This document shows positions 1 to 64,000 of a stretch of 64,000 nucleotides of DNA, piece after piece; positions within the stretch are counted from its first letter, which is position 1, and each line of letters starts with the position of its first letter. The stretch lies in NCBI GenBank assembly GCA_964567785.1, contig CAZMOK010000006.1, positions 7,331-71,330 of the forward strand. The letters run 5' to 3'. The notes beneath the pieces were generated by a model, which was not told the DNA's origin, searched no databases, and saw only the letters and a list, made by a program, of their open reading frames with translations. The position numbers and the translations under genes were made by a program. The stretch is from an uncultured Bacteroidales bacterium (GTDB lineage: Bacteria > Bacteroidota > Bacteroidia > Bacteroidales > JAGOPY01).

Positions 1-459
1 CGTAATAAAGTAAAATACATAGCCCCTTTTGTGGAGATGATAGAATCGGTCGACAGTCTGAAACTGCTAAAAGAGATCAATAAGCAGGCTGTTAAGAACG
101 AAAGGGAAATAAAGTGCCTGCTCCAGTTCCATATCGCTGATGAGGAATCAAAGTTTGGCCTTTCGATGGATGAATTCACAGAAATGGTTTCATCACCGGT
201 TTTTGGTGAACTGAAAAACATAGAACTTTGCGGTGTAATGGGGATGGCGACTTTCACAGAAGATATGGACCAGGTAAGAAAAGAGTTTAGGCAGCTAAAG
301 AGCATTTTCGACCGTATAAAAGATGAACATTTTGCCTCAGATGATCAGTTCAGGGAGATCTCCATGGGAATGACCGGCGACTACAAGGTTGCCCTGGAAG
401 AGGGAAGCACAATTGTACGGATAGGCACTGCAATTTTCGGAGAAAGAAATTACGGATAA
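1..459 (+). CDS. yggS: YggS/PROSC PLP-homeostasis protein (5'-partial)
   Basis: Frame is open from base 1 (RNKVKYIAPFVEMIESVDSL). It contains GVMGMAT and ends in the family C-terminus SMGMTGDY...GSTIVRIGTAIFGER. Confidence 0.93.
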   Translation, partial: RNKVKYIAPFVEMIESVDSLKLLKEINKQAVKNEREIKCLLQFHIADEESKFGLSMDEFTEMVSSPVFGELKNIELCGVMGMATFTEDMDQVRKEFRQLKSIFDRIKDEHFASDDQFREISMGMTGDYKVALEEGSTIVRIGTAIFGERNYG

Positions 460-472
460 CCTGTAATATAAG

Positions 473-1423
473 TTGGAATATTTTCTTTTCATACTGGGTT
501 TCGGACTGCTTATCTATGGTGCCGACCTGCTGGTGAACGGCGCTTCGGCGATTGGATCAAAGCTCAATATTCCCGACACAGTGATAGGTCTTACCATTGT
601 GGCGCTGGGAACATCCCTTCCGGAAGTTGTGATCAATGTTTTTGCAAGTGCCAGGGGTGATACTTCACTGGCTATATCGAATGTGCTGGGAAGTAATATG
701 ATGAACATTCTTTTGATTGTGGGGACAGCTTCCATAATCTATCCTTTGAAGATAACCAGGTCGACAACTTACAGGGATATTCCAGTAAACTTTTTCGCGG
801 TCATCCTTTTGGCCCTGCTGATCAATGATGCGTATTTTGGTTTCGGAAAAATCAGCCGGCTTGGTCCCATCGAAGGTCTTTTCTTTCTCCTTCTGATGAT
901 CATTTATATTGTAGTTTCACTCAGGAAGAGCAAGATCGAAAATGAACCCGATCCCCGCTCAATCGGCACACCTTTTATGAAATCATTGTTACTGTTATTG
1001 CTGGGGGTAGCAATGATGGTACTTGGAGGGCGCTGGATAGTGAACGGCACGATTAAAGTATCGGAGTTACTCGGGATCTCAAGCTCCGAAGTAGGCCTGG
1101 TGGTGGTCGCAACAGCAACCTCACTCCCTGAACTGGCAACCTCGGTGATAGCGGCAATTAAAAAGAACCCCGGCATCGCAGTGGGAAATGCAGTTGGTTC
1201 CTGCATTTTCAATATTTTCCTGGTGCTTGGGCTGAGCTCAGTCATCACCCCCCTGCCCTTCGACCTAACCAGCACTTATGATATGTTGATGGTGCTGCTG
1301 GCCAGTATGCTGATCTTCATTTTTGTGTTTACGGGCAGGGGCCGACAGATAGAGAGATGGGAAGGCATCCTGATGATCGCTATCTATTTTGGCTATATGA
1401 TTTACCGCCTGGGATTCAACTGA
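473..1423 (+). CDS. Calcium/sodium antiporter (CaCA, YrbG-like)
   Basis: Two alpha repeats, GTSLPE...SNVLGSN and ATSLPE...GNAVGSC; about 10 hydrophobic segments. Confidence 0.9.
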   Translation: MEYFLFILGFGLLIYGADLLVNGASAIGSKLNIPDTVIGLTIVALGTSLPEVVINVFASARGDTSLAISNVLGSNMMNILLIVGTASIIYPLKITRSTTYRDIPVNFFAVILLALLINDAYFGFGKISRLGPIEGLFFLLLMIIYIVVSLRKSKIENEPDPRSIGTPFMKSLLLLLLGVAMMVLGGRWIVNGTIKVSELLGISSSEVGLVVVATATSLPELATSVIAAIKKNPGIAVGNAVGSCIFNIFLVLGLSSVITPLPFDLTSTYDMLMVLLASMLIFIFVFTGRGRQIERWEGILMIAIYFGYMIYRLGFN

Positions 1424-2645
1424 TCCGTTGCATTCCCGCACCCGCTCCAGGAATGTAAAACCCGGGGTATATTTTTGTTTTGTTAAAATACTTCCCGGTT
1501 ACCACTCTTTTAAATTCAGCCAGTTGATCATTTAAAACAAAATTTACCGTGCACCCGCCAAAGCCTGCACCCGTCATCCTGCTGCCGGCCACCCCTTCAA
1601 TTTCCAATGCGGATCTCACCAGCAGGTCAAGTTCGGGGCCGGTGACTTCATAATCGTTTTTGAGGCTTTCATGGCTCTCGATCATTAACCTTCCAAATTC
1701 ATTTATGTTGCCGGCTATAAGATTCTCAACAGATCTGAGCACTCTTTCGTTTTCACTTATTACGTGCCTTGCCCGGCGTAAGGCAATTTCATCCTTTTTC
1801 AGGGCATCATTTCTTTCAAGGTCACTCAGGTTGGCTTCGCGCAGTGATAAGATCCTTCTGGATTTGTTTATGTGACTTACTGCGCGATGACATTCCTGCA
1901 CCCTTTCATTATAGTTGGAACCTGACAGTCCACGTGATTTTTTACTGTCGACTATCACAAGGCGGTAATCACCAAGGTTTAAAGGGATCTGTTTATGATC
2001 AAGGCTCCTGCAATCGAGGAAAAGGGCATGCCCCTCCCTCCCCATGCCAACAGCAAACTGGTCCATTATGCCACATTTGAGCCCTACGAAATCATTTTCA
2101 GCCTTTTGCGATAATCTGGCCAATTCAACAGGTGAATGTGCCGTATTATACAATTCATGCATTGCCAGGGCTGTTACCATTTCTATCGAAGCTGAAGAGG
2201 ATAGTCCTGCACCTGTTGGAATATTTCCTTTAAAGAGCAATTCCAGTCCGTTCACATTCCTTTCCCTGACCTTCATTTCCTTGATTATCCCCAGCGGATA
2301 ATTGACCCATTCCAGCTTCTGCCTTGGTATAGTTCCAGCAACAGGGACTTCAATTCCACCATCAAAATTCATACTGTTGAGCTTAAAAGTGCCGTGACCG
2401 GCCTTCCTGACAGCAAGAAAAGTTCCGTAACCTATTGCCACAGGCAAGACAAACCCCTCGTTGTAATCTGTATGCTCCCCTATCAGATTTACTCTGCCCG
2501 GCGCGAAATATATCTTTGGATCATTTCCCTTATCACCGTAAAATGAAAAGAATTTTTCGAGCAGATCATTTACGATATCATTATCCATGTCAGCTAAAGT
2601 ATTCAATATATTCTTATAAGGATCAAAACTCATATGCCCGGTCAA
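1416..2645 (-). CDS. galK: Galactokinase (start codon uncertain; ATG at 2633 or 2588 also possible)
   Basis: PGRVNLIGEHTDYN, PTGAGLSSSAS and RMTGAGFGGC GHMP/galactokinase motifs. Confidence 0.93.
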   Translation of the reverse strand: MTGHMSFDPYKNILNTLADMDNDIVNDLLEKFFSFYGDKGNDPKIYFAPGRVNLIGEHTDYNEGFVLPVAIGYGTFLAVRKAGHGTFKLNSMNFDGGIEVPVAGTIPRQKLEWVNYPLGIIKEMKVRERNVNGLELLFKGNIPTGAGLSSSASIEMVTALAMHELYNTAHSPVELARLSQKAENDFVGLKCGIMDQFAVGMGREGHALFLDCRSLDHKQIPLNLGDYRLVIVDSKKSRGLSGSNYNERVQECHRAVSHINKSRRILSLREANLSDLERNDALKKDEIALRRARHVISENERVLRSVENLIAGNINEFGRLMIESHESLKNDYEVTGPELDLLVRSALEIEGVAGSRMTGAGFGGCTVNFVLNDQLAEFKRVVTGKYFNKTKIYPGFYIPGAGAGMQRIS

Positions 2646-2658
2646 TGTAAAAAATAAT

Positions 2659-2666
2659 TAACTTTG
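2659..2666 (+). promoter_or_regulatory. Bacteroidota -7 promoter box for tRNA-Arg
   Basis: TAACTTTG matches the TAnnTTTG consensus, 15 nt before the tRNA. Confidence 0.6.
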
Positions 2667-2681
2667 CACCGTTTTACCAAT

Positions 2682-2755
2682 GGCCGCTTAGCTTAACTGG
2701 ATAGAGCATCTGACTACGGATCAGAAGGTTAGGGGTTCGAATCCCTTAGCGGTCA
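2682..2755 (+). tRNA. tRNA-Arg(ACG)
   Basis: Acceptor stem GGCCGCT/AGCGGTC; anticodon arm TCTGA-CTACGGA-TCAGA; T-loop GGTTCGAATCC; no encoded CCA. Confidence 0.95.
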
Positions 2756-2804
2756 CTAAAAAAAACCGTCCTGCGTCAACGGCGCATCAATCCCTGGGGC
2801 ATAC

Positions 2805-3731
2805 ATGTCGAAGAGCGAGTCATTTGCTGTAAAGACCCTCGATCGTACAGATTTACATGTGCATAGCTGGATACCTGAAAAACCTGTCGCCGTTCTGATA
2901 GTTGTACACGGCATGATTGAACATGGTGGCAGGTATAGCAGGTTTGCCGTTTACATGGCTGAAAGGAATATAGCAGTTTACGCCCCTGACCACCGAGGTC
3001 ACGGATTGTCTTTGGATAAAAACGGCAAGCGTGGTTTTTTCGGTGATGGTGTTACTTGGGAAGTTCTTGTGAACGACCTTTTTTGCCTTTGGAGGCATGC
3101 TGATATGCATTTCCCGGAACTGCCTGTTTTCATGTTGGGCCAGAGCATGGGCTCAATACTTACCAGGGCTTTCATCTCAAAATATGGTGAACATGTTAAA
3201 GGGGCTGTACTGGCAGGGACTTTCCAGAACCCGAAATTGCTGATCAGAACAGGTGTGCTTCTTTCGCAGATCATCATAAAACTACGGTCGGGCAGTTACT
3301 TCAGTAATTTTGTGCATAAGCTTTCCACAGGCCGGTTTAATGCACCTTTTAAGCCTGCCAGGACACCCTTCGACTGGATATCCAGTGATAACGAGGTAGT
3401 AGATGAATATATAGCTGATCCTTTTGCAGGCCATGAATTCACTGTAGGTTCATGGAATGTCTTATACAGGCTTTACCTTGCAGTGAGAAAATCTGAGAAA
3501 GAAAAGGCAATTCCTTCTCACCTTCCCGTCCTGCTGTTATCCGGCGGTGAAGACCCCGTGGGTAAAATGGGGAAACATCCGCAAAAAGTCTTTTCAAGTT
3601 ACAAGAAAACAGGCATGCAGGATGTTGAGTTAAAGTTGTATCCGGGTAAAAGGCATGATATCATCAATGAAACAAACCGGGAGGAAGTTTATCACCTCCT
3701 GGTTGATTGGATAAAAGATCATATCATTTAA
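2805..3731 (+). CDS. Alpha/beta hydrolase, lysophospholipase/monoacylglycerol lipase family
   Basis: VVHGMIEH, DHRGHG, nucleophile elbow GQSMG, C-terminal RHDIINE. Confidence 0.85.
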   Translation: MSKSESFAVKTLDRTDLHVHSWIPEKPVAVLIVVHGMIEHGGRYSRFAVYMAERNIAVYAPDHRGHGLSLDKNGKRGFFGDGVTWEVLVNDLFCLWRHADMHFPELPVFMLGQSMGSILTRAFISKYGEHVKGAVLAGTFQNPKLLIRTGVLLSQIIIKLRSGSYFSNFVHKLSTGRFNAPFKPARTPFDWISSDNEVVDEYIADPFAGHEFTVGSWNVLYRLYLAVRKSEKEKAIPSHLPVLLLSGGEDPVGKMGKHPQKVFSSYKKTGMQDVELKLYPGKRHDIINETNREEVYHLLVDWIKDHII

Positions 3732-3740
3732 GCAGAAGCC

Positions 3741-4310
3741 ATGAAAAAATACGAAGAGATCATCACTAAATATTATCCCAAAGATTCTTTAAGGTACAAG
3801 TACTATTACACACATTCCAGGGCTGTTACCGGCCTTGCCCTGAAGGTTGCCGAAATCAACCCACAACTCAGACCCGATATCGATTACATTGAAACAGCCG
3901 CAATGCTTCATGATATAGGGATATTTCTTACCGACGCACCGCAAATTGGCTGTTACGGTGATCAGCCCTATATCTGCCACGGTTACCTTGGAAGGGAACT
4001 GCTTGAAAAAGAGGGATTAACTGAAATAGCCCCGATATGTGAGAGACATATTGGCGTTGGCATTACCGTAGATGAGATAAAAAGAAGAAACTTACCGCTC
4101 CCGTTAAGGGATATGACCCCACAGACCACCGGGGAAAAGATCATCTGCTATGCTGATAAATTCTTTTCCAAATCCTCCGAAGACCTTACAAAGCCAAAGT
4201 CCATCGATAAAATCATCATCAAGCTTTCAAAACACGGCACTGAGAAGGCGGAGAAGTTCAGGGAAATGATGGAGCTTTTCGGCGCAGATTACGTTTACAA
4301 TGAACAATGA
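3741..4310 (+). CDS. HD-domain (HDIG-type) metal-dependent phosphohydrolase
   Basis: THSRAV, LHDIG, HGYLG, ERHIG and YADKF metal-ligand motifs. Confidence 0.85.
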   Translation: MKKYEEIITKYYPKDSLRYKYYYTHSRAVTGLALKVAEINPQLRPDIDYIETAAMLHDIGIFLTDAPQIGCYGDQPYICHGYLGRELLEKEGLTEIAPICERHIGVGITVDEIKRRNLPLPLRDMTPQTTGEKIICYADKFFSKSSEDLTKPKSIDKIIIKLSKHGTEKAEKFREMMELFGADYVYNEQ

Positions 4311-4345
4311 ACAATTAACTGATAATTGATAATTGATAACTATCT
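4297..4345. repeat. Degenerate heptamer tandem tract between convergent genes
   Basis: ACAATGA ACAATGA ACAATTA ACTGATA ATTGATA ATTGATA ACTATCT in one 7-bp register; includes both stop codons. Confidence 0.75.
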
Positions 4346-5980
4346 TCCAAACACTTTTTCCCCGCCCAAGTAGGTGGCCATCACCTTAACAGAGGGCACA
4401 TCATCTACCGGGATCTGCATAATGTCGCGGTCAAGGATAACAAAGTCGGCAAATTTGCCCGGTTCAAGGCTTCCTTTGATATCCTCCTCGAAACTGCCCT
4501 TAGAGGCCCAGATGGTCATAGATCTCAGTGTTTGCTCCCTGGTAAGGGCATTTTCCATCTGAAAACCGCCATCAGGCCAGCCCTGCATATCTTTACGCGC
4601 AACAGAGGCATAAAAAGTATTCAGCGGGTCGATCTCCTCAACCGGGAAATCCGTACCGTTTACCACCCATCCGTTCTGTGCCAGCAGGTCCTTGAAGGCA
4701 TAAGCATGCTTGATCCTTTCGGGACCGAGCCTCTCATCTGCCCAGTACATGTCGGAAGTGGCATGTGTGCCCTGTATGGATGGGATTACTGAATAGTTCC
4801 CGAATAATTCCAGATCGGCGGGATTGACAACCTGGGCATGCTCTATCCGCCATCTCCTGTCATTCTCTCCCTTCAGCACCTCGCCGTATAGCTGCAGCGT
4901 GAGACGAGTGGCAGAATCGCCTATGCAGTGCGTATTGACCTGGAAACCGTTTTCATACGCCTGTGAAAACATATCCCTGAAATAGTCAGGTTCAGCAAGT
5001 AATAGGCCTTTGTTGTCAGGATCATCAGCATATGGCTCAAGCATTAAAGCACCTCTGGAACCCAGAGCACCATCGGTGTAAAATTTCAATGAGTTAACTC
5101 TTAGATAGTCTGTGTGGTAGGGGCCTTTTTCAAAAACAATGTCGAGGTTCTCCTTTTTCGGGGTCACCATTGCGTTGATCCGCATTTTGAGTGAACCCGA
5201 TTGCTGGAGCGAATCGATCAGATCGATTATTTCCAAATCCAGTCCTGCATCAACCACGGAGGTCAGGCCCACGCCAAAACATTTCTTCTGCGCTTCGATC
5301 AAGGCGTGGTTGACCTGTTTGTTCTTTGGTTCAGGTATCGCGGCCTTCATCGTGTCGATCGCATTGTCGAGGAGGATACCTGTCAGCTTTCCGTCCTTCT
5401 TGATGATGTCCCCGCCGGGGATTACCGTATTTTCATCAATTCCCGCCCTGCGGAGCGCTTCATTGTTCACAAGTATTGCGTGACCATCGATGCGGGTGAG
5501 GATGACAGGGTTATCGGGATACAGCTTATTGAGCATCTCATTGTCAGGGAACTCCTTCATATCCCAGTCGTTCTGGTCCCATCCCCTGCCGGTGATCCAG
5601 ACATATGGATGAGATTCATGAAAATTCTGCAACACCTGGATCACTTCATCAAAGGAAGATGTGCCGGTGAGGTCGGCCGACTGGATCAGCCCAAGGCCGA
5701 AACCATAGTAATGGCAGTGCCCGTCGATAAAACCGGGATAGACCGGTTTACCCCCTGCATCAACCACGTCATCAGCCGTATAGTTTTCGAGGATCTGATC
5801 GTTGCTGCCAACAGAAACGATTTTTCCATCTTTTACGGCAAGGGCTTCTGCTACGGAGAACTTATCATCAACGGTGTAGATCACGGCGTTGTGCACCAGG
5901 AGGTCGGCTTTTTTAACGTTCTGACAGGAAAAAGCTATAATCATGATAAGTATAATCTTAGTTGAGTACAAGTATTTCAT
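4340..5980 (-). CDS. Amidohydrolase 3 family (YtcJ-like) lipoprotein
   Basis: PGFIDGHCH, HCIGD, RIEHAQ, GTDFPVE and GSLEPGKFAD; signal peptide ends in lipobox-like AFSC. ATG at 5980 preferred over TTG at 5992. Confidence 0.88.
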   Translation of the reverse strand: MKYLYSTKIILIMIIAFSCQNVKKADLLVHNAVIYTVDDKFSVAEALAVKDGKIVSVGSNDQILENYTADDVVDAGGKPVYPGFIDGHCHYYGFGLGLIQSADLTGTSSFDEVIQVLQNFHESHPYVWITGRGWDQNDWDMKEFPDNEMLNKLYPDNPVILTRIDGHAILVNNEALRRAGIDENTVIPGGDIIKKDGKLTGILLDNAIDTMKAAIPEPKNKQVNHALIEAQKKCFGVGLTSVVDAGLDLEIIDLIDSLQQSGSLKMRINAMVTPKKENLDIVFEKGPYHTDYLRVNSLKFYTDGALGSRGALMLEPYADDPDNKGLLLAEPDYFRDMFSQAYENGFQVNTHCIGDSATRLTLQLYGEVLKGENDRRWRIEHAQVVNPADLELFGNYSVIPSIQGTHATSDMYWADERLGPERIKHAYAFKDLLAQNGWVVNGTDFPVEEIDPLNTFYASVARKDMQGWPDGGFQMENALTREQTLRSMTIWASKGSFEEDIKGSLEPGKFADFVILDRDIMQIPVDDVPSVKVMATYLGGEKVFGR

Positions 5981-6095
5981 TTCGTGGGTCAATTATTTAT
6001 AACAAAATTAAAAGTATCCTGTTAATTAATTACATTTATCCACCGAAGTTAATGGTAAAAGGTTTTTATCTTTGCGGAACATTAAAGAGGCAACA

Positions 6096-6650
6096 ATGAA
6101 GAATCTACAATTCAACCCCAGGTTAATAGCTCTTACATCCATAATCCTTTTCGGCGCTTTTATGAGGCTCATCCCTCACTGGCCCAACTTTACACCGGTT
6201 GCAGCCATTGCATTATTCGGCGGCGCCTATTTCTCGAGGAAATATTTGGCGTTCCTTATCCCTTTTGCCGCCATGTTCTTAAGTGACCTGGTAATCGGGT
6301 TCCATAGTTCCATGTGGGCAGTTTACATCGGCTTTGCCATAACTGTTGTAATCGGCATCAGGCTCAGCCGGAATGTTACGGCAGGGAATGTCATTATTTC
6401 AGCCCTGGGCTCTTCCATTGTTTTTTTCCTTATCACCAATTTCGCCTCCTGGCTGGCCTTTGGATTATACCCAAAGAATTTCATAGGACTGATGGAGAGT
6501 TACATTGCCGGGCTGGCGTTCTTCAATGACGGTAAGCTTGGTCTTTCATTCTTCCTGAATGAAGTTTTGGGAACCCTTACTTACAGCGCGGTTTTCTTCG
6601 GGGTTTTTGCCCTGGCGAAGATGAAATTCCCGATACTGAGATCAGCCTGA
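6096..6650 (+). CDS. DUF6580-type putative membrane transport protein (ECF S-component-like)
   Basis: RLIPHWPNFTPVAAIALFGG signature; 5-6 TM helices. The TTG at 6072 lies inside the TATCTTTG promoter box (6067-6074), so ATG 6096 is the likely start. Confidence 0.7.
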   Translation: MKNLQFNPRLIALTSIILFGAFMRLIPHWPNFTPVAAIALFGGAYFSRKYLAFLIPFAAMFLSDLVIGFHSSMWAVYIGFAITVVIGIRLSRNVTAGNVIISALGSSIVFFLITNFASWLAFGLYPKNFIGLMESYIAGLAFFNDGKLGLSFFLNEVLGTLTYSAVFFGVFALAKMKFPILRSA

Positions 6651-6694
6651 AAAATAATTATTACCGGAACCTAGATAAAACAGAATTCCATTCT

Positions 6695-7078
6695 TTATTC
6701 AAACAACCCCTCATCCCTTTCCAGCAGAAGGATTGCATGTTGTGGGACTATAAAGTATTTTTCACCGTCGTAGGCGATTTCTATGGCGCTCTTCTGCAGG
6801 AAGATGGCGTGGTCGCCAACCTGCGCCTGCAGCGGCACATACTGGATCTTGTCTTCCATTCTTTTCCAGGGCTCGTCGCCACCCTCGGTTGGAAGAGGAA
6901 TGGGGTAACCCGGCCCTGTCTTTATGACATAACCCGAGCGGATCTCCTCTTTCTCCTTGTAACCCGGCGGCAGGTACAGACCGCTTTTCGTCTTGTCTTT
7001 TAAAGTTTTGGGTTTTATAAGGACCCTGTCCCCTACAACGATGAGTTTTTCAAGTCCGTCATCCTTATTAGCTGCCAT
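6695..7078 (-). CDS. Stand-alone GroES/Cpn10-family co-chaperone
   Basis: VGDRVLIKP...KTKSGLYLP, GPG, VGDHAIF; no groEL adjacent. Confidence 0.8.
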   Translation of the reverse strand: MAANKDDGLEKLIVVGDRVLIKPKTLKDKTKSGLYLPPGYKEKEEIRSGYVIKTGPGYPIPLPTEGGDEPWKRMEDKIQYVPLQAQVGDHAIFLQKSAIEIAYDGEKYFIVPQHAILLLERDEGLFE

Positions 7079-7131
7079 ATTAATGTGAATTTTCTGAATC
7101 TTGAATCCCGGTGATCAAAGCATCGGTATCA

Positions 7132-7159
7132 CTGCAAAAATATGACTAATTTTGCAGTA
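7132..7159. promoter_or_regulatory. Back-to-back divergent -7 promoter boxes (groES-like gene / mutL operon)
   Basis: ACTGCAAAA-N10-TTTTGCAGT inverted repeat, equal to TATTTTTG on the - strand and TAATTTTG on the + strand. Confidence 0.6.
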
Positions 7160-7171
7160 AATTAGTTTATC

Positions 7172-7477
7172 ATGAAGATTGTATTCTTCAGAAGGCCTAA
7201 ACCGAAGCAATTCAGTTACAGACCATTGTACTACGATCCCGAGAAGGAAGCCCGGGAAGAGAGAAAGAAAGAACTGGGACTGATAGAAGACGGGGATCCC
7301 AGGGCACGGCTCAAGTCGGAGATCAGGAGGAAATGGCGCAGGAATGATGACACCAGGCCATCAACCTACAATGGGGTCAGGATCATCTTTTACCTGTTTA
7401 TAATCGTCCTTTCGGTATATTTTATCTTCTTCACCGATTTCATTCAAAATCTTTTCAAGGTCTTCGGAGGTAATTGA
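7172..7477 (+). CDS. Small membrane hypothetical protein
   Basis: RRPKPKQFSYRPLYYDP, one C-terminal TM helix; TGATG overlap with mutL. Confidence 0.7.
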   Translation: MKIVFFRRPKPKQFSYRPLYYDPEKEAREERKKELGLIEDGDPRARLKSEIRRKWRRNDDTRPSTYNGVRIIFYLFIIVLSVYFIFFTDFIQNLFKVFGGN

Positions 7478-9309
7478 TGGCAGATATCATCAGGCTATTA
7501 CCCGATACTGTAGCGAACCAGATAGCAGCAGGCGAAGTGATACAACGCCCGGCCTCTGCTGTTAAGGAGTTACTTGAAAATTCGGTTGACTCAGGCGCCG
7601 GCGAGATAAAACTGATCATTAAGGATGCCGGTAAATCACTAATCCAGGTTGTCGATAACGGTTGCGGAATGTCGCATATCGATGCACGGATGGCTTTTGA
7701 AAGGCATGCCACTTCGAAGATCAGCAAAGCCGATGATCTTTTCGCAATCAAAACACTTGGGTTCAGGGGTGAGGCCCTTGCTTCCATTGCTGCCATTGCG
7801 CAGGTCGAGGTCAAAACCAGGCTTCATGAGGATGAACTTGGCACCTGTATTATTGTTGAAGGATCGAAGGTGAAATCGCAGAACCCCTGTCAGTGCCCTC
7901 CGGGGACTTCGATTCTTGTCAAAAATCTCTTCTTCAACATTCCTGCACGAAGGAATTTCCTTAAATCAAACACTTCGGAACTCAAGCACATTATTGACGA
8001 ATTCTTCAGGGTTGCTCTGGTATACAAAGACATAAGATTTTCATTTCATAATAATAACGAACTGCTGCACCAGCTTCCTCTTTCAGGTATCAAACAGCGT
8101 ATCGTCAACCTTTTTGGGAAAGGTTTCAACGAAAAGCTTATTCCTCTTGAACATGTCACAAGTAATCTGAAAATGACCGGGTTCATAGGAAAACCGGAAT
8201 TTGCGAAAAAAACCAGGGGCGAGCAGTTCTTCTTCGTTAACGGGAGGTTCATCAAGCATGCCTACCTGAACCACTCCATAAACAGTGCTTTTCAGGAGTT
8301 GCTCCCAAAAGATTCGTTCCCAACCTATTTTGTATATATCGAGGTTGATCCAAAGGTGATCGACATAAACATCCATCCCACGAAAACAGAACTGAACTTC
8401 CAGGAAGCACAGCTTATATACGCCGCACTCAGATCGGCCGTAAGGCAGGCATTAGGAATGCACAATGTGATGCCTTCCATAGACTTCAACACCGAAAGGA
8501 GTCTCGATTTCAGCCCGCCCGGGCGCGACAGGGTTCCTGAAAACCCCTTCGAAAGACCCAAAAAACCCTTTAACCCCTTTGAAACATCGGATATCCCTCC
8601 CGAGAGAAAAAAATCATTCCAGCAAAAGATCAACATCGAAAACTGGGAGAAGCTTTACCGGTCGTCAGGTGATGAAGGAGATAAAGATGACCGATCATCA
8701 TTCCTTATCGATCCGGATTGGAAAAAAGACGACGGCGACGAAGAAAAAGGTAATATTTTCCAGCTTCAGAACAGGTTCATAATCACGAACATCAAGTCGG
8801 CAATTGTCATCATCGACCAGCACAAAGCCCATTTAAGGATACTTTACGAAAAAAACCTTGAAACCCTTAAAGACAGTAAACCGGTTACCCAGAGCGAACT
8901 ATTCCCTGAGAACATTACCTTTTCCGGGAGTGACGTGGCCGTTATCGACGAACTGATACCTGAACTGGAATTGCTGGGATTCAGTTTGAACAAATTGAGC
9001 AATACCACGTTTGTTGTCGATGGCACTCCGTCGGGACTGAAAAGCGCAAGCATCCAGGAAATTTTTGAAGGGATACTTGATAACTATAAAAAGAACCTCC
9101 TGGAACTGAATCTTGATAAAAAGATTAATTTAGCCCGGTCGCTGGCAGCTAACCTGGCAATCAGCCCCGGCAAAAAGCTTCACAAGGAAGAGATCATGAA
9201 AATCGTTGATGAACTCTTTGCCTGCAAGGTGCCGGAGGTGACACCCGATGGTGACAGGATCTATGCCATTTTAGGGGTCAGTGACATCCAAAATCTTTTA
9301 GAAAGTTAA
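7477..9309 (+). CDS. mutL: DNA mismatch repair protein MutL
   Basis: NQIAAGEVIQRPASAVKELLENS, DNGCGM, RHATSK and GFRGEALASI GHKL motifs; C-terminal dimerisation domain. Confidence 0.96.
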   Translation: MADIIRLLPDTVANQIAAGEVIQRPASAVKELLENSVDSGAGEIKLIIKDAGKSLIQVVDNGCGMSHIDARMAFERHATSKISKADDLFAIKTLGFRGEALASIAAIAQVEVKTRLHEDELGTCIIVEGSKVKSQNPCQCPPGTSILVKNLFFNIPARRNFLKSNTSELKHIIDEFFRVALVYKDIRFSFHNNNELLHQLPLSGIKQRIVNLFGKGFNEKLIPLEHVTSNLKMTGFIGKPEFAKKTRGEQFFFVNGRFIKHAYLNHSINSAFQELLPKDSFPTYFVYIEVDPKVIDINIHPTKTELNFQEAQLIYAALRSAVRQALGMHNVMPSIDFNTERSLDFSPPGRDRVPENPFERPKKPFNPFETSDIPPERKKSFQQKINIENWEKLYRSSGDEGDKDDRSSFLIDPDWKKDDGDEEKGNIFQLQNRFIITNIKSAIVIIDQHKAHLRILYEKNLETLKDSKPVTQSELFPENITFSGSDVAVIDELIPELELLGFSLNKLSNTTFVVDGTPSGLKSASIQEIFEGILDNYKKNLLELNLDKKINLARSLAANLAISPGKKLHKEEIMKIVDELFACKVPEVTPDGDRIYAILGVSDIQNLLES

Positions 9310-9313
9310 TTTA

Positions 9314-10165
9314 ATGAGTGATCAATACAGACCAACCGGATTCAGGCTGCTCCCAACAGTAGTAAAAAACCTTCTGATCATCAACATACTGGTTTTTTTG
9401 CTTCAGATGGTTGCGCCGCAGCTTTTCGGTTTCAGGCTGGAAGATGAAATGGGGCTGCATTATTTCGGGGCTTCCGATTTCAGGCCCTGGCAATTTGTTA
9501 CCTACATGTTCCTGCATGGCGACTTCGGCCATCTTTTCTTCAATATGTTTGCACTCTGGATGTTCGGCTACATGCTGGAAAACGTCTGGGGGCCAAAGAA
9601 ATTCCTGACTTACTACATGCTCACAGGTTTCGGGGCCGCCGCTCTGCATTACTTTGTTATTTACCTGCAGATCAACCCTGTGGCAGAAACTATTACCAGC
9701 ATTATTAATGATCCCTCAGCAGACAAAATACTGGCTTTCACACAGGAACATACCTTTGCGCTGAACCAGTATTCGGGCGAGATATACAACAGATTCCGTG
9801 ATTTCAGGGAAGATGTGTCGGCACTGGCCATGAACCCCGGCAACAGGCTTGCCGTGCAGGAGTCTATTAATTTCCTGACTGAATACAAGGAATATTATCT
9901 CAACCTGCCCAATGTAATTGGCGCTTCGGGCGCAGTGTTCGGTATACTGGTCGCTTTTGGCCTTATGTTTCCGAATGTAAACATCTACCTTTACTTTTTA
10001 TTCCCGATAAAAGCAAAATACTTTGTTATCCTTTACGGTGCCATCGAACTTATTTACGGAGTTACCGGCGCAGGTTCCAACGTAGCGCACTTCGCCCACC
10101 TCGGCGGCATGGTTTTTGGCTTCCTGATAATAATGTACTGGAAACGAAGAGGGAGGTTGTTTTAA
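9314..10165 (+). CDS. Rhomboid intramembrane serine protease
   Basis: HLFFNM, GASG (catalytic Ser), AHLGG (catalytic His); soluble insertion of about 80 aa. Confidence 0.9.
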   Translation: MSDQYRPTGFRLLPTVVKNLLIINILVFLLQMVAPQLFGFRLEDEMGLHYFGASDFRPWQFVTYMFLHGDFGHLFFNMFALWMFGYMLENVWGPKKFLTYYMLTGFGAAALHYFVIYLQINPVAETITSIINDPSADKILAFTQEHTFALNQYSGEIYNRFRDFREDVSALAMNPGNRLAVQESINFLTEYKEYYLNLPNVIGASGAVFGILVAFGLMFPNVNIYLYFLFPIKAKYFVILYGAIELIYGVTGAGSNVAHFAHLGGMVFGFLIIMYWKRRGRLF

Positions 10166-10167
10166 TT

Positions 10168-11085
10168 ATGTACGAAAGATATAATCCAAGGGAAGAGTTA
10201 CTGAAATTTATCAAAGGCGGGTCGATCCTTTCGCGCCTGCTGGTTATCAATGTGGGGGTATGGCTTTTTGTATCAGTTATACTCGTCTTTGCTTTCCTCT
10301 TCAATGTTATGGAAGAAAGCGTTCAGCGTTTCATAATCGACTTTCTGGCTGTCCCCTCCGCACTTGAAAGGCTTGCAGTGAGGCCGTGGACACTTTTCAC
10401 CTACATGTTCCTGCACATTAATTTACTTCATATACTTTTTAACCTGTTGTGGCTTTACTGGTTCGGAAAGATCTTCCTTCAGTTCCTCAACCAGAAGCAA
10501 TTGCTGGCAACCTATATATTTGGAGGACTTGCAGGCGGTGTGCTGTATATTTTTGCTTACAATATTTTCCCGGTTTTCAGGGAAGCCCTCCCCTACTCTA
10601 GCGCCCTGGGTGCTTCGGCATCTGTTATGGCCATCGTAACGGCCATTTCGTTCTACACACCGAATTACTTCATACACCTGTTCCTTATAGGCAGGGTAAG
10701 GATCGTTTATGTTGCCATCGTTCTTTTCGTACTTGATTTTTTCATGATCAAATCCTCTAACGCGGGGGGGCATATAGCCCATATCGGCGGGGCCATTTAT
10801 GGTTTTATTTATGCAGGATACCTGAGGCGTGGAAAAGACTGGAGTCATTTAGTGGACCTGTTCAATCTGGGCAGCATAAAAAGATACTTCACAACCACAA
10901 AAAAGAATACGGATACAACAGGTTCGGCTGATTCGAGGCCTTTGACTGACGAGGAATATAACTACCGTAAGGCCGAACAACAAAAAACCATAGATAGGAT
11001 ACTTGACAAGATCTCCAAATCGGGTTACGACAGCCTGACAAAGGAGGAAAAAGAAATCCTGTTCCGTTCGAGCAATAAGAACTGA
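10168..11085 (+). CDS. Rhomboid intramembrane serine protease with C-terminal cytoplasmic helical domain
   Basis: HILFNL, GASA, AHIGG; C-terminal IDRILDKISKSGYDSLT segment. Confidence 0.88.
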   Translation: MYERYNPREELLKFIKGGSILSRLLVINVGVWLFVSVILVFAFLFNVMEESVQRFIIDFLAVPSALERLAVRPWTLFTYMFLHINLLHILFNLLWLYWFGKIFLQFLNQKQLLATYIFGGLAGGVLYIFAYNIFPVFREALPYSSALGASASVMAIVTAISFYTPNYFIHLFLIGRVRIVYVAIVLFVLDFFMIKSSNAGGHIAHIGGAIYGFIYAGYLRRGKDWSHLVDLFNLGSIKRYFTTTKKNTDTTGSADSRPLTDEEYNYRKAEQQKTIDRILDKISKSGYDSLTKEEKEILFRSSNKN

Positions 11086-11111
11086 TTGAAAGAATTCAAA
11101 TTTATTAGGGA

Positions 11112-12746
11112 ATGATAAAAAAATACAGGGCCCTTGTTTTTATTACCACTTTTATTCTTCTTTCCACTCCTGTGATTGTATTTGGACAGACAAATGAATT
11201 GCACGCTATTTTTATAGAAAAAAACCGTTTCACTTCCAATACTTTCAAGGAATCGCCGGGATCCAGGGACTACACCAATATCAATATTTCCGGCGAGAGC
11301 TCACCGCAAAATGAGCCCTCAATTGCCATAAGCAGGATAAACCCTGATATTGTGGTAGCTGCATGGAGGGATTTCAGGCTTGGCTACATTGAACCTGATG
11401 TGGTTAGAAGGATCGGCTATTCCCGGTCGACCGACGGAGGGATTACCTGGTCAACATCACAATTATTGCCTGATCCTACACCGGACCACATTTCTCAGAG
11501 TGATCCGGTGGTCATTTGCGATATGGACGGCAATTTTTATATTTCAAGCACATCAAGGCAGCCCGTTACTTATTATAACAGGGAAATGCTTTTATACAAA
11601 TCAACAGATAATGGCCAGACATTCCAGCTTCATGCCACTGCCGTGCCGGGAAGCGGTATCCAGGGAGAGGATAAGGAGTGGATCTTTGTGGATCCAGTTG
11701 AAACCAATCCAACCTATAATCAACTGATGATTGCCTGGAGAAGCTTCGGGCCCAGCTACGGTATAAAGTTCAGGAAATCTGACATCGGAGGTTCCAACTG
11801 GTCTTCCACGGTGAATGTAAGTGATTTTGGCAGCGGCCAGGGAGCAAACGTGGCCACAGGTACAGATGGACAGATCATTGTAGTGTGGACCGATTACGGG
11901 ATCAATTACGATATTTCCTATGATAATGGTATCAGTTTTGGTTCCGACAGGTCCCTCTCTACTGCATATGGTAGTCCTAACAATTCATTTCCCTTTATCT
12001 GCGTGGATTATTCAGATGAAGCCACAAGGGGAAATGTATATGTTGTATGGGCCGATAACAGGCTCGGAAGCGATGATATCTGGTTCCAGCGCTCGGAAGA
12101 TGGAGGGGAAACCTGGCTCGACCAGCCTGTAAGGATCAATGCTTCCACTGCCTACCATCAGACCTGGCCGGTTATCAGGTGCGATTCTGATGGCACTTTG
12201 TATTCAATTTACTATGATGAAGGTGTAACTCCCGGATTGCTTACAACAAAACTGGCTTTCTCGGATGATGCAGGTGATACCTGGACCAACCAAATATTAA
12301 GTGATGTGGCTTTCCAGGGGAATGCACCTAATTCGAATGTAAGGTTTGGCGATTATATAGAACTGGATACTTATGATGGCAAAGTGATACCTGTCTGGAC
12401 CGACGACCGGGCCGGGGGGTATGACCAGGAGATCTACACTGCCATTGTCGACATAACATCCTTTACAGATGAAAACCCCGTTCAAGCGCCGGGCATCAGG
12501 GCAACAGCTTCTCCCAATCCTTTTTATTCAAGTTCAAGATTAGAACTTTCGATCGAAAAAGGCCAGATGATACAGATCTATCTGCACGGTCCTCATGCAA
12601 ACAGGATTGAAACAATTGAAAACAGGTACTTTGAAACCGGGGATCATATTATGACTTTTGGCAAAGGACTTGCGGCAGGCTTCTATTATCTCGTTATTGT
12701 TTCGGAAGAAGCACAGAAGTCGATAGTCAAGGTTGTGAAAATTTAA
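11112..12746 (+). CDS. Secreted BNR/Asp-box beta-propeller (sialidase-like fold) with T9SS type A C-terminal domain
   Basis: Signal peptide ending VFG|Q; Asp-boxes STDGGITW, STDNGQTF, SYDNGISF, SEDGGETW, SDDAGDTW; CTD SPNPF...GFYYLVI...VVKI. Confidence 0.8.
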   Translation: MIKKYRALVFITTFILLSTPVIVFGQTNELHAIFIEKNRFTSNTFKESPGSRDYTNINISGESSPQNEPSIAISRINPDIVVAAWRDFRLGYIEPDVVRRIGYSRSTDGGITWSTSQLLPDPTPDHISQSDPVVICDMDGNFYISSTSRQPVTYYNREMLLYKSTDNGQTFQLHATAVPGSGIQGEDKEWIFVDPVETNPTYNQLMIAWRSFGPSYGIKFRKSDIGGSNWSSTVNVSDFGSGQGANVATGTDGQIIVVWTDYGINYDISYDNGISFGSDRSLSTAYGSPNNSFPFICVDYSDEATRGNVYVVWADNRLGSDDIWFQRSEDGGETWLDQPVRINASTAYHQTWPVIRCDSDGTLYSIYYDEGVTPGLLTTKLAFSDDAGDTWTNQILSDVAFQGNAPNSNVRFGDYIELDTYDGKVIPVWTDDRAGGYDQEIYTAIVDITSFTDENPVQAPGIRATASPNPFYSSSRLELSIEKGQMIQIYLHGPHANRIETIENRYFETGDHIMTFGKGLAAGFYYLVIVSEEAQKSIVKVVKI

Positions 12747-12776
12747 TAGTATTACCGGGAAAATCTCTCAATAGCA

Positions 12777-13889
12777 ATGAGGAGCAAAAAGCGCAGATTT
12801 TCTGTATTCACTTTCCTGCTTTTCGTGATCAATTTACTGGCAGTACTGTTATTGCTGTCCTCATACCTCTTTTCGTTCGTTAATCCCGGAAAATTCTGGC
12901 CTGCCTCCATTTTCGGACTTGCCTATCCGTACCTGTTGCTTACCAACCTTGTCTTAGTAGCGATCTGGATCCTTTACCGCAGGTGGTACTTTCTGATATC
13001 CCTCATTGCCATACTGGCCGGCTGGAACTTCCTGAACAGAAATCTTACCTTTAATGAGCGGTCAACCCTTGAAAACCCCGAAAGGTACCTGAAGGTAATG
13101 AGCTTCAACGTAAAAAATCTTGCAAACGACAATGTGTACCTGGAAAAGGCTGATGTCAGGCAACGTATCTTCAATTTCATAAGGGATGAAAAGTGCGATA
13201 TTGTTTGCCTTCAGGAATTTATGGCAACAGGAAGCGAACCGGAGGCTATGCTGGAGAAATTGAAAGACCATGCCAATTTCCTCAATTTCAGTTATACCGG
13301 TTATGTGAAAAACCAGGCTAAAAGACTCGATGCACTTGTCATATATTCCCGGTACCCGATAATTTCGTCGGGAGAAATAGAAAAAGATGAAAGACATAAC
13401 TACGGCTGCTTCAGTGATATTGTGGTGAATGATGATACCATAAGGGTCTTCAATGTGCACTTCGAATCCTACAGGTTTGGGCAGGATGATTATGAGTTCC
13501 TTAGTGGCATTGAAATAGAATCGACCGGTGATTCATTCAAAGAAGGTTCGCGGAAAGTTCTTGCAAAGCTCAGAAATGCTTTTGAGAAGAGGTCGGAGCA
13601 GGTGAACATGCTCAACGACTATGTAAAAGCCTCTTCTCTGCCTGTAATTGTATGTGGTGATTTCAACGACACCCCGGTATCATATACTTATTTCAGGAGT
13701 AACAGCCACCTGGATGATGCTTTTGTTGAAAGCGGCCGGGGGTTTGGCAATACTTATGCAGGCAGGCTCCCCTCCTACCGGATAGATTACATCCTGTACA
13801 GTGAAGAATTCAGTTCGTACAATTACCAGACTTATCGTATTGAACTTTCCGATCATTACCCGGTCAGTTGTTTCCTCTTACTTGATTAA
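12777..13889 (+). CDS. Endonuclease/exonuclease/phosphatase (EEP) family membrane protein
   Basis: Three N-terminal TM helices; MSFNV, CLQE, GDFN, RIDYI and SDHYPV motifs. Confidence 0.88.
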   Translation: MRSKKRRFSVFTFLLFVINLLAVLLLLSSYLFSFVNPGKFWPASIFGLAYPYLLLTNLVLVAIWILYRRWYFLISLIAILAGWNFLNRNLTFNERSTLENPERYLKVMSFNVKNLANDNVYLEKADVRQRIFNFIRDEKCDIVCLQEFMATGSEPEAMLEKLKDHANFLNFSYTGYVKNQAKRLDALVIYSRYPIISSGEIEKDERHNYGCFSDIVVNDDTIRVFNVHFESYRFGQDDYEFLSGIEIESTGDSFKEGSRKVLAKLRNAFEKRSEQVNMLNDYVKASSLPVIVCGDFNDTPVSYTYFRSNSHLDDAFVESGRGFGNTYAGRLPSYRIDYILYSEEFSSYNYQTYRIELSDHYPVSCFLLLD

Positions 13890-13929
13890 TTAGTTTCGGT
13901 TAACTTTGTTTACCCAGGCAATAAGTTAA

Positions 13930-14832
13930 GTGGATCAGGGAAATCATCATAAGAATCGGCCGACATCAGGCAAGAACCTGTTGATAGCCACTATCCTGAA
14001 TGCTGTTATAACAGTAGCTGAAATAATAGGTGGTCTCATATCCAACAGCCTTGCACTCCTTTCAGACGCGCTTCACAACCTGAGTGACACCATTGCGGTT
14101 TTCATTGCATACATTGCCAACCGGTACAGCAAAAAACCCTCCAACGAAAAACAAACATTCGGCTATAAAAGGGTGCAGATCCTGGCTGCCCTTCTCAATG
14201 CCGTTGTCCTGATCGTAATATCGGTTTATCTCTTTTACGAAGCCTATCACCGCTTGCTTGAACCTGAGCCGATTAAGGGACTGATAATGCTCATAGTTGC
14301 ATTTATAGGACTTCTGGCCAACCTGGCAGCAGTATTATTACTCAGAAAAGATAAAAAAAGGAACCTGAATATCAGGGCTGCGTACGTTCATCTTCTGGGT
14401 GATACCCTTTCCTCATTTGCTGTTATCATTGGCGGGGTACTTATATATTTCTATAGCTGGTACTGGGTAGATCCGATAATTACTTTTCTTATAGGCATTT
14501 ACATCATTAAGGAAACCTGGTCGATACTCCGGGAAACCATTGATATCCTTATGCAGAGCACTCCAAAGGGCATTGATGTAAAAAGACTCACGGAGGATGT
14601 TGAACAGATCCCGGAAATTGAAAACATCCATCATCTCCATATCTGGAACCTCGATGACCAGTCGATACACTTTGAATGTCACGTCGACCTGAAGGAAAAC
14701 CTGGATCTAAAAAGTGCTGAACCTATCAGGACGGAAATAGCAAAGATCCTGGAAGAAAAGCACAGGATCAGCCACGTCACTATCCAGTTTGAGCATAAAT
14801 GGTGTGATGATAAGGATCTTATCCATAAGTAG
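13930..14832 (+). CDS. Cation diffusion facilitator (CzcD/ZitB-like) transporter
   Basis: LSDALHNLSD and HLLGD metal sites, TFGYKR, C-terminal HLHIW...HVTIQFE. TAACTTTG box at 13901-13908. Confidence 0.9.
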   Translation: MDQGNHHKNRPTSGKNLLIATILNAVITVAEIIGGLISNSLALLSDALHNLSDTIAVFIAYIANRYSKKPSNEKQTFGYKRVQILAALLNAVVLIVISVYLFYEAYHRLLEPEPIKGLIMLIVAFIGLLANLAAVLLLRKDKKRNLNIRAAYVHLLGDTLSSFAVIIGGVLIYFYSWYWVDPIITFLIGIYIIKETWSILRETIDILMQSTPKGIDVKRLTEDVEQIPEIENIHHLHIWNLDDQSIHFECHVDLKENLDLKSAEPIRTEIAKILEEKHRISHVTIQFEHKWCDDKDLIHK

Positions 14833-14850
14833 GCTTTAACAAACCAGCGC

Positions 14851-16197
14851 TCAGAACAAGATCACTTTTTCGAATTCATTTTTCCTCAGGTATGCACTTA
14901 TGATGATCCTGGCATCCCTGTTATCTTCATAAGTTTTGATCACATCATGCAAAGCCCTTGTATTGCCATTCAGATAGCTTTCGTTCAGGTATCCCAGTCC
15001 GGCAAACCTTCCCTTCTCAACCTTGACCACTGAAAGTTCATCATCATTCCGGCCATCGTCAATTATGAAAAAGCTTTTGTTAAAGCCTGAATACCTGGAA
15101 ATTGCATCAATGACCCGGTCATTGTATTCGCCGGGCTTTTCCTTTCCTACACATGCCCCTTTGCACTCCCCTATCTGGTGATGGAAGCAACCACCTGAGC
15201 AGTCGTAAATACCACATAATTTCTGGCATAACTCAAACTCCGTCACAAGCCTTGAGAGGTGGTTTTTCCCCTCCGATTTAGAAGCATATGCAGTGAGCGG
15301 AAGACTGTCCATTCTTATTTTTTCAATTGAAAGCCTGATATAGCCGTCTTTCCCGGTATGTGAAAACAATCCGAACGAGAAGTCATTCCTTCTAAGGGAA
15401 CGGTTGAATACGGGCTTATGGGATTTTATTTCGCTCGATTCCAGTAATTGGGCGATAAGATCATTTCCGGTTAGTTCGTAGGATACATGAAATGACCTGT
15501 CCCTCATTTCAATAGCCCTTTTGGTAATATTGTTATTCAGGTGGGAAATGACTCTCTGGCGTATGTTGACACTCTTTCCGATATACAGTATATTACCTTT
15601 TTCATCAAGAAAATAGTACACACCGGGTGACTCGGGCAGGTTTTCGATCTCTTCACCGGGAATATTTGAGCGCACATCCCTGAGCGGTACCTGGTCGATA
15701 TTGGAATCCAGTTTCATGAGATGCTCGAACAATTTCACGGTGGAAAGAGCGTCGCCTCCGGCCCTGTGCCGTGCATGGTTGGATATTCCCAGGCTCTTGC
15801 ATAGTTTTCCCAACCCATAGGACTTCTGTTCGGGCATCAGTTTCTGGCTCAGCTTTTTTGTGCAGAGCGTCTTTCTCCTGAAATCGTAGAAAAGTCGCTT
15901 GTATTCATACCTGAGGAAGTTATAGTCGAAAGAAGCGTTATGAGCCACAAAAGTGCATCCATCGGTCATCTGGACTATTTGTTTGGCTATTTCATAAAAA
16001 TATGGAGCATCGGCAACCATTTCGTTAGTGATGCCTGTCAGGACCGACACATTGTAGGGTATCCTGTATGTAGGATTGACCAGTGATTCGAAATGGTCTG
16101 TCACCTTTTTACCGTCATGGATGTAGACAGCTATTTCGGTGATCCTGTCGGTTTTGGCATTCAGCCCTGTTGTTTCGATATCAACAATAGCATACAT
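14851..16197 (-). CDS. DEDDh 3'-5' exonuclease (Pol III epsilon-like) fused to GIY-YIG/UvrC-like nuclease
   Basis: VDIETTG, HNASFD and HRAGGDA; GVYYF...LYIGKSVNIRQRV; Cys-rich segment CQKLC...C...C...C...C. Confidence 0.88.
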   Translation of the reverse strand: MYAIVDIETTGLNAKTDRITEIAVYIHDGKKVTDHFESLVNPTYRIPYNVSVLTGITNEMVADAPYFYEIAKQIVQMTDGCTFVAHNASFDYNFLRYEYKRLFYDFRRKTLCTKKLSQKLMPEQKSYGLGKLCKSLGISNHARHRAGGDALSTVKLFEHLMKLDSNIDQVPLRDVRSNIPGEEIENLPESPGVYYFLDEKGNILYIGKSVNIRQRVISHLNNNITKRAIEMRDRSFHVSYELTGNDLIAQLLESSEIKSHKPVFNRSLRRNDFSFGLFSHTGKDGYIRLSIEKIRMDSLPLTAYASKSEGKNHLSRLVTEFELCQKLCGIYDCSGGCFHHQIGECKGACVGKEKPGEYNDRVIDAISRYSGFNKSFFIIDDGRNDDELSVVKVEKGRFAGLGYLNESYLNGNTRALHDVIKTYEDNRDARIIISAYLRKNEFEKVILF

Positions 16198-16206
16198 ACT
16201 AAAAAA

Positions 16207-17013
16207 TTAATCTTCCAGGTTGAGCCTTGTTTGTATTTCTTTTACCTGTTTACTGAGCTTATTGATGGTATCCACCAGTTCTTCTTTAGGGGCATTGGGC
16301 TCGGGGACTTCAGAGCTGATGTAGTTCACGAACTTCCAGACCTCTTTTATTTCACTGATATGGAGCTCAAATGTTTCGTATAACGGGTTGAGTGAGTGGA
16401 GTTTCAGTATGCCTTCCTTTTTAAGCTTGTTTTCAGCCACTTTGAACACTACCCCCTCTTCTTTGGTAAGGATGATATAGGGATGATGGTCCCTGATATA
16501 GTGCCAGTCGTCGACATACTCCCCTGTGACGTAAGCTTTGTCGGGTATCGGCAACATTGAGTCACCGCTTATCTGAAAGGTGCGGTATTTTTTATCCCTT
16601 GAAAGGAACGGCATGTGGAAGGCGGGCAGTACGCTGATATATTCCGGATCGGCGAAGCCTGTGGCATAGCCTGCTTTTGCGTTCTCGTTCACCAGTTCGA
16701 TATTGTCCCGGTTGGAACTGTCGACCGTTGTGGCGAGTATCCTCAGCTTGCTGCCCGACATATACACATCATCCCCTCTTTCCAGTTGCGACAACTGGCT
16801 TTCAAGCAGTTCCGAAAGGTCTGTTTTGATAAGGGTGTCAATCGATACCTTATAATATTTGGAGAACTGCACGAGGGCCTCCATTCCGGGCTGTGCAATG
16901 CCGTTCTCATAACCGCTCAGGGTCGACCGCTTCATTTTCAGGGCATAAGCCACGTCATCCTGGGTCCTGCCTTTCCGCTTCCTGAGAAGCTTTATGTTCG
17001 ATGCAAAATACAT
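16207..17013 (-). CDS. XRE-type HTH + S24 peptidase autocleaving (LexA/CI-like) transcriptional regulator
   Basis: N-terminal HTH (LRKRKGRTQDDVAYAL...LSGYENG); Ala-Gly site AKAGY; catalytic Ser in SGDSM and Lys in VFKV. Confidence 0.88.
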   Translation of the reverse strand: MYFASNIKLLRKRKGRTQDDVAYALKMKRSTLSGYENGIAQPGMEALVQFSKYYKVSIDTLIKTDLSELLESQLSQLERGDDVYMSGSKLRILATTVDSSNRDNIELVNENAKAGYATGFADPEYISVLPAFHMPFLSRDKKYRTFQISGDSMLPIPDKAYVTGEYVDDWHYIRDHHPYIILTKEEGVVFKVAENKLKKEGILKLHSLNPLYETFELHISEIKEVWKFVNYISSEVPEPNAPKEELVDTINKLSKQVKEIQTRLNLED

Positions 17014-17053
17014 ATTGATTTTTTCAGAAAAAATTTCTCTTTGAACAAAAAAA

Positions 17054-17093
17054 TGATTAAATTGTAGTCACAATAATGATTAATTTTTAATCA
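17054..17093. promoter_or_regulatory. Candidate tandem operators of the LexA-like regulator
   Basis: Perfect palindrome TGATTAA-TTT-TTAATCA (17077-17093) and imperfect TGATTAA-ATT-GTAGTCA (17054-17070). The first overlaps a - strand TACTTTTG box (17092-17099). Confidence 0.55.
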
Positions 17094-17203
17094 AAAGTAT
17101 ATCAAAAGAAAACACAAGGCAAGCAAAAAAAGGTTTTTTTTCACCTTTTAACAGTAAGTAATTGTATTAAAAGTAATTACAAAAAAATTCAGTTTTTGAA
17201 AGT

Positions 17204-18358
17204 ATGATCACAGGAAAAGACAACAGGCAAATAATACATCTCGACCTTGACACTTTCTTTGTTTCGGTTGAGAGGCTGATGAACAGTTCCCTGGCGGGGA
17301 AGCCCGTGATCATAGGCGGCACTTCCGACCGCGGCGTGGTGGCAAGCTGCAGTTACGAAGCGCGGAAGTACGGGGTACATTCGGCCATGCCCATGAAGAC
17401 TGCCAGGATGCTTTGCGGCGACGCCCTGATCGTGAGGGGCGACATGGACAATTACTCCCGCTATTCGAACGTGGTAACCTCTATCATTGCCGAAGAAGCC
17501 CCTTTGTACGAGAAAGCCTCCATAGATGAGCATTACATAGACATTACGGGGATGGAGCGTTTCTTCGGCACCCTGAAGTGGACAAAGGAGCTCAGGCAGA
17601 AGATCATAAGGAACACGGGCCTGCCTATTTCCTTCGGGTTGTCGGTAAACAAGACCGTTTCGAAGATTGCCACCGGTGAGGCCAAGCCCAACGGCGAGCT
17701 GGAAGTCCCCGGTGAGCTGGTGAAGCCTTTCCTGAACCCTCTCTCCATAAGAAAGATCCCGATGATCGGCGACAAGGCCTTCAGGCTGCTCCGTTCGATG
17801 GGGATCAGCAACATAAAGACCCTGAGCGACATACCTCCCGACATGATCGAGAAGGTACTGGGGAAGAACGGTATAGTGGTCTGGAAAAAGGCAAACGGTA
17901 TAGACCCCACCCCTGTTGAGCCCTATTCCGAAAGGAAATCGATAGGATCGGAGACAACTTTCGAGACCGACACCATAGACGTGGCAGAGATACGGCGGGT
18001 GCTCACGGGCAAGGTCGAAAAGCTGGCCTTTGAGCTGAGGAAAAAGCAGAAGCTTACCTCCTGCATAACCGTTAAGATCAGGTATTCCAATTTCGACACA
18101 CATACGCTTCAGCAGCGTATCCCCTACACCTCCTTCGACCACATCCTGATCGGCAAAACGCTGGAGCTCTTCAACAGGCTCTACCAGCGGCGGATGCTCA
18201 TCAGGCTGGTGGGAGTGAAACTGAGCCACCTGGTAGGTGGGGTACAGCAGCTCGACATGTTCGAGGACACCCCCGAAATGATCAGCCTCTACAACGCTAT
18301 GGACCGGATAAGGCTCCGGTACGGTAACAAAGCAGTGAGGAGGGCGGTGATCTTTTAG
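17204..18358 (+). CDS. dinB: DNA polymerase IV (Y family)
   Basis: HLDLDTFF, ASCSYEAR, SIDE catalytic acids; C-terminal clamp-binding-like QLDMF. Confidence 0.94.
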   Translation: MITGKDNRQIIHLDLDTFFVSVERLMNSSLAGKPVIIGGTSDRGVVASCSYEARKYGVHSAMPMKTARMLCGDALIVRGDMDNYSRYSNVVTSIIAEEAPLYEKASIDEHYIDITGMERFFGTLKWTKELRQKIIRNTGLPISFGLSVNKTVSKIATGEAKPNGELEVPGELVKPFLNPLSIRKIPMIGDKAFRLLRSMGISNIKTLSDIPPDMIEKVLGKNGIVVWKKANGIDPTPVEPYSERKSIGSETTFETDTIDVAEIRRVLTGKVEKLAFELRKKQKLTSCITVKIRYSNFDTHTLQQRIPYTSFDHILIGKTLELFNRLYQRRMLIRLVGVKLSHLVGGVQQLDMFEDTPEMISLYNAMDRIRLRYGNKAVRRAVIF

Positions 18359-18361
18359 CAT

Positions 18362-21307
18362 ATGTTCTGGAACACACATTCATATTACAGCCTGAGGTAC
18401 GGGACGCTGTCGCCCGAAAAGCTGGTAAAACTGGCTGCAGAGCATGACATAGACGAGCTGGGCCTGACCGACATCAACAACTCGAGCGGCATGCCCGATT
18501 TTGTGAAGCTTTGCAGGGAGCAAGGCATAAAGCCCATGGGAGGGATCGAGTTCAGGGATGAAAAGAACCGCTTGCTGTACACCGGCCTTGCCCGTAATAA
18601 CGAAGGAATGAAGGAAATGAACGAGTTCCTCACAAAGCACAACATCAATGGCACTCCCCTGCCACCCTCCCCGCCCGGGTTGCAAAACAGTTTTATCATT
18701 TATCCTTTCGGGACCGGAACAGAAAAACCCCTCCGGGAAAATGAAAGGATCGGGGTAAGCCCCTGGCAGGTAAGAAAACTGTTCAGCAAGGAGTACCGCG
18801 ACAACAGGCGCTCACTGGTAATCCGGCAGCCAGTGACATACCACGGGCAGCAGGGCTACCTGCTTCACCAGAACCTGCGGGCGATAGACAACAACACCCT
18901 GATAAGCAAGCTGGCACCTGGCGACATTGCTTCTCCGGGCGAATCGTTCAGGACCATGCCGGAACTGAAGGAGATCTTTTCAGATTACCCTGATATTGTT
19001 CAGAACACCCGGAAGATGACCGGCATGTGTGGGATCGATTTTGACTTCAAAAGCATCAAGAACAAGAAAACATTTACCGGAAGCCGCTACGACGACAGGA
19101 TATTGCTCGAAAAGCTGGCCATAGACGGGCTGGAATACCGGTACGGTAACGATAACAAGGAGGCCCGTGAAAGGGTCAGGAAGGAGCTGGAGATCATCGA
19201 CAGGATGGGTTTTTCAGCTTATTTCCTGATAACCTGGGACATAATCCGATATTCCATGACACGTGGTTATTACCATGTGGGCAGAGGTAGCGGCGCCAAC
19301 AGTGTAGTTGCTTACTGCCTGAAAATCACAGATGTTGACCCGATTGAGTTAAACCTTTACTTTGAAAGGTTCATCAATCCCCAACGCAGCAGCCCGCCCG
19401 ATTTTGACATTGATTACTCGTGGGATGAAAGAGACACGGTAACCGATTACATCTTCAAGCGATACGGGCGCGAGCACACCGCACTGCTGGGCACCATGTC
19501 GACCTTCAGGGGCAAGTCGATCTACCGGGAACTGGGAAAAGTTTACGGGTTGCCGAAAAAGGAGATCGACAATCTGATAGAGCACCCGGAAGCATCCATA
19601 AACAACAACAGCATTACGGCCCGGATCCACGGTATAGCAAAAACAATGGCTGATTTCCCAAACCTTCGGAGCATTCATGCAGGAGGCGTGCTTATTTCGG
19701 AGGAGCCGATAACTTACTACACGGCCCTCGACCTGCCGCCAAAGGGATTCCCGACAACACAATGGGATATGTATGTTGCCGAAGACATCGGCTTTGAGAA
19801 GCTGGATATCCTGAGTCAGAGAGGTATCGGGCATATCAAGGAATGTACTGATATAATCAGCCGGAACCGTAGGACAAAAGTTGACATCCACCGGGTGCAG
19901 GAGTTCAAGGAAGACCCGAAAGTGCGCAGTCAGCTCAAGCGTGCCGAAACGAACGGCTGTTTTTACATTGAAAGTCCGGCCATGCGCGGGCTTCTCACAA
20001 AACTCCAGTGCGACAACTACCTGACCCTGGTTGCCGCCAGTTCCATCATACGGCCCGGTGTGGCCAAGTCAGGGATGATGAAGGAATACATCAACCGCTT
20101 CCACAATCCCGGGAGCTTTGAATACATCCATCCTGTGATGAAGGAACAACTCGAGGAAACCTATGGGGTGATGGTCTACCAGGAAGATGTGCTGAAGATC
20201 TGCCATCATTTTGCCGGCCTCGACCTGTCAGACGCCGATGTGCTCAGACGCGCCATGAGCGGGAAATACCGAAGCAAGAAAGAGTTCAGGAAGATTGTCG
20301 ACAGGTTTTTCGAGAACTGCAAGGCAAAAGGATACCCTGAGGATATCACCAATGAAGTGTGGCGGCAGGTGGAGTCTTTTGCGGGGTATTCCTTTTCGAA
20401 GGCCCATTCCGCCTCGTATGCCGTTGAAAGCTTCCAGAGCCTCTACCTGAAAGCTTACTTCCCGCTGGATTTCATGGTAGCCGTGATCAATAATTTCGGC
20501 GGTTTTTACCACACCTGGGTGTATTTCAATGAAGCCGGGAGATGTGGGGGAAAGGTCAGGCTACCCTGCGTGAACCATAGCGACTATAAGACCAATATTA
20601 TCGGTGACGAGATCTACACCGGCTTCATCCACATGGCCAACCTTGAAACAACAACAGGAAAGAGCATTCCCGGGGAGAGGTCACTGAACGGGCCTTTCAG
20701 GTCGCTTGAGAACTTTGTGGGCAGGATAAACACCGGGCTTGAACAGCTTATATTGCTGATAAGGATCGGCGCTTTTCGTTTTACGAAAAAATCAAAGGCC
20801 GAATTGTTGTGGGAAGCCCATCTCCTATTGGGCAAAAAAACGGACAATAAGCATTTCAATGCCCTGTTCGCAGCCCCGGTCAAGAAATACAATCTGCCCC
20901 AACTTGAATACCATGCCGTGGAAGACGCCTATGATGAACTGGAACTATTGGGATGGCCGGTGAGCCTCAGTTACTTCGACCTGCTGAAAACCACTTTCAG
21001 GGGTGAGGTCAGGGCAAAAGACCTGGCATCACACGTTGGAAAAACGGTTCGGATGGTAGGCAACCTTGTAACCATCAAATATGTAAGGACCGTTAAAAGG
21101 GAGATCATGAACTTTGCGGCTTTTCTGGATACAGAAGGCGAATTCTTTGATACGGTTCATTTCCCCGACAGCCTGAAAAACTATCCTTTCAAGGGGTATG
21201 GAGTGTACCTGGTACTTGGCAAAGTAGTCGAGGAATTTGGTTTTCCGAGTGTTGAAGTGTTGAAAATGGCGAAGCTCGAACTAAAGCCTGACCCCCGTGG
21301 AGCCTGA
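18362..21307 (+). CDS. dnaE2: Error-prone DNA polymerase III alpha (DnaE2-type)
   Basis: PHP domain (HSYYSLRYG, LTDINN), GRGSGANS, PDFDID, SIHAGG, FSKAHS, terminal OB fold; short (981 aa) and 3 nt downstream of dinB. Confidence 0.88.
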   Translation: MFWNTHSYYSLRYGTLSPEKLVKLAAEHDIDELGLTDINNSSGMPDFVKLCREQGIKPMGGIEFRDEKNRLLYTGLARNNEGMKEMNEFLTKHNINGTPLPPSPPGLQNSFIIYPFGTGTEKPLRENERIGVSPWQVRKLFSKEYRDNRRSLVIRQPVTYHGQQGYLLHQNLRAIDNNTLISKLAPGDIASPGESFRTMPELKEIFSDYPDIVQNTRKMTGMCGIDFDFKSIKNKKTFTGSRYDDRILLEKLAIDGLEYRYGNDNKEARERVRKELEIIDRMGFSAYFLITWDIIRYSMTRGYYHVGRGSGANSVVAYCLKITDVDPIELNLYFERFINPQRSSPPDFDIDYSWDERDTVTDYIFKRYGREHTALLGTMSTFRGKSIYRELGKVYGLPKKEIDNLIEHPEASINNNSITARIHGIAKTMADFPNLRSIHAGGVLISEEPITYYTALDLPPKGFPTTQWDMYVAEDIGFEKLDILSQRGIGHIKECTDIISRNRRTKVDIHRVQEFKEDPKVRSQLKRAETNGCFYIESPAMRGLLTKLQCDNYLTLVAASSIIRPGVAKSGMMKEYINRFHNPGSFEYIHPVMKEQLEETYGVMVYQEDVLKICHHFAGLDLSDADVLRRAMSGKYRSKKEFRKIVDRFFENCKAKGYPEDITNEVWRQVESFAGYSFSKAHSASYAVESFQSLYLKAYFPLDFMVAVINNFGGFYHTWVYFNEAGRCGGKVRLPCVNHSDYKTNIIGDEIYTGFIHMANLETTTGKSIPGERSLNGPFRSLENFVGRINTGLEQLILLIRIGAFRFTKKSKAELLWEAHLLLGKKTDNKHFNALFAAPVKKYNLPQLEYHAVEDAYDELELLGWPVSLSYFDLLKTTFRGEVRAKDLASHVGKTVRMVGNLVTIKYVRTVKREIMNFAAFLDTEGEFFDTVHFPDSLKNYPFKGYGVYLVLGKVVEEFGFPSVEVLKMAKLELKPDPRGA

Positions 21308-21325
21308 GGGTCCAGAAAGATGTGA

Positions 21326-22150
21326 TCAATTAAGGTCGATCTCGAAGAAGTCACCCTCTTCCCTGTTCCTTTTGTTGGCCCCCATACCTTGCAGCTTCAC
21401 ATCATCGCTCCTGGAAATGTCCTTTTCGGCAACCAGTCGCTGACCTGTCGGCTTAATAAGCTCTTTACCATCGGCCCTGGGGTTTTTGATGCTGTCGGAA
21501 ATCGGGTAAGCATTCATTCTTTCAGCAGGAAAAGGTTGAAGTAATTTTGTAATATCGGTAAGCGGCATATCACCCTTAAGCCATGATTTCTCGGCTTTCC
21601 TTGATAATATTACCGGGGAACGGTGATGAGGCAGCTTTTGGAGCAGTTCATTTGCGACAGTTGTAATAATAGAAAATGATTTTAGGATCTCCCCTGTTTC
21701 CTTGTTAACCCAGGTGTCCCATATCCCTGCAAAGGAAAATGGCCTTTCTTTGTCTTTAAGATAAACAAGGAAAGGCTTGCTGAGCTTTTCTTTTGTAGTT
21801 CCTTCGATGAATGCATCGGCGGGGACCAGACATCTTTGGGAACGGATGGCCTTCCTGAAAGAAGGCTTTTTGATGATGCCTTTTGCACCGTTGTATCCGG
21901 GGTCATTGTCCTTGTTATGGTCGCCCTCTGACCTGGCATTGAACAGGTACATTGGTTTTTTGGCCCAGAAAGGTGTCATCCCGAATCGAAGAAGACTTAA
22001 CTCCTGAGGGTTCTCATTTGTTATGACAGGTGCAAACTGACCCGGTGATATATTATAGCTCGGCCTGTAATCGAATAGCTCAGGTGCCTTCACGTTGAAC
22101 CTTTTTTCGATCTCCCCAAGTTTCTGGACCAGTATGTACCTGCCACACAT
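21326..22150 (-). CDS. SOS response-associated peptidase (SRAP; YedK/HMCES family)
   Basis: N-terminal MCGRY with catalytic Cys2, YNISP, FNARSE, RCLVPA, HHRSPVIL. Confidence 0.92.
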   Translation of the reverse strand: MCGRYILVQKLGEIEKRFNVKAPELFDYRPSYNISPGQFAPVITNENPQELSLLRFGMTPFWAKKPMYLFNARSEGDHNKDNDPGYNGAKGIIKKPSFRKAIRSQRCLVPADAFIEGTTKEKLSKPFLVYLKDKERPFSFAGIWDTWVNKETGEILKSFSIITTVANELLQKLPHHRSPVILSRKAEKSWLKGDMPLTDITKLLQPFPAERMNAYPISDSIKNPRADGKELIKPTGQRLVAEKDISRSDDVKLQGMGANKRNREEGDFFEIDLN

Positions 22151-22156
22151 TGCTTT

Positions 22157-23050
22157 TTAAATCTTAAGTTGTGAAAGTATTTCGTAAGGAAGGTAGTCCC
22201 ATTCAGGGTCATCCATGATTATGGTAACGATAATACCTTCCCTGATTGTAACAAAGATACCCTTCCCCCTTCTATCAAGCATTTCAAAATGATCTTCGAA
22301 GGAAGTGAAAGCAGAGAACCTTGTATGCCCGCTGAATATTGAGGTCAACTGTTCATAGACTTCATCGGCTTTGCCATTTTCCCGGTAGGAGAACAAGATA
22401 ACCTTATGGTCACCGTAATCGGCTGAGGCACCTTTATGTACCTCGAAATGATCGCGGTAATCAAAATGATAGATATTTGAGAGGCCTATATTCCCTTCAA
22501 AGTACTTTATTGCCAGCAGGCCTTCATCAGGCAGGTAACCGGAAATCTGAGGCACAGAACCCTCACCCTTTAGTTTTTCGTCAAATATCTCTGCCAGGTG
22601 AATTGCATCGGCCCGGACTTCTTCATCTGGATTTTCAATGGTTATGATACAAAAGTATTTTCCTTTCCAGAAACCCAGGTAACTGTCAGAAACATACCCT
22701 TTATCAACTGTCTCAAGGGTTTTTGCATCTTTAGGGAGATATTTCAGGTAGATACCATAGGCTGCATGGTCGTCTTCCATCTCATATACTTCAGCCCGTA
22801 TTCTCTGGTCCTGGTTGTTGACATACTTGTACAGGACAACATTCTGAAATCCGTATTCAAAGAACAGGTCGGCCCCTCCGTTGATGAGGATGAAAAGGTC
22901 GTCACCCTCATAGACTTTTGGAGGTTCAACTTCGGCCCATTCACTCAATACCGGGTCTGGCTCCAGTTCAATATTGATCTCGTATGATTGGGCTGACATG
23001 CCTATTGTAAAGAGAATAAATGAAATTACCGTAAGATATTTCCAGGTCAT
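22157..23050 (-). CDS. Exported hypothetical protein (DUF6599-like)
   Basis: Signal peptide ending SA|Q; LFILINGGADLFFEYGF and EVYEM...AYGIY segments; 4-nt overlap with the upstream DUF362 gene. Confidence 0.6.
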   Translation of the reverse strand: MTWKYLTVISFILFTIGMSAQSYEINIELEPDPVLSEWAEVEPPKVYEGDDLFILINGGADLFFEYGFQNVVLYKYVNNQDQRIRAEVYEMEDDHAAYGIYLKYLPKDAKTLETVDKGYVSDSYLGFWKGKYFCIITIENPDEEVRADAIHLAEIFDEKLKGEGSVPQISGYLPDEGLLAIKYFEGNIGLSNIYHFDYRDHFEVHKGASADYGDHKVILFSYRENGKADEVYEQLTSIFSGHTRFSAFTSFEDHFEMLDRRGKGIFVTIREGIIVTIIMDDPEWDYLPYEILSQLKI

Positions 23051-23994
23051 GATCCGATTACTTTTTCAATCGCTAAGTTACTTATGTCCATCGATCCCAC
23101 TCCAATATCATGGGCCTTTACTATCGAAATAATGTCTTGCGGTGTATACCCGACATACTCGCAGGCCAATACATCCATAGCCACCGGATCGGTTCCTGCG
23201 AGGACATGGTCGAACCTGTTCATTTCCCCCGGTCCGTTTGGTCCGTTGGTTATTATCATCTCACTGGCATCCATTACCACAAGATCCGGTTTGCGGACTA
23301 AATTTAGTTCAGCGATGCACTGCCCCAGGTATTCCGGGTTGTTTCTTTCGCCTGAACCCAGGTGGTATTCCACATTGGAGGCCCTTGTCTGGATCCCCAT
23401 CATATTTTTTAGCGAAGCTGTGATGAAAGTGGTTGCATGATGCTTGGCAATGGGAATGTTTATGAACACATCACAATCGAGTACAGCCCTGATCACTTCA
23501 ATATTCTTGATTATTTCTGCTCCTTCTACTTTTTTCAGGGTAGTAAAGTCCTGTTCGTTGTATTCTGCAGGGAATTTATTTGACTGGACCACCTCCAACT
23601 GTTGCGTTAACTCTGATTTTTGAGGCCCTTTTTCTGTGCGCTGCCAATAATTATCAGGAATTGTTTGTAGAAGGGTTATTTCTTTTGCCCCGGCATTGTA
23701 GCATTCCTCAATAACTGCCAGGGGTATATCGGGATTCACATAGGCACCTTTTGTTTCAAAGCTCGCATTGATCAGCAGCCCGACAACATCGTTTTCAGAC
23801 ACAAAACGTCTTATTCCTCCGAGGTGGTTAACAGCATCAATTGTATTTTTGAAGAAGTCAGTGCCCTCAACTATGGAAATATCGGGTGTGGCTGGGGTTT
23901 GTTGGGAGTAAACCCATTTAGGGATTCCTGAAAGAGTCGTGAAGGCAGCGGCACTGACAAAGCTACCTTTTCTAATAAAATCACGTCTTTTCAT
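23047..23994 (-). CDS. DUF362 domain protein with Tat-like signal
   Basis: MKRRDFIRKG twin-arginine leader; INIPIAKHH, ASLKNMMG, GPNGPG, DPVAMD. Confidence 0.8.
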   Translation of the reverse strand: MKRRDFIRKGSFVSAAAFTTLSGIPKWVYSQQTPATPDISIVEGTDFFKNTIDAVNHLGGIRRFVSENDVVGLLINASFETKGAYVNPDIPLAVIEECYNAGAKEITLLQTIPDNYWQRTEKGPQKSELTQQLEVVQSNKFPAEYNEQDFTTLKKVEGAEIIKNIEVIRAVLDCDVFINIPIAKHHATTFITASLKNMMGIQTRASNVEYHLGSGERNNPEYLGQCIAELNLVRKPDLVVMDASEMIITNGPNGPGEMNRFDHVLAGTDPVAMDVLACEYVGYTPQDIISIVKAHDIGVGSMDISNLAIEKVIGS

Positions 23995-24060
23995 TTGGCT
24001 TGTTTGTGGTTTAGTGAGATGATAAATTTAAAGAATAAATAACAGGTAAATGAGTGAACC

Positions 24061-24096
24061 TAATAAAGAATGCCATCCGGTTAACGAGATGGCATT
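24061..24096 (-). terminator. Intrinsic terminator after the SRPBCC-GyrI gene
   Basis: 9-bp stem AATGCCATC/GATGGCATT followed on the - strand by CTTTATTA. Confidence 0.6.
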
Positions 24097-24117
24097 ATGA
24101 GATAACATTCAAAATTA

Positions 24118-25110
24118 TCAATCATATAGAAAATAAATATCGGTACGCCATTTGGCGGTATCAGGTTCCATTGTTGGATCAGTCATATATATTTCAAGGG
24201 GGCCTCCTTTCATAGTGAGCCCGTGTTCCATAAGATACTCATCCATAGCCACATAAAGACCTTCAGATGCGTCATAGGCCCCATAGTGTATTCCTTTTAT
24301 AGCCTTCTTTTCAGGGAACATTTTCATATTTACATTTCCTTTTACTTTAATCTTTTCATTAACCGGAATGCCTGCTTCAAAGGCAGCAAACTGTTGCTCT
24401 TCATCCCACACTAAATAACTGGTAAAGGGCATTCCTGTCATTGCAAGGCCTCGTTTGCGGATTACATCAGACAGTTTTCCATACATTTCGGCCATTTTCG
24501 GTCCAATCTGGTCCCAGGAACATGAATCCACAATAGTTAGTGCAATCATTTCCGGGGTGGTTGTTTTTTCAATTGCCGGAGGGTTAGGTATAGACTCTGT
24601 AACTTCTTTAAGATTTTCCAGCCCTTCATTGAACATATCCTGCATCATTCCTTTCAGGAAGAAAAATATGACCCTTTCAAAGGGATAGGATGTTTCTGAC
24701 TCCATCCCCCATTTTACCAGAGTACCACCGTCTTTTTCCTCAAATGTGAAATAGCTTGTGCTTTCGCTCTGTTCATAGATATCGAGTTCGGTTCTGATCA
24801 GCTCATAGGGCACACTTTCGGTGATGGTTTGTTTTCCATTGCCTTGTGTTTCACTTGTCCAGGTATGAATAGCTCCTTCGCCAAGTTTAGGCCCACCATA
24901 TTCAGATTTCATGTCAGGATCCGCCATTTCCCATGGTGACCATGCTGACCAGTTTTGGAAGTTATTCACTTGTTTGAATACAAGAGAGGGAGGCTTGTTG
25001 ATGGTTTTACTGGCTTCGACCTCGAACTGTTTAGGTATCAGGGCAGCTCCAATCAGGAACAGAGCTATCACTATAAGCAGGATAAATCCAATAATTTTAA
25101 GTGCTTTCAT
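24118..25110 (-). CDS. Membrane-anchored SRPBCC + GyrI-like small-molecule-binding protein
   Basis: N-terminal TM helix, WSAWSPW START-like domain, C-terminal GyrI-like domain (HYGAYD, PLEIYMTDP). Confidence 0.8.
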   Translation of the reverse strand: MKALKIIGFILLIVIALFLIGAALIPKQFEVEASKTINKPPSLVFKQVNNFQNWSAWSPWEMADPDMKSEYGGPKLGEGAIHTWTSETQGNGKQTITESVPYELIRTELDIYEQSESTSYFTFEEKDGGTLVKWGMESETSYPFERVIFFFLKGMMQDMFNEGLENLKEVTESIPNPPAIEKTTTPEMIALTIVDSCSWDQIGPKMAEMYGKLSDVIRKRGLAMTGMPFTSYLVWDEEQQFAAFEAGIPVNEKIKVKGNVNMKMFPEKKAIKGIHYGAYDASEGLYVAMDEYLMEHGLTMKGGPLEIYMTDPTMEPDTAKWRTDIYFLYD

Positions 25111-25178
25111 AGTTTGTTTTGTTGAGGGGTTTTGATTTGGATGTAAATATACGTTAAGGAGAAAGGGATTTCAAGTAA

Positions 25179-25812
25179 GGTTGCCAACTTTATAGGGTTG
25201 GCAACCCAGAATCAAATTCTGGTTCAAAATATTTCAATTGTTCCTTCATAACATTGTGATAGGATTTGAAATCATCAATACTACCAAATATTTTAAATAG
25301 CTCATTTCTAGCAAGTTTAGATCTACCTCGTTTTATTAAAGTTTGATACGAACTATATTTATATTGCCTAAAATCTTCAATAAACCCATCCTTTTCAGGA
25401 TTATAGTGAATATAAAAGACAAGTCTTTTCAAATATCTATTGGTGTTGATTTCTTTTCTTCGGAAATGCTTTCTAAAAAGGCTTCCAGATCTATTTTCCT
25501 GCTTATTTATTCCTAAGGCAAAACCCTGAAACATTTTCCTGAACTGCTCTGATGCTCCAGGTTTGAGTATTTTAACCAATAAATGAAAATGATTTGGCAT
25601 CAAACAATATGAATAGGTTTTGGTATATCCAAATAAATACTCCTCATATCTTCTAATAAAGAAATTATAGTTGGCAGGCCGATAAAAAAGCCTTTCCTTG
25701 TTGTTTCCTTGATTATAAATATGGTAATACTTTCCTTCCTTTAATGGCGATATGATAGTAGCTGTAGGCATATCAAGTCTTTAGGGTTGCCAACCCTATA
25801 AGGTTGGCAACC
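25179..25812 (-). mobile_element. REPtron-like element: Y1/HUH transposase flanked by inverted REP-like hairpins
   Basis: Hairpins GGTTGCCAAC-N8-GTTGGCAACC at 25179-25206 and 25785-25812 are reverse complements of each other (1 mismatch); the interior is low GC. Confidence 0.75.
25190..25771 (-). CDS. REP-associated tyrosine transposase (RAYT / IS200-like Y1 HUH)
   Basis: YYHIYNQG, YCLMPNHFHLL (HUH), YIHYNP (catalytic Tyr), YKYSSY. Confidence 0.85.
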   Translation of the reverse strand: MPTATIISPLKEGKYYHIYNQGNNKERLFYRPANYNFFIRRYEEYLFGYTKTYSYCLMPNHFHLLVKILKPGASEQFRKMFQGFALGINKQENRSGSLFRKHFRRKEINTNRYLKRLVFYIHYNPEKDGFIEDFRQYKYSSYQTLIKRGRSKLARNELFKIFGSIDDFKSYHNVMKEQLKYFEPEFDSGLPTL

Positions 25813-25854
25813 GGTATTAATCGAGAAACTCTCAAAAAATACCCCCTCCTTCCC

Positions 25855-25887
25855 AAAAAAAAAGCCATCCCCTCTCGGAAATGGCTT
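25855..25887 (-). terminator. Intrinsic terminator of the infC-rpmI-rplT operon
   Basis: On the - strand, AAGCCATTTCC-GAGA-GGGGATGGCTT (GNRA loop, G:U pairs) followed by a U-tract. Confidence 0.8.
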
Positions 25888-25912
25888 AAAATCAACATTA
25901 TAAAAAGTAAAA

Positions 25913-26260
25913 TTATTTCTTGACCCTGTCTACAACTGCCTTAAAAGCCTCAGGATGATTCATGGCAAGATCTGCAAGAACCTTGCGGCTTAAGTCAATA
26001 TTGTGCTTCTTCAATTGACCCATGAATACAGAATAAGACATACCGTATTCCCTTACACCAGCATTTATTCGCTGAATCCATAGTGCACGGAAATTTCTCT
26101 TCTTTACCCTCCTGTCACGATATGAGTACTGTAACCCTTTTTCATAGGCGTTCTTTGCTACTGTCCAGACGTTTTTCCTCCGCCCGAACTGTCCTTTTAC
26201 CCGCTTCATGATCTTTTTCCTGCGGGCTCTTGATGATACTGTGTTTACTGATCTAGGCAT
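25913..26260 (-). CDS. rplT: 50S ribosomal protein bL20
   Basis: MPRSVN...[18 protein letters not shown]...[10 protein letters not shown]. Confidence 0.98.
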
Positions 26261-26327
26261 TTCTTCTTGATTTTTTACTTCAGCGTCTTTTCAGATCTTT
26301 TGGGCTGAAAGTAAGTTAAACATTACA

Positions 26328-26522
26328 TTACTTGGCAAGCATCCGCTTGACATTCTTCTCGTCTACCTTATCAACAATAGCAAATTTTCCAAGATTTCTT
26401 TTACGCTTCTTGGACTTCTTTGTCAAAATGTGACTTTTGTAGGCATGCTTGCGCTTCAGTTTTCCCGATCCGGTAAAGGTGAACCTTTTTTTAGCACCGG
26501 ATTTCGTTTTCATTTTAGGCAT
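26328..26522 (-). CDS. rpmI: 50S ribosomal protein bL35
   Basis: [14 protein letters not shown]...HILTKKS. Confidence 0.98.
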
Positions 26523-26573
26523 TTCTCAAAAAATTTTATAGATAGTACTTAATTTTATCAAATTGAAAAATTG

Positions 26574-27158
26574 TTACTTTTCTTTTTTGGGAGCAACGAT
26601 CATGATCATTCTCTTCCCTTCCATTTTTGGTAGTTGCTCAACCTTGCCAATATCCGCAAGTTCCTGGGCAAACTTCAACAACACAAATTCACCCTTCTCT
26701 TTGTAAACAATGGTGCGTCCCTTGAAAAACACGTCCACTTTTACTTTGGCCCCATCATTCAGGAATTTTTGGGCATGCTTCAACTTAAAGTTAAAGTCAT
26801 GGTCATCAATGTTGGGCCCAAGCCTAATCTCCTTAACAACCACCTTGGCCGATTTAGCCTTGATCTCCTTTTCTTTTTTCTTCTTGTCGTAAAGGAACTT
26901 CTTGTAATCAATTATTTTGCATACAGGCGGATTGGCGGAAGGAGATATCTCCACCAAATCCAGGCCCTGCTCATCTGCCATTTTTAAGGCTTCTTTTATG
27001 TTATGAATGTCGTTGTCAACATTATCGCCCACAACCCTCACAACAGGTGCCTTGATTTTCTCATTGATCCTGTACGGTTCCTCTTTTCTAGGGCGGTTAA
27101 AAGGCCTTCCAGACCTCCTACCCCTGCCCCTGCCCTTTGGTTTAAACGGTGTCGCTAT
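26574..27158 (-). CDS. infC: Translation initiation factor IF-3 (probable AUA start)
   Basis: Frame extends 39 codons upstream of the tracked GTG and restores the YRINEKI N-terminal motif. It begins at ATA, preceded by AGAGGAG, 18 nt after the thrS stop. Confidence 0.92.
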
Positions 27159-27176
27159 AACTACTCCTCTTTTAAG

Positions 27177-29120
27177 TTAATTTTTATTCTCTGTTTCCTT
27201 TTCTATTTCTTTATCAATCAATCCCGTAAAATCAGCAACCGGGTAAGCGCCTATATCACCTTCACCCTGCCTGCGGACTGAAACCGTATTCTCAGCCTCT
27301 TCTTTCTCTCCGACAATAAGGAGATATGGAATTTTCTTCAACTCGGCGTCCCTGATCTTCCGTCCAATCTTTTCACTACGCCCGTCTATAAGCGCGCGAA
27401 TTTCCGATTTTTTTAGCAAAGATAAAACTTTTTCGGCATATTTTTGATACTTCTCGCTGATAGGCAGTACAATAGCCTGATCGGGTATAAGCCAAAGAGG
27501 AAACTTTCCTGCACTGTGCTCCAGGAGTACTGCAACAAACCGCTCCATTGAGCCAAACGGCGCCCTGTGTATCATTATGGGACGATGCTTTTCGTTATCG
27601 CTGCCTGTGTATTCAAGCTCAAACCTGTCGGGAAGATTATAATCAACCTGGATGGTACCCAGTTGCCAGCTTCTGCCAAGCGCATCTTTTACCATGAAAT
27701 CCATCTTCGGACCATAAAAGGCAGCCTCCCCTTCTTCCACAACATAATCCAAACCACTCTCTTCAGCAACTTCCATAATTGCCTTTTCTGACTTCTCCCA
27801 GTTCTCGTCAGTGCCAATATATTTTTCCTTGTCACCCGGGTCACGAAGAGAGATCTGAGTTATAAAATCATTGAAATCAAGTGCTTTGAATATTTTCATC
27901 ACAATCTCAATCACCCCTTTGAACTCCTCTTTCAACTGGTCAGGAGTGCAAAAAATATGAGCATCGTCCTGAGTAAATCCCCTCACCCGGGTAAGTCCGT
28001 GCAACTCTCCGCTCTGTTCATAACGGTAAACTGTTCCGAACTCTGCATACCTGACAGGAAGGTCGCGATAGGACCTGGGTCGGGATTTATAGATTTCGCA
28101 ATGATGCGGGCAATTCATCGGTTTAAGGAAGTATTGCTCGCCCTCAATTGGTGTGTTGATAGGTTTGAATGAATCCTTCCCGTACTTTTGAAAATGTCCT
28201 GAGGTCTTGTAAAGCTCTACATTTCCAATATGAGGTGTTATTACCGGGTCGTAGCCGGCTTTTTTCTGGACTTTTTTTAGGAAGTTCTCCAGGCGTTCCC
28301 TGAGCTCTGCACCTTTCGGTAACCATAACGGAAGACCTGCCCCCACCTGCTGAGAGAATGTGAAGATCTCCAGCTCTCTCCCGAGCACCCTGTGGTCGCG
28401 TTTTTTAGCCTCTTCCAGCACCTCAAGGTATTCGGTAAGTTCCTTTTGTTTCGGGAAAGTAATGCCGTATATCCTGGTGAGCATTTTCCTGTTCTCATCT
28501 CCCCTCCAGTAAGCCCCGGCTACATTAAGAAGCTTGACAGCCTTGATAAAACCGGTGTTGGGAAGGTGTGGTCCGCGACAAAGATCGGTGAAGGTCCCTG
28601 AGTTGTAAAAACTGATCTCGCCATCCTCAAGCTCACTAATCAGTTCAATCTTATACTCGTCGCCTTTGTTGCCGAAATAGTCAAGAGCTTCTTTCTTTGA
28701 AACATCCTTTCTTTCATAAGTCTGCTTCTCTTTTGCAAGCTCTTTCATCTTTTTTTCGATCTTCTCAAGATCTTCATCCGAAACCTGTCTGTCGCCAAAG
28801 TCCACATCATAGTAAAATCCTTTTTCAATGTCGGGACCAATGCCAAACTTTACGCCGGGGTAAAGCTGTTCGATGGCTTCCGCCATGAGATGGGCCGAAG
28901 AATGCCACATGGTGGCCTTACCCTCTTTATCACTCCAGGTAAGAAGCTGAACCCTGGCATTATCCTCTATTGGCCTGGTTGCATCCCATACCTCACCATT
29001 TACTTTTGCCGCAAGGACATTCCGGGCAAGGCCCTCACTTATGCTCCTGGCAATGTCCAGACCGGTGACACCTGGTTCGAATTGTCTGACCGAGTTATCA
29101 GGTAGTGTTATATTGATCAT
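27177..29120 (-). CDS. thrS: Threonine--tRNA ligase
   Basis: TGS domain, [54 protein letters not shown] box at 29149-29156 (- strand); ATG 29120 preferred. Confidence 0.97.
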
Positions 29121-29380
29121 CTTGTCTCCCAAAATTCAAAATTGGCTGCAAAATTAGAGAATTCTCACTTATCCGCAAAAGTACCACATACTAATAATGT
29201 TTATCAGATGTAAATTGTTCGGTCATTATCATAAAATACTCTGTCAGGAGCAGTAAATCTGTGACCTATTAATATCCAACAATCTAACAGATAAAAAATT
29301 TATATCACTTATAATTCACATTATCAGCTACATATAATATTTTAGTATTATATTTTATTAAATATTATAAATATTTTATT

Positions 29381-29419
29381 ACTTTGTATTGCATAGTTCT
29401 ATAAATTATTATATATTTG
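29381..29419 (+). promoter_or_regulatory. Candidate PadR operator and -7 box
   Basis: Imperfect palindrome ACTTTGTATTGCATAGT (29381-29397); TATATTTG box (29412-29419) with 4 nt between it and the ATG. Confidence 0.5.
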
Positions 29420-29423
29420 CTGC

Positions 29424-29765
29424 ATGAATCTCGACAGAACAATAGCTCAAATGCGCAAGGGTGTGCTGGAATTGTGTATCCTTGCTATAATATCGGAAAA
29501 AGATGCGTACGCCTCCGATATACTGAATAAATTGAAAGAATCTAAGCTTATAGTGGTTGAAGGGACACTCTACCCCTTGCTGACAAGACTGAAAAACGAA
29601 GGATTCCTGAGTTACAGATGGGAAGAGTCTAAATCAGGCCCTCCGAGGAAATATTATGAATTAACCGAACTGGGTGCTTCCATGCTTAAGGAATTGGACC
29701 AAAACTGGAAAGACCTTGTAAAAGCAGTCAATCAATTAACCTTGAATATAAATAAAGAATCGTAA
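29424..29765 (+). CDS. PadR family transcriptional regulator
   Basis: QMRKGVLELCIL, GTLYPLLTRL, GPPRKYYELT. Confidence 0.93.
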   Translation: MNLDRTIAQMRKGVLELCILAIISEKDAYASDILNKLKESKLIVVEGTLYPLLTRLKNEGFLSYRWEESKSGPPRKYYELTELGASMLKELDQNWKDLVKAVNQLTLNINKES

Positions 29766-29787
29766 GCCAGAAAAATCATTAAGAGTT

Positions 29788-31479
29788 ATGAAAAAGACTT
29801 TCACCATAAACATAAGCGGTATAGTTTTCAATATTGATGAAGATGCATATGAAAAACTGGGATCGTATCTCAGGAAAATAAAGAAGCATTTCCAGGGATC
29901 AGAAGGAGGTGAAGAGATCATTAATGATATTGAATCCCGTATTGCAGAGATCCTGCAAAACAAAATGAGTGATAAAAAACAGGTTGTGATAATCGATGAT
30001 ATAGATGAGATCATTGAGATAATGGGCCAGCCGGATGAATTCACCGGGGAAAGTTCGGAAGAGAATAAAGCTGAAGATGAGACCTTTGAAGCACCCCGAT
30101 ATAAAAGGTTATACCGGGATGTCGACAGCAGGTTGCTCGGTGGCGTTTGTGCCGGCATCGCTGCATACCTGAAGACCGATCCTGTCTGGATAAGACTGAT
30201 TTTTGTTGTGCTTACCCTGTTTTCCGGAATCGGGGTCCTTATATATCTCATCTTGTGGATAGTTGTTCCTGAAGCAAGGACCACTGCCGAAAAGCTCGAA
30301 ATGAAAGGCAGGCGGGTCAATATCTCGAACATTGAAAAATCTATTCAGGATGAGGTTGATCATCTTAAAGATAAGATCAACGACCTGACTGACGAAGCCA
30401 AGAATACCTTTAAAAAAAAAAGTAAGAACGTAAACGCACCGCGCGATCCCGTACCCGGATTGATCAAATCTTTTTTCAGTGTACTGGGAAGGCTTATACT
30501 TATTCTTGCCGGTGTGATCTTTTTCCTGCTCGGTATTTCATTCCTTGTGTTCCTTATTGCTTCAATACTTGGAGGGGGCACATTCTTTATTTTCGAAGAT
30601 ATTTATGTGACCCCATTCCCAGAAACCGGCTTCTTAAATATGCTCGTGGAATCACCTTCTAATATTCCTGTCATAAAAACAACACTGGCCCTGGTTACAG
30701 GCATCCCAATTATTATGCTGATTATTCTGGGCCTTACATGGATATTCGGATTAAAAAGAAACAGGGCTATTGGAATTGTAGCACTTAATGTTTGGGTGAT
30801 CTCGCTTGTAGTACTGCTCGTTTTTGTTTTCAATTTTGCCCGTGACTTCAGGTTTGAGGGAGATTATTCGAGAGAGGAAATCATCAAAACCATCCCGGCA
30901 AAAACCTTGATTATTATCAGTAATGAATCTGCAATTGATAAGAGGGATTATGCCTTGATTATGAGCAGAGACTGGATAATTACTGATAATGGTTATGAAT
31001 TTGAAGCTCTGGGTAAGCCTGATCTTACCTTCCATCTGTCGGATGACAGTTCCTGCCGGCTGGTACTCTATACACAAGCCAGGGGCAAGACCAAGTTCGA
31101 TGCGGAGTCCAGGGCCAGGGAAATAATCTATAATTACAGTTTCAACGACTCAACCCTGTTTTTGGACCATCATTTCAGACTTGCCAACAACGAAGTATGG
31201 AGAGACCAGGAACTGAACCTGAAATTATACCTGCCGCATGGACAAAGGATAAGGATCGGAAGAGATATGTCAGAAATATTGAGTACAAGAAATGAGTTTT
31301 CACGTTATTACATGGAAGAAAAAGAGTTCATTATGACCGAAAATGGACTTCAGCGCTATGAAAAAGAACTCACAGCCGCTGAAAATTCCAATGAGGTCCA
31401 TATGACAAGTAAAGCAGGGTTCTTACAAATATTCTCAGGCCTGGTTTTCAATAATTATAATTTATTTCCGGTACGTTAA
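29788..31479 (+). CDS. PspC domain-containing membrane protein (Bacteroidota long form)
   Basis: MKKTFTINISG N-terminal domain, KRLYRD...LGGVCAGIA PspC domain, YLILWIVVPEA; further TM helices and a periplasmic domain. Confidence 0.88.
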   Translation: MKKTFTINISGIVFNIDEDAYEKLGSYLRKIKKHFQGSEGGEEIINDIESRIAEILQNKMSDKKQVVIIDDIDEIIEIMGQPDEFTGESSEENKAEDETFEAPRYKRLYRDVDSRLLGGVCAGIAAYLKTDPVWIRLIFVVLTLFSGIGVLIYLILWIVVPEARTTAEKLEMKGRRVNISNIEKSIQDEVDHLKDKINDLTDEAKNTFKKKSKNVNAPRDPVPGLIKSFFSVLGRLILILAGVIFFLLGISFLVFLIASILGGGTFFIFEDIYVTPFPETGFLNMLVESPSNIPVIKTTLALVTGIPIIMLIILGLTWIFGLKRNRAIGIVALNVWVISLVVLLVFVFNFARDFRFEGDYSREEIIKTIPAKTLIIISNESAIDKRDYALIMSRDWIITDNGYEFEALGKPDLTFHLSDDSSCRLVLYTQARGKTKFDAESRAREIIYNYSFNDSTLFLDHHFRLANNEVWRDQELNLKLYLPHGQRIRIGRDMSEILSTRNEFSRYYMEEKEFIMTENGLQRYEKELTAAENSNEVHMTSKAGFLQIFSGLVFNNYNLFPVR

Positions 31480-31574
31480 TATCATTCCCCCACTTAGCAT
31501 TATCAACAATTTAGAATAATTCTAACAAACCAAAATTATTTAACTTTGTTAGTCAAAATACTAATATTGTTGAT

Positions 31575-34013
31575 ATGCGGGAAGTAGCTGAAAAAAAAGC
31601 CTCATCTGGAAAAAAGCAAACTACAGGGTTTTCTAAGAAAGAAGTACTTGACGATTACAGGATAGCCATTGAAAGCAGGCAGGTAAGTCTTTTGGGGAGA
31701 AGAGAAGTTCTAACAGGAAAGGCTAAGTTTGGCATTTTTGGTGATGGTAAAGAAGTCCCTCAACTGGCAATGGCAAGGGTTTTCAGGAATGGTGACTGGA
31801 GATCAGGCTATTATCGCGATCAGACTTTCATGTTCGCCACCGGACTGATGAGCCTGGAAGAGTTCTTCGCACAGCTTTACGGTGATACGGATCTTGAATA
31901 CAATCCCCAGACAGCCGGCAGATTGATGAACAACCACTTTGCCACGAGGAGCCTTGATGGAAAAGGTGAATGGAAAAACCTGATAAAGCAAAAGAATTCC
32001 TCGGCCGACATCTCCCCCACCGCCGGCCAGATGCCCCGGCTTCTTGGACTGGCACTTGCCTCCAGGGTATATCGTAATGAAAAAGATCTCTCCTCCTTCA
32101 AAGAATTTTCCGATAGAGGCAATGAAGTAGCATTCGGAACAATAGGTGATTCATCCACTTCGGAAGGACATTTCTTTGAAACAGTAAATGCTGCCGGAGT
32201 TCTTAAAATCCCAATGGCTGTCTCGGTTTGGGATGACGGCTGGGGAATATCAGTTCCCAAAAAGTTCCAAACAACAAAAAGTAGTATATCAGATATCCTT
32301 AAAGGTTTCGAAGCAAACAGCAAAGGCGAAGGATACCTCATTTTTAAAGGCAAGGCATGGGACTACCCCGGATTGCGAAAAATGTATAAAAAAGGCATTG
32401 AAAGATGCCGTAGGGAGCACATCCCTGTTTTGTTTCACATCGAAGAATGTACACAACCCCAGGGACATTCCACTTCCGGATCTCATGAGAGATATAAAAC
32501 AAAGGAACAGCTCGAATGGGAAGCCGAATATGATGGTTTGCGCAAAATGAGGGAGTGGGTCCTTAAGGAGAAAATCGCAACGGAAGAAGAGCTTGATAAG
32601 ATTGAGGACGAAGCGAAGAAAAGAGCCAAACAGGCAAAGAAGAATGCCTGGAATCATTATATGAAGCCCCTTAAGGAAAAAAGGGATTCTTTTCTCGATA
32701 TGGTGGATATAAGCACCTGTAACTGCGCCAAGACAGCAAAGATCAATGCCATCAAAGAGGAACTGGCCCAGGTTGGAGAGCCCATTTGGAAAGATATCAT
32801 GTCTTCAGGAAAAAAGATCCTCAGGCTCATCTGTGATCACTGCTCCGATCCACAGCATTCTTTGAAAAAGAACGTAATGGAATGGAGGGATGAAGCCCAA
32901 ACGCAGAACCAGTTAGCCTACAGCTCACATCTCTGGAGCGAATCGGAACACTCAGCAAACAAGGTTGAAGAAATAAAGGCTGAAATACCGAAAAATGCAA
33001 AGAAGATCCCCGGCAGGGAAATACTTAAGCTCAACTTCGACCGGATCTTTGAGAAATACCCGGAAGCACTGATCTTTGGTGAAGATGTCGGTAAAATCGG
33101 CGGAGTTAACCAGACACTCGAAGGCTTACAGGAAAAGTACGGTAATATAAGGGTTTCTGATACAGGCATTCGCGAGGCTACAATCATCGGACAAGGAATC
33201 GGTCTTGCCATGAGAGGACTAAGGCCCATTGCCGAAATACAATACTTCGACTACCTCCTTTATGGACTCCAGGTAATGAGCGATGACCTCGCAACATTGC
33301 AGTACAGGACCAGGGGCGGACAAAAAGCCCCGATGATCATCAGTACACGGGGGCACAGGCTTGAAGGTATCTGGCACTCAGGGTCCCCCCTGAGCATGGT
33401 CATTAATTCCATAAGAGGTGTTTATGTATGTGTTCCAAGGAATATGACACAGGCGGCGGGTTTTTATAATACAATAATGAAATCGGACGAGCCTGCACTG
33501 ATCATTGAGCCTCTCAACGGTTACAGGCTCTACGAGCCACTGCCATCCAATATAGGTGAATTTACAGTGCCGCTCGGAAGACCCGAAATACTGAAGAAAG
33601 GTAAAGATATTACAGTAGTTACCTATGGTTCCTGTGTGAGAATTGCCGAGGACGCTGCATCGCAACTGCAGGAATTCGGGATTGACGCAGAACTTGTAGA
33701 TATCCAGACCCTGTTGCCTTTCGACCTTGATAATGTTATACTTGAATCGCTGAAAAAAACAAACAGGGTGCTCTTCTTCGATGAAGACGTACCGGGCGGA
33801 GCCACGGCATTTATGATGCAGAAAGTTGTTGAAGAACAGAAAGGGTATTTTTATCTTGACTCAGAACCACGCACCCTCACTGCCAAAGCTCACAGGGCAG
33901 CCTATAGTACCGACGGCGACTACTTCAGCAACCCGAACGCAGAAGATGTTTTCGACTCTGTCTACAATATTATGCATGAAGTCAACCCGGCTAAATATCC
34001 CAAGATATTTTAG
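31575..34013 (+). CDS. 2-oxoacid dehydrogenase E1, fused alpha+beta (branched-chain type likely)
   Basis: TPP motif GDSSTSEG; GEDVG...DTGIREA; AEIQYFDY transketolase-like domains. Confidence 0.9.
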   Translation: MREVAEKKASSGKKQTTGFSKKEVLDDYRIAIESRQVSLLGRREVLTGKAKFGIFGDGKEVPQLAMARVFRNGDWRSGYYRDQTFMFATGLMSLEEFFAQLYGDTDLEYNPQTAGRLMNNHFATRSLDGKGEWKNLIKQKNSSADISPTAGQMPRLLGLALASRVYRNEKDLSSFKEFSDRGNEVAFGTIGDSSTSEGHFFETVNAAGVLKIPMAVSVWDDGWGISVPKKFQTTKSSISDILKGFEANSKGEGYLIFKGKAWDYPGLRKMYKKGIERCRREHIPVLFHIEECTQPQGHSTSGSHERYKTKEQLEWEAEYDGLRKMREWVLKEKIATEEELDKIEDEAKKRAKQAKKNAWNHYMKPLKEKRDSFLDMVDISTCNCAKTAKINAIKEELAQVGEPIWKDIMSSGKKILRLICDHCSDPQHSLKKNVMEWRDEAQTQNQLAYSSHLWSESEHSANKVEEIKAEIPKNAKKIPGREILKLNFDRIFEKYPEALIFGEDVGKIGGVNQTLEGLQEKYGNIRVSDTGIREATIIGQGIGLAMRGLRPIAEIQYFDYLLYGLQVMSDDLATLQYRTRGGQKAPMIISTRGHRLEGIWHSGSPLSMVINSIRGVYVCVPRNMTQAAGFYNTIMKSDEPALIIEPLNGYRLYEPLPSNIGEFTVPLGRPEILKKGKDITVVTYGSCVRIAEDAASQLQEFGIDAELVDIQTLLPFDLDNVILESLKKTNRVLFFDEDVPGGATAFMMQKVVEEQKGYFYLDSEPRTLTAKAHRAAYSTDGDYFSNPNAEDVFDSVYNIMHEVNPAKYPKIF

Positions 34014-34028
34014 TCATCAACCATAGTT

Positions 34029-35246
34029 TTGTTGCGAAAGACAGTAACATACGCCCTGATCATGATCTTGCTTCTGGCCGGGATCGCCGGATTGTGGTAT
34101 TATTTTCCTGCAAATACCCCGGCAACTGTAAACCGGGATTCTTTAAAAGAGATGCAACCACTAAAAGCAAAAGAAATTAGACATGCTTTTAGTCCCTTGA
34201 CAATCAGAAATAAACAATCTCAGGTAAATACAGGGAAGATTGAATTTGCTGATTATAGCGGCCGGGGATTTAAAGTCAGTAAAAGGACGGCCTGGAACCT
34301 GAGCCTCAAGGAGCAACGTACTATCAACTCACTGGATGAAAGAGGTTTCCGTAAAGAAATCTTTTCGAAAAGAGATATTCCGGACCTTGGAATGATCACC
34401 ATTATTATGGGTAACGACCTTTTTAATTTAACTGATTACTATTATACAAGTGGAGTTGGACTGGAAGTTACCCACCCGGTATTCTCTTTTTTGCCTACGC
34501 GGCACCTGCTCCTGCCCTTTTCCTCAAAAAGTACAGATTATTATGGTTTTTCTGTAATACAGGACCTCTACACACCTTATGATCTTGAGGACCCTGAAAT
34601 ACAATATGGAGACAGGCCCTTTGCTGCCTATCTTTGTATTGGTTTTTCAAAAACCTCCCTGTTCCGGGAACAGACGCTGCGTACAAAATCACAATTATAT
34701 TTCGGGATGATAGGGCCTGCTGCTTTAGGTAACTTCTCGCAGGATATCTTTCATTCACTGGAACCATCCGGATGGATCAACCAGGTAAACAACGATGTAG
34801 TAGTTAATTACAACGTAAATCTTTCTAAAGGAATCATTAGTGATAATAATTTCGAGCTCGTTACCGTTGCTTCAGGTAGGATAGGAACTTTGTTTACAGA
34901 TGTAGCATTGGGAGTTGTTATGAGGTTTGGAAATGAGCTTTCTACATTCAAATATTACACACCCCTTGAGAATAAAGGAAAGAAATTCAGATATGATCTT
35001 TTCCTCAACCTTGCAGGAAGGGCCAAAGGATATGATGCAACCCTTCAGGGCGGACTTTTTAACCGAACGAGTGTTTATGTCATTCCTGAAAGTAATATCG
35101 AGCGCTTTCTGTTCATTCCCTCTGCCGGTGTCAACCTATCCTACAGTATAGTTCAACTTCGCCTCGAACAACTGTACAGTTCTCCCGAGTTCACCGGGGC
35201 AAAACATCACTTTTTCGGGAGGATCTCCCTTAGCTTTAGCTTTTAA
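34029..35246 (+). CDS. Lipid A 3-O-deacylase LpxR-family outer-membrane protein with N-terminal extension
   Basis: NDLF...TDYYYTSG, QDLYTP, DRPFAAYL, GWINQ; terminal FSF. Confidence 0.72.
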   Translation: MLRKTVTYALIMILLLAGIAGLWYYFPANTPATVNRDSLKEMQPLKAKEIRHAFSPLTIRNKQSQVNTGKIEFADYSGRGFKVSKRTAWNLSLKEQRTINSLDERGFRKEIFSKRDIPDLGMITIIMGNDLFNLTDYYYTSGVGLEVTHPVFSFLPTRHLLLPFSSKSTDYYGFSVIQDLYTPYDLEDPEIQYGDRPFAAYLCIGFSKTSLFREQTLRTKSQLYFGMIGPAALGNFSQDIFHSLEPSGWINQVNNDVVVNYNVNLSKGIISDNNFELVTVASGRIGTLFTDVALGVVMRFGNELSTFKYYTPLENKGKKFRYDLFLNLAGRAKGYDATLQGGLFNRTSVYVIPESNIERFLFIPSAGVNLSYSIVQLRLEQLYSSPEFTGAKHHFFGRISLSFSF

Positions 35247-35268
35247 TTTTGTATCTTAAGGTAAGACT

Positions 35269-35571
35269 ATGTCTGAAAATAAAGAACATCAAAACAGAAA
35301 TAACTTATTCAATGAAGAAAAAGTAGAGTTTCCGGTTAGCTATGACCTTAAAGTATTCATGGACGGAACAATTCCTGATGAAGAAAACAAAGTTGAAGTA
35401 GCAAGAAGGCTTTATGAGCTGGAAATTCCCTTTTCACACTGGGAAAAACGACTGAGCAAAAAAGGAAATTATGTTTGCTTCACTGTCAGCATAACAGTGG
35501 ACAATAACAGCACTTTTAAAAGCCTCTACAAAAGGCTGGAAAGTATTCCCGGAATAAAACTGGCCATCTGA
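35269..35571 (+). CDS. DUF493 (YbeD-like, ACT-like fold) protein
   Basis: EFPVSYDLKV...SKKGNYVCFTV...YKRL. Confidence 0.75.
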   Translation: MSENKEHQNRNNLFNEEKVEFPVSYDLKVFMDGTIPDEENKVEVARRLYELEIPFSHWEKRLSKKGNYVCFTVSITVDNNSTFKSLYKRLESIPGIKLAI

Positions 35572-36140
35572 TGCATTTTATTGAACCATATTATACCTGG
35601 CGGCATCTGTATATTGCTTCTGAAGACGAAAGATCTCCCTTCTACGGAAGGGATTACAGTGAATTCGAATTCACACATGCTATTTACGATTACTGCATAC
35701 ATCCGCAATGGGACGAAATGGGGTCTTCAACCCTCTACCTTAAAATACTTTATGCTAATTATGAAGATGGATATTGTATTATTGAAATGATCGGCGAATG
35801 GAACGATGCCATCCATAACGATATCATGTACCTCAAAAGAAATGTGATCGAGGTACTAATGGAAAGCGGGATCGATAAATTCATACTGATAGGTGAAAAT
35901 GTGCTGAACTTCCATTCAGACGACCCGGACTATTACCAGGAATGGTTTGATGAAATTGAAGAAGGCTGGATCGTCGGACTTAATTTCAGGGAACATGTAA
36001 TCAATGAGTTCCGCGACTGCAACCTGGATTACTACATTGCTTTTGGCGGCAGGTTCAATGAATTTTCATGGCAGACCAATGATCCCCATCAACTTTTTCT
36101 TAAGATTGAAGGAATGATAATGAAACGATTAAACCCATAG
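35571..36140 (+). CDS. Conserved hypothetical protein
   Basis: Intact 189-aa ORF coupled to neighbours (IEPYYTWRHLY...HPQWD...GEWND). Confidence 0.75.
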   Translation: MHFIEPYYTWRHLYIASEDERSPFYGRDYSEFEFTHAIYDYCIHPQWDEMGSSTLYLKILYANYEDGYCIIEMIGEWNDAIHNDIMYLKRNVIEVLMESGIDKFILIGENVLNFHSDDPDYYQEWFDEIEEGWIVGLNFREHVINEFRDCNLDYYIAFGGRFNEFSWQTNDPHQLFLKIEGMIMKRLNP

Positions 36141-36146
36141 GTATTC

Positions 36147-36413
36147 ATGAAGCATCTTAATATAACAGTAAAAGGGAAAGTACAGAATGTCGGGTTCAGG
36201 CACTTCACCAATAAAAGAGCTAATGAACTGAATGTGAATGGCTTTGTAAAAAATTTACCCAATGGCGATGTATACATTGAGGCTGAAGCTGAGGAGAATG
36301 TGATTAATACATTCCTTACACTTGTCCGCCAGGGACCCACATGGGCAAGGGTGGATGATGTCTCTCTCCAGGAAGCACCGCCGGATAATTTTGAAGATTT
36401 CACGATAAGGTAG
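36147..36413 (+). CDS. acyP: Acylphosphatase
   Basis: VKGKVQNVGFR, GFVKNLPNG, GPTWARV. Confidence 0.92.
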   Translation: MKHLNITVKGKVQNVGFRHFTNKRANELNVNGFVKNLPNGDVYIEAEAEENVINTFLTLVRQGPTWARVDDVSLQEAPPDNFEDFTIR

Positions 36414-36415
36414 AA

Positions 36416-36478
36416 CAGTGTTCAGTTATCAGTTATCAGTTATCAGTTATCAGTTATCTGTTGTAAGTCAGTAGTTAG
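36416..36478. repeat. Heptamer tandem repeat (CAGTTAT)5 plus degenerate flanking units
   Basis: Five exact copies at 36423-36457, just after the acyP stop. Confidence 0.9.
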
Positions 36479-36508
36479 GCGCTATTTTGAGGTAATATAG
36501 GTTCTTAA

Positions 36509-36536
36509 ACTAAACACTAAAAACTAAACACTCAAC
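36509..36536. repeat. Degenerate heptamer tract ACTAAAC/ACTAAAA/ACTAAAC/ACTCAAC
   Basis: Four units abutting the mnmD stop codon. Confidence 0.75.
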
Positions 36537-36537
36537 G

Positions 36538-37212
36538 CTATTTTTTTACTGCTCTTAGCATATGCCTCTTGCCTTTTGGCCCGGGCAAACGCTCCACATC
36601 AAAACCAGCTTCTATTAGGTCCCTCCTGACCTGTCCCTTCGCTGAGTAAGTTACCAGAATGCCGTCCCGAACAACACACTCTCCTGTCGACGTTAAAACC
36701 TCTTTCTTCCACATTGGTGGTTGGAGATCCGGCCCGAAGGCATCATAATATACCAGGTTGAAGAAGTCTTTCTCAATATTATAAAACCTCCAGTCAGCCC
36801 TGATCTTTCTGAATTTAAAATCATCGCTGATCTGTATGCCATCACCCCATGGTGCCTTGTGCATCATAAGCAACAGTTCTTCAGCTCCTTGAAAATCAAT
36901 TATTTCACCATAGTTGAGTTTTATATATATGTCTTTCTCAATGGGATAAAGTTCAAAAGTACAGTAATCAACTTCTATCCCCCATTTCTGAGATTCTATG
37001 GAGGAAAGTAACGCATTGAGTCCCGTGCCGAAACCTGTCTCTAATATTTTTATATGTTTTATCCCTTTGCCGGCGAGCCACCTGAATCCATTCTCTATAA
37101 AGACATGCTCCGCTTCTGTAATTGCACCGTATGTGGAGTGGTAATGGTCGTCAATACCTTTATCATACAAGGTATGACTCCCGTCGCCGGTTATTTTCAG
37201 GATCTTTTTCAA
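36538..37212 (-). CDS. mnmD: tRNA (mnm5s2U34) methyltransferase, MnmC N-terminal-domain-like
   Basis: TGDGSHTL...HYHS..GA..EA.HVFI, ETGFGTGLN, YYDAFGP, TYSAKG, LPGPKGKR. Confidence 0.88.
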   Translation of the reverse strand: MKKILKITGDGSHTLYDKGIDDHYHSTYGAITEAEHVFIENGFRWLAGKGIKHIKILETGFGTGLNALLSSIESQKWGIEVDYCTFELYPIEKDIYIKLNYGEIIDFQGAEELLLMMHKAPWGDGIQISDDFKFRKIRADWRFYNIEKDFFNLVYYDAFGPDLQPPMWKKEVLTSTGECVVRDGILVTYSAKGQVRRDLIEAGFDVERLPGPKGKRHMLRAVKK

Positions 37213-37220
37213 ATACCAGG

Positions 37221-38510
37221 TTACTTATTAAATAAGAGGTGCATGTCGAGAATCTCGCTTCCCTGCTCAATCATATCAAGTTCGTTTCCACTGTCATAGT
37301 CAAGAATGATCAATTTACTTCCCCTGGCAGCGAAAATACTCCTGCTATAGGGGTCATACCTCAGAATGTCAGCTTCCAGGTTGCTGTAATCCGTAACCAC
37401 CTTAAGGTAGTGATCGTATTCGAAGATACCTTTATCTGTCAGCACCAGAAAAACCCTATCATCAATCCTGGTCACTGAAGAGATATTAATACCTTCAAGC
37501 CTCTGTTCTTCTGTATAAATAAACTTATTCGGATCAAGTGACCTCACCACCCCGTCGAGGCCTTCATTTAGGAATACCAGTGCCTGCCCCTGGCTGGAAC
37601 TTATACCGGCCACGTCAGTGCTGATATTGATCCTGTTCTGCTCAATGCCGGTTTCCAGGTAATAGATTATAAGGAATCTCTCCAGGCCGTTCCTTGAGAC
37701 CTGTTCAGCAACCAAACGATCGTCAAAAACATGAAAAACCTCAGGAACGAAAAGTTCCAGTGCTGTGGTCTGAAACACAATTTCGCCTTCCATTCCAAAA
37801 CCGAAGAGATCACCATTCCCGGTTGAAACATAAAAATATTCGCCTGACCGGGCAAATACATATTCAGGATAGGGTACTGTAGCATTCTTCACCCATTCAG
37901 GGTCATAATTAAAGGTATTGTAGGCAGTAATCACCGAGGGTGATGCTTTGATGTAAAAGAACAGCCCAAACCTGGAACTTACAGATGACAGGCCATACCG
38001 CTGCTGAATGTTGAAAGCTGTATCAAGGCTCAGTGAGGGATCCATCACACTTATTCCAGATATTTGGCTGTTAAGTTTTTTAACGATAATGATATTCTCA
38101 AGATCCTGTTCAAGCCCCCTGACCCTTATTGTACGGAACATCCTGGTTGTATTGAGACCATCACTTGCAATAATAAGAAGCTCATAACTATCGTTTTCCA
38201 GTGTAGTATTATCCAAAGGGTATTTAAGATCGATGGTAAATTCCCTTTCATCGGGATAAAATAACCGGGGTGTGGTCAGATTCACCAACTGGTCATTTAC
38301 AAGTGACAATTGGATACTGCTTAATTTCATATTATCTGAAACAAAGGCAAGAACCCTCACTGAATCACCAGCAGAAAACTCTTTGTTGACTAAAGGCTCT
38401 GCAATATCAACACTTGGCCGGCTTAAGTCATCCTGTTTGTTGCAGGCTGAAGCGAGTATAATAAGAACCGGCAAAATCAGCAGGAAAGCAATATGTCCTG
38501 TTCTATACAA
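37221..38510 (-). CDS. Hypothetical lipoprotein (Ig-like N-domain + probable beta-propeller)
   Basis: Lipobox ASAC; VSDNMKLSSI Ig-like segment; beta-rich C-terminal region. Confidence 0.65.
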   Translation of the reverse strand: MYRTGHIAFLLILPVLIILASACNKQDDLSRPSVDIAEPLVNKEFSAGDSVRVLAFVSDNMKLSSIQLSLVNDQLVNLTTPRLFYPDEREFTIDLKYPLDNTTLENDSYELLIIASDGLNTTRMFRTIRVRGLEQDLENIIIVKKLNSQISGISVMDPSLSLDTAFNIQQRYGLSSVSSRFGLFFYIKASPSVITAYNTFNYDPEWVKNATVPYPEYVFARSGEYFYVSTGNGDLFGFGMEGEIVFQTTALELFVPEVFHVFDDRLVAEQVSRNGLERFLIIYYLETGIEQNRINISTDVAGISSSQGQALVFLNEGLDGVVRSLDPNKFIYTEEQRLEGINISSVTRIDDRVFLVLTDKGIFEYDHYLKVVTDYSNLEADILRYDPYSRSIFAARGSKLIILDYDSGNELDMIEQGSEILDMHLLFNK

Positions 38511-38558
38511 TGAAAACTGATTATTAATATCTTTAACAGTTGAAAATAGGAAATTATC

Positions 38559-39266
38559 ATGATAAACGATGTATCTCTCGAAAATATTCTGTTCCTGGAT
38601 ATTGAAACTGTCCCTGCATATGGTTCTTATGACGAACTTTCTCCTGTCATGAAAAAGCTGTGGGATAAGAAAGCGGAGAGGATAAAGAGGACAGAAGAGG
38701 ATACTCCTGATAATCTTTACCCAAGGGCAGGTATCTATGCGGAATTTGGCAGGATAATCTGTATTTCGGCCGGTTTTTTCAACCAGGATATTTTCAGGTT
38801 GAAATCCTACTACGGCGACGATGAAAAGGAACTCCTCCTTTCTTTTGCAGGTTTACTGAACACCCACTTCTGCACTGATGAAAAAAGGCTTTGTGCACAT
38901 AACGGCAAGGAATTCGATTTTCCATACATAGCAAGGAGAATGTTGGTAAATGACATCCGGATACCCCGTATACTCGACCTGCACGGAAAGAAACCCTGGG
39001 AAGTGCAGCACCTTGATACAATGGAACTATGGAAATTCGGCGACCATAAAAATTACACTTCACTCGAGCTATTGACCTCCATTTTCAATATACCCACGCC
39101 CAAAGATGATATCGATGGCAGTGAAGTATGGAAAGTGTACTGGAAAGAAAAAGACCTTGACCGTATAGCGGCATATTGCCAGAAGGACGTTGTGGCCATT
39201 GCACAGGTATTTCTTAGATACCAGGGCATGCCTATACTCCCCGAAGAAAAGATCATACTGGTATAA
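38559..39266 (+). CDS. 3'-5' exonuclease, PolB-proofreading-like (DEDDy)
   Basis: LDIETVP, AHNGKEFDFP, HLDTM, YCQKDV. Confidence 0.88.
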   Translation: MINDVSLENILFLDIETVPAYGSYDELSPVMKKLWDKKAERIKRTEEDTPDNLYPRAGIYAEFGRIICISAGFFNQDIFRLKSYYGDDEKELLLSFAGLLNTHFCTDEKRLCAHNGKEFDFPYIARRMLVNDIRIPRILDLHGKKPWEVQHLDTMELWKFGDHKNYTSLELLTSIFNIPTPKDDIDGSEVWKVYWKEKDLDRIAAYCQKDVVAIAQVFLRYQGMPILPEEKIILV

Positions 39267-39370
39267 AATAACTGAGCTGACTTCCCGTCGTAAAGTTATT
39301 TATGAGATTCTCTTATTGATCGTCCCTTTTCATTAAATTTGCTTTAGATCAACAAAAAAAAATCAGAATA

Positions 39371-40375
39371 ATGGCAGATTTAACCACGAAATACATGGGT
39401 CTCGAACTCAAGTCACCCATAATTATCGGAAGTTCAGGATTGACCGATAAAGCAGAAAAAATTGAAAAACTTGATAAAGCAGGGGCCGGTGCTGTTGTCC
39501 TCAAATCTATCTTTGAGGAAGAAATTCTTATGGAATACGAGGAAGTGCTTCGGCATGAAGCGCCGGGTCGTTACAAGGACGACTATCTTGATTATTTCGA
39601 TTACAAGATCAAGGAATCAAACATTGAGAATTATATCAAGCTGATAGTTGACTCAAAAAAGAAGGCTGAAATACCTGTAATAGCCAGTATCAACTGTGCA
39701 TCATCGCACGAATGGTCCTATTTTGCAAAGAAAATACAGGAGGCAGGTGCAGACGCACTGGAGCTGAATATATTCATTCTGCCATCTGATTTGAACCGTT
39801 CAGCTGAAGAAGTGGAAAGGACCTATCTTGAGATCATCCAAATGGTAAGGAACGCGATCAAAATTCCGGTTGCCATAAAGATGAGTCCCTACTTTGCCAA
39901 CCTTTCTGCTTTCCTCCAGGAAATTTCAAGAACGAATATTGCTGCCATTGTACTTTTCAATCGCACCTACAACCCTGATATTGATACAGAAAAAATGGAA
40001 GTTACCAGCTCGAATGTACTCAGTGATCCGCATGATATTTTCCGGTCACTTCGCTGGATCGCCCTTATGGCAAACAGGATACAGTGCGACCTTGCAGCCT
40101 CAACCGGTATTCACAGCGGAGAGGCTGTAATAAAGCAATTACTTGCGGGAGCAACTGTGACCCAGGTGGTTTCTGTATTATATGAGAAGGGGCCTGAATA
40201 CCTCAAGCAGATCACCAATGATGTGAAGGAATGGATGAAAAGAAAAGATTTTAATAGTGTTGATGAATTCAGGGGATTGTTGAGCCAGGAAAAAGCCGCT
40301 AACCCTTCCCTTTACGAAAGGGTTCAGTTCATGAAATACTTTTCTGACAAAGATAAATACAGCGAAAAAACATGA
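39371..40375 (+). CDS. Dihydroorotate dehydrogenase-like FMN protein
   Basis: VVLKSIF, IASIN, KMSPY, LFNR, ASTG, LLAGA. The class 1 NxSCP loop reads NIFIL, with no catalytic Cys. TAAATTTG box at 39334-39341. Confidence 0.82.
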   Translation: MADLTTKYMGLELKSPIIIGSSGLTDKAEKIEKLDKAGAGAVVLKSIFEEEILMEYEEVLRHEAPGRYKDDYLDYFDYKIKESNIENYIKLIVDSKKKAEIPVIASINCASSHEWSYFAKKIQEAGADALELNIFILPSDLNRSAEEVERTYLEIIQMVRNAIKIPVAIKMSPYFANLSAFLQEISRTNIAAIVLFNRTYNPDIDTEKMEVTSSNVLSDPHDIFRSLRWIALMANRIQCDLAASTGIHSGEAVIKQLLAGATVTQVVSVLYEKGPEYLKQITNDVKEWMKRKDFNSVDEFRGLLSQEKAANPSLYERVQFMKYFSDKDKYSEKT

Positions 40376-40680
40376 TAGTCACGATTGTGGAAATAAAGGT
40401 AAAAGAGGAGTTCCTTGAGCCATTCATAGAAATAACAAGGTATAATCACAAACATTCAGTTGAAGAAGAGGGCAATCTCCGTTTCGATATCCTGCAGCAT
40501 ATTGATGACCCTAAAAGGTTTACACTGTATGAAGCCTATAAAAACGAAGAATCGGCTGCTGCGCACAAGAAAACCAGGCACTATCTCAAATGGAAAGATA
40601 TGGTAGCCGAATGGATGGCAAAGCCAAGAAAAGGGATCAGGCATAGAGTCATTGAACCTAATTCTGTTTCCCAATGGTAA
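40372..40680 (+). CDS. ABM-domain protein (LsrG/putative quinol monooxygenase family)
   Basis: EEEGNLRFDILQ...FTLYEAY...AAHKKT.HY..W. Confidence 0.82.
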   Translation: MIVTIVEIKVKEEFLEPFIEITRYNHKHSVEEEGNLRFDILQHIDDPKRFTLYEAYKNEESAAAHKKTRHYLKWKDMVAEWMAKPRKGIRHRVIEPNSVSQW

Positions 40681-41849
40681 GGTCGTTCAAGTTTGCATCA
40701 ACGCCTGAGATCATTTTCGGGAACGGATCTTTCCAGCAGTTGCCCGGGCTGATCCGAAGGTATGGAGATCACATGTTGTTACTGACCGGGGCCAGGTCAC
40801 TCAGGGAATCACCATTCTTTAAAACTTTTTCAGACAACCTGAAAAAAAATAATTTCAGGTACGAGGTTATCGGGATCTCAGAAGAGCCCTCCCCAATGCT
40901 TATTGATGGTCTTACAAGCAAATTCAGGCGTCACATGCCTGATGTAGTTGTAAGCATTGGGGGAGGCAGTGTCATTGATTCCGGAAAGGCTATGTCGGCC
41001 ATGCTCCCCGACCTGCACTCTGTTTATGAATACCTGGAAGGAGTGGGGACCGGAAAACAGCACTCCGGAAAAAAAGTGCCCTTCATAGCCGTTCCTACCA
41101 CATCTGGTACCGGTAGCGAAACAACTAAAAATGCCGTTTTGAGTGATGTGGGAAAAACCGGTTTTAAAAAATCAATAAGGCATAACAATTTTGTCCCTGA
41201 TATCGCCCTTATAGACCCTGAGCTCACTCTTTCCTGTCCTTCCAACGTAACGGCTGCCTGTGGAATGGATGCCTTCACACAGTTGCTGGAGTCTTACGTT
41301 TCTCTCAATGCTTCACCTTTAACGGATGCATTAGCATACTCAGGTTTGGAAACAGCCATAAAGTCGCTTGTCAGGACATATAAAAACCATTCCGACCTTG
41401 AGGCAAGGACAGGCATGAGCTATGCCGCTTTGCTCTCGGGGATAACACTTGCCAATGCCGGACTTGGTGTTGTTCATGGTTTTGCCTCTGTCATTGGCGG
41501 TTACCATAATATTCCTCATGGAGTTATATGCGGGATGTTGCTTGCAGAAAGCACAAAAATGAATATTGAGATCCTGCGGAGAAATTCTCCTGACAGCCTT
41601 GCCCTTGAAAAATACAGGAAGATTGGCTTTCTGATGATGAAAAATAGCAACGGAGAAACAGGTGATCCCCTTGATATACTGGTAAATAAACTCTTTGAGT
41701 GGACTAAAGAACTGAAGATGCCGAAACTTGGGAATTACGGCATCAGGGAAAGAGACCTGTCTCATATCATAGAAGAAACCGGCATAAAACATAATCCGGC
41801 TGAACTGGGAAAGCATGAACTTGAAACAATAATCAGAAACAGATGCTGA
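40674..41849 (+). CDS. Iron-containing alcohol dehydrogenase
   Basis: GGGSVID, VPTTSGTGSE, GMDAFTQLLE, GVVHG. Confidence 0.9.
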   Translation: MVRSFKFASTPEIIFGNGSFQQLPGLIRRYGDHMLLLTGARSLRESPFFKTFSDNLKKNNFRYEVIGISEEPSPMLIDGLTSKFRRHMPDVVVSIGGGSVIDSGKAMSAMLPDLHSVYEYLEGVGTGKQHSGKKVPFIAVPTTSGTGSETTKNAVLSDVGKTGFKKSIRHNNFVPDIALIDPELTLSCPSNVTAACGMDAFTQLLESYVSLNASPLTDALAYSGLETAIKSLVRTYKNHSDLEARTGMSYAALLSGITLANAGLGVVHGFASVIGGYHNIPHGVICGMLLAESTKMNIEILRRNSPDSLALEKYRKIGFLMMKNSNGETGDPLDILVNKLFEWTKELKMPKLGNYGIRERDLSHIIEETGIKHNPAELGKHELETIIRNRC

Positions 41850-42937
41850 TGCTTCAGATTACTAAGCCAACGATGGTCCTCGACCGGCGGAAGTGCCTGC
41901 GCAATTTGGCAGATATGAAAGAAAAAGCCAGGGAAAGCAATGTGGATTTCAGGCCTCACTTCAAGACCCATCAATCCGCATTGGTAGGCAACTGGTTCAG
42001 GAAAGCCGGTATCCACTCAATAACTGTCTCTACTGTTTCGATGGCCAGGAAATTCTGTAATTACGGCTGGAAGGATATAACCATATCCCTTCCTGTTAAC
42101 ATACTTGAAGTATCCGAGATCAATGAGCTTGCCAAGGAATTGAATCTTCATATAGTCACTGAATCAGCAGAAGCGCTTCAATTTCTCGAAGGCAACCTCA
42201 TCTATGGAGTGGGGGTTTATATTAAGGTCGATACAGGCTATAACCGATCCGGGATCGGATGGAAAGACCTCAAACAATTTTCTGAGATCATCAAATTTAT
42301 AAAAGGAGCTTCAAAGCTGGAATTTATAGGTTTGCTCACTCATTCCGGTCAAACCTACCACGTGGAAACACGTACGGAGATCATCGAAATATATAACGAT
42401 ACTGTATTAAAAATGAATTATATACGCGAACATTTCCAGGACGACGTCCCGGAAATGAAGATCTCCATTGGTGATACACCTTCCTGCAGCCTGGTTCAGA
42501 AATTTACCGGTATTGATGAAATCAGGCCCGGGAATTTCATTTTTTACGACCTTATGCAGTATTCAATCGGGGCCTGCAGTATTGACCAGATCGGGCTCTC
42601 AGTTGCCTGTCCGGTAATTGCCAAATCCCCGCAAAGAAATGAAATTGTAATATACGGGGGAGCGGCACAACTTTCCAAGGACTTCCTCTTTAAAAGCAGC
42701 GGTGACAGGATATACGGTTATGTGGTCCTTTATGAGGGTGAAGAATGGACAAAACCGGTCAAAGGCACCTACCTGGCAAGGATTACGCAGGATCACGGGA
42801 TTATCAAGACAACAAACGAATTCTTTAAACGGGTTAAAAGAGGTGATATTCTGGGGATACTTCCTATACATTCCTGCCTGACGGCCAACCTACTCAAAAC
42901 ATATGTCACCCTCGACGGTGAAAACATTGATTATTAG
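41843..42937 (+). CDS. Fold-type III PLP enzyme, D-threonine aldolase/D-serine dehydratase (DSD1) family
   Basis: FRPHFKTH (PLP Lys), KVDTGYNRSG, THSG, GDTP, EIRPGNFIFYD, QDHG, PIHSCLTAN. Confidence 0.85.
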   Translation: MLMLQITKPTMVLDRRKCLRNLADMKEKARESNVDFRPHFKTHQSALVGNWFRKAGIHSITVSTVSMARKFCNYGWKDITISLPVNILEVSEINELAKELNLHIVTESAEALQFLEGNLIYGVGVYIKVDTGYNRSGIGWKDLKQFSEIIKFIKGASKLEFIGLLTHSGQTYHVETRTEIIEIYNDTVLKMNYIREHFQDDVPEMKISIGDTPSCSLVQKFTGIDEIRPGNFIFYDLMQYSIGACSIDQIGLSVACPVIAKSPQRNEIVIYGGAAQLSKDFLFKSSGDRIYGYVVLYEGEEWTKPVKGTYLARITQDHGIIKTTNEFFKRVKRGDILGILPIHSCLTANLLKTYVTLDGENIDY

Positions 42938-43069
42938 GCTCCCTGTTACAAGGGCCAAAACCATGCCTTTCCACCATCGAATTATCAACATTTTTTTCAC
43001 CGTCATTTTGTTATTAAAAGTAGGATGACATCCTCCATGAGGCCTTCCAAAATATCTACTTTTGGGGGC

Positions 43070-44614
43070 ATGGAAGACACCCAGGGAAAATCATTTACAG
43101 AAGACTCCAAAACTACCACCAGGCGAGAGAGAGAAAAGAAAAGCACACTTCAGAGGGCCATATATGAGCACGGAAAGATACCCCCTCAGGCAGTCGATCT
43201 TGAGGAGGCTGTACTGGGAGCGCTTATGCTTGAAAAAGATGCGCTGGCAGCAGTCATTGATATCCTTAATCATGAAATGTTCTATAAAGAACAACACCAG
43301 AAGATCTTCAAGGCGATAACAAGACTGTTCGGTAAATCCGAACCGGTTGATATTTTAACTGTTACAAACGAACTTAAAAGCAACGGCGAGCTTGAAATAG
43401 CAGGTGGGGCCTATTATCTCACCCAACTGACCAACCGGGTTGCTTCCTCTGCCAACATAGAGCAGCACAGCCGTATCATTATCCAGAAACACATACAGCG
43501 AGAACTTATCAGGTTATCCTCCGAAGTCATAAAGGATGCTTTTGAAGACACAACCGATGTTTTCGACCTGCTCGACAAAGCGGAGCAAAACCTTTTCAGT
43601 GTAAGCGAAAACAGCCTTAGGAGAAATTACACGCTCATGCCCGAGCTGGTAAAAAGCGCCATAGATGAAATTCAGAAAGCCAAAGACCAGGACGGAAACC
43701 TCAGGGGCATTCCGTCAGGCTTCACAGAGATTGACCGGGTCACTGCCGGATGGCAAAAATCAGACCTTATCATTCTTGCTTCCCGGCCAGGTATGGGAAA
43801 AACTGCATTCGCTCTTACAATGGCAAGGAATATGGCCGTGGATTTCCACAAACCGGTTGCTATATTCTCACTTGAGATGGCGTCGGTACAGCTTGTTACC
43901 CGTCTTATTGCAGCAGAATCATCACTGCCGGCAGAGAAGCTCAGAAAAGGTGATCTCCAGGAATATGAATGGACACAACTGAATTCAAAGATCAATAAAC
44001 TGGTTGATGCACCGATATACATTGACGACACCCCTGCCCTCTCCATTTTCGAGCTCAGGGCAAAATGCCGCCGGCTAAAAGCCCAGCACGATATTGAGAT
44101 GATCTTTGTGGATTACCTGCAGCTTATGACATCCGCAGTTGACAACAGGAGCGGAAACCGCGAGCAGGAGATCAGTAACATTTCCCGCTCACTGAAAAGC
44201 CTGGCCAAGGAACTGGATGTACCGATCCTTGCTCTCTCACAGTTGAGCCGGGCCGTTGAAACACGGGGTGGATCAAAAAAGCCTATCCTCAGCGACCTGC
44301 GGGAGTCAGGAGCCATTGAGCAGGACGCCGATCTCGTTCTGTTCATATACCGTCCTGAATATTATCGCATTGATGAAGATGAGGAAGGGAACCCGACAAA
44401 CGGCATGGCTGATATCAGTATTGCCAAGCACCGTAATGGTGCGCTGGCCGATATCAAACTCAGGTTTATCAATCAGCTTGCTAAATTTGTAGACCTTAAC
44501 AAAGATGATTTCGATATTGATTTCAATGAAACAGACGACTCCAACGGTAATATGAAAACTATTCCTTCAAAGTTGAACGAAATGAAAGATACTGACGATG
44601 ACATTCCTTTCTAG
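43070..44614 (+). CDS. dnaB: Replicative DNA helicase
   Basis: PPQAVDLEEAVLGAL, ASRPGMGKT, FSLEM, VDYLQLM, LSDLRESGAIEQDAD. ATG 43070 follows a TACTTTTG box; no intein-sized insertion. Confidence 0.97.
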   Translation: MEDTQGKSFTEDSKTTTRREREKKSTLQRAIYEHGKIPPQAVDLEEAVLGALMLEKDALAAVIDILNHEMFYKEQHQKIFKAITRLFGKSEPVDILTVTNELKSNGELEIAGGAYYLTQLTNRVASSANIEQHSRIIIQKHIQRELIRLSSEVIKDAFEDTTDVFDLLDKAEQNLFSVSENSLRRNYTLMPELVKSAIDEIQKAKDQDGNLRGIPSGFTEIDRVTAGWQKSDLIILASRPGMGKTAFALTMARNMAVDFHKPVAIFSLEMASVQLVTRLIAAESSLPAEKLRKGDLQEYEWTQLNSKINKLVDAPIYIDDTPALSIFELRAKCRRLKAQHDIEMIFVDYLQLMTSAVDNRSGNREQEISNISRSLKSLAKELDVPILALSQLSRAVETRGGSKKPILSDLRESGAIEQDADLVLFIYRPEYYRIDEDEEGNPTNGMADISIAKHRNGALADIKLRFINQLAKFVDLNKDDFDIDFNETDDSNGNMKTIPSKLNEMKDTDDDIPF

Positions 44615-44615
44615 T

Positions 44616-45332
44616 TCAGTATTTTGTCCCGTCTTCGCGGATCATAGGCACAAATCTTACAGGCAGGACGCGTTTTTGCTTTAATTTCCCCTTCTCTTTA
44701 CGAAGAAAGTAAAGTTCCTGTGAATACACATTGCCCACCGGAATGATCATCTTCCCTCCCTCGGCAAGCTGCTCTTCGAGCGGATCGGGGACTTCAGTAG
44801 GTGAACACGTTACGATTATTGCATCAAATGGAGCCGCCTCAGGCCATCCTTTGTATCCATCGCCTATCCTGACATAAACATTATCGTAACCGAGCTTTTC
44901 AAGTGTCTTACTTGCACTTTCACCAAGATTTTCAATTATCTCAATGCTGTGAACGCTATCGCAGATCTCAGCAAGGACGGCAGCCTGGTAACCTGAGCCG
45001 GTGCCAACCTCCAGCACTCTGTCGGTTCTTTGCAGATCAAGGACCTCGGTCATGAATGCCACTATATATGGCTGGGAAATGGTTTGCCCTGATCCGATCG
45101 GCAACGGATAGTCACTATAAGCCTCCCTGCTGTATTGATCAGGCACAAAATGATGTCGGGGGACAGCCCTCATTGCCCTGAGAACAGCAGTATCATCCAC
45201 CCCCCTGTTAATAATCTGAGTCTGGACCATTCTCTCTCTTTCTTCCATTCTTTCATACATTTCAGCCCCCTGGGATATTGCCTTGCCCGAAATCAATAAA
45301 AATGCCAATATTAAAGAGAAACTCCATTTCAT
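44616..45332 (-). CDS. pcm: Protein-L-isoaspartate O-methyltransferase with N-terminal signal-like sequence
   Basis: VPRHHF, QTISQPY, VLEVGTGSGYQAA, GDGYKGW..APFDAIIVT, VRFVPM. Confidence 0.92.
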   Translation of the reverse strand: MKWSFSLILAFLLISGKAISQGAEMYERMEERERMVQTQIINRGVDDTAVLRAMRAVPRHHFVPDQYSREAYSDYPLPIGSGQTISQPYIVAFMTEVLDLQRTDRVLEVGTGSGYQAAVLAEICDSVHSIEIIENLGESASKTLEKLGYDNVYVRIGDGYKGWPEAAPFDAIIVTCSPTEVPDPLEEQLAEGGKMIIPVGNVYSQELYFLRKEKGKLKQKRVLPVRFVPMIREDGTKY

Positions 45333-45407
45333 ATCCCAAATGACCCGGATTTTGAAAAATGATTATAATACAGGAATAAAATTACAATAAACGGCTGAAA
45401 GTTGCAA

Positions 45408-45467
45408 AACGCGAAGCGCGTGACGCAATGAACAATGAAAAATAATTAAACTCTAAACTCTAAGCTC
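45408..45467. repeat. Degenerate heptamer tracts after the sucC stop
   Basis: AACGCGA AGCGCGT GACGCAA TGAACAA TGAAAAA, then TAAACTC TAAACTC TAAGCTC. Confidence 0.65.
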
Positions 45468-46660
45468 TATATGCTGAGCACTTCTTTTACAAGTGATGCA
45501 GCATCTTCTAGCTGAACCGCTGAATGAACCTTGAGGCCTGATTCATTAATGATTTTTGCTCCTTCTTCGGCATTGGTGCCCTGCAGCCTAACAACAATAG
45601 GAACTTTTATATCGCCGATGTTCTTGTACGCATCAACAACCCCCTGGGCAACCCGGTCGCCTCTTACAATACCACCGAAAATATTTACCAGGATGGCTTT
45701 TACGTTCGGATCTTTCAGGATGATCCTGAATGCTTCCTCCACCCTTTTGGCGTCTGCAGTCCCTCCCACATCAAGAAAATTTGCCGGTGAACCACCATAA
45801 AGCTTGATCATGTCCATTGTAGCCATCGCCAGGCCGGCCCCGTTCACCATGCAACCAACATTTCCATCAAGCTTTACATAGCTTAGATCAAACTTGCTGG
45901 CTTCCACTTCAATGGGGTCCTCTTCAAAGATATCCCGCATCTCAGCTATTTCCGGTTGCCTGTAAAGTGCATTGTCGTCGATCGCAACTTTGGAATCGGC
46001 TGCAAATACCTTGTCATCTGAGGTCTTGAACACCGGGTTGATCTCAAAAAGTTTTGAATCGGATTTCTCGAAAGCATTGTAAAGAGCTGTCACGAATTTT
46101 ACCATCGATTTATAAGCATCCCCACTCAGGCCTAAGTTAAAGGCAACCTTTCGGGCCTGGAAGCCCATAATGCCTGTCGAAGGGTCTATTTCTTCCTTGA
46201 AGATCAGCTCAGGGGTCTCTTCGGCAACAGCCTCTATGTCCATACCTCCCCTGGGAGAATACATGATCATGTTCCTTCCGGTATTCCGGTTGAGCAGCAC
46301 GCTCATGTAATATTCCTCTATTTCGGAGGGGCCGTCATAATAAATATTTTGTTCGATCAGGACCTTTCTCACCAGCTTTCCTTCTTCACCTGTTTGTGGA
46401 GTAACGAGTGTCATCCCGAGGATCTGGTCTGCATAATTCTCAACCTCATCAAGAGTTTTGGCGATTTTCACACCACCTCCTTTTCCCCGTCCCCCTGCAT
46501 GGATCTGTGCCTTGACCGCCCATTTGCCGGAGCCGGCTTCTGCTTCGATCTCTTTTGCTGCCTCTACGGCATCTTTCACATTTGACACAACAATGCCCAT
46601 TGGTACGGGAACCCCGTATTTCTTCAAGATTGATTTTCCCTGATATTCGTGTAAGTTCAT
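45467..46660 (-). CDS. sucC: Succinate--CoA ligase (ADP-forming) beta subunit
   Basis: MNLHEYQGK, KAQIHAGGRGKGGG, EINP, VNGAGLAMATMD, ANFLDVGG, NIFGGIVR. Confidence 0.96.
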   Translation of the reverse strand: MNLHEYQGKSILKKYGVPVPMGIVVSNVKDAVEAAKEIEAEAGSGKWAVKAQIHAGGRGKGGGVKIAKTLDEVENYADQILGMTLVTPQTGEEGKLVRKVLIEQNIYYDGPSEIEEYYMSVLLNRNTGRNMIMYSPRGGMDIEAVAEETPELIFKEEIDPSTGIMGFQARKVAFNLGLSGDAYKSMVKFVTALYNAFEKSDSKLFEINPVFKTSDDKVFAADSKVAIDDNALYRQPEIAEMRDIFEEDPIEVEASKFDLSYVKLDGNVGCMVNGAGLAMATMDMIKLYGGSPANFLDVGGTADAKRVEEAFRIILKDPNVKAILVNIFGGIVRGDRVAQGVVDAYKNIGDIKVPIVVRLQGTNAEEGAKIINESGLKVHSAVQLEDAASLVKEVLSI

Positions 46661-46803
46661 CCGGCTTGACTTTTGGAGATTTTGCGCAAAAATAGTTAAA
46701 TATCTTCATTTGATCACCGCTATGGCAATATCGGTTTTATTCCTTTCGTATACCTCTTATTCATGAAACATGAAAAAGGGAAATAAACTATATTTGTCAT
46801 GAA

Positions 46804-47460
46804 ATGATACTGGAAGCTAAAGGAATAACAAAATCATTCGGCAACTTACAGGTTCTCAAGGATATCGACCTGAAAGTGAAGAAAAGTGAGATCCTGTCGA
46901 TAGTTGGCGCTTCGGGGGCAGGTAAGTCAACGTTGCTGCACATACTTGGCACACTTGACCGCCCCGATAAAGGGGAGGTTCTCTACCTGGGTAAAAGTAT
47001 TACCGGCTTGAAGGATAAGGAACTATCTGAATTCCGAAACAAGAATATCGGTTTTGTATTCCAGTTCCACCACTTGTTACCTGAATTTACTGCCCTTGAA
47101 AACATTTGCATACCGGCATACATAGCAGGGTCCTCCCGGAAGGGGGCTGAAAAACAAGCCCTTGAGTTGCTCAGGCTCCTCAATCTTGACGAGAGGAAAG
47201 ACCATAAGCCCTCTGCACTTTCGGGAGGGGAACAACAACGCGTCGCCGTTGCAAGGGCTTTGATCAATAAGCCCGGGATTGTCTTTGCCGACGAACCAAC
47301 AGGCAACCTTGACTCTTCACATTCCGAAGAGCTGCATAAATTGTTTATGAAACTGCGTGACGAACTCGGGCAGACCTTTATTGTTGTTACTCATAATCAT
47401 GCTCTTGCAGGCATGTCGGATCGCAGGCTCATAATCTCCGACGGTATGCTTTCAACATAA
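46804..47460 (+). CDS. ABC transporter ATP-binding protein (LolD-like)
   Basis: [36 protein letters not shown]. Confidence 0.9.
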
Positions 47461-47639
47461 ATTCACCACCACTCCTCCTGAAAAGAAACTGACAATATTA
47501 ATTTTGCGGATTCGTTATTTTTCCTGAAAAAGACAAGCAATCCCCGGAATACACATTCAACTGTTAAAAAAGAATTTCCGGACGATAAAAAAAAGAACTG
47601 CAGGCGACTATTTTTGTACATAAATTCCCGGGACCAGGC

Positions 47640-50600
47640 ATGAAACTCAATACAATCATCAAATTCATTTTACTTCTGCTTATATCCCTTACGTTGATCC
47701 AGGCACAGGGCCAGTCGACCGGTGAGGAATACCGCCAGGCTATTGAACAGGCAGACGAGTATTTTGAGAAAGGTGATTTCATTAATGCCAAGGCATCCTA
47801 TCAGTATGCCAGTAAGCTTCAGCCTGATGAAGAATACCCCAAAGAAAAACTGGCAGAATCGATCGAGCTCATAAAAGTACAACTTGAAAAGAGCCAGCAA
47901 TATGCACAGAAGACAATCCTGGCCGATGACCTGTTCAACGAAGGCAGCTATGAGGCTGCCAGAAAAATGTATGAGCAGGCCCTGGAAATTCTTCCCAATG
48001 AAGAATATGCCCTCGAAAAAATAGATGAAATTGAACGTATACTGAAGGAGAGACGTGAAATTGAAGAGGGATATGCAAAAAGCGTTGCCGAAGGTGATGA
48101 GTTCTTCATAAACGAAGATTATGAAAAAGCGTTGGATGCTTACAAGATGGCCGCTACTTTCAAACCCGGTGAAAAATATCCGGCCGAAAAAATTGAGGAA
48201 ACCGAAACTATCCTCGATTCATTAAGGGCCAGCGAAGATGAGTATGAGAATGCACTATCACTGGCTGAAGAGTTTGTTGGCAGGGAAAAGTATGATGAAG
48301 CGCTGGTCCAGTTGAATAAAGCCATTAAGATCAAGCCCGGCGAGGCCTTTCCGGCAAAAAGGCTGGAGGAGGTTAAACTACTTAAAAAGGAATACGACTC
48401 TTACACGTCAATAATCGAGGAAGCAGACCAGCTTTATATCAGCAAGGAATTTCTGAAGGCAAAAGAAAAATACGAGGAGGTGCTGAAAACTCATCCCGAT
48501 GATGATTATGTACTGAACATGATCGACCGTACAGAACTGGCCATGGCCGAGATCGAAGACCTGAACAGGTCAAGCTATGAGCTGGCCATTGAAAAAGCGG
48601 ATGAATTATTCAGCGAAGAAGATTATGAAAACGCACTGAAGGAGTATAAAAAGGCCCTGTCGTTCAAGCCCGGCGCTGAATACGCATTGAAACGGATCGA
48701 TAAGGTGAATGAGTTGGCAAACCTCAGAAAAACCCAGGAGGAAGCTTATAAACAGACCATTGCAAAAGCCGACCAGCTTTATAAGGACGAAAAGTACACC
48801 GAATCCCGCGAGGAATATGTTAAAGCAAGGGAACTGAAGCCGCTTGAACAATATCCAGAGGTAAAAATAAGTGAGATTGACGATATACTGGAGCAGCTCA
48901 AAAGCCGTGAGGAAACTTATGAGGCCCTTATAGCCGGCGCCGACAAGCTCTTTTATGCCGACGACTATGAAGAAGCAAGGGAGCAATACCGGAAGGCTTC
49001 AGAAATGTTTCCCGCTAAGCAGTACCCGCTCGACCAGATCACCATGATCAACGAGATCATCGGATTGAGGGATACCTACATTAAAGAGCTTACGCGTGCC
49101 GACAGGTTGCTTGCTGAAGAGAAATATGAAGAGGCCATCCTTGCTTACCGCCAGGCAGCAGAAATAGACCCTGAAGAGAACTATCCTGATGAAAAGATAA
49201 ATGAGATCGAGTCTCTGCTGGCTGAAAGGGCCAAAGAACTTGACAACAAGTACAAGGAGCTTATTGCAAAAGCCGACTCAGAGTTTGAGAGCCGTGACTA
49301 CGAGGCAGCATCTGCAACATACAGGGCCGCGTCAGAGATCAAACCTGATGAACCCTACCCTAAAGAGAAGATCGAACTCATTGATAAAAACCTTTTTGAG
49401 ATAGCAAGGCAGCAGGAAGCAGATCAGCAATACGAAGACGCAATGGCAACCGGCGGGATGCGGATTCGGGAGAAAAAGTACCAGGAAGCATTGGCTGCAT
49501 ACAAGCTGGCAGCAGAGCTCAAGCCTGACGAACAGGAGCCGAAAGATAAAATTGAGGAAACAAATGAACTGATTGCCGAAAAAAACAGGCAGGAAGCTGT
49601 TGACCTGAAGTATAACCCCCTGGTAGCAGAGGCTGACCAGCTTTTCAGTGATAAAAAGTACAAAGAAGCCCTTGTTAAATACAAACAGGCAAGGGAGCTT
49701 AAGCCAGAAGAGGAATATCCGAGAGAAAGGATAACTGTTACCGAAGGGATCATAGCAGAACTCGAGCTCATGGCTGAACTTGAAACTGAGTACAATGACT
49801 TTATACTTTCAGCCGATTCGGCCTTTGAGGCAAATGACCTTGAACTGGCAAGGACCCTCTACAGCCAGGCTGCTGCGTTGATGCCCGAAAAAGCCTATCC
49901 CGGCCAGAAGATTGACGAAATAGAGCGAAAATTAGCCGACGCCGAAGAACTTGAAGAAAGTTACAATACAGCCCTGGCCCTGGGCGAACAATACCTTGAT
50001 AGCCAGGAATACGGGGAAGCTCTTGAACAATACAGGATCGCCTCTGAGCTCAAGCCTGATGCTGAGTTACCGGCCACTAAGTTGGATGAGATCAATTCCA
50101 TTCTTGACGAAATAGCCAGGAATGAACAGATAAAGAATGAGTATGAAGACATAATTGCGGAAGCCGATAAAGCCTACAATGAAAATAGATATGAGGAGGC
50201 TATTGAGCTCTACCGGGAAGCGGCTAAAGTGATCCCCGACAAGATCTACCCCCAGGAAATGATAAGAGAGATCGAGATCATCAGGGATGAAATTGCTGTT
50301 GAAGAGGAGCGTCAAAGGCGATACGACAAGCTGATAAAATCGGCTGACAGCCTACTTACCATCGAAAACTATGGCCTTGCCCTCACATCATACAAAGAAG
50401 CGCTTGACCTGAAACCCGATGAAGCCTACGCTGCCCGGAAGGTTACCGAACTGGAAGAAACTATTGCTGAAATAGCGAGGGAGAATGAACTGAATACAAG
50501 GTACGAAGAGACTATAGCGGCAGCCGACGAAGCTTTCGATGCTACAGAGTATGATAAGGCCATGGAAAAGTACCGGTCAGCTTCTGAGATCAAGCCTGGT

Positions 50601-52226
50601 GAAACTTACCCCGGTGAAAAGATCAGTGAGATCAATCGCATACTTGAAGATATTGCAAAGGCAGAGGCCAAACAGCAGCAGTATGACCAGGCCATAGCCC
50701 GCGCTGATGAGCTGGCCGGATCATCAAAATACGAAGAAGCACTGGCTGAATATAAAGCTGCACAGGCCCTTAAGCCTGATGAAGATTATCCTGCCGGCAA
50801 GATCAGGGAAATGAATACCATATTAGAGGATATTGCCAGGAAAGAAGAAATACAACGCAAGTACGACATGGCCGTATCGAATGGCGACAGTCTGCTGGGT
50901 GCCGGCCAGTTCAGAGCAGCAATAACTTCTTTCAATGTTGCAACGGAATTGAAACCTGATGAACAATATCCAAAAGAAAAGATCCTGGAGTCGCAGCGCA
51001 AACTCGACGAAATTGCTGCTGCAAAAGCCCTTGAGGAAGAATATAATGAAGCTGTAGCCCTTGCCGACAGCTACGTTGATCAGGCACTTTACGAAAGCGC
51101 AATCAATAATTACAAAAAAGCCCTCGAGCTGAAACCTGAAGAACAGTACCCGAAAAATAAAATCACAGAGCTGGAAACCCTTCTGGCGGCCAATACCGAA
51201 TATGAAGAAGCAATTTCCTTTGCTGACGATCATTTTAAGCGCAGGGACTGGGAGAACGCCACCCTTGAATACAAAAGGGCCAATTCAATTAAGCCCGGTG
51301 AGAGCTATCCACTCGACAGGATTGCAGAAATAGAGTCGTTAATAGCAGAGGAAAAAAGGCTGAAAAAGATCGAAGAAGATTACAGGAAGGTTATTAAAGA
51401 AGCCGACAAACTTTACGCATCAGAGGAATTTCAGCCTGCATTGGAAGCCTACCGGCAGGCACTTGAAATCAAACCGGAAGAAACTTATCCTGTGACCAGG
51501 ATCGAGGTGATCAAGGAAAAGCTTGAAATACTCGAAGAGCAAAAAGAGAAGGCCTATGAGCTTGCCATCGCCAAAGCCGATAATTTCTTCGAGCAGGAAA
51601 ACTATGAAATGGCCAAGCTTAACTATGAGACGGCTTCCGATCTAAAGCCCCGGGAAACATATCCGGTCGATAGGCTTAAAGAAGTGAACGAGATGATAAT
51701 GCTGAGGAGGCAGGTGCTGCAGGAAGAATATGACAAGGCAATTGCCGATGCCGACAAATTCTATGCGTCGAAGATATACGACAACGCCATTGAATCTTAC
51801 AGGGAAGCTGCCATGATCAAATCCGACGAAGCATACCCTGTGGAGATGATCCGGAATATTATGAAGTTGCTCAGCGAAAGGGCTATTGTGGATGTAAACC
51901 GCGAACCCCTGCTCATTGAGAACAATACCACGGAGAAGTTCACATTTCCACCGGTGCCGGTTCAAAACAGGAAATCGAACTACATCTTTTTCAAGGCTAC
52001 GAACAAATCTGAAAATGATTACAAGGTCATCCTGAGCTTTGGTGAAGGAAGTGCCAAGAACGGAGGAGTTGTTGTAAAAGTACCACCGGGCAGTGAAGAA
52101 AATGAATTCCTCGTAAGGATCAGCGCACAGTATAAATGGTTCAGCGAAGACAACAATTGGATCACGCTATATCCAGAAGGAGGCGATCTGGAACTCGGAC
52201 TGATGCAGATCTCCAATTCGGATTAA
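47640..52226 (+). CDS. Large exported TPR-like repeat protein (24 repeats) with C-terminal beta-sandwich-like domain
   Basis: Signal peptide; recurring Y..AI..AD..F....Y..A...Y..A..LKP.E.YP..KI unit; final ~110 aa are beta-rich. Confidence 0.85.
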   Translation: MKLNTIIKFILLLLISLTLIQAQGQSTGEEYRQAIEQADEYFEKGDFINAKASYQYASKLQPDEEYPKEKLAESIELIKVQLEKSQQYAQKTILADDLFNEGSYEAARKMYEQALEILPNEEYALEKIDEIERILKERREIEEGYAKSVAEGDEFFINEDYEKALDAYKMAATFKPGEKYPAEKIEETETILDSLRASEDEYENALSLAEEFVGREKYDEALVQLNKAIKIKPGEAFPAKRLEEVKLLKKEYDSYTSIIEEADQLYISKEFLKAKEKYEEVLKTHPDDDYVLNMIDRTELAMAEIEDLNRSSYELAIEKADELFSEEDYENALKEYKKALSFKPGAEYALKRIDKVNELANLRKTQEEAYKQTIAKADQLYKDEKYTESREEYVKARELKPLEQYPEVKISEIDDILEQLKSREETYEALIAGADKLFYADDYEEAREQYRKASEMFPAKQYPLDQITMINEIIGLRDTYIKELTRADRLLAEEKYEEAILAYRQAAEIDPEENYPDEKINEIESLLAERAKELDNKYKELIAKADSEFESRDYEAASATYRAASEIKPDEPYPKEKIELIDKNLFEIARQQEADQQYEDAMATGGMRIREKKYQEALAAYKLAAELKPDEQEPKDKIEETNELIAEKNRQEAVDLKYNPLVAEADQLFSDKKYKEALVKYKQARELKPEEEYPRERITVTEGIIAELELMAELETEYNDFILSADSAFEANDLELARTLYSQAAALMPEKAYPGQKIDEIERKLADAEELEESYNTALALGEQYLDSQEYGEALEQYRIASELKPDAELPATKLDEINSILDEIARNEQIKNEYEDIIAEADKAYNENRYEEAIELYREAAKVIPDKIYPQEMIREIEIIRDEIAVEEERQRRYDKLIKSADSLLTIENYGLALTSYKEALDLKPDEAYAARKVTELEETIAEIARENELNTRYEETIAAADEAFDATEYDKAMEKYRSASEIKPGETYPGEKISEINRILEDIAKAEAKQQQYDQAIARADELAGSSKYEEALAEYKAAQALKPDEDYPAGKIREMNTILEDIARKEEIQRKYDMAVSNGDSLLGAGQFRAAITSFNVATELKPDEQYPKEKILESQRKLDEIAAAKALEEEYNEAVALADSYVDQALYESAINNYKKALELKPEEQYPKNKITELETLLAANTEYEEAISFADDHFKRRDWENATLEYKRANSIKPGESYPLDRIAEIESLIAEEKRLKKIEEDYRKVIKEADKLYASEEFQPALEAYRQALEIKPEETYPVTRIEVIKEKLEILEEQKEKAYELAIAKADNFFEQENYEMAKLNYETASDLKPRETYPVDRLKEVNEMIMLRRQVLQEEYDKAIADADKFYASKIYDNAIESYREAAMIKSDEAYPVEMIRNIMKLLSERAIVDVNREPLLIENNTTEKFTFPPVPVQNRKSNYIFFKATNKSENDYKVILSFGEGSAKNGGVVVKVPPGSEENEFLVRISAQYKWFSEDNNWITLYPEGGDLELGLMQISNSD

Positions 52227-52323
52227 ATAAGCCCACATCATACTGATTATTAAGGCTTTGTCAATTTATCACTATACATATCGACGATTTTTCATATTTT
52301 TGTGTTACTAAATCCTGCCTCAT

Positions 52324-53811
52324 ATGGAGAATTATTTCAAACCTTTCAGGGATAACATTATAGGGATAGATCAAACCTTCAACGGTCCTTATGGCGAGAA
52401 GAAGATCGTTTATGCCGACTGGATAGCCAGCGGCAGGCTCTACAGGCCAATTGAGGACAGACTGATAAACACATTCGGCCCGTTTATAGGTAATACACAC
52501 ACAGAAACCAGTGAAACGGGTGTGTTGATGACAAAAGCCTATCACATTGCCCATCAAAAGATCAAAGAGCACGTAAATGCTTCTGATGATGATGCCATTA
52601 TCACTGCAGGTTTTGGAATGACTGCCGTTGTCAATAAGTTGCAACGGATTCTCGGTCTCAAAACCTGTGGCTATCTCAACCGCGACGAATGCAACCAGGA
52701 CCGTGAACGACCGGTTATTTTCATTTCCCACATGGAACATCACTCAAACCACACTTCCTGGTTCGAAACAGTTGGTGATGTTGTCCAGATCCCCCCCGGC
52801 GACGGCCTTTTGATAGACCTCGATAAACTGAAAAGGGAACTTGAGAAGTATAAGGACCGCAAAACCAAGATAGGCACATTCACTGCTTGCTCAAATGTTA
52901 CCGGAGTTCACACACCCTTTCACCAGATGGCCAGGTTAATGCACGAATACGGTGGGGTGGCTTTTATCGATTTTGCCGCATCTGCTCCCTACGTTGATAT
53001 AAACATGCACCCTGAAGACCCCATGGAAAAGCTGGATGCCATATTCTTTTCTCCCCATAAATTCCTTGGTGGCCCTGGCAGTTCAGGGGTTTTGATCTTC
53101 GATAAAAAATTATATCAAAAACACGGCCCGCCCGATCAGCCGGGCGGCGGAACCGTTGACTGGACCAACCCATGGGGTGAGTTTAAATACATTGATGACA
53201 TTGAGGCAAGGGAGGACGGAGGAACACCCGGCTTCCTGCAGGCTATTAAAACATCCCTGGCGCTTGAGCTGAAGAATAAAATGGGTGCAAAGAATATTGA
53301 GGAAAGGGAAAAACACCTTACCGGTAAAGCCTTTGAAGTGCTCCCAAATGTCCCGGGGCTAAACATCCTTGCGGAAAACGTCAGGGAAAGGCTTGGCGTG
53401 ATCTCCTTTTATTTCGACCATATTCATTTCAACCTGGCCGTGAAATTGCTGAACGATATTTACGGCATCCAGGTCAGGGGTGGTTGCGCCTGTGCCGGGA
53501 CATACGGCCACTACCTTCTAGATGTAACTTATGACAAATCACATGAAATAACCTCCCTGATCAGTTCCGGCGATTTATCGCTGAAGCCCGGATGGGTCAG
53601 GTTATCGCTGCACCCTACAATGACTGATGACGAGCTTGATTACATACTTCAAGCAATCAGGGATGTGGCAGTCAATTATCAGAAATGGAGCAGCGACTAT
53701 ATCTACAATAACAAAACGAACGAGTTCAGGCATAAAAGCGAGCCTGAAGATAAATCCGATTTAATTAAAGACTGGTTTTTACTTGAAGAGATGCACAAAC
53801 TTACGGTCTGA
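52324..53811 (+). CDS. Aminotransferase class V / cysteine desulfurase-like PLP enzyme
   Basis: YADWIASG, MEHHSN, DFAASAPY, FSPHKFLGGPG (PLP Lys), GGTP, RGGCACAG. Confidence 0.88.
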   Translation: MENYFKPFRDNIIGIDQTFNGPYGEKKIVYADWIASGRLYRPIEDRLINTFGPFIGNTHTETSETGVLMTKAYHIAHQKIKEHVNASDDDAIITAGFGMTAVVNKLQRILGLKTCGYLNRDECNQDRERPVIFISHMEHHSNHTSWFETVGDVVQIPPGDGLLIDLDKLKRELEKYKDRKTKIGTFTACSNVTGVHTPFHQMARLMHEYGGVAFIDFAASAPYVDINMHPEDPMEKLDAIFFSPHKFLGGPGSSGVLIFDKKLYQKHGPPDQPGGGTVDWTNPWGEFKYIDDIEAREDGGTPGFLQAIKTSLALELKNKMGAKNIEEREKHLTGKAFEVLPNVPGLNILAENVRERLGVISFYFDHIHFNLAVKLLNDIYGIQVRGGCACAGTYGHYLLDVTYDKSHEITSLISSGDLSLKPGWVRLSLHPTMTDDELDYILQAIRDVAVNYQKWSSDYIYNNKTNEFRHKSEPEDKSDLIKDWFLLEEMHKLTV

Positions 53812-53831
53812 CAAAACCAATTTCAAAAGGT

Positions 53832-55175
53832 TCAGGCCCTGTTAAGCTCTAGCAGTGTGATCTCCGGAAGAATGCCTACCCTGCCGGGATATCCTATCAT
53901 GCCAAGCCCCCTGTTCACATAAAGATATTGTTGCCTCCCGCGGTTTGTAAGATCGTATAGCCCTGCCCAGTATTTGTACATATACTGTGCGAGGCTCCAT
54001 TTGAATCCTTTGAATTCAACACCAAACTGGAAACCATGGGTATGACCGGAAAGTGTGAGATCGACCTCCGGATGTTTTTCAGTGACTATTTTTTCCCAGT
54101 GAGTAGGATCGTGCGACAAAAGTATCCTCACAGGTAAATCTTCTGTGCCGGCAAGGGCCTTATCAAGATCGCCATACTGAGGGAATCTCTTGTTCTTGCT
54201 CCAGTTCTCAACGCCCAGTATGGCTATCTTATCGTCTCCCCTCTTTATAACGTTACTTTCGTTATTTAGCAGTTTCCAGCCAAGCCCTTCATAAAAATCG
54301 TAAAGCATCTGCAGGTTCTTTTTCTTTGCCTCGTCGTCGGGCCAGTTCACATAATCGCCGTAATCATGGTTACCCAGCACGGCATAGATCCCCTGGCTGG
54401 CTTTTATTTTTTTGAGTGAATCCCTGAACCTGATCGCTTCGGAAGTGGTGGAGTTGACCAGGTCGCCTGTAAACATCACCAGGTCAGGGTTCAGAGAGTT
54501 AATTAGTTCTGCAGCTTCATCCAGGGGATCGGAACTTATCCAGCTACCAAGGTGAAGATCGGAGATCTGTACTACCCTCAGTCCATCGAAGGATGCGGGC
54601 AGTGACGGTAACCTGATAAACTCCCGCCTTATCCTGAAATCATATGCCCATTTAATAACACCTACCAGCATACCACTAAGTAAAAGACCTCCCCCGGCAA
54701 GGCCCATAGTTTTGAGAAATCTGGCACGGTTCATAGTGGTTGCTTCCTGGTTAAAGGGTTTCTTCTGCCTTTTTGCCTTCGCAAAGCGAAAAGAAAAATC
54801 AACGATCCGGATAAGGTCCACAATCAGGAAAAACAGTACCGCCAGCAACTTGGAAATATAAATAACAAAAGATATCCCGAATGCATAAATCGCAAAGGCG
54901 CCAGTCCATGTATAATAAGGCTTTACGATCAGGGCAAGGCCCATGCCTACCATCATGACAAACGGTAACCAGTAAAGAAAAGTAATACCGTATTTCCAGG
55001 AGGCCTTTATCTTTTTCAGGTCTTTCCTGATGGAATACCACAGATAAAAATCTATTGCAAAAAGGAAGACCAGGAGAGGGATCCTGTCAGCCATTTTGGG
55101 AAATGTACTGCTCAGTAAAATATAGGTTAAGACCAAAAATACTGCGCCTGCAAGTATATATAGGAACCTCTTCAT
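53832..55175 (-). CDS. Membrane-bound calcineurin-like metallophosphoesterase (YkuE-like)
   Basis: N-terminal TM helices; SDLH, TGDLVN, LGNHDYG, LSHDP, GHTHG. Confidence 0.9.
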   Translation of the reverse strand: MKRFLYILAGAVFLVLTYILLSSTFPKMADRIPLLVFLFAIDFYLWYSIRKDLKKIKASWKYGITFLYWLPFVMMVGMGLALIVKPYYTWTGAFAIYAFGISFVIYISKLLAVLFFLIVDLIRIVDFSFRFAKAKRQKKPFNQEATTMNRARFLKTMGLAGGGLLLSGMLVGVIKWAYDFRIRREFIRLPSLPASFDGLRVVQISDLHLGSWISSDPLDEAAELINSLNPDLVMFTGDLVNSTTSEAIRFRDSLKKIKASQGIYAVLGNHDYGDYVNWPDDEAKKKNLQMLYDFYEGLGWKLLNNESNVIKRGDDKIAILGVENWSKNKRFPQYGDLDKALAGTEDLPVRILLSHDPTHWEKIVTEKHPEVDLTLSGHTHGFQFGVEFKGFKWSLAQYMYKYWAGLYDLTNRGRQQYLYVNRGLGMIGYPGRVGILPEITLLELNRA

Positions 55176-55306
55176 TCAATCAGCCCGGTGCGAAATTAGA
55201 AAATACTTGATTCTAACAAGTTAAGGTAGTATTATGTTTAATTTAAGTTATAACTAACGGAAAATGTCACCTATTATTTTATTTAGAAAGCTTTCAACTA
55301 TTAATT

Positions 55307-55749
55307 CATCTAACAGGAGAAAAGTTTGGTGCCTGCTTTTCCAGCATTCCACCTACTAACAACAATAACTGGCTGATTACCCCGCTTTTTAGACCTGGGA
55401 AACAATTCAGAACTCTTTTTCCGGGTTAAATCATATACCGACAGCTATAGCCTGGAAAGGTATAAAATTGGTTTTTCAACTACCGGTACCAACCCCGAAG
55501 ATTTTATTATTGTATCTGGTTCAACACCCATGCTTACGCCTGCTGATGCCTGGGAAGAACTTGAAAACACGCTCTGAAAAAATGATCCGGACACTTATCC
55601 TTACCGACTCAAAAGGCAGGCTGGTCTTCAGGAAGGATATTTCGATCAAGGAATACATACTGAGCACTGAAAGCATGGCTCCCGGACTATACCTGTTAAG
55701 ATTTGAAGGGGAATCCTGTTCCGGTTCAAGAAAGATTTTGGTAAGATAA
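55307..55749 (+). pseudogene. Remnant of a cleaved-adhesin (choice-of-anchor J-like) T9SS cargo gene
   Basis: HLTGEKFGACFSSIPPTNNNNWLITPL in one frame. After a +1 shift in the T5 run at 55386-55390 it continues LDLGNNSELFFRVKSYTDSYSLERYKIGFSTTGTNPEDF... to TGA 55575-55577. A CTD-like segment (ILTDSKGRLV...PGLYLL...KILVR*) follows in the third frame. Confidence 0.62.
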
Positions 55750-55852
55750 CAGCACGAAATAAGTATTGTTAAAGCGTAAACGCCCTGAAAGGGCTTTTAC
55801 GCCTTTTTTCATTATTCCCCTCAAACATTTTCTTATATTTCTGAAAAAAATA

Positions 55853-56416
55853 ATGAAACATAAACCGGCTTTAAGAATATCCATATTCCTGAATATATTA
55901 CTGTTGATCCTCTTAATACTGATTGCCTTTAACACCCAATTTTATAAGATACGTGGGATTTCCAGCCTGGATGAGCAGAACAGTAAAGAGCTTTTCTCAC
56001 TTGCCGGGGAAGCATTAAGATCAGGTGATGTGCCTGTTGGCTCTCTTGTTCTGTATGATGGCGAGATAATAGGAAAAGGATTTAATACAGTGTATAGGGA
56101 TAAAAATATTTGTGGTCATGCAGAGATCAATGCCTTGAACGATGCCATTCAAAAGCTTGGAATAAGGGAATTCCTTGACCTGGAAAGGGAAAAACTTGAG
56201 GTAATATCAACCTTTGAGCCCTGCGAGATGTGCAAGGGCACCCTTAATCACTACAGGATAAATAACCTGACTTTTATGAAGAGCAAAAGCTATGGTATCT
56301 GGATCAGGAATCACTGGGCTTCTTTCAGATATGAGTTAGCAAAAAGACAATCTCCCGGAACTCAAATCCAGGACTCATTGTTTATGCTGCACCCAGAATA
56401 TCCCGGGAATAATTGA
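55853..56416 (+). CDS. Zn-dependent nucleoside/tRNA deaminase family protein with N-terminal TM helix
   Basis: GDVPVGS, HAEINAL and EPCEMC motifs; hydrophobic ISIFLNILLLILLILIAF. ATG 55853 preferred over TTG 55766. Confidence 0.8.
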   Translation: MKHKPALRISIFLNILLLILLILIAFNTQFYKIRGISSLDEQNSKELFSLAGEALRSGDVPVGSLVLYDGEIIGKGFNTVYRDKNICGHAEINALNDAIQKLGIREFLDLEREKLEVISTFEPCEMCKGTLNHYRINNLTFMKSKSYGIWIRNHWASFRYELAKRQSPGTQIQDSLFMLHPEYPGNN

Positions 56417-56450
56417 CCTTTTTATAGCTTATATTAAAAGATCTCAATTA

Positions 56451-56471
56451 TGATCACTGATCACTGATCAC
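56451..56471. repeat. Heptamer tandem repeat (TGATCAC)3
   Basis: Three exact copies downstream of the deaminase stop. Confidence 0.8.
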
Positions 56472-56513
56472 TGTTAATTTTTAATACCTTCGTTTGAATC
56501 AACTTAATTGCAT

Positions 56514-57818
56514 ATGATCAATGATAAGAATGCCGACCGGGATGGCCTGATATTCATTCGATTCCTGGTCAAATACAGGGTGACACTTATTATTACCCTG
56601 ATTGTTGCCGTTGCAGCCACCCTGGTCGCAACATGGTTGATGGAGCCAAAGTACAGGTCTTCGGGCATCATCTTCCCAACCCCTACCAACTCCCCGGAAA
56701 AGATCCTTGTTGAACCGCAGTTTGGCTATGAAGTCGACGCCGATTGGCTGATGCAGGTACTTAGATCAGATATTGTAAGGGACACCCTGAATAATAAATT
56801 CAATCTTGTAGAGCACTTCGAAATTGATACATCCAGATCAGGATGGCCTGACGACTTCAGGAAAGAGTATGAGGATATGCTGAACTTCGAAAGAACAAGA
56901 TATATGTCGATCGAAATAACAGCAGTGACAAATAACCCGCAGCTATCGGCCGATATTGTGAACACAGTGATAAAAGATATTGACCAGATCAGGGAAAGCA
57001 TCTTCAAATCAAATACTTACCAGTCGCTAATACACTACGAAAACGCCTATTTCAGCAAAAAAAAGCATATAAACAAACTTGTCGACAGCATACACAACCT
57101 TCGTGATCACAATACCTCAAGATCGCTGGAACTCCTTTACCGGCAGATCAGGAATAAGTCGGAGGAAATAGACAGGTACAGGGTCGAATTGGATTCAATG
57201 AGGAACAGCTATAATTTCTATGATCTTGAAACACACCTTGAAACCCTGAGCTCAGAACTCACCAAAGCCAGAAGCGCCTATTCCGGTGAAAAGGGGAAAT
57301 ATGACGTATACAAAAGATCACTGCCTGAAAAGGACAGCCTTTTGATCCTAACAGAAGCCAGGCTGGAAGCAGCTACACGGAAGATCAACAGACTTGAAAC
57401 AGAGATTGAAACATTTGACGACATCAAGAAAAGATATGAGGAGCTGACCTACAAACTGCGATCAGATATAGAACAGTTAAATGAACTTACCAGGGAATAT
57501 GAAAACACGGCAAATGATTTCGAGCCTTTTGTCAACAGCATACTCCTTGAGAGGCTATCGAGCGATTACACCCACGAGCAGGTGCTTCTGAACGAGTTGA
57601 GGTACAAATATGAGAACGCACAGCAGAATTATCGTAATCCCATCCCCTCTGTCTATGTTATCAACAGAGCAGAACCTTCATACGAAAAAGTATCCCCTTC
57701 TTTACTGAAAAACGGGCTCATCATTACTGCGCCGTTGCTTTTACTTGTTGTGGGGGCATTGGCCCTTTATGAGAAATTTCTGTCGATAAAATCCAGGCTG
57801 AATGAACCGGCTGGCTGA
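56514..57818 (+). CDS. Wzz/GumC-type polysaccharide co-polymerase (chain-length determinant)
   Basis: Two terminal TM helices, PKYRSSGIIFP, long coiled coil, proline motif AEPSYEKVSP before TM2. Confidence 0.78.
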   Translation: MINDKNADRDGLIFIRFLVKYRVTLIITLIVAVAATLVATWLMEPKYRSSGIIFPTPTNSPEKILVEPQFGYEVDADWLMQVLRSDIVRDTLNNKFNLVEHFEIDTSRSGWPDDFRKEYEDMLNFERTRYMSIEITAVTNNPQLSADIVNTVIKDIDQIRESIFKSNTYQSLIHYENAYFSKKKHINKLVDSIHNLRDHNTSRSLELLYRQIRNKSEEIDRYRVELDSMRNSYNFYDLETHLETLSSELTKARSAYSGEKGKYDVYKRSLPEKDSLLILTEARLEAATRKINRLETEIETFDDIKKRYEELTYKLRSDIEQLNELTREYENTANDFEPFVNSILLERLSSDYTHEQVLLNELRYKYENAQQNYRNPIPSVYVINRAEPSYEKVSPSLLKNGLIITAPLLLLVVGALALYEKFLSIKSRLNEPAG

Positions 57819-59262
57819 AAAAATACCGGTCAATATAATGGTTACACTGCTCCTGCTTATCTATTTGACAGTGATTACCTATGGATTGGTTAATGATAAA
57901 CAGAACCTTGTCATTGCTGCATCATCGCTCGCCTTATTGCCAATGGCCATATTCTTTTTTGTTTTCAGGTTGAAATTACTGGGCCTGGCAACCGCTTTTA
58001 TCATACCCCTTTCGGTAAAGATACCGGTTGGAGGGGGTTCAATCCTGTCTTTCCCTGCAGAGGCATTAGTACTGGCAATAGCTGTACTATTCCTGGTCTA
58101 TGCAGTGGTAAGGGAAAAGGAAGTGGATACGACAACACTCAGGCATCCCCTTTCGGTACTCATTCTGCTCGATCTCGGCTGGTCGGTTTACACCGGAATG
58201 CTGGCTGAAATACCGCTAATTTCCTTCAAAAGAATACTGATCAAGTTGATCTTTATCATCGTTTTCTATTTCCTCTTCCTGGAAGCTTTCAGTAACAGGA
58301 AAAACATGAAGTCGGTATGGATCCTATACGCTTTAGGTTTGATAATCCCCATTTCCTGGACAATCTATAACCATTCACATTATGATTTCAGCAAGGTGGT
58401 CGCATTTTTAATGCCCCTGCCCTTCTATAACGATCACACGCTTTATGCAACATGCATTGCTTTTATACTTCCTGTTATTATACTTTTCGGCCTCCGGCCC
58501 GGATGGTTCGGCATGACTGAAAAATGGAGATTTGTTTTCATTCCACTCACTATACTGTTGATCACTGGCGAATTTTTTTCATTCTCAAGGGCTGCCTGGC
58601 TCAGCATTCTTGCGGGGGCGCTGTCAGGGGCGCTTATTGTTTATCTGAAGTTCAGGGCAATCCACCTTTTGTTGCTCGTTCTGGCAGGCGCAGCCGTGCT
58701 GGCTTATTACAGCAGGGATATTTATCTGTACGCTGAGAAAGTTGACTCAGTAAGCCGGCATGAGGATGTGGGCGAGCATATGAGATCGGTCATCAACATT
58801 CAGACCGACGCCTCCAACCTTGAAAGGATCAACAGGTGGCAATGTGCACTCAGGATGTTTAATGACAGGCCGTTAACCGGTTTTGGTCCGGGAAATTATA
58901 TGTTCGTTTACGGAAGGTACCAGGTGACCACCGAGATGACCCGGATCAGCACAAACCACGGTGAAAAGGGCAATGCTCATTCCGAATACCTGATGTACCT
59001 GTCGGAAACGGGGCTCCCGGGGCTGATCATCTTTCTTCTGCTTATCTACATCGCAACAGCAAAAGCCATAAGGATATTCCACCGGAGTGAGGATAAAGCG
59101 ATTAAATGGTTAGTGCTCACGGTACTCATTGGTTTCATTTCCTATATTTTCCACGGGAATTTCAATTCCTTCATTGATACCGACAAGGCGTCAGTGCTGT
59201 TTTACGGAGCATTGGCGACAATCGCGGCTATAGATATCTATCACACCAGGGATGTCATCTAG
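57802..59262 (+). CDS. O-antigen ligase/polymerase (Wzy_C) family membrane protein
   Basis: About 12 TM helices; SFSRAAWL, SNLERINRW, GFGPGNY, AHSEYL...ETGLPG. Confidence 0.85.
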   Translation: MNRLAEKIPVNIMVTLLLLIYLTVITYGLVNDKQNLVIAASSLALLPMAIFFFVFRLKLLGLATAFIIPLSVKIPVGGGSILSFPAEALVLAIAVLFLVYAVVREKEVDTTTLRHPLSVLILLDLGWSVYTGMLAEIPLISFKRILIKLIFIIVFYFLFLEAFSNRKNMKSVWILYALGLIIPISWTIYNHSHYDFSKVVAFLMPLPFYNDHTLYATCIAFILPVIILFGLRPGWFGMTEKWRFVFIPLTILLITGEFFSFSRAAWLSILAGALSGALIVYLKFRAIHLLLLVLAGAAVLAYYSRDIYLYAEKVDSVSRHEDVGEHMRSVINIQTDASNLERINRWQCALRMFNDRPLTGFGPGNYMFVYGRYQVTTEMTRISTNHGEKGNAHSEYLMYLSETGLPGLIIFLLLIYIATAKAIRIFHRSEDKAIKWLVLTVLIGFISYIFHGNFNSFIDTDKASVLFYGALATIAAIDIYHTRDVI

Positions 59263-59304
59263 ATGTCTTCCGGATGTCATCTAGATGTCTTCCGGATGTC
59301 ATCT
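59251..59304. repeat. 22-bp tandem repeat (about 2.5 copies) containing both convergent stop codons
   Basis: GATGTCATCTAGATGTCTTCCG x2 + GATGTCATCT. Confidence 0.92.
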
Positions 59305-60090
59305 CTCAATCCGGATCCAGGGAAAAGGACTCAGAGGATATCCCAATCGCCTTAACAACCTGCTCTTCAAACTGTAAGGATTGTAAAGAATTGTTGAATG
59401 ATAAGAGGAAAGAAAATCAAAAGAATGATGGTGGTAATGGTTCATCATACTTGTGCTGTCTATCTCACTGAAATATGCATCACTCCTTTCAGAAGCTGCA
59501 TCCCTTTCAGCCTCATTTTTATAAATAGGACTGTCGAGGATATGGATCTCCCCCTTTTTATTCAGCAGATCAAGCAACCGGTCAATAAGTTCGCATGGGT
59601 TTGAAAAATATTGAAGGGTACTGTTCAGTACGATAAGGTCGAAATAGCCGGGCTCGAAGATTTCCTCAAAAACATCCCCATACAAAAAGGCTGTCCCGGT
59701 GGCCGAAAATAACCTGGCAGCCTGTTCAACCTCTGTCCTGTTTATTTCGAGGCCGAAAAACAGAGTGGAAGAAAGAAAAGGCCTTATCCTGCTGATGAAC
59801 CATCCATTTCCACAACCCAGGTCAAGCATTGATGAAACTCCTTTCCTTTTAAGCAGGTACCCGGAAAAACGATCCAGGGTATCAGCCCTGTACAACCACT
59901 CCTTATTTAACGGGTGACTGTCAAAAAGATATGGAAGCTTCCTGACCAGGTCGTCCCCGAATACACGGCCCTCCTTTTGCCTTACTTCGAGGTATTTTTC
60001 TTCAAAATCCTTAAAGCGGCCAGTCTCTCCCAGGTAAACTACCCCATTTCTTTCAGACCGGATATTTCTCAGCGCATCTTTTATCATCAT
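59299..60090 (-). CDS. Class I SAM-dependent methyltransferase
   Basis: Motif I MLDLGCGNG; FDLIVLNSTLQY; GEIHILDSP. Confidence 0.85.
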   Translation of the reverse strand: MMIKDALRNIRSERNGVVYLGETGRFKDFEEKYLEVRQKEGRVFGDDLVRKLPYLFDSHPLNKEWLYRADTLDRFSGYLLKRKGVSSMLDLGCGNGWFISRIRPFLSSTLFFGLEINRTEVEQAARLFSATGTAFLYGDVFEEIFEPGYFDLIVLNSTLQYFSNPCELIDRLLDLLNKKGEIHILDSPIYKNEAERDAASERSDAYFSEIDSTSMMNHYHHHSFDFLSSYHSTILYNPYSLKSRLLRRLGYPLSPFPWIRIER

Positions 60091-61475
60091 TTGCTAACGG
60101 CCATAAGTACCCTTGAAATATTGCAGATCAATGAGTGTTTGACACCTCGGGTCATGTTTCTGTTTGCCAGTGCTTTACCGGCCTTCGCAGAATGATGCAG
60201 GTATCTTATGGCATGTGTATAGTAAGTTCGCCTGTAGGTGCGCCTGAAATCTATTTCCCGGTCGGTATAACAACCCCATTCACCCGGGACCTTCAACCCG
60301 GCTTTCTCTGCTTCTGCATAAAGTGCGGTGCCTGGAATGGGATAGGCCATTGTGATGGTCAGCAGGTCGGGAAGTGAATCACGCAGGTGTTTTGCAGTTT
60401 CAACAATATCCTTTTCTGTTTCACCAGGGTATCCAAGCATCAGGAAGGTCCCAGATTCTATTCCCGCTCTCTTCGTGGCTTTGATCATATCCCTGACCCT
60501 GGCAGCTTCCACCCGCCTGTCCATGAGGTCAAGGACTTTCTGGGAACCACTCTCGGCCCCGATCCAGAGCGTGTTGCACCCACTTTCTTTCAGGAGGGCA
60601 ATTACCTCGTCATCCATCCTGTCGGCTCGTGAAACACATTCATAGCTGATCTCCAGGCCCCTGGACTTTATTTCATCCGTAAAGCCCTTCAACCATTCCT
60701 TGCTGATGGTGAATACATCGTCTACAATCCAATACCTGTCGGGATTATATCTTTTCTGAAGTTTTTCAAGTTCACCGACGACCATTTCGGGTGACCTCCG
60801 GCGGAAAGTCCTGCCAAAAACCGCTTTACTGCACCAGCGGCAGGAATACGGGCAACCCCTCATGGTACTTATTGTCATTGAGGTGAAGCCATGATTTTCT
60901 TTCCAGGTTGAAAAATACGGTTCAATGTCTATCAATCCGAAATCCGGGAAGGGCAGCTCATCAATATTTTCAATCAGTCCAGGCTCTCCGGTATAAACTG
61001 TTTCATTGTTCTCATCCCGATAGGAAATACCGGGTATAGAAGCAGGAGGGCCCTTTTTATCTCCCTCAAGATGCATGATCAGCCTGTAAAATGTATGCTC
61101 CCCCTCCCCCGTTATGCAATAATCAGCGCCCCGGTCAAGGTATTTTCCGGTATGATAGCTCACATCCGGCCCGCCCAGGATCACAACAATATCATCCAGT
61201 TCTTCGGAGTTTTTAATGAATTCCAGCATTTTAACGATGTTGACCCGGGTCATCAGGTTCACATACAGCCCAAGGTAACGGGGTTTATTTTTCAGTAAAA
61301 AGTCACATAATTCATCGTAACTGCTGAAAGTTGAATCGAATATCTCACAATCAATATTTTTAGTCTTCAGGTATGTTGTAATATGGAGCAACCCCTGGGG
61401 TGGATAGGGCATCATGACGGATTCTTCCACCTTATCCTCTTTGAGAAAATAACCATGGCCCAGCAATACATTCAT
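60087..61475 (-). CDS. B12-binding domain radical SAM protein
   Basis: N-terminal cobalamin-binding domain (YPPQGL, LGGPDV, GEGE); RGCPYSCRWC; VDDVF; GAESGSQKVL. Confidence 0.92.
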   Translation of the reverse strand: MNVLLGHGYFLKEDKVEESVMMPYPPQGLLHITTYLKTKNIDCEIFDSTFSSYDELCDFLLKNKPRYLGLYVNLMTRVNIVKMLEFIKNSEELDDIVVILGGPDVSYHTGKYLDRGADYCITGEGEHTFYRLIMHLEGDKKGPPASIPGISYRDENNETVYTGEPGLIENIDELPFPDFGLIDIEPYFSTWKENHGFTSMTISTMRGCPYSCRWCSKAVFGRTFRRRSPEMVVGELEKLQKRYNPDRYWIVDDVFTISKEWLKGFTDEIKSRGLEISYECVSRADRMDDEVIALLKESGCNTLWIGAESGSQKVLDLMDRRVEAARVRDMIKATKRAGIESGTFLMLGYPGETEKDIVETAKHLRDSLPDLLTITMAYPIPGTALYAEAEKAGLKVPGEWGCYTDREIDFRRTYRRTYYTHAIRYLHHSAKAGKALANRNMTRGVKHSLICNISRVLMAVSK

Positions 61476-62272
61476 TTTTGTACCTCCAGTTCAACCAGGA
61501 AATGATCCGATATACCGGCCAATTTGCCAATCCCACCTGATAATCTTTCGAGATAGTTCAGCAGGCCCAGCAAGCGGGACTTATTCCTGAAATAATTATT
61601 GAGGTACGAAGGAGGGATAAAAACACCAACCGGCCTGATTTTTCTCACATGATATCTTTCCCCTGCTAAAGCCTTAATTCCGGCCGGGGAATAGAACCAG
61701 GTGTTTACGGCAAATCCGCCCAGGTTGACATCCAGCGGACCGACGCCTTTTCTCCTGGCTGAAGCCTCTTTGTTTCCTTTCATCGTGAAATAGAACCACT
61801 CCCAAAGACAAAATTGCGACATTAATACCATTACAAATCTTCCCCCGGGATTCAGCATTTCAAAAGCCTGGTCCATAATAGTCCCAAGCGTACCGGGACT
61901 TACGCAGTTCAACCCTCCAAAATTACTGAAAACCATATCAAAACTCCGGTCTTCGGGATAAGCATTAAGATCCTCCAGGTCAAGTATGGTAAAGGAAACG
62001 TTTGCCTTATTGTCTGATCTCTTTGCTTTGCCTGCAGCGATCTCTATCATCTTCTCCGAAGCATCGGTGGCCATAACATTATGTCCCATCGAGGCCATCC
62101 AGAGGGCATCCTCCCCGGTACCACAGCCAAGCTCGAGGATTTCAAGGGTCTGCTTGTGCCTGAAATATTTTTCCAGGAAGCTCCAAACCCTGTGCCTCTG
62201 ATGCCTGCCAATGGGGGAATTGACAAATTCATGGTCATAATTGATCGCTACCCGGTCAAAAGAGCTTTCCAT
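61472..62272 (-). CDS. Class I SAM-dependent methyltransferase
   Basis: ILELGCGTGED; FDMVFSNFGGLNC; LNPGG. Confidence 0.87.
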   Translation of the reverse strand: MESSFDRVAINYDHEFVNSPIGRHQRHRVWSFLEKYFRHKQTLEILELGCGTGEDALWMASMGHNVMATDASEKMIEIAAGKAKRSDNKANVSFTILDLEDLNAYPEDRSFDMVFSNFGGLNCVSPGTLGTIMDQAFEMLNPGGRFVMVLMSQFCLWEWFYFTMKGNKEASARRKGVGPLDVNLGGFAVNTWFYSPAGIKALAGERYHVRKIRPVGVFIPPSYLNNYFRNKSRLLGLLNYLERLSGGIGKLAGISDHFLVELEVQK

Positions 62273-62276
62273 AGTA

Positions 62277-63740
62277 TCAGATGCCGCCTGTTTGTTTCAG
62301 TTTTAACCTGTCGGCCCAGATGGCCGGGTAATAATATGCAACTGCTATCAGGTACCTGAACAGTTCTCTATTCCACATCGAGGGTTTTACCAGTGCGCGC
62401 CTGAGGAGCCGCAGGCGTTGCCTTCTCCTGTATAGTTTATGAGTGTACCTGTGAAGTCTTTTATAGTATTCGGGGGGGAATGTACCGGTGTACATCAGCG
62501 CAAGCTCATCCGAATCTTTCCAGTTGGCTTTTTCCTTTAGTTCTTCTTTTACTTGTTCATGAAAAGGTGTGCCGGGCAGGGGGTATGATATTGAAATGCC
62601 CAGGTCATCCGGCATGGAACCCAGTACCATTTTTATGGTTTCCCTGATGTCCTCGAGCTCTTCACCCAGGTAACCGAACTGGATGAAAAAAGCCGCCTTG
62701 ATACCATGATCTTTCAGTAATTCCCTTGCCCTGACAATCTGTTCCACGGTCTGATCCTTGTTCATTGCATCGAGCACCTTTTGTGAACCTGATTCCGCAC
62801 CTAGCCATACGGTATCCGCCCCGGTAGCTGCCAGGTCTTCAGCCATCCTGTCCTTTAAAATAAGGTCGGCCCGCGATTGCACAGTGTATGTAAAAGAGAG
62901 GCCGCTTTCCCCGACAAGCTTCCTGAACTTGTCCATCCATCCTTTTTTAAGCCCGAAAATATCATCGCAGATCCAGAAATGGCTCACTCCATATGTATTG
63001 ATCAGAAGTTTCATCTCTTCTACCACATTTTCAGGCGATCTTGAATTGTATTCATATCCATAGATGGGCTTTGCGCACCATGAACAATTGTAGGGACATC
63101 CTCTTGTAGTGGCCAGGTTGATAGAATAATAGCCATGGTTTTTCAACCAGATATATTTATAAAGATCCAGATCAGCCAGGTCCCACGAAGGAAAGGGAAG
63201 GCTGTCGAGATCACGGATAACAGGCCTCAGTTCGTTCTTGATAACCTTGTCACCGGCTTTATAAGCTATTCCCTGTATTTCACCGGGATCAATATTATTT
63301 TTGCGCAGAGCGATGAACAGTTCCCGGAGTGTTTCCTCCCCTTCTCCGAGAATAATGTAATCGGCGCCTTTTCCAAGGTATTCCCGGTAATGATCCGTTG
63401 AGTCGGAACTGGAAACAATAACAGTGCAGCCCTTCTCCTTCCCCATCCTGATCATTTCAAAGGCAGCCTCCCTCATGTTTGTGAGGCACATTTTAGTGAG
63501 GTAGTTGAAACCATCATCATAGATCACGAGGAGACCGGGTTGATGCATTTCAAGCAAGGGGGCCAGTTCTTCAGGGCTTTCCGTGAGGTTGGTATCGTGA
63601 AAAACAACATCACTCCCCTCCCCTCTCAAAACCGATGCTGCGTAAAGAGTTCCAAGGGGCGGGTAATACCGCTTCGACTTCCATTGCTTTTGATCGAAGC
63701 GATAAAAGTAAGAGTGTGTCAGCAATACCTTATTCCCCAT
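62277..63740 (-). CDS. B12-binding domain radical SAM protein
   Basis: YPPLGTLYAA, GEGE; RGCPYNCSWC; CDDIF; GAESGSQKVL. ATG 63740 preferred over TTG 63746. Confidence 0.92.
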   Translation of the reverse strand: MGNKVLLTHSYFYRFDQKQWKSKRYYPPLGTLYAASVLRGEGSDVVFHDTNLTESPEELAPLLEMHQPGLLVIYDDGFNYLTKMCLTNMREAAFEMIRMGKEKGCTVIVSSSDSTDHYREYLGKGADYIILGEGEETLRELFIALRKNNIDPGEIQGIAYKAGDKVIKNELRPVIRDLDSLPFPSWDLADLDLYKYIWLKNHGYYSINLATTRGCPYNCSWCAKPIYGYEYNSRSPENVVEEMKLLINTYGVSHFWICDDIFGLKKGWMDKFRKLVGESGLSFTYTVQSRADLILKDRMAEDLAATGADTVWLGAESGSQKVLDAMNKDQTVEQIVRARELLKDHGIKAAFFIQFGYLGEELEDIRETIKMVLGSMPDDLGISISYPLPGTPFHEQVKEELKEKANWKDSDELALMYTGTFPPEYYKRLHRYTHKLYRRRQRLRLLRRALVKPSMWNRELFRYLIAVAYYYPAIWADRLKLKQTGGI

Positions 63741-63999
63741 AATCAATTTTTACGTTCTTTTTCTTTTCAAATTCAGAGGCCCTTTGCCTGAAAGCGCTCA
63801 GAACCCTGTTCTGAAAGTCGCCGGGATGATACTTGGCTTCGTTCCTGCTCAGGCGAAAACTTTTTTCCAGCAGGTTCCTTTCATGGTTACGGTATTTTTT
63901 CTTCCAGTACCAAACATGGAATTTCATGGCAAGAATATCCATCCAGTTACCCGCCAGGGTTGTTAATATCCCTTCCAAAAGATTTTTTAGCCTGCCATT
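63730..63999 (-). CDS. C-terminal part of an uncharacterised protein (5'-truncated by the window edge)
   Basis: Frame is open from the window end (NGRLKNLLEGIL...SRNEAKYHPGDFQNRVL...); its stop overlaps the radical SAM start, suggesting the same operon. Confidence 0.7.
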   Translation of the reverse strand, partial: NGRLKNLLEGILTTLAGNWMDILAMKFHVWYWKKKYRNHERNLLEKSFRLSRNEAKYHPGDFQNRVLSAFRQRASEFEKKKNVKIDYGE

Positions 64000-64000
64000 T

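Follow-up and report, generated by a model that had tools for sequence, protein, structure and literature searches.

A nucleotidyltransferase, B12 radical SAM and methyltransferase gene cassette recurrently linked to surface glycan assembly genes in an uncultured Bacteroidales bacterium and related loci

What is modified by an operon which encodes two B12-domain radical SAM enzymes and two methyltransferases, and which converges on a Wzz-like/Wzy_C gene pair? The question is raised by one end of a 64,000-nt stretch of DNA from an uncultured Bacteroidales bacterium (the whole stretch is called the window here). All five minus-strand ORFs were confirmed at the places given in the first-pass annotation, in the order NT-rSAM1-MT1-rSAM2-MT2, and they are translationally coupled (Table 1). 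The junctions were re-read from the sequence and also agree with that annotation: the stop of NT and the ATG of rSAM1 overlap by 11 nt, a 4-nt gap separates rSAM1 from MT1 (TGA TACT ATG), and the MT1/rSAM2 and rSAM2/MT2 pairs have an ATGA overlap of 4 nt each. The coordinates of rSAM1 assume this ATG start, and a TTG start is also present at 63746. The N-terminal two thirds of NT lie past the window end and are read in contig L001 (99.8% nucleotide identity to the window; ORF 5113-6051). The expectation that the operon continues past the window was right for these remaining NT codons but not for further genes, as a divergent DnaJ-like/MerR_2 pair lies upstream of NT in L001. No hydrophobic segment is present in any of the five operon products, which are therefore predicted to be cytoplasmic.

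Table 1. Positions of the cassette genes and of the convergent gene pair in the window
Feature	Position	Strand	Description
NT fragment	63730..64000	-	C-terminal 89 codons of the 312-aa NT
rSAM1 (rS1)	62277..63740	-	487 aa, class B radical SAM, N-terminal B12-binding domain
MT1	61472..62272	-	266 aa, class I SAM-dependent methyltransferase, UbiE/Methyltransf_25 type
rSAM2 (rS2)	60087..61475	-	462 aa, class B radical SAM paralogue
MT2	59299..60090	-	263 aa, class I SAM-dependent methyltransferase
Wzy_C-family polytopic membrane protein (O-antigen polymerase/ligase superfamily)	57802..59262	+	convergent with the operon
Wzz-like polysaccharide co-polymerase	56508..57818	+	17-nt overlap with the Wzy_C gene

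The ORF which had been left as unknown is the anchor gene of the cassette. NT is a polymerase-beta-type nucleotidyltransferase of an uncharacterised, previously undescribed family, with the NTase core between an N-terminal winged-helix domain and a helical domain at the C-terminus. The GS...DxD motif (S111-G112-S113, D124, D126) and E181 are invariant among 35 NT homologues, and the family has invariant motifs of its own (FCxNYF, FTATE and SKHHP..FQ). Pfam NTP_transf_2 scores 15.7 bits in this copy of NT and up to 22 bits in homologues, and no match was found among NCBIfam families or PDB sequences. The AF2 model is confident (pLDDT 89.7), and its Foldseek matches to MNT antitoxins, HalB and aminoglycoside nucleotidyltransferases are all weak (E >= 0.026). 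From the intact, invariant motif and the NTase fold of the model, the predicted enzyme is probably active. The pol-beta NTase core with GS...DxD is common to the NT model and to ANT(4')/KNTase, AadA, ANT(9) and minimal MNT nucleotidyltransferases; the ANT enzymes also have a helical C-terminal domain, and their reaction, the nucleotidylation of sugar hydroxyls, is the one proposed for NT. The resemblance to these ANT and MNT structures is however distant (E 0.026-0.4; TM 0.2-0.3 over the whole protein), and NT differs from them in its winged-helix domain and its own motifs.

By sequence, rSAM1 and rSAM2 are paralogous, predicted class B (B12-domain) radical SAM enzymes with 37% identity over 410 residues (E 9e-82). 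Their paralogy had been proposed in the first-pass annotation from shared motifs, and these motifs, the B12 domain and the CxxxCxxC signature (CPYNCSWC in rSAM1, CPYSCRWC in rSAM2) were all found. The Pfam scores for rSAM1 and rSAM2 are 84.6 and 86.8 bits for Radical_SAM, and 32.1 (exactly at the cut-off) and 42.1 bits for B12-binding. The rSAM1 orthologues are 57-75% identical across Bacteroidota and Ignavibacteria. Both enzymes fall outside the characterised families, as had been supposed, and no curated NCBIfam cut-off was reached, all scores being far below: the top match is BchE for rSAM1 (171 bits, cut-off 481), and for rSAM2 the top matches are ApyD (149 bits, cut-off 750), the phosphonate-type P-methylase PhpK (144 bits, with 112 for rSAM1, cut-off 600) and BchE (144 bits, cut-off 481).

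Among solved structures the nearest to rSAM1 are all class B radical SAM enzymes, led by MgmA, the methyl-coenzyme M reductase glutamine C-methyltransferase (PDB 9ccb; TIGR04014), which has the same combination of B12 domain and radical SAM core and is the best match both in sequence comparison (82 bits) and in structure comparison (24% identity, Foldseek E 5.7e-21); AprD4, OxsB and TsrM are also among the structures closest to the rSAMs. The two rSAMs score 114.6 and 97.5 bits against TIGR04014 (cut-off 360), and MgmA acts on a protein glutamine in methanogens and is described without an NT partner or glycan context. The PDB sequences nearest rSAM2 are AprD4 (PDB 6fd2; 64.5 bits) and MgmA. 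AprD4 acts on aminoglycoside sugars, so a class B-type fold can act on sugar carbons, but it is the apramycin 1,2-diol dehydratase and not a methylase, comes from an actinomycete antibiotic pathway, and its family NF033070 gives 61 and 75 bits for the two rSAMs (cut-off 500). The uncharacterised B12 radical SAM family TIGR04295 (B12_rSAM_oligo), whose members we take to lie in a conserved oligosaccharide or glycan-type gene cassette and so to be predicted B12 radical SAM enzymes in glycan context, excludes both rSAMs by score (68.6 and 64.3 bits, cut-off 400).

The two methyltransferases had been called divergent, and this holds to the extent that MT1 and MT2 are unrelated to each other, with only the SAM-binding glycine motif in common. 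MT1 matches Pfam Methyltransf_25 (71.3 bits); its top NCBIfam match is CpaM (67 bits, cut-off 180), and its closest PDB matches are generic, led by phosphoethanolamine N-methyltransferases (38 bits). MT2 matches Pfam Methyltransf_31 (47.1 bits), and homologues of plantazolicin N-methyltransferase are its nearest solved relatives (35 bits).

The composition of the cassette was surveyed in about 100 related loci, and the presence of MT1, rSAM2 and MT2 was counted in the 40 loci with flanks of 8 kb or more. NT has rSAM1 as its obligate partner; in 62 of 68 loci an rSAM1 orthologue is the next gene after NT, and NT stands without it in a few loci (L061, L077, L086, L099). MT1 usually comes next and was found in 32 of the 40 long loci, rSAM2 in 20 and MT2 in 13; the scored loci have rSAM2 only (n=10), MT2 only (n=6) or both (n=6). 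In L006, a close relative with 90-94% identity in the cassette proteins, most of MT2 is deleted. Because rSAM2 and MT2 come and go independently, the conserved core is NT-rSAM1-MT1, with rSAM2 and MT2 as optional members, and not a duplicated [rSAM + MT] module. The repeated module described in the first-pass annotation is thus no evolutionary or functional unit, MT1 and MT2 being unrelated and rSAM2 and MT2 being gained and lost independently.

The neighbouring pair had been read as Wzz plus Wzy_C. The Wzy_C gene is secure (Pfam Wzy_C 81.3 bits; 12 hydrophobic segments), whereas the Wzz-like protein of the window is sub-threshold (Pfam Wzz 16 bits, cut-off 25.5). This cut-off is passed by the orthologue in L005, which is 60% identical (33.9 bits), and by that in L094 (39.7 bits). 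The Wzz-like protein has hydrophobic segments near both its N- and C-termini, as expected, around a coiled-coil region, and its gene accompanies Wzy_C and the cassette in L005, L006, L014, L094 and L100. Wzy_C genes stand beside the cassette in five or more distinct ways: convergent with Wzz (the window, L005, L006, L014), co-directional upstream with Wzz (L094, L100), ending a Wzx-GT2 operon (L013, L069), divergent (L031, L034, L044, L065, L095-L097) and co-directional downstream (L020). GT-C, GT4, GT9, Wzx and initiating phosphoglycosyl-transferase genes are also recurrent near the cassette. As lower bounds, a recognised glycan-assembly gene is present in at least 24 of the 40 long loci, and a Wzy_C or GT-C enzyme (GT87, PMT_2-like, GT22-like) in at least 23; in 16 of the 40, no recognised glycan gene was found within the sequence covered.

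Three fusions bring NT into direct connection with other functions. In P0344 an initiating phosphoglycosyl transferase (Bac_transf) is fused to NT, in the locus GT4-GT4-Wzy_C-[PGT-NT]-epimerase; in P0270 a GT4 enzyme is fused to NT with rSAM1 next; and in P0317 an MT2 homologue (34% identical to MT2, E 2e-31) is N-terminal to NT in the co-directional locus Wzz-Wzy_C-[MT2-NT]-rSAM1-MT1-rSAM2. The link between the cassette and glycan assembly is recurrent and beyond chance, and the adjacency to Wzz/Wzy_C in the window, for which chance had been considered, recurs in many arrangements. No glycosyltransferase, flippase or initiating transferase gene adjoins the cassette in the window, so the glycan would need to be built elsewhere in the genome.

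As the cassette is wired, and sometimes fused, to surface-polymer machinery in many relatives, its most likely role is an as yet uncharacterised decoration of a surface glycan. To the fuller reading, that the operon encodes cytoplasmic enzymes which tailor an envelope glycan or glycolipid assembled on a polyprenyl-phosphate carrier, and that Wzy_C/Wzz then polymerise or ligate this glycan, we give about an even chance. We infer as follows which substrate and nucleotide are used and which reaction each enzyme catalyses, C-methylation and the nucleotidyl handle included. NT would use an NTP to nucleotidylate a sugar (a precursor or lipid-linked unit), giving an activated intermediate or recognition handle; rSAM1 may then modify an unactivated carbon by radical chemistry, most likely by C-methylation, and MT1 may place a methyl group onto a heteroatom. 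In the source organism rSAM2 and MT2, as accessory enzymes, could add a second radical and a second polar step, and the modified unit would be exported to the adjacent Wzy_C polymerase/ligase under Wzz control.

By analogy, Fom1 and Fom3 of fosfomycin biosynthesis offer the best mechanistic precedent for the obligate NT-class B rSAM pair: as is proposed for NT and rSAM1, a nucleotidyltransferase (the Fom1 cytidylyltransferase domain) supplies a B12 radical SAM enzyme, and the methylase Fom3 methylates the nucleotidylated substrate cytidylyl-2-hydroxyethylphosphonate (PMC8158854). The present cassette differs in its Wzy-type glycan assembly context, which is not an antibiotic cluster, and in that neither the window nor the examined loci contain a PEP mutase or any other phosphonate gene, and the PhpK scores set both rSAMs apart from phosphonate-type P-methylases. 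The Fom1 transferase domain probably has a different fold from the pol-beta type, to which NT belongs.

The two radical and two polar methylations proposed in the first-pass annotation were deduced from superfamily membership, and class B radical SAM enzymes also include non-methylases. The rSAMs may act on a glycan by dehydration/deoxygenation, epimerisation, ring contraction or C-C bond formation on the sugar, with the class I methyltransferases supplying all methyl transfers. This variant is somewhat unlikely; it would suit the AprD4 relationship of rSAM2, the place of OxsB and AprD4 among the top structural neighbours of rSAM1, the closeness in sequence of BchE and HpnJ (neither a methylase by NCBIfam name) and the separate methyltransferase which usually accompanies each rSAM, while the C-methylase MgmA as top match of rSAM1 by sequence and structure and the independent occurrence of rSAM2 and MT2 point away from it. 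Class B radical SAM enzymes characterised so far are mostly methylases, which also favours C-methylation.

It is unlikely that the cassette tailors LPS lipid or core, another membrane lipid or a polyprenyl carrier in place of a polymerised glycan, with methylation or cross-linking of hydrocarbon carbons by the rSAMs, of the kind known from hopanoid or ether-lipid tailoring, and with Wzy_C as a WaaL-type ligase. HpnP, HpnR, HpnJ and the GDGT ring synthases, to which the first-pass annotation compared the rSAMs, are indeed class B enzymes acting on unactivated carbons of envelope lipids, and both rSAMs have sub-threshold matches to the lipid-related HpnJ (107 and 127 bits, cut-off 578), HpnR (72 and 103 bits, cut-off 650) and TIGR04072. 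These scores are no better than those of peptide, phosphonate and tetrapyrrole families, all far below the cut-offs; no hopanoid or ether-lipid genes lie near the cassette, and lipid-synthesis genes beside it are not recurrent. GT9 (heptosyltransferase family) genes do recur in extended clusters (L012, L013, L067, L097, L098), and ArnT-like PMT_2 and GT87 enzymes, users of polyprenyl-phosphate sugars, are frequent, but the phosphoglycosyl transferase and GT4 fusions of NT point to the sugar part, and a Wzz partner suits control of polymer length rather than lipid A chemistry.

Least probable is a ribosomal peptide or diffusible small molecule as product, made or modified near glycan genes through shared envelope/export neighbourhoods only: ApyD and the RiPP C-methyltransferase family TIGR03975 are among the best NCBIfam matches, the MT2 relatives are of plantazolicin type, and the MFS or ABC exporter, SPASM rSAM or carbamoyltransferase carried instead by some loci would also fit a small molecule, but the ApyD and TIGR03975 matches are far below cut-off, the window and examined loci contain no RiPP recognition element, protease, cyclodehydratase, PKS or NRPS, no conserved short ORF adjoins the cassette in 88 loci (in the window, too, no precursor peptide had been seen), and such a product would not easily account for the three fusions of NT or for the variety of Wzy_C arrangements.

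The five tightly packed minus-strand open reading frames which the first-pass annotation had reported at the end of the window are present as claimed (see the table), and their 11-nt overlap, 4-nt gap and two ATGA overlaps were verified by reading the junctions directly. The first frame encodes a protein named here NT, and it is followed by two radical SAM enzymes with a B12 domain (rSAM1 and rSAM2) and two methyltransferases (MT1 and MT2) in alternating order. An exact copy of the rSAM1 protein (ATG start) is encoded on four public contigs, near-identical, and the exact contig look-up with the TTG-start rSAM1 or with rSAM2 gave no match. The related contig L001 shows 99.8% DNA identity to the operon end of the window; here the first frame is complete (312 aa) and a DnaJ-like gene and its MerR_2 partner lie upstream in divergent orientation, so the operon consists of five genes and ends there, and the earlier statement that it continues was not borne out. 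The scan for promoters and terminators gave sites no more numerous than in shuffled sequence. Hydrophobic segments are absent from all five operon proteins, which are therefore predicted to be cytoplasmic; a C-terminal membrane anchor on rSAM1 was ruled out, as no hydrophobic segment occurs there.

Coordinates of the operon genes and of other features in the window and in related loci
Feature	Sequence	Coordinates	Strand	Basis or remark
NT fragment, cut by window end	window	63730-64000	minus	ORF reading
rSAM1, ATG start	window	62277-63740	minus	ORF reading
MT1	window	61472-62272	minus	ORF reading
rSAM2	window	60087-61475	minus	ORF reading
MT2	window	59299-60090	minus	ORF reading
Stretch compared with L001	window	59272-64000		
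22-nt tandem repeat	window	59250-59305		
Part of MT2 missing from L006	window	60074-59589		corresponds to L006 11270-11307
Gap between deaminase gene and next gene	window	55175-55766		93-codon ORF only
1528-aa repeat protein	window	47640-52226		
GT2 and LPG_synthase_TM genes	L001	1-1633		outside window
Rieske/thiamine-pyrophosphate enzyme	L005	11738-13687		
Rieske/thiamine-pyrophosphate enzyme	L006	15133-17091		
IS110-family transposase	L013	11229-12236		inside rSAM1
Carbamoyltransferase	L089	13322-15079		
Carbamoyltransferase	L101	14472-16235		

A 22-nt unit, GGATGTCATCTAGATGTCTTCC, is present in two tandem copies and a partial third across the 36-nt gap between the convergent Wzy_C and MT2 stops, both stops included, and it has no other occurrence in the window. 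The L001 contig ends within this repeat, and a similar stretch is found in L006.

The genes converging on the operon from the plus strand overlap by 17 nt and encode proteins of 436 aa and 486 aa. The latter scored 81.3 bits against Pfam Wzy_C (cut-off 31.7) with 12 hydrophobic segments, and it is thus a predicted polytopic member of the O-antigen polymerase/ligase/O-oligosaccharyltransferase superfamily. The 436-aa Wzz-like protein scored 16 bits in the window copy, below the Pfam Wzz cut-off of 25.5, and its orthologues in L005 and L094 scored above it (33.9 and 39.7 bits); it carries the two terminal hydrophobic segments expected, a topology which fits a polysaccharide co-polymerase. The Wzy_C gene adjoins the cassette (NT-rSAM1-MT1 with or without rSAM2 and MT2) in at least five different arrangements: convergent with Wzz in the window, L005, L006 and L014; co-directional upstream with Wzz in L094 and L100; closing a Wzx-GT2 operon that leads into NT in L013 and L069; divergent in L031, L034, L044, L065 and L095-L097; and co-directional downstream in L020. 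Among the 40 loci having at least 8 kb of flank, a recognised glycan-assembly gene was found in at least 24 and a Wzy_C or GT-C enzyme (GT87, PMT_2-like, GT22-like) in at least 23, both being lower bounds because many neighbours are unclassified, and GT4, GT9, Wzx-like and Bac_transf genes are also recurrent near the cassette. Gene fusions give a second line of evidence. The NT homologue P0344 is an initiating phosphoglycosyl transferase (PGT, Bac_transf) fused to NT, in the locus order GT4-GT4-Wzy_C-[PGT-NT]-epimerase; in P0270 NT is joined to a GT4 glycosyltransferase, and rSAM1 follows; and P0317 combines NT with an MT2 homologue (34% identity, E 2e-31), in a co-directional locus of Wzz, Wzy_C, MT2-NT, rSAM1, MT1 and rSAM2 which holds the same seven components as the window. 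Gene order and gene fusions show that the cassette is tied to polyprenyl-phosphate-based glycan assembly, and the link to a surface glycan first suggested by adjacency to Wzz and Wzy_C holds through these recurrent arrangements and fusions. In L001, a GT2 glycosyltransferase and an LPG_synthase_TM-family membrane protein are encoded about 4 kb upstream of the operon, with TspO-like, MerR_2 and DnaJ-like genes in between; the GT2 is possibly of polyprenyl-phosphate type as judged from its hydrophobic C-terminal segment, its Pfam match being Glycos_transf_2 only, and a connection of these two genes to the glycan pathway is possible.

The composition of the cassette was surveyed in about 100 loci gathered from genomes and metagenomes, in which ORFs were classed by BLAST against the seed proteins. 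An rSAM1 orthologue directly follows NT in 62 of the 68 loci with downstream sequence, which shows the NT-rSAM1 pairing to be obligate. The rSAM1 enzyme keeps 57-75% identity across Bacteroidota and Ignavibacteria, and its homologue search gave at least 8000 scored candidates at E <= 1e-20. The scan of the genome collection with rSAM2 found true relatives in L005 and L006 only; its other five matches (L007-L011), distant radical SAM arrays that lack NT, were disregarded. In the 34 loci whose sequence extends at least 5.5 kb past the downstream end of NT, the most frequent form was NT-rSAM1-MT1-rSAM2 (10 loci), followed by all five genes (6), NT-rSAM1-MT1-MT2 (6), NT-rSAM1-MT1 (5), NT-rSAM1 (4) and NT alone (3). 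The NT-rSAM1 count includes the mis-scored L013, where an IS110 insertion splits rSAM1 and where MT1 and rSAM2 lie further downstream. From this composition the core is NT-rSAM1-MT1, anchored by NT, and rSAM2 and MT2 are independent accessories. The two radical SAM enzymes are paralogues as had been proposed (37% identity over 410 residues, E 9e-82), and MT1 and MT2 are divergent to the point that both are class I methyltransferases and otherwise unrelated. The reading of the operon as a duplicated [radical SAM + methyltransferase] module was dropped because the methyltransferases are unrelated and because each of rSAM2 and MT2 can be present without the other.

In many relatives a third B12 radical SAM enzyme (about 503-512 aa) is found together with a HemK/PrmA-like methyltransferase (about 228 aa), located shortly before NT or farther on, downstream of it (L027, L036, L055, L084, L091, L095, L097). 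A SPASM-domain radical SAM gene accompanies this pair in L091 and L097 and occurs also in L031 and L035, and the clusters having the third pair contain three to four radical SAM enzymes each. In the unrelated loci L089 and L101 a NodU/CmcH-type carbamoyltransferase replaces MT1 after NT-rSAM1, which suggests that tailoring chemistries are swapped after the NT-rSAM1 step. The IS110-family transposase of L013, on a 4.8-Mb contig, divides rSAM1 into pieces of 80 aa and 393 aa, so the cassette is probably inactivated there. In L006, a close Bacteroidales relative with cassette proteins 90-94% identical, about 485 nt of MT2 is gone, and MT2 is therefore decayed or dispensable there; the quality of this assembly is uncertain because a run of N lies inside rSAM2.

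At normal thresholds the NT protein matched no family or sequence in Pfam, NCBIfam or the PDB, and single-sequence and profile searches against solved structures returned nothing even at E <= 10. Its score for Pfam NTP_transf_2 was 15.7 bits (cut-off 21); the homologues P0388 and P0313 reached 22.0 and 22.3 bits in the NTP_transf_2/Polbeta test, and PF01909 or PF18765 is annotated on some database homologues. In the alignment of 35 homologues, which also shows family-specific motifs, S111-G112-S113...D124-x-D126 and E181 are invariant and D165 is nearly so, matching the signature hG[GS]-x(9-13)-D-x-[DE] with a third acidic residue. In the structural model (pLDDT 89.7) a nucleotidyltransferase core lies between an N-terminal winged helix and a helical C-terminal domain, and the best Foldseek neighbours of the model are MNT, HalB and ANT nucleotidyltransferases (probability 0.9-0.97), these matches being weak (E 0.03-0.1 over about 100-126 residues). 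The invariant signature, the confident model and the weak structural neighbours together identify NT as a predicted polymerase-beta-type nucleotidyltransferase. The family to which NT belongs is new and is predicted to consist of nucleotidyltransferases; in a library clustered at 50% identity, its members make up 4682 clusters at E <= 0.001 and 400 clusters at E <= 1e-30. Aminoglycoside nucleotidyltransferases, which are among the best though weak structural neighbours of NT, nucleotidylate sugar hydroxyls.

By their predicted domains rSAM1 and rSAM2 are class B radical SAM enzymes. They scored 84.6 and 86.8 bits for Pfam Radical_SAM (cut-off 29.5), their translations contain the CxxxCxxC motif as CPYNCSWC and CPYSCRWC, and the N-terminal B12-binding domain was found in both, rSAM2 scoring 42.1 bits and rSAM1 32.1 bits, a value equal to the cut-off. 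Neither enzyme reached the cut-off of a curated family, most scores being at 10-35% of it. The bits for rSAM1 and rSAM2, respectively, were 112.2 and 143.9 for the PhpK P-methyltransferase (TIGR04479, cut-off 600), 81.7 and 87.3 for the Sden_1168 P-methyltransferase (NF038361, 575), 88 and 149 for ApyD (NF050148, 750), 107 and 127 for HpnJ (TIGR03471, 578), 115 and 98 for MgmA (TIGR04014, 360) and 69 and 64 for TIGR04295 (400). The name BchE, given by JGI to many homologues, is an over-annotation and was ruled out on score (171.3 and 144.1 bits against 481.35 for TIGR02026, anaerobic Mg-protoporphyrin IX monomethyl ester cyclase). The solved structure closest to rSAM1 is MgmA, a glutamine C-methylase, followed by TsrM, OxsB, AprD4, CysS and TokK, and the rSAM1 model superposes on MgmA, TsrM, OxsB, CysS and TokK over 410-590 alignment columns. 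The solved structure closest to rSAM2 is AprD4, and this close relative shows that having a B12 domain does not determine the chemistry. A chemistry other than methylation by one or both enzymes, which is independent of the other alternatives, is a lesser though sizeable possibility.

We give about even chances to the proposal that the cassette tailors an envelope glycan or glycolipid handled by Wzy_C, and less confidence is placed in the specific chemistry of its enzymes than in this tailoring itself. By analogy with the aminoglycoside nucleotidyltransferases, NT would nucleotidylate a sugar that is a precursor or is already linked to its carrier. The rSAM1 enzyme would then modify an unactivated carbon, and methylcobalamin-dependent methylation is the most likely reaction; Fom3, whose substrate must be cytidylylated (PMC8158854), offers a precedent. 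A heteroatom would be methylated by MT1, further steps in the organism of the window might be carried out by rSAM2 and MT2, and the unit, once flipped, would be polymerised or ligated by Wzy_C together with Wzz. A rather doubtful extension is that NT and rSAM1 form a two-enzyme system acting directly on a carrier-linked sugar: NT would nucleotidylate it, and the radical enzyme would add a C-methyl group, or make some other radical change, at an unactivated carbon. Surface polysaccharides or protein O-glycans would then be subject to a widespread and unrecognised form of radical tailoring in Bacteroidota, Ignavibacteria and their relatives.

Characterised B12-dependent radical SAM enzymes serve antibiotic, cofactor, lipid and protein modification, and none acting in surface-polysaccharide assembly is known to us. 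A lipid, or lipid A/core, as the target is unlikely; both enzymes scored below the cut-offs of the lipid families HpnR (TIGR04367) and ladderane-type radical SAM (TIGR04072), and the fusions of NT to a phosphoglycosyl transferase and to a GT4 enzyme point to the sugar part. A peptide or small-molecule product is very improbable: the score nearest to a cut-off was that of rSAM2 for the RiPP C-methyltransferase TIGR03975 (103.6 against 281.85 bits), and no conserved short ORF was found near the cassette across 88 NT loci, so a peptide precursor is not supported and a RiPP biosynthetic gene cluster was rejected. The sole larger short-ORF cluster in these loci consists of truncated rSAM1 N-termini, and a 45-codon ORF upstream in L001 has no family match and is not conserved.

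Returning to the tailoring of a glycan or glycolipid, the searched literature describes neither the cassette nor any class B enzyme in surface-polysaccharide assembly, and the parts of a 2026 review of B12 radical SAM enzymes retrieved by search terms do not describe the cassette. We rate the locus as a proposed glycan-tailoring system assembled from known superfamilies, to which it adds a new nucleotidyltransferase family and a radical step not yet characterised. The novelty claimed in the first-pass annotation stands together with its glycan link; its repeated module and its continuing operon do not stand, and methylation is still something we infer. According to a 2025 review, the O-glycans of Bacteroidota are commonly methylated, these methyl modifications are unexplained, and the transferase and the ligase are undiscovered (PMC12871550). 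A connection of the cassette to these methylated O-glycans is possible, and under the doubtful two-enzyme extension given above the adjacent Wzy_C could be one of the missing ligase/oligosaccharyltransferase activities. The cassette is abundant and conserved across Bacteroidota and Ignavibacteria, and if the proposal is true it would represent new glycan chemistry, in which sugar carbons are modified by radicals, and this would bear on antigenicity, phage receptors and glycan degradation. The cassette would also give a function to the new nucleotidyltransferase family and a tractable entry to the open questions of Bacteroidota glycosylation (transferase, ligase and methyl groups).

Two further observations concern other genes of the window. 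In L005 and L006 an enzyme of about 650 aa with Rieske-domain and thiamine-pyrophosphate features is encoded between the deaminase and the next gene, and it is absent from the same gap in the window. The window also encodes a secreted-looking protein of 1528 aa, composed almost entirely of repeats of about 60 residues with the pattern ...Y..A...Y..A...KP.E.YP..KI.EI..., which resembles a very long TPR-like array.
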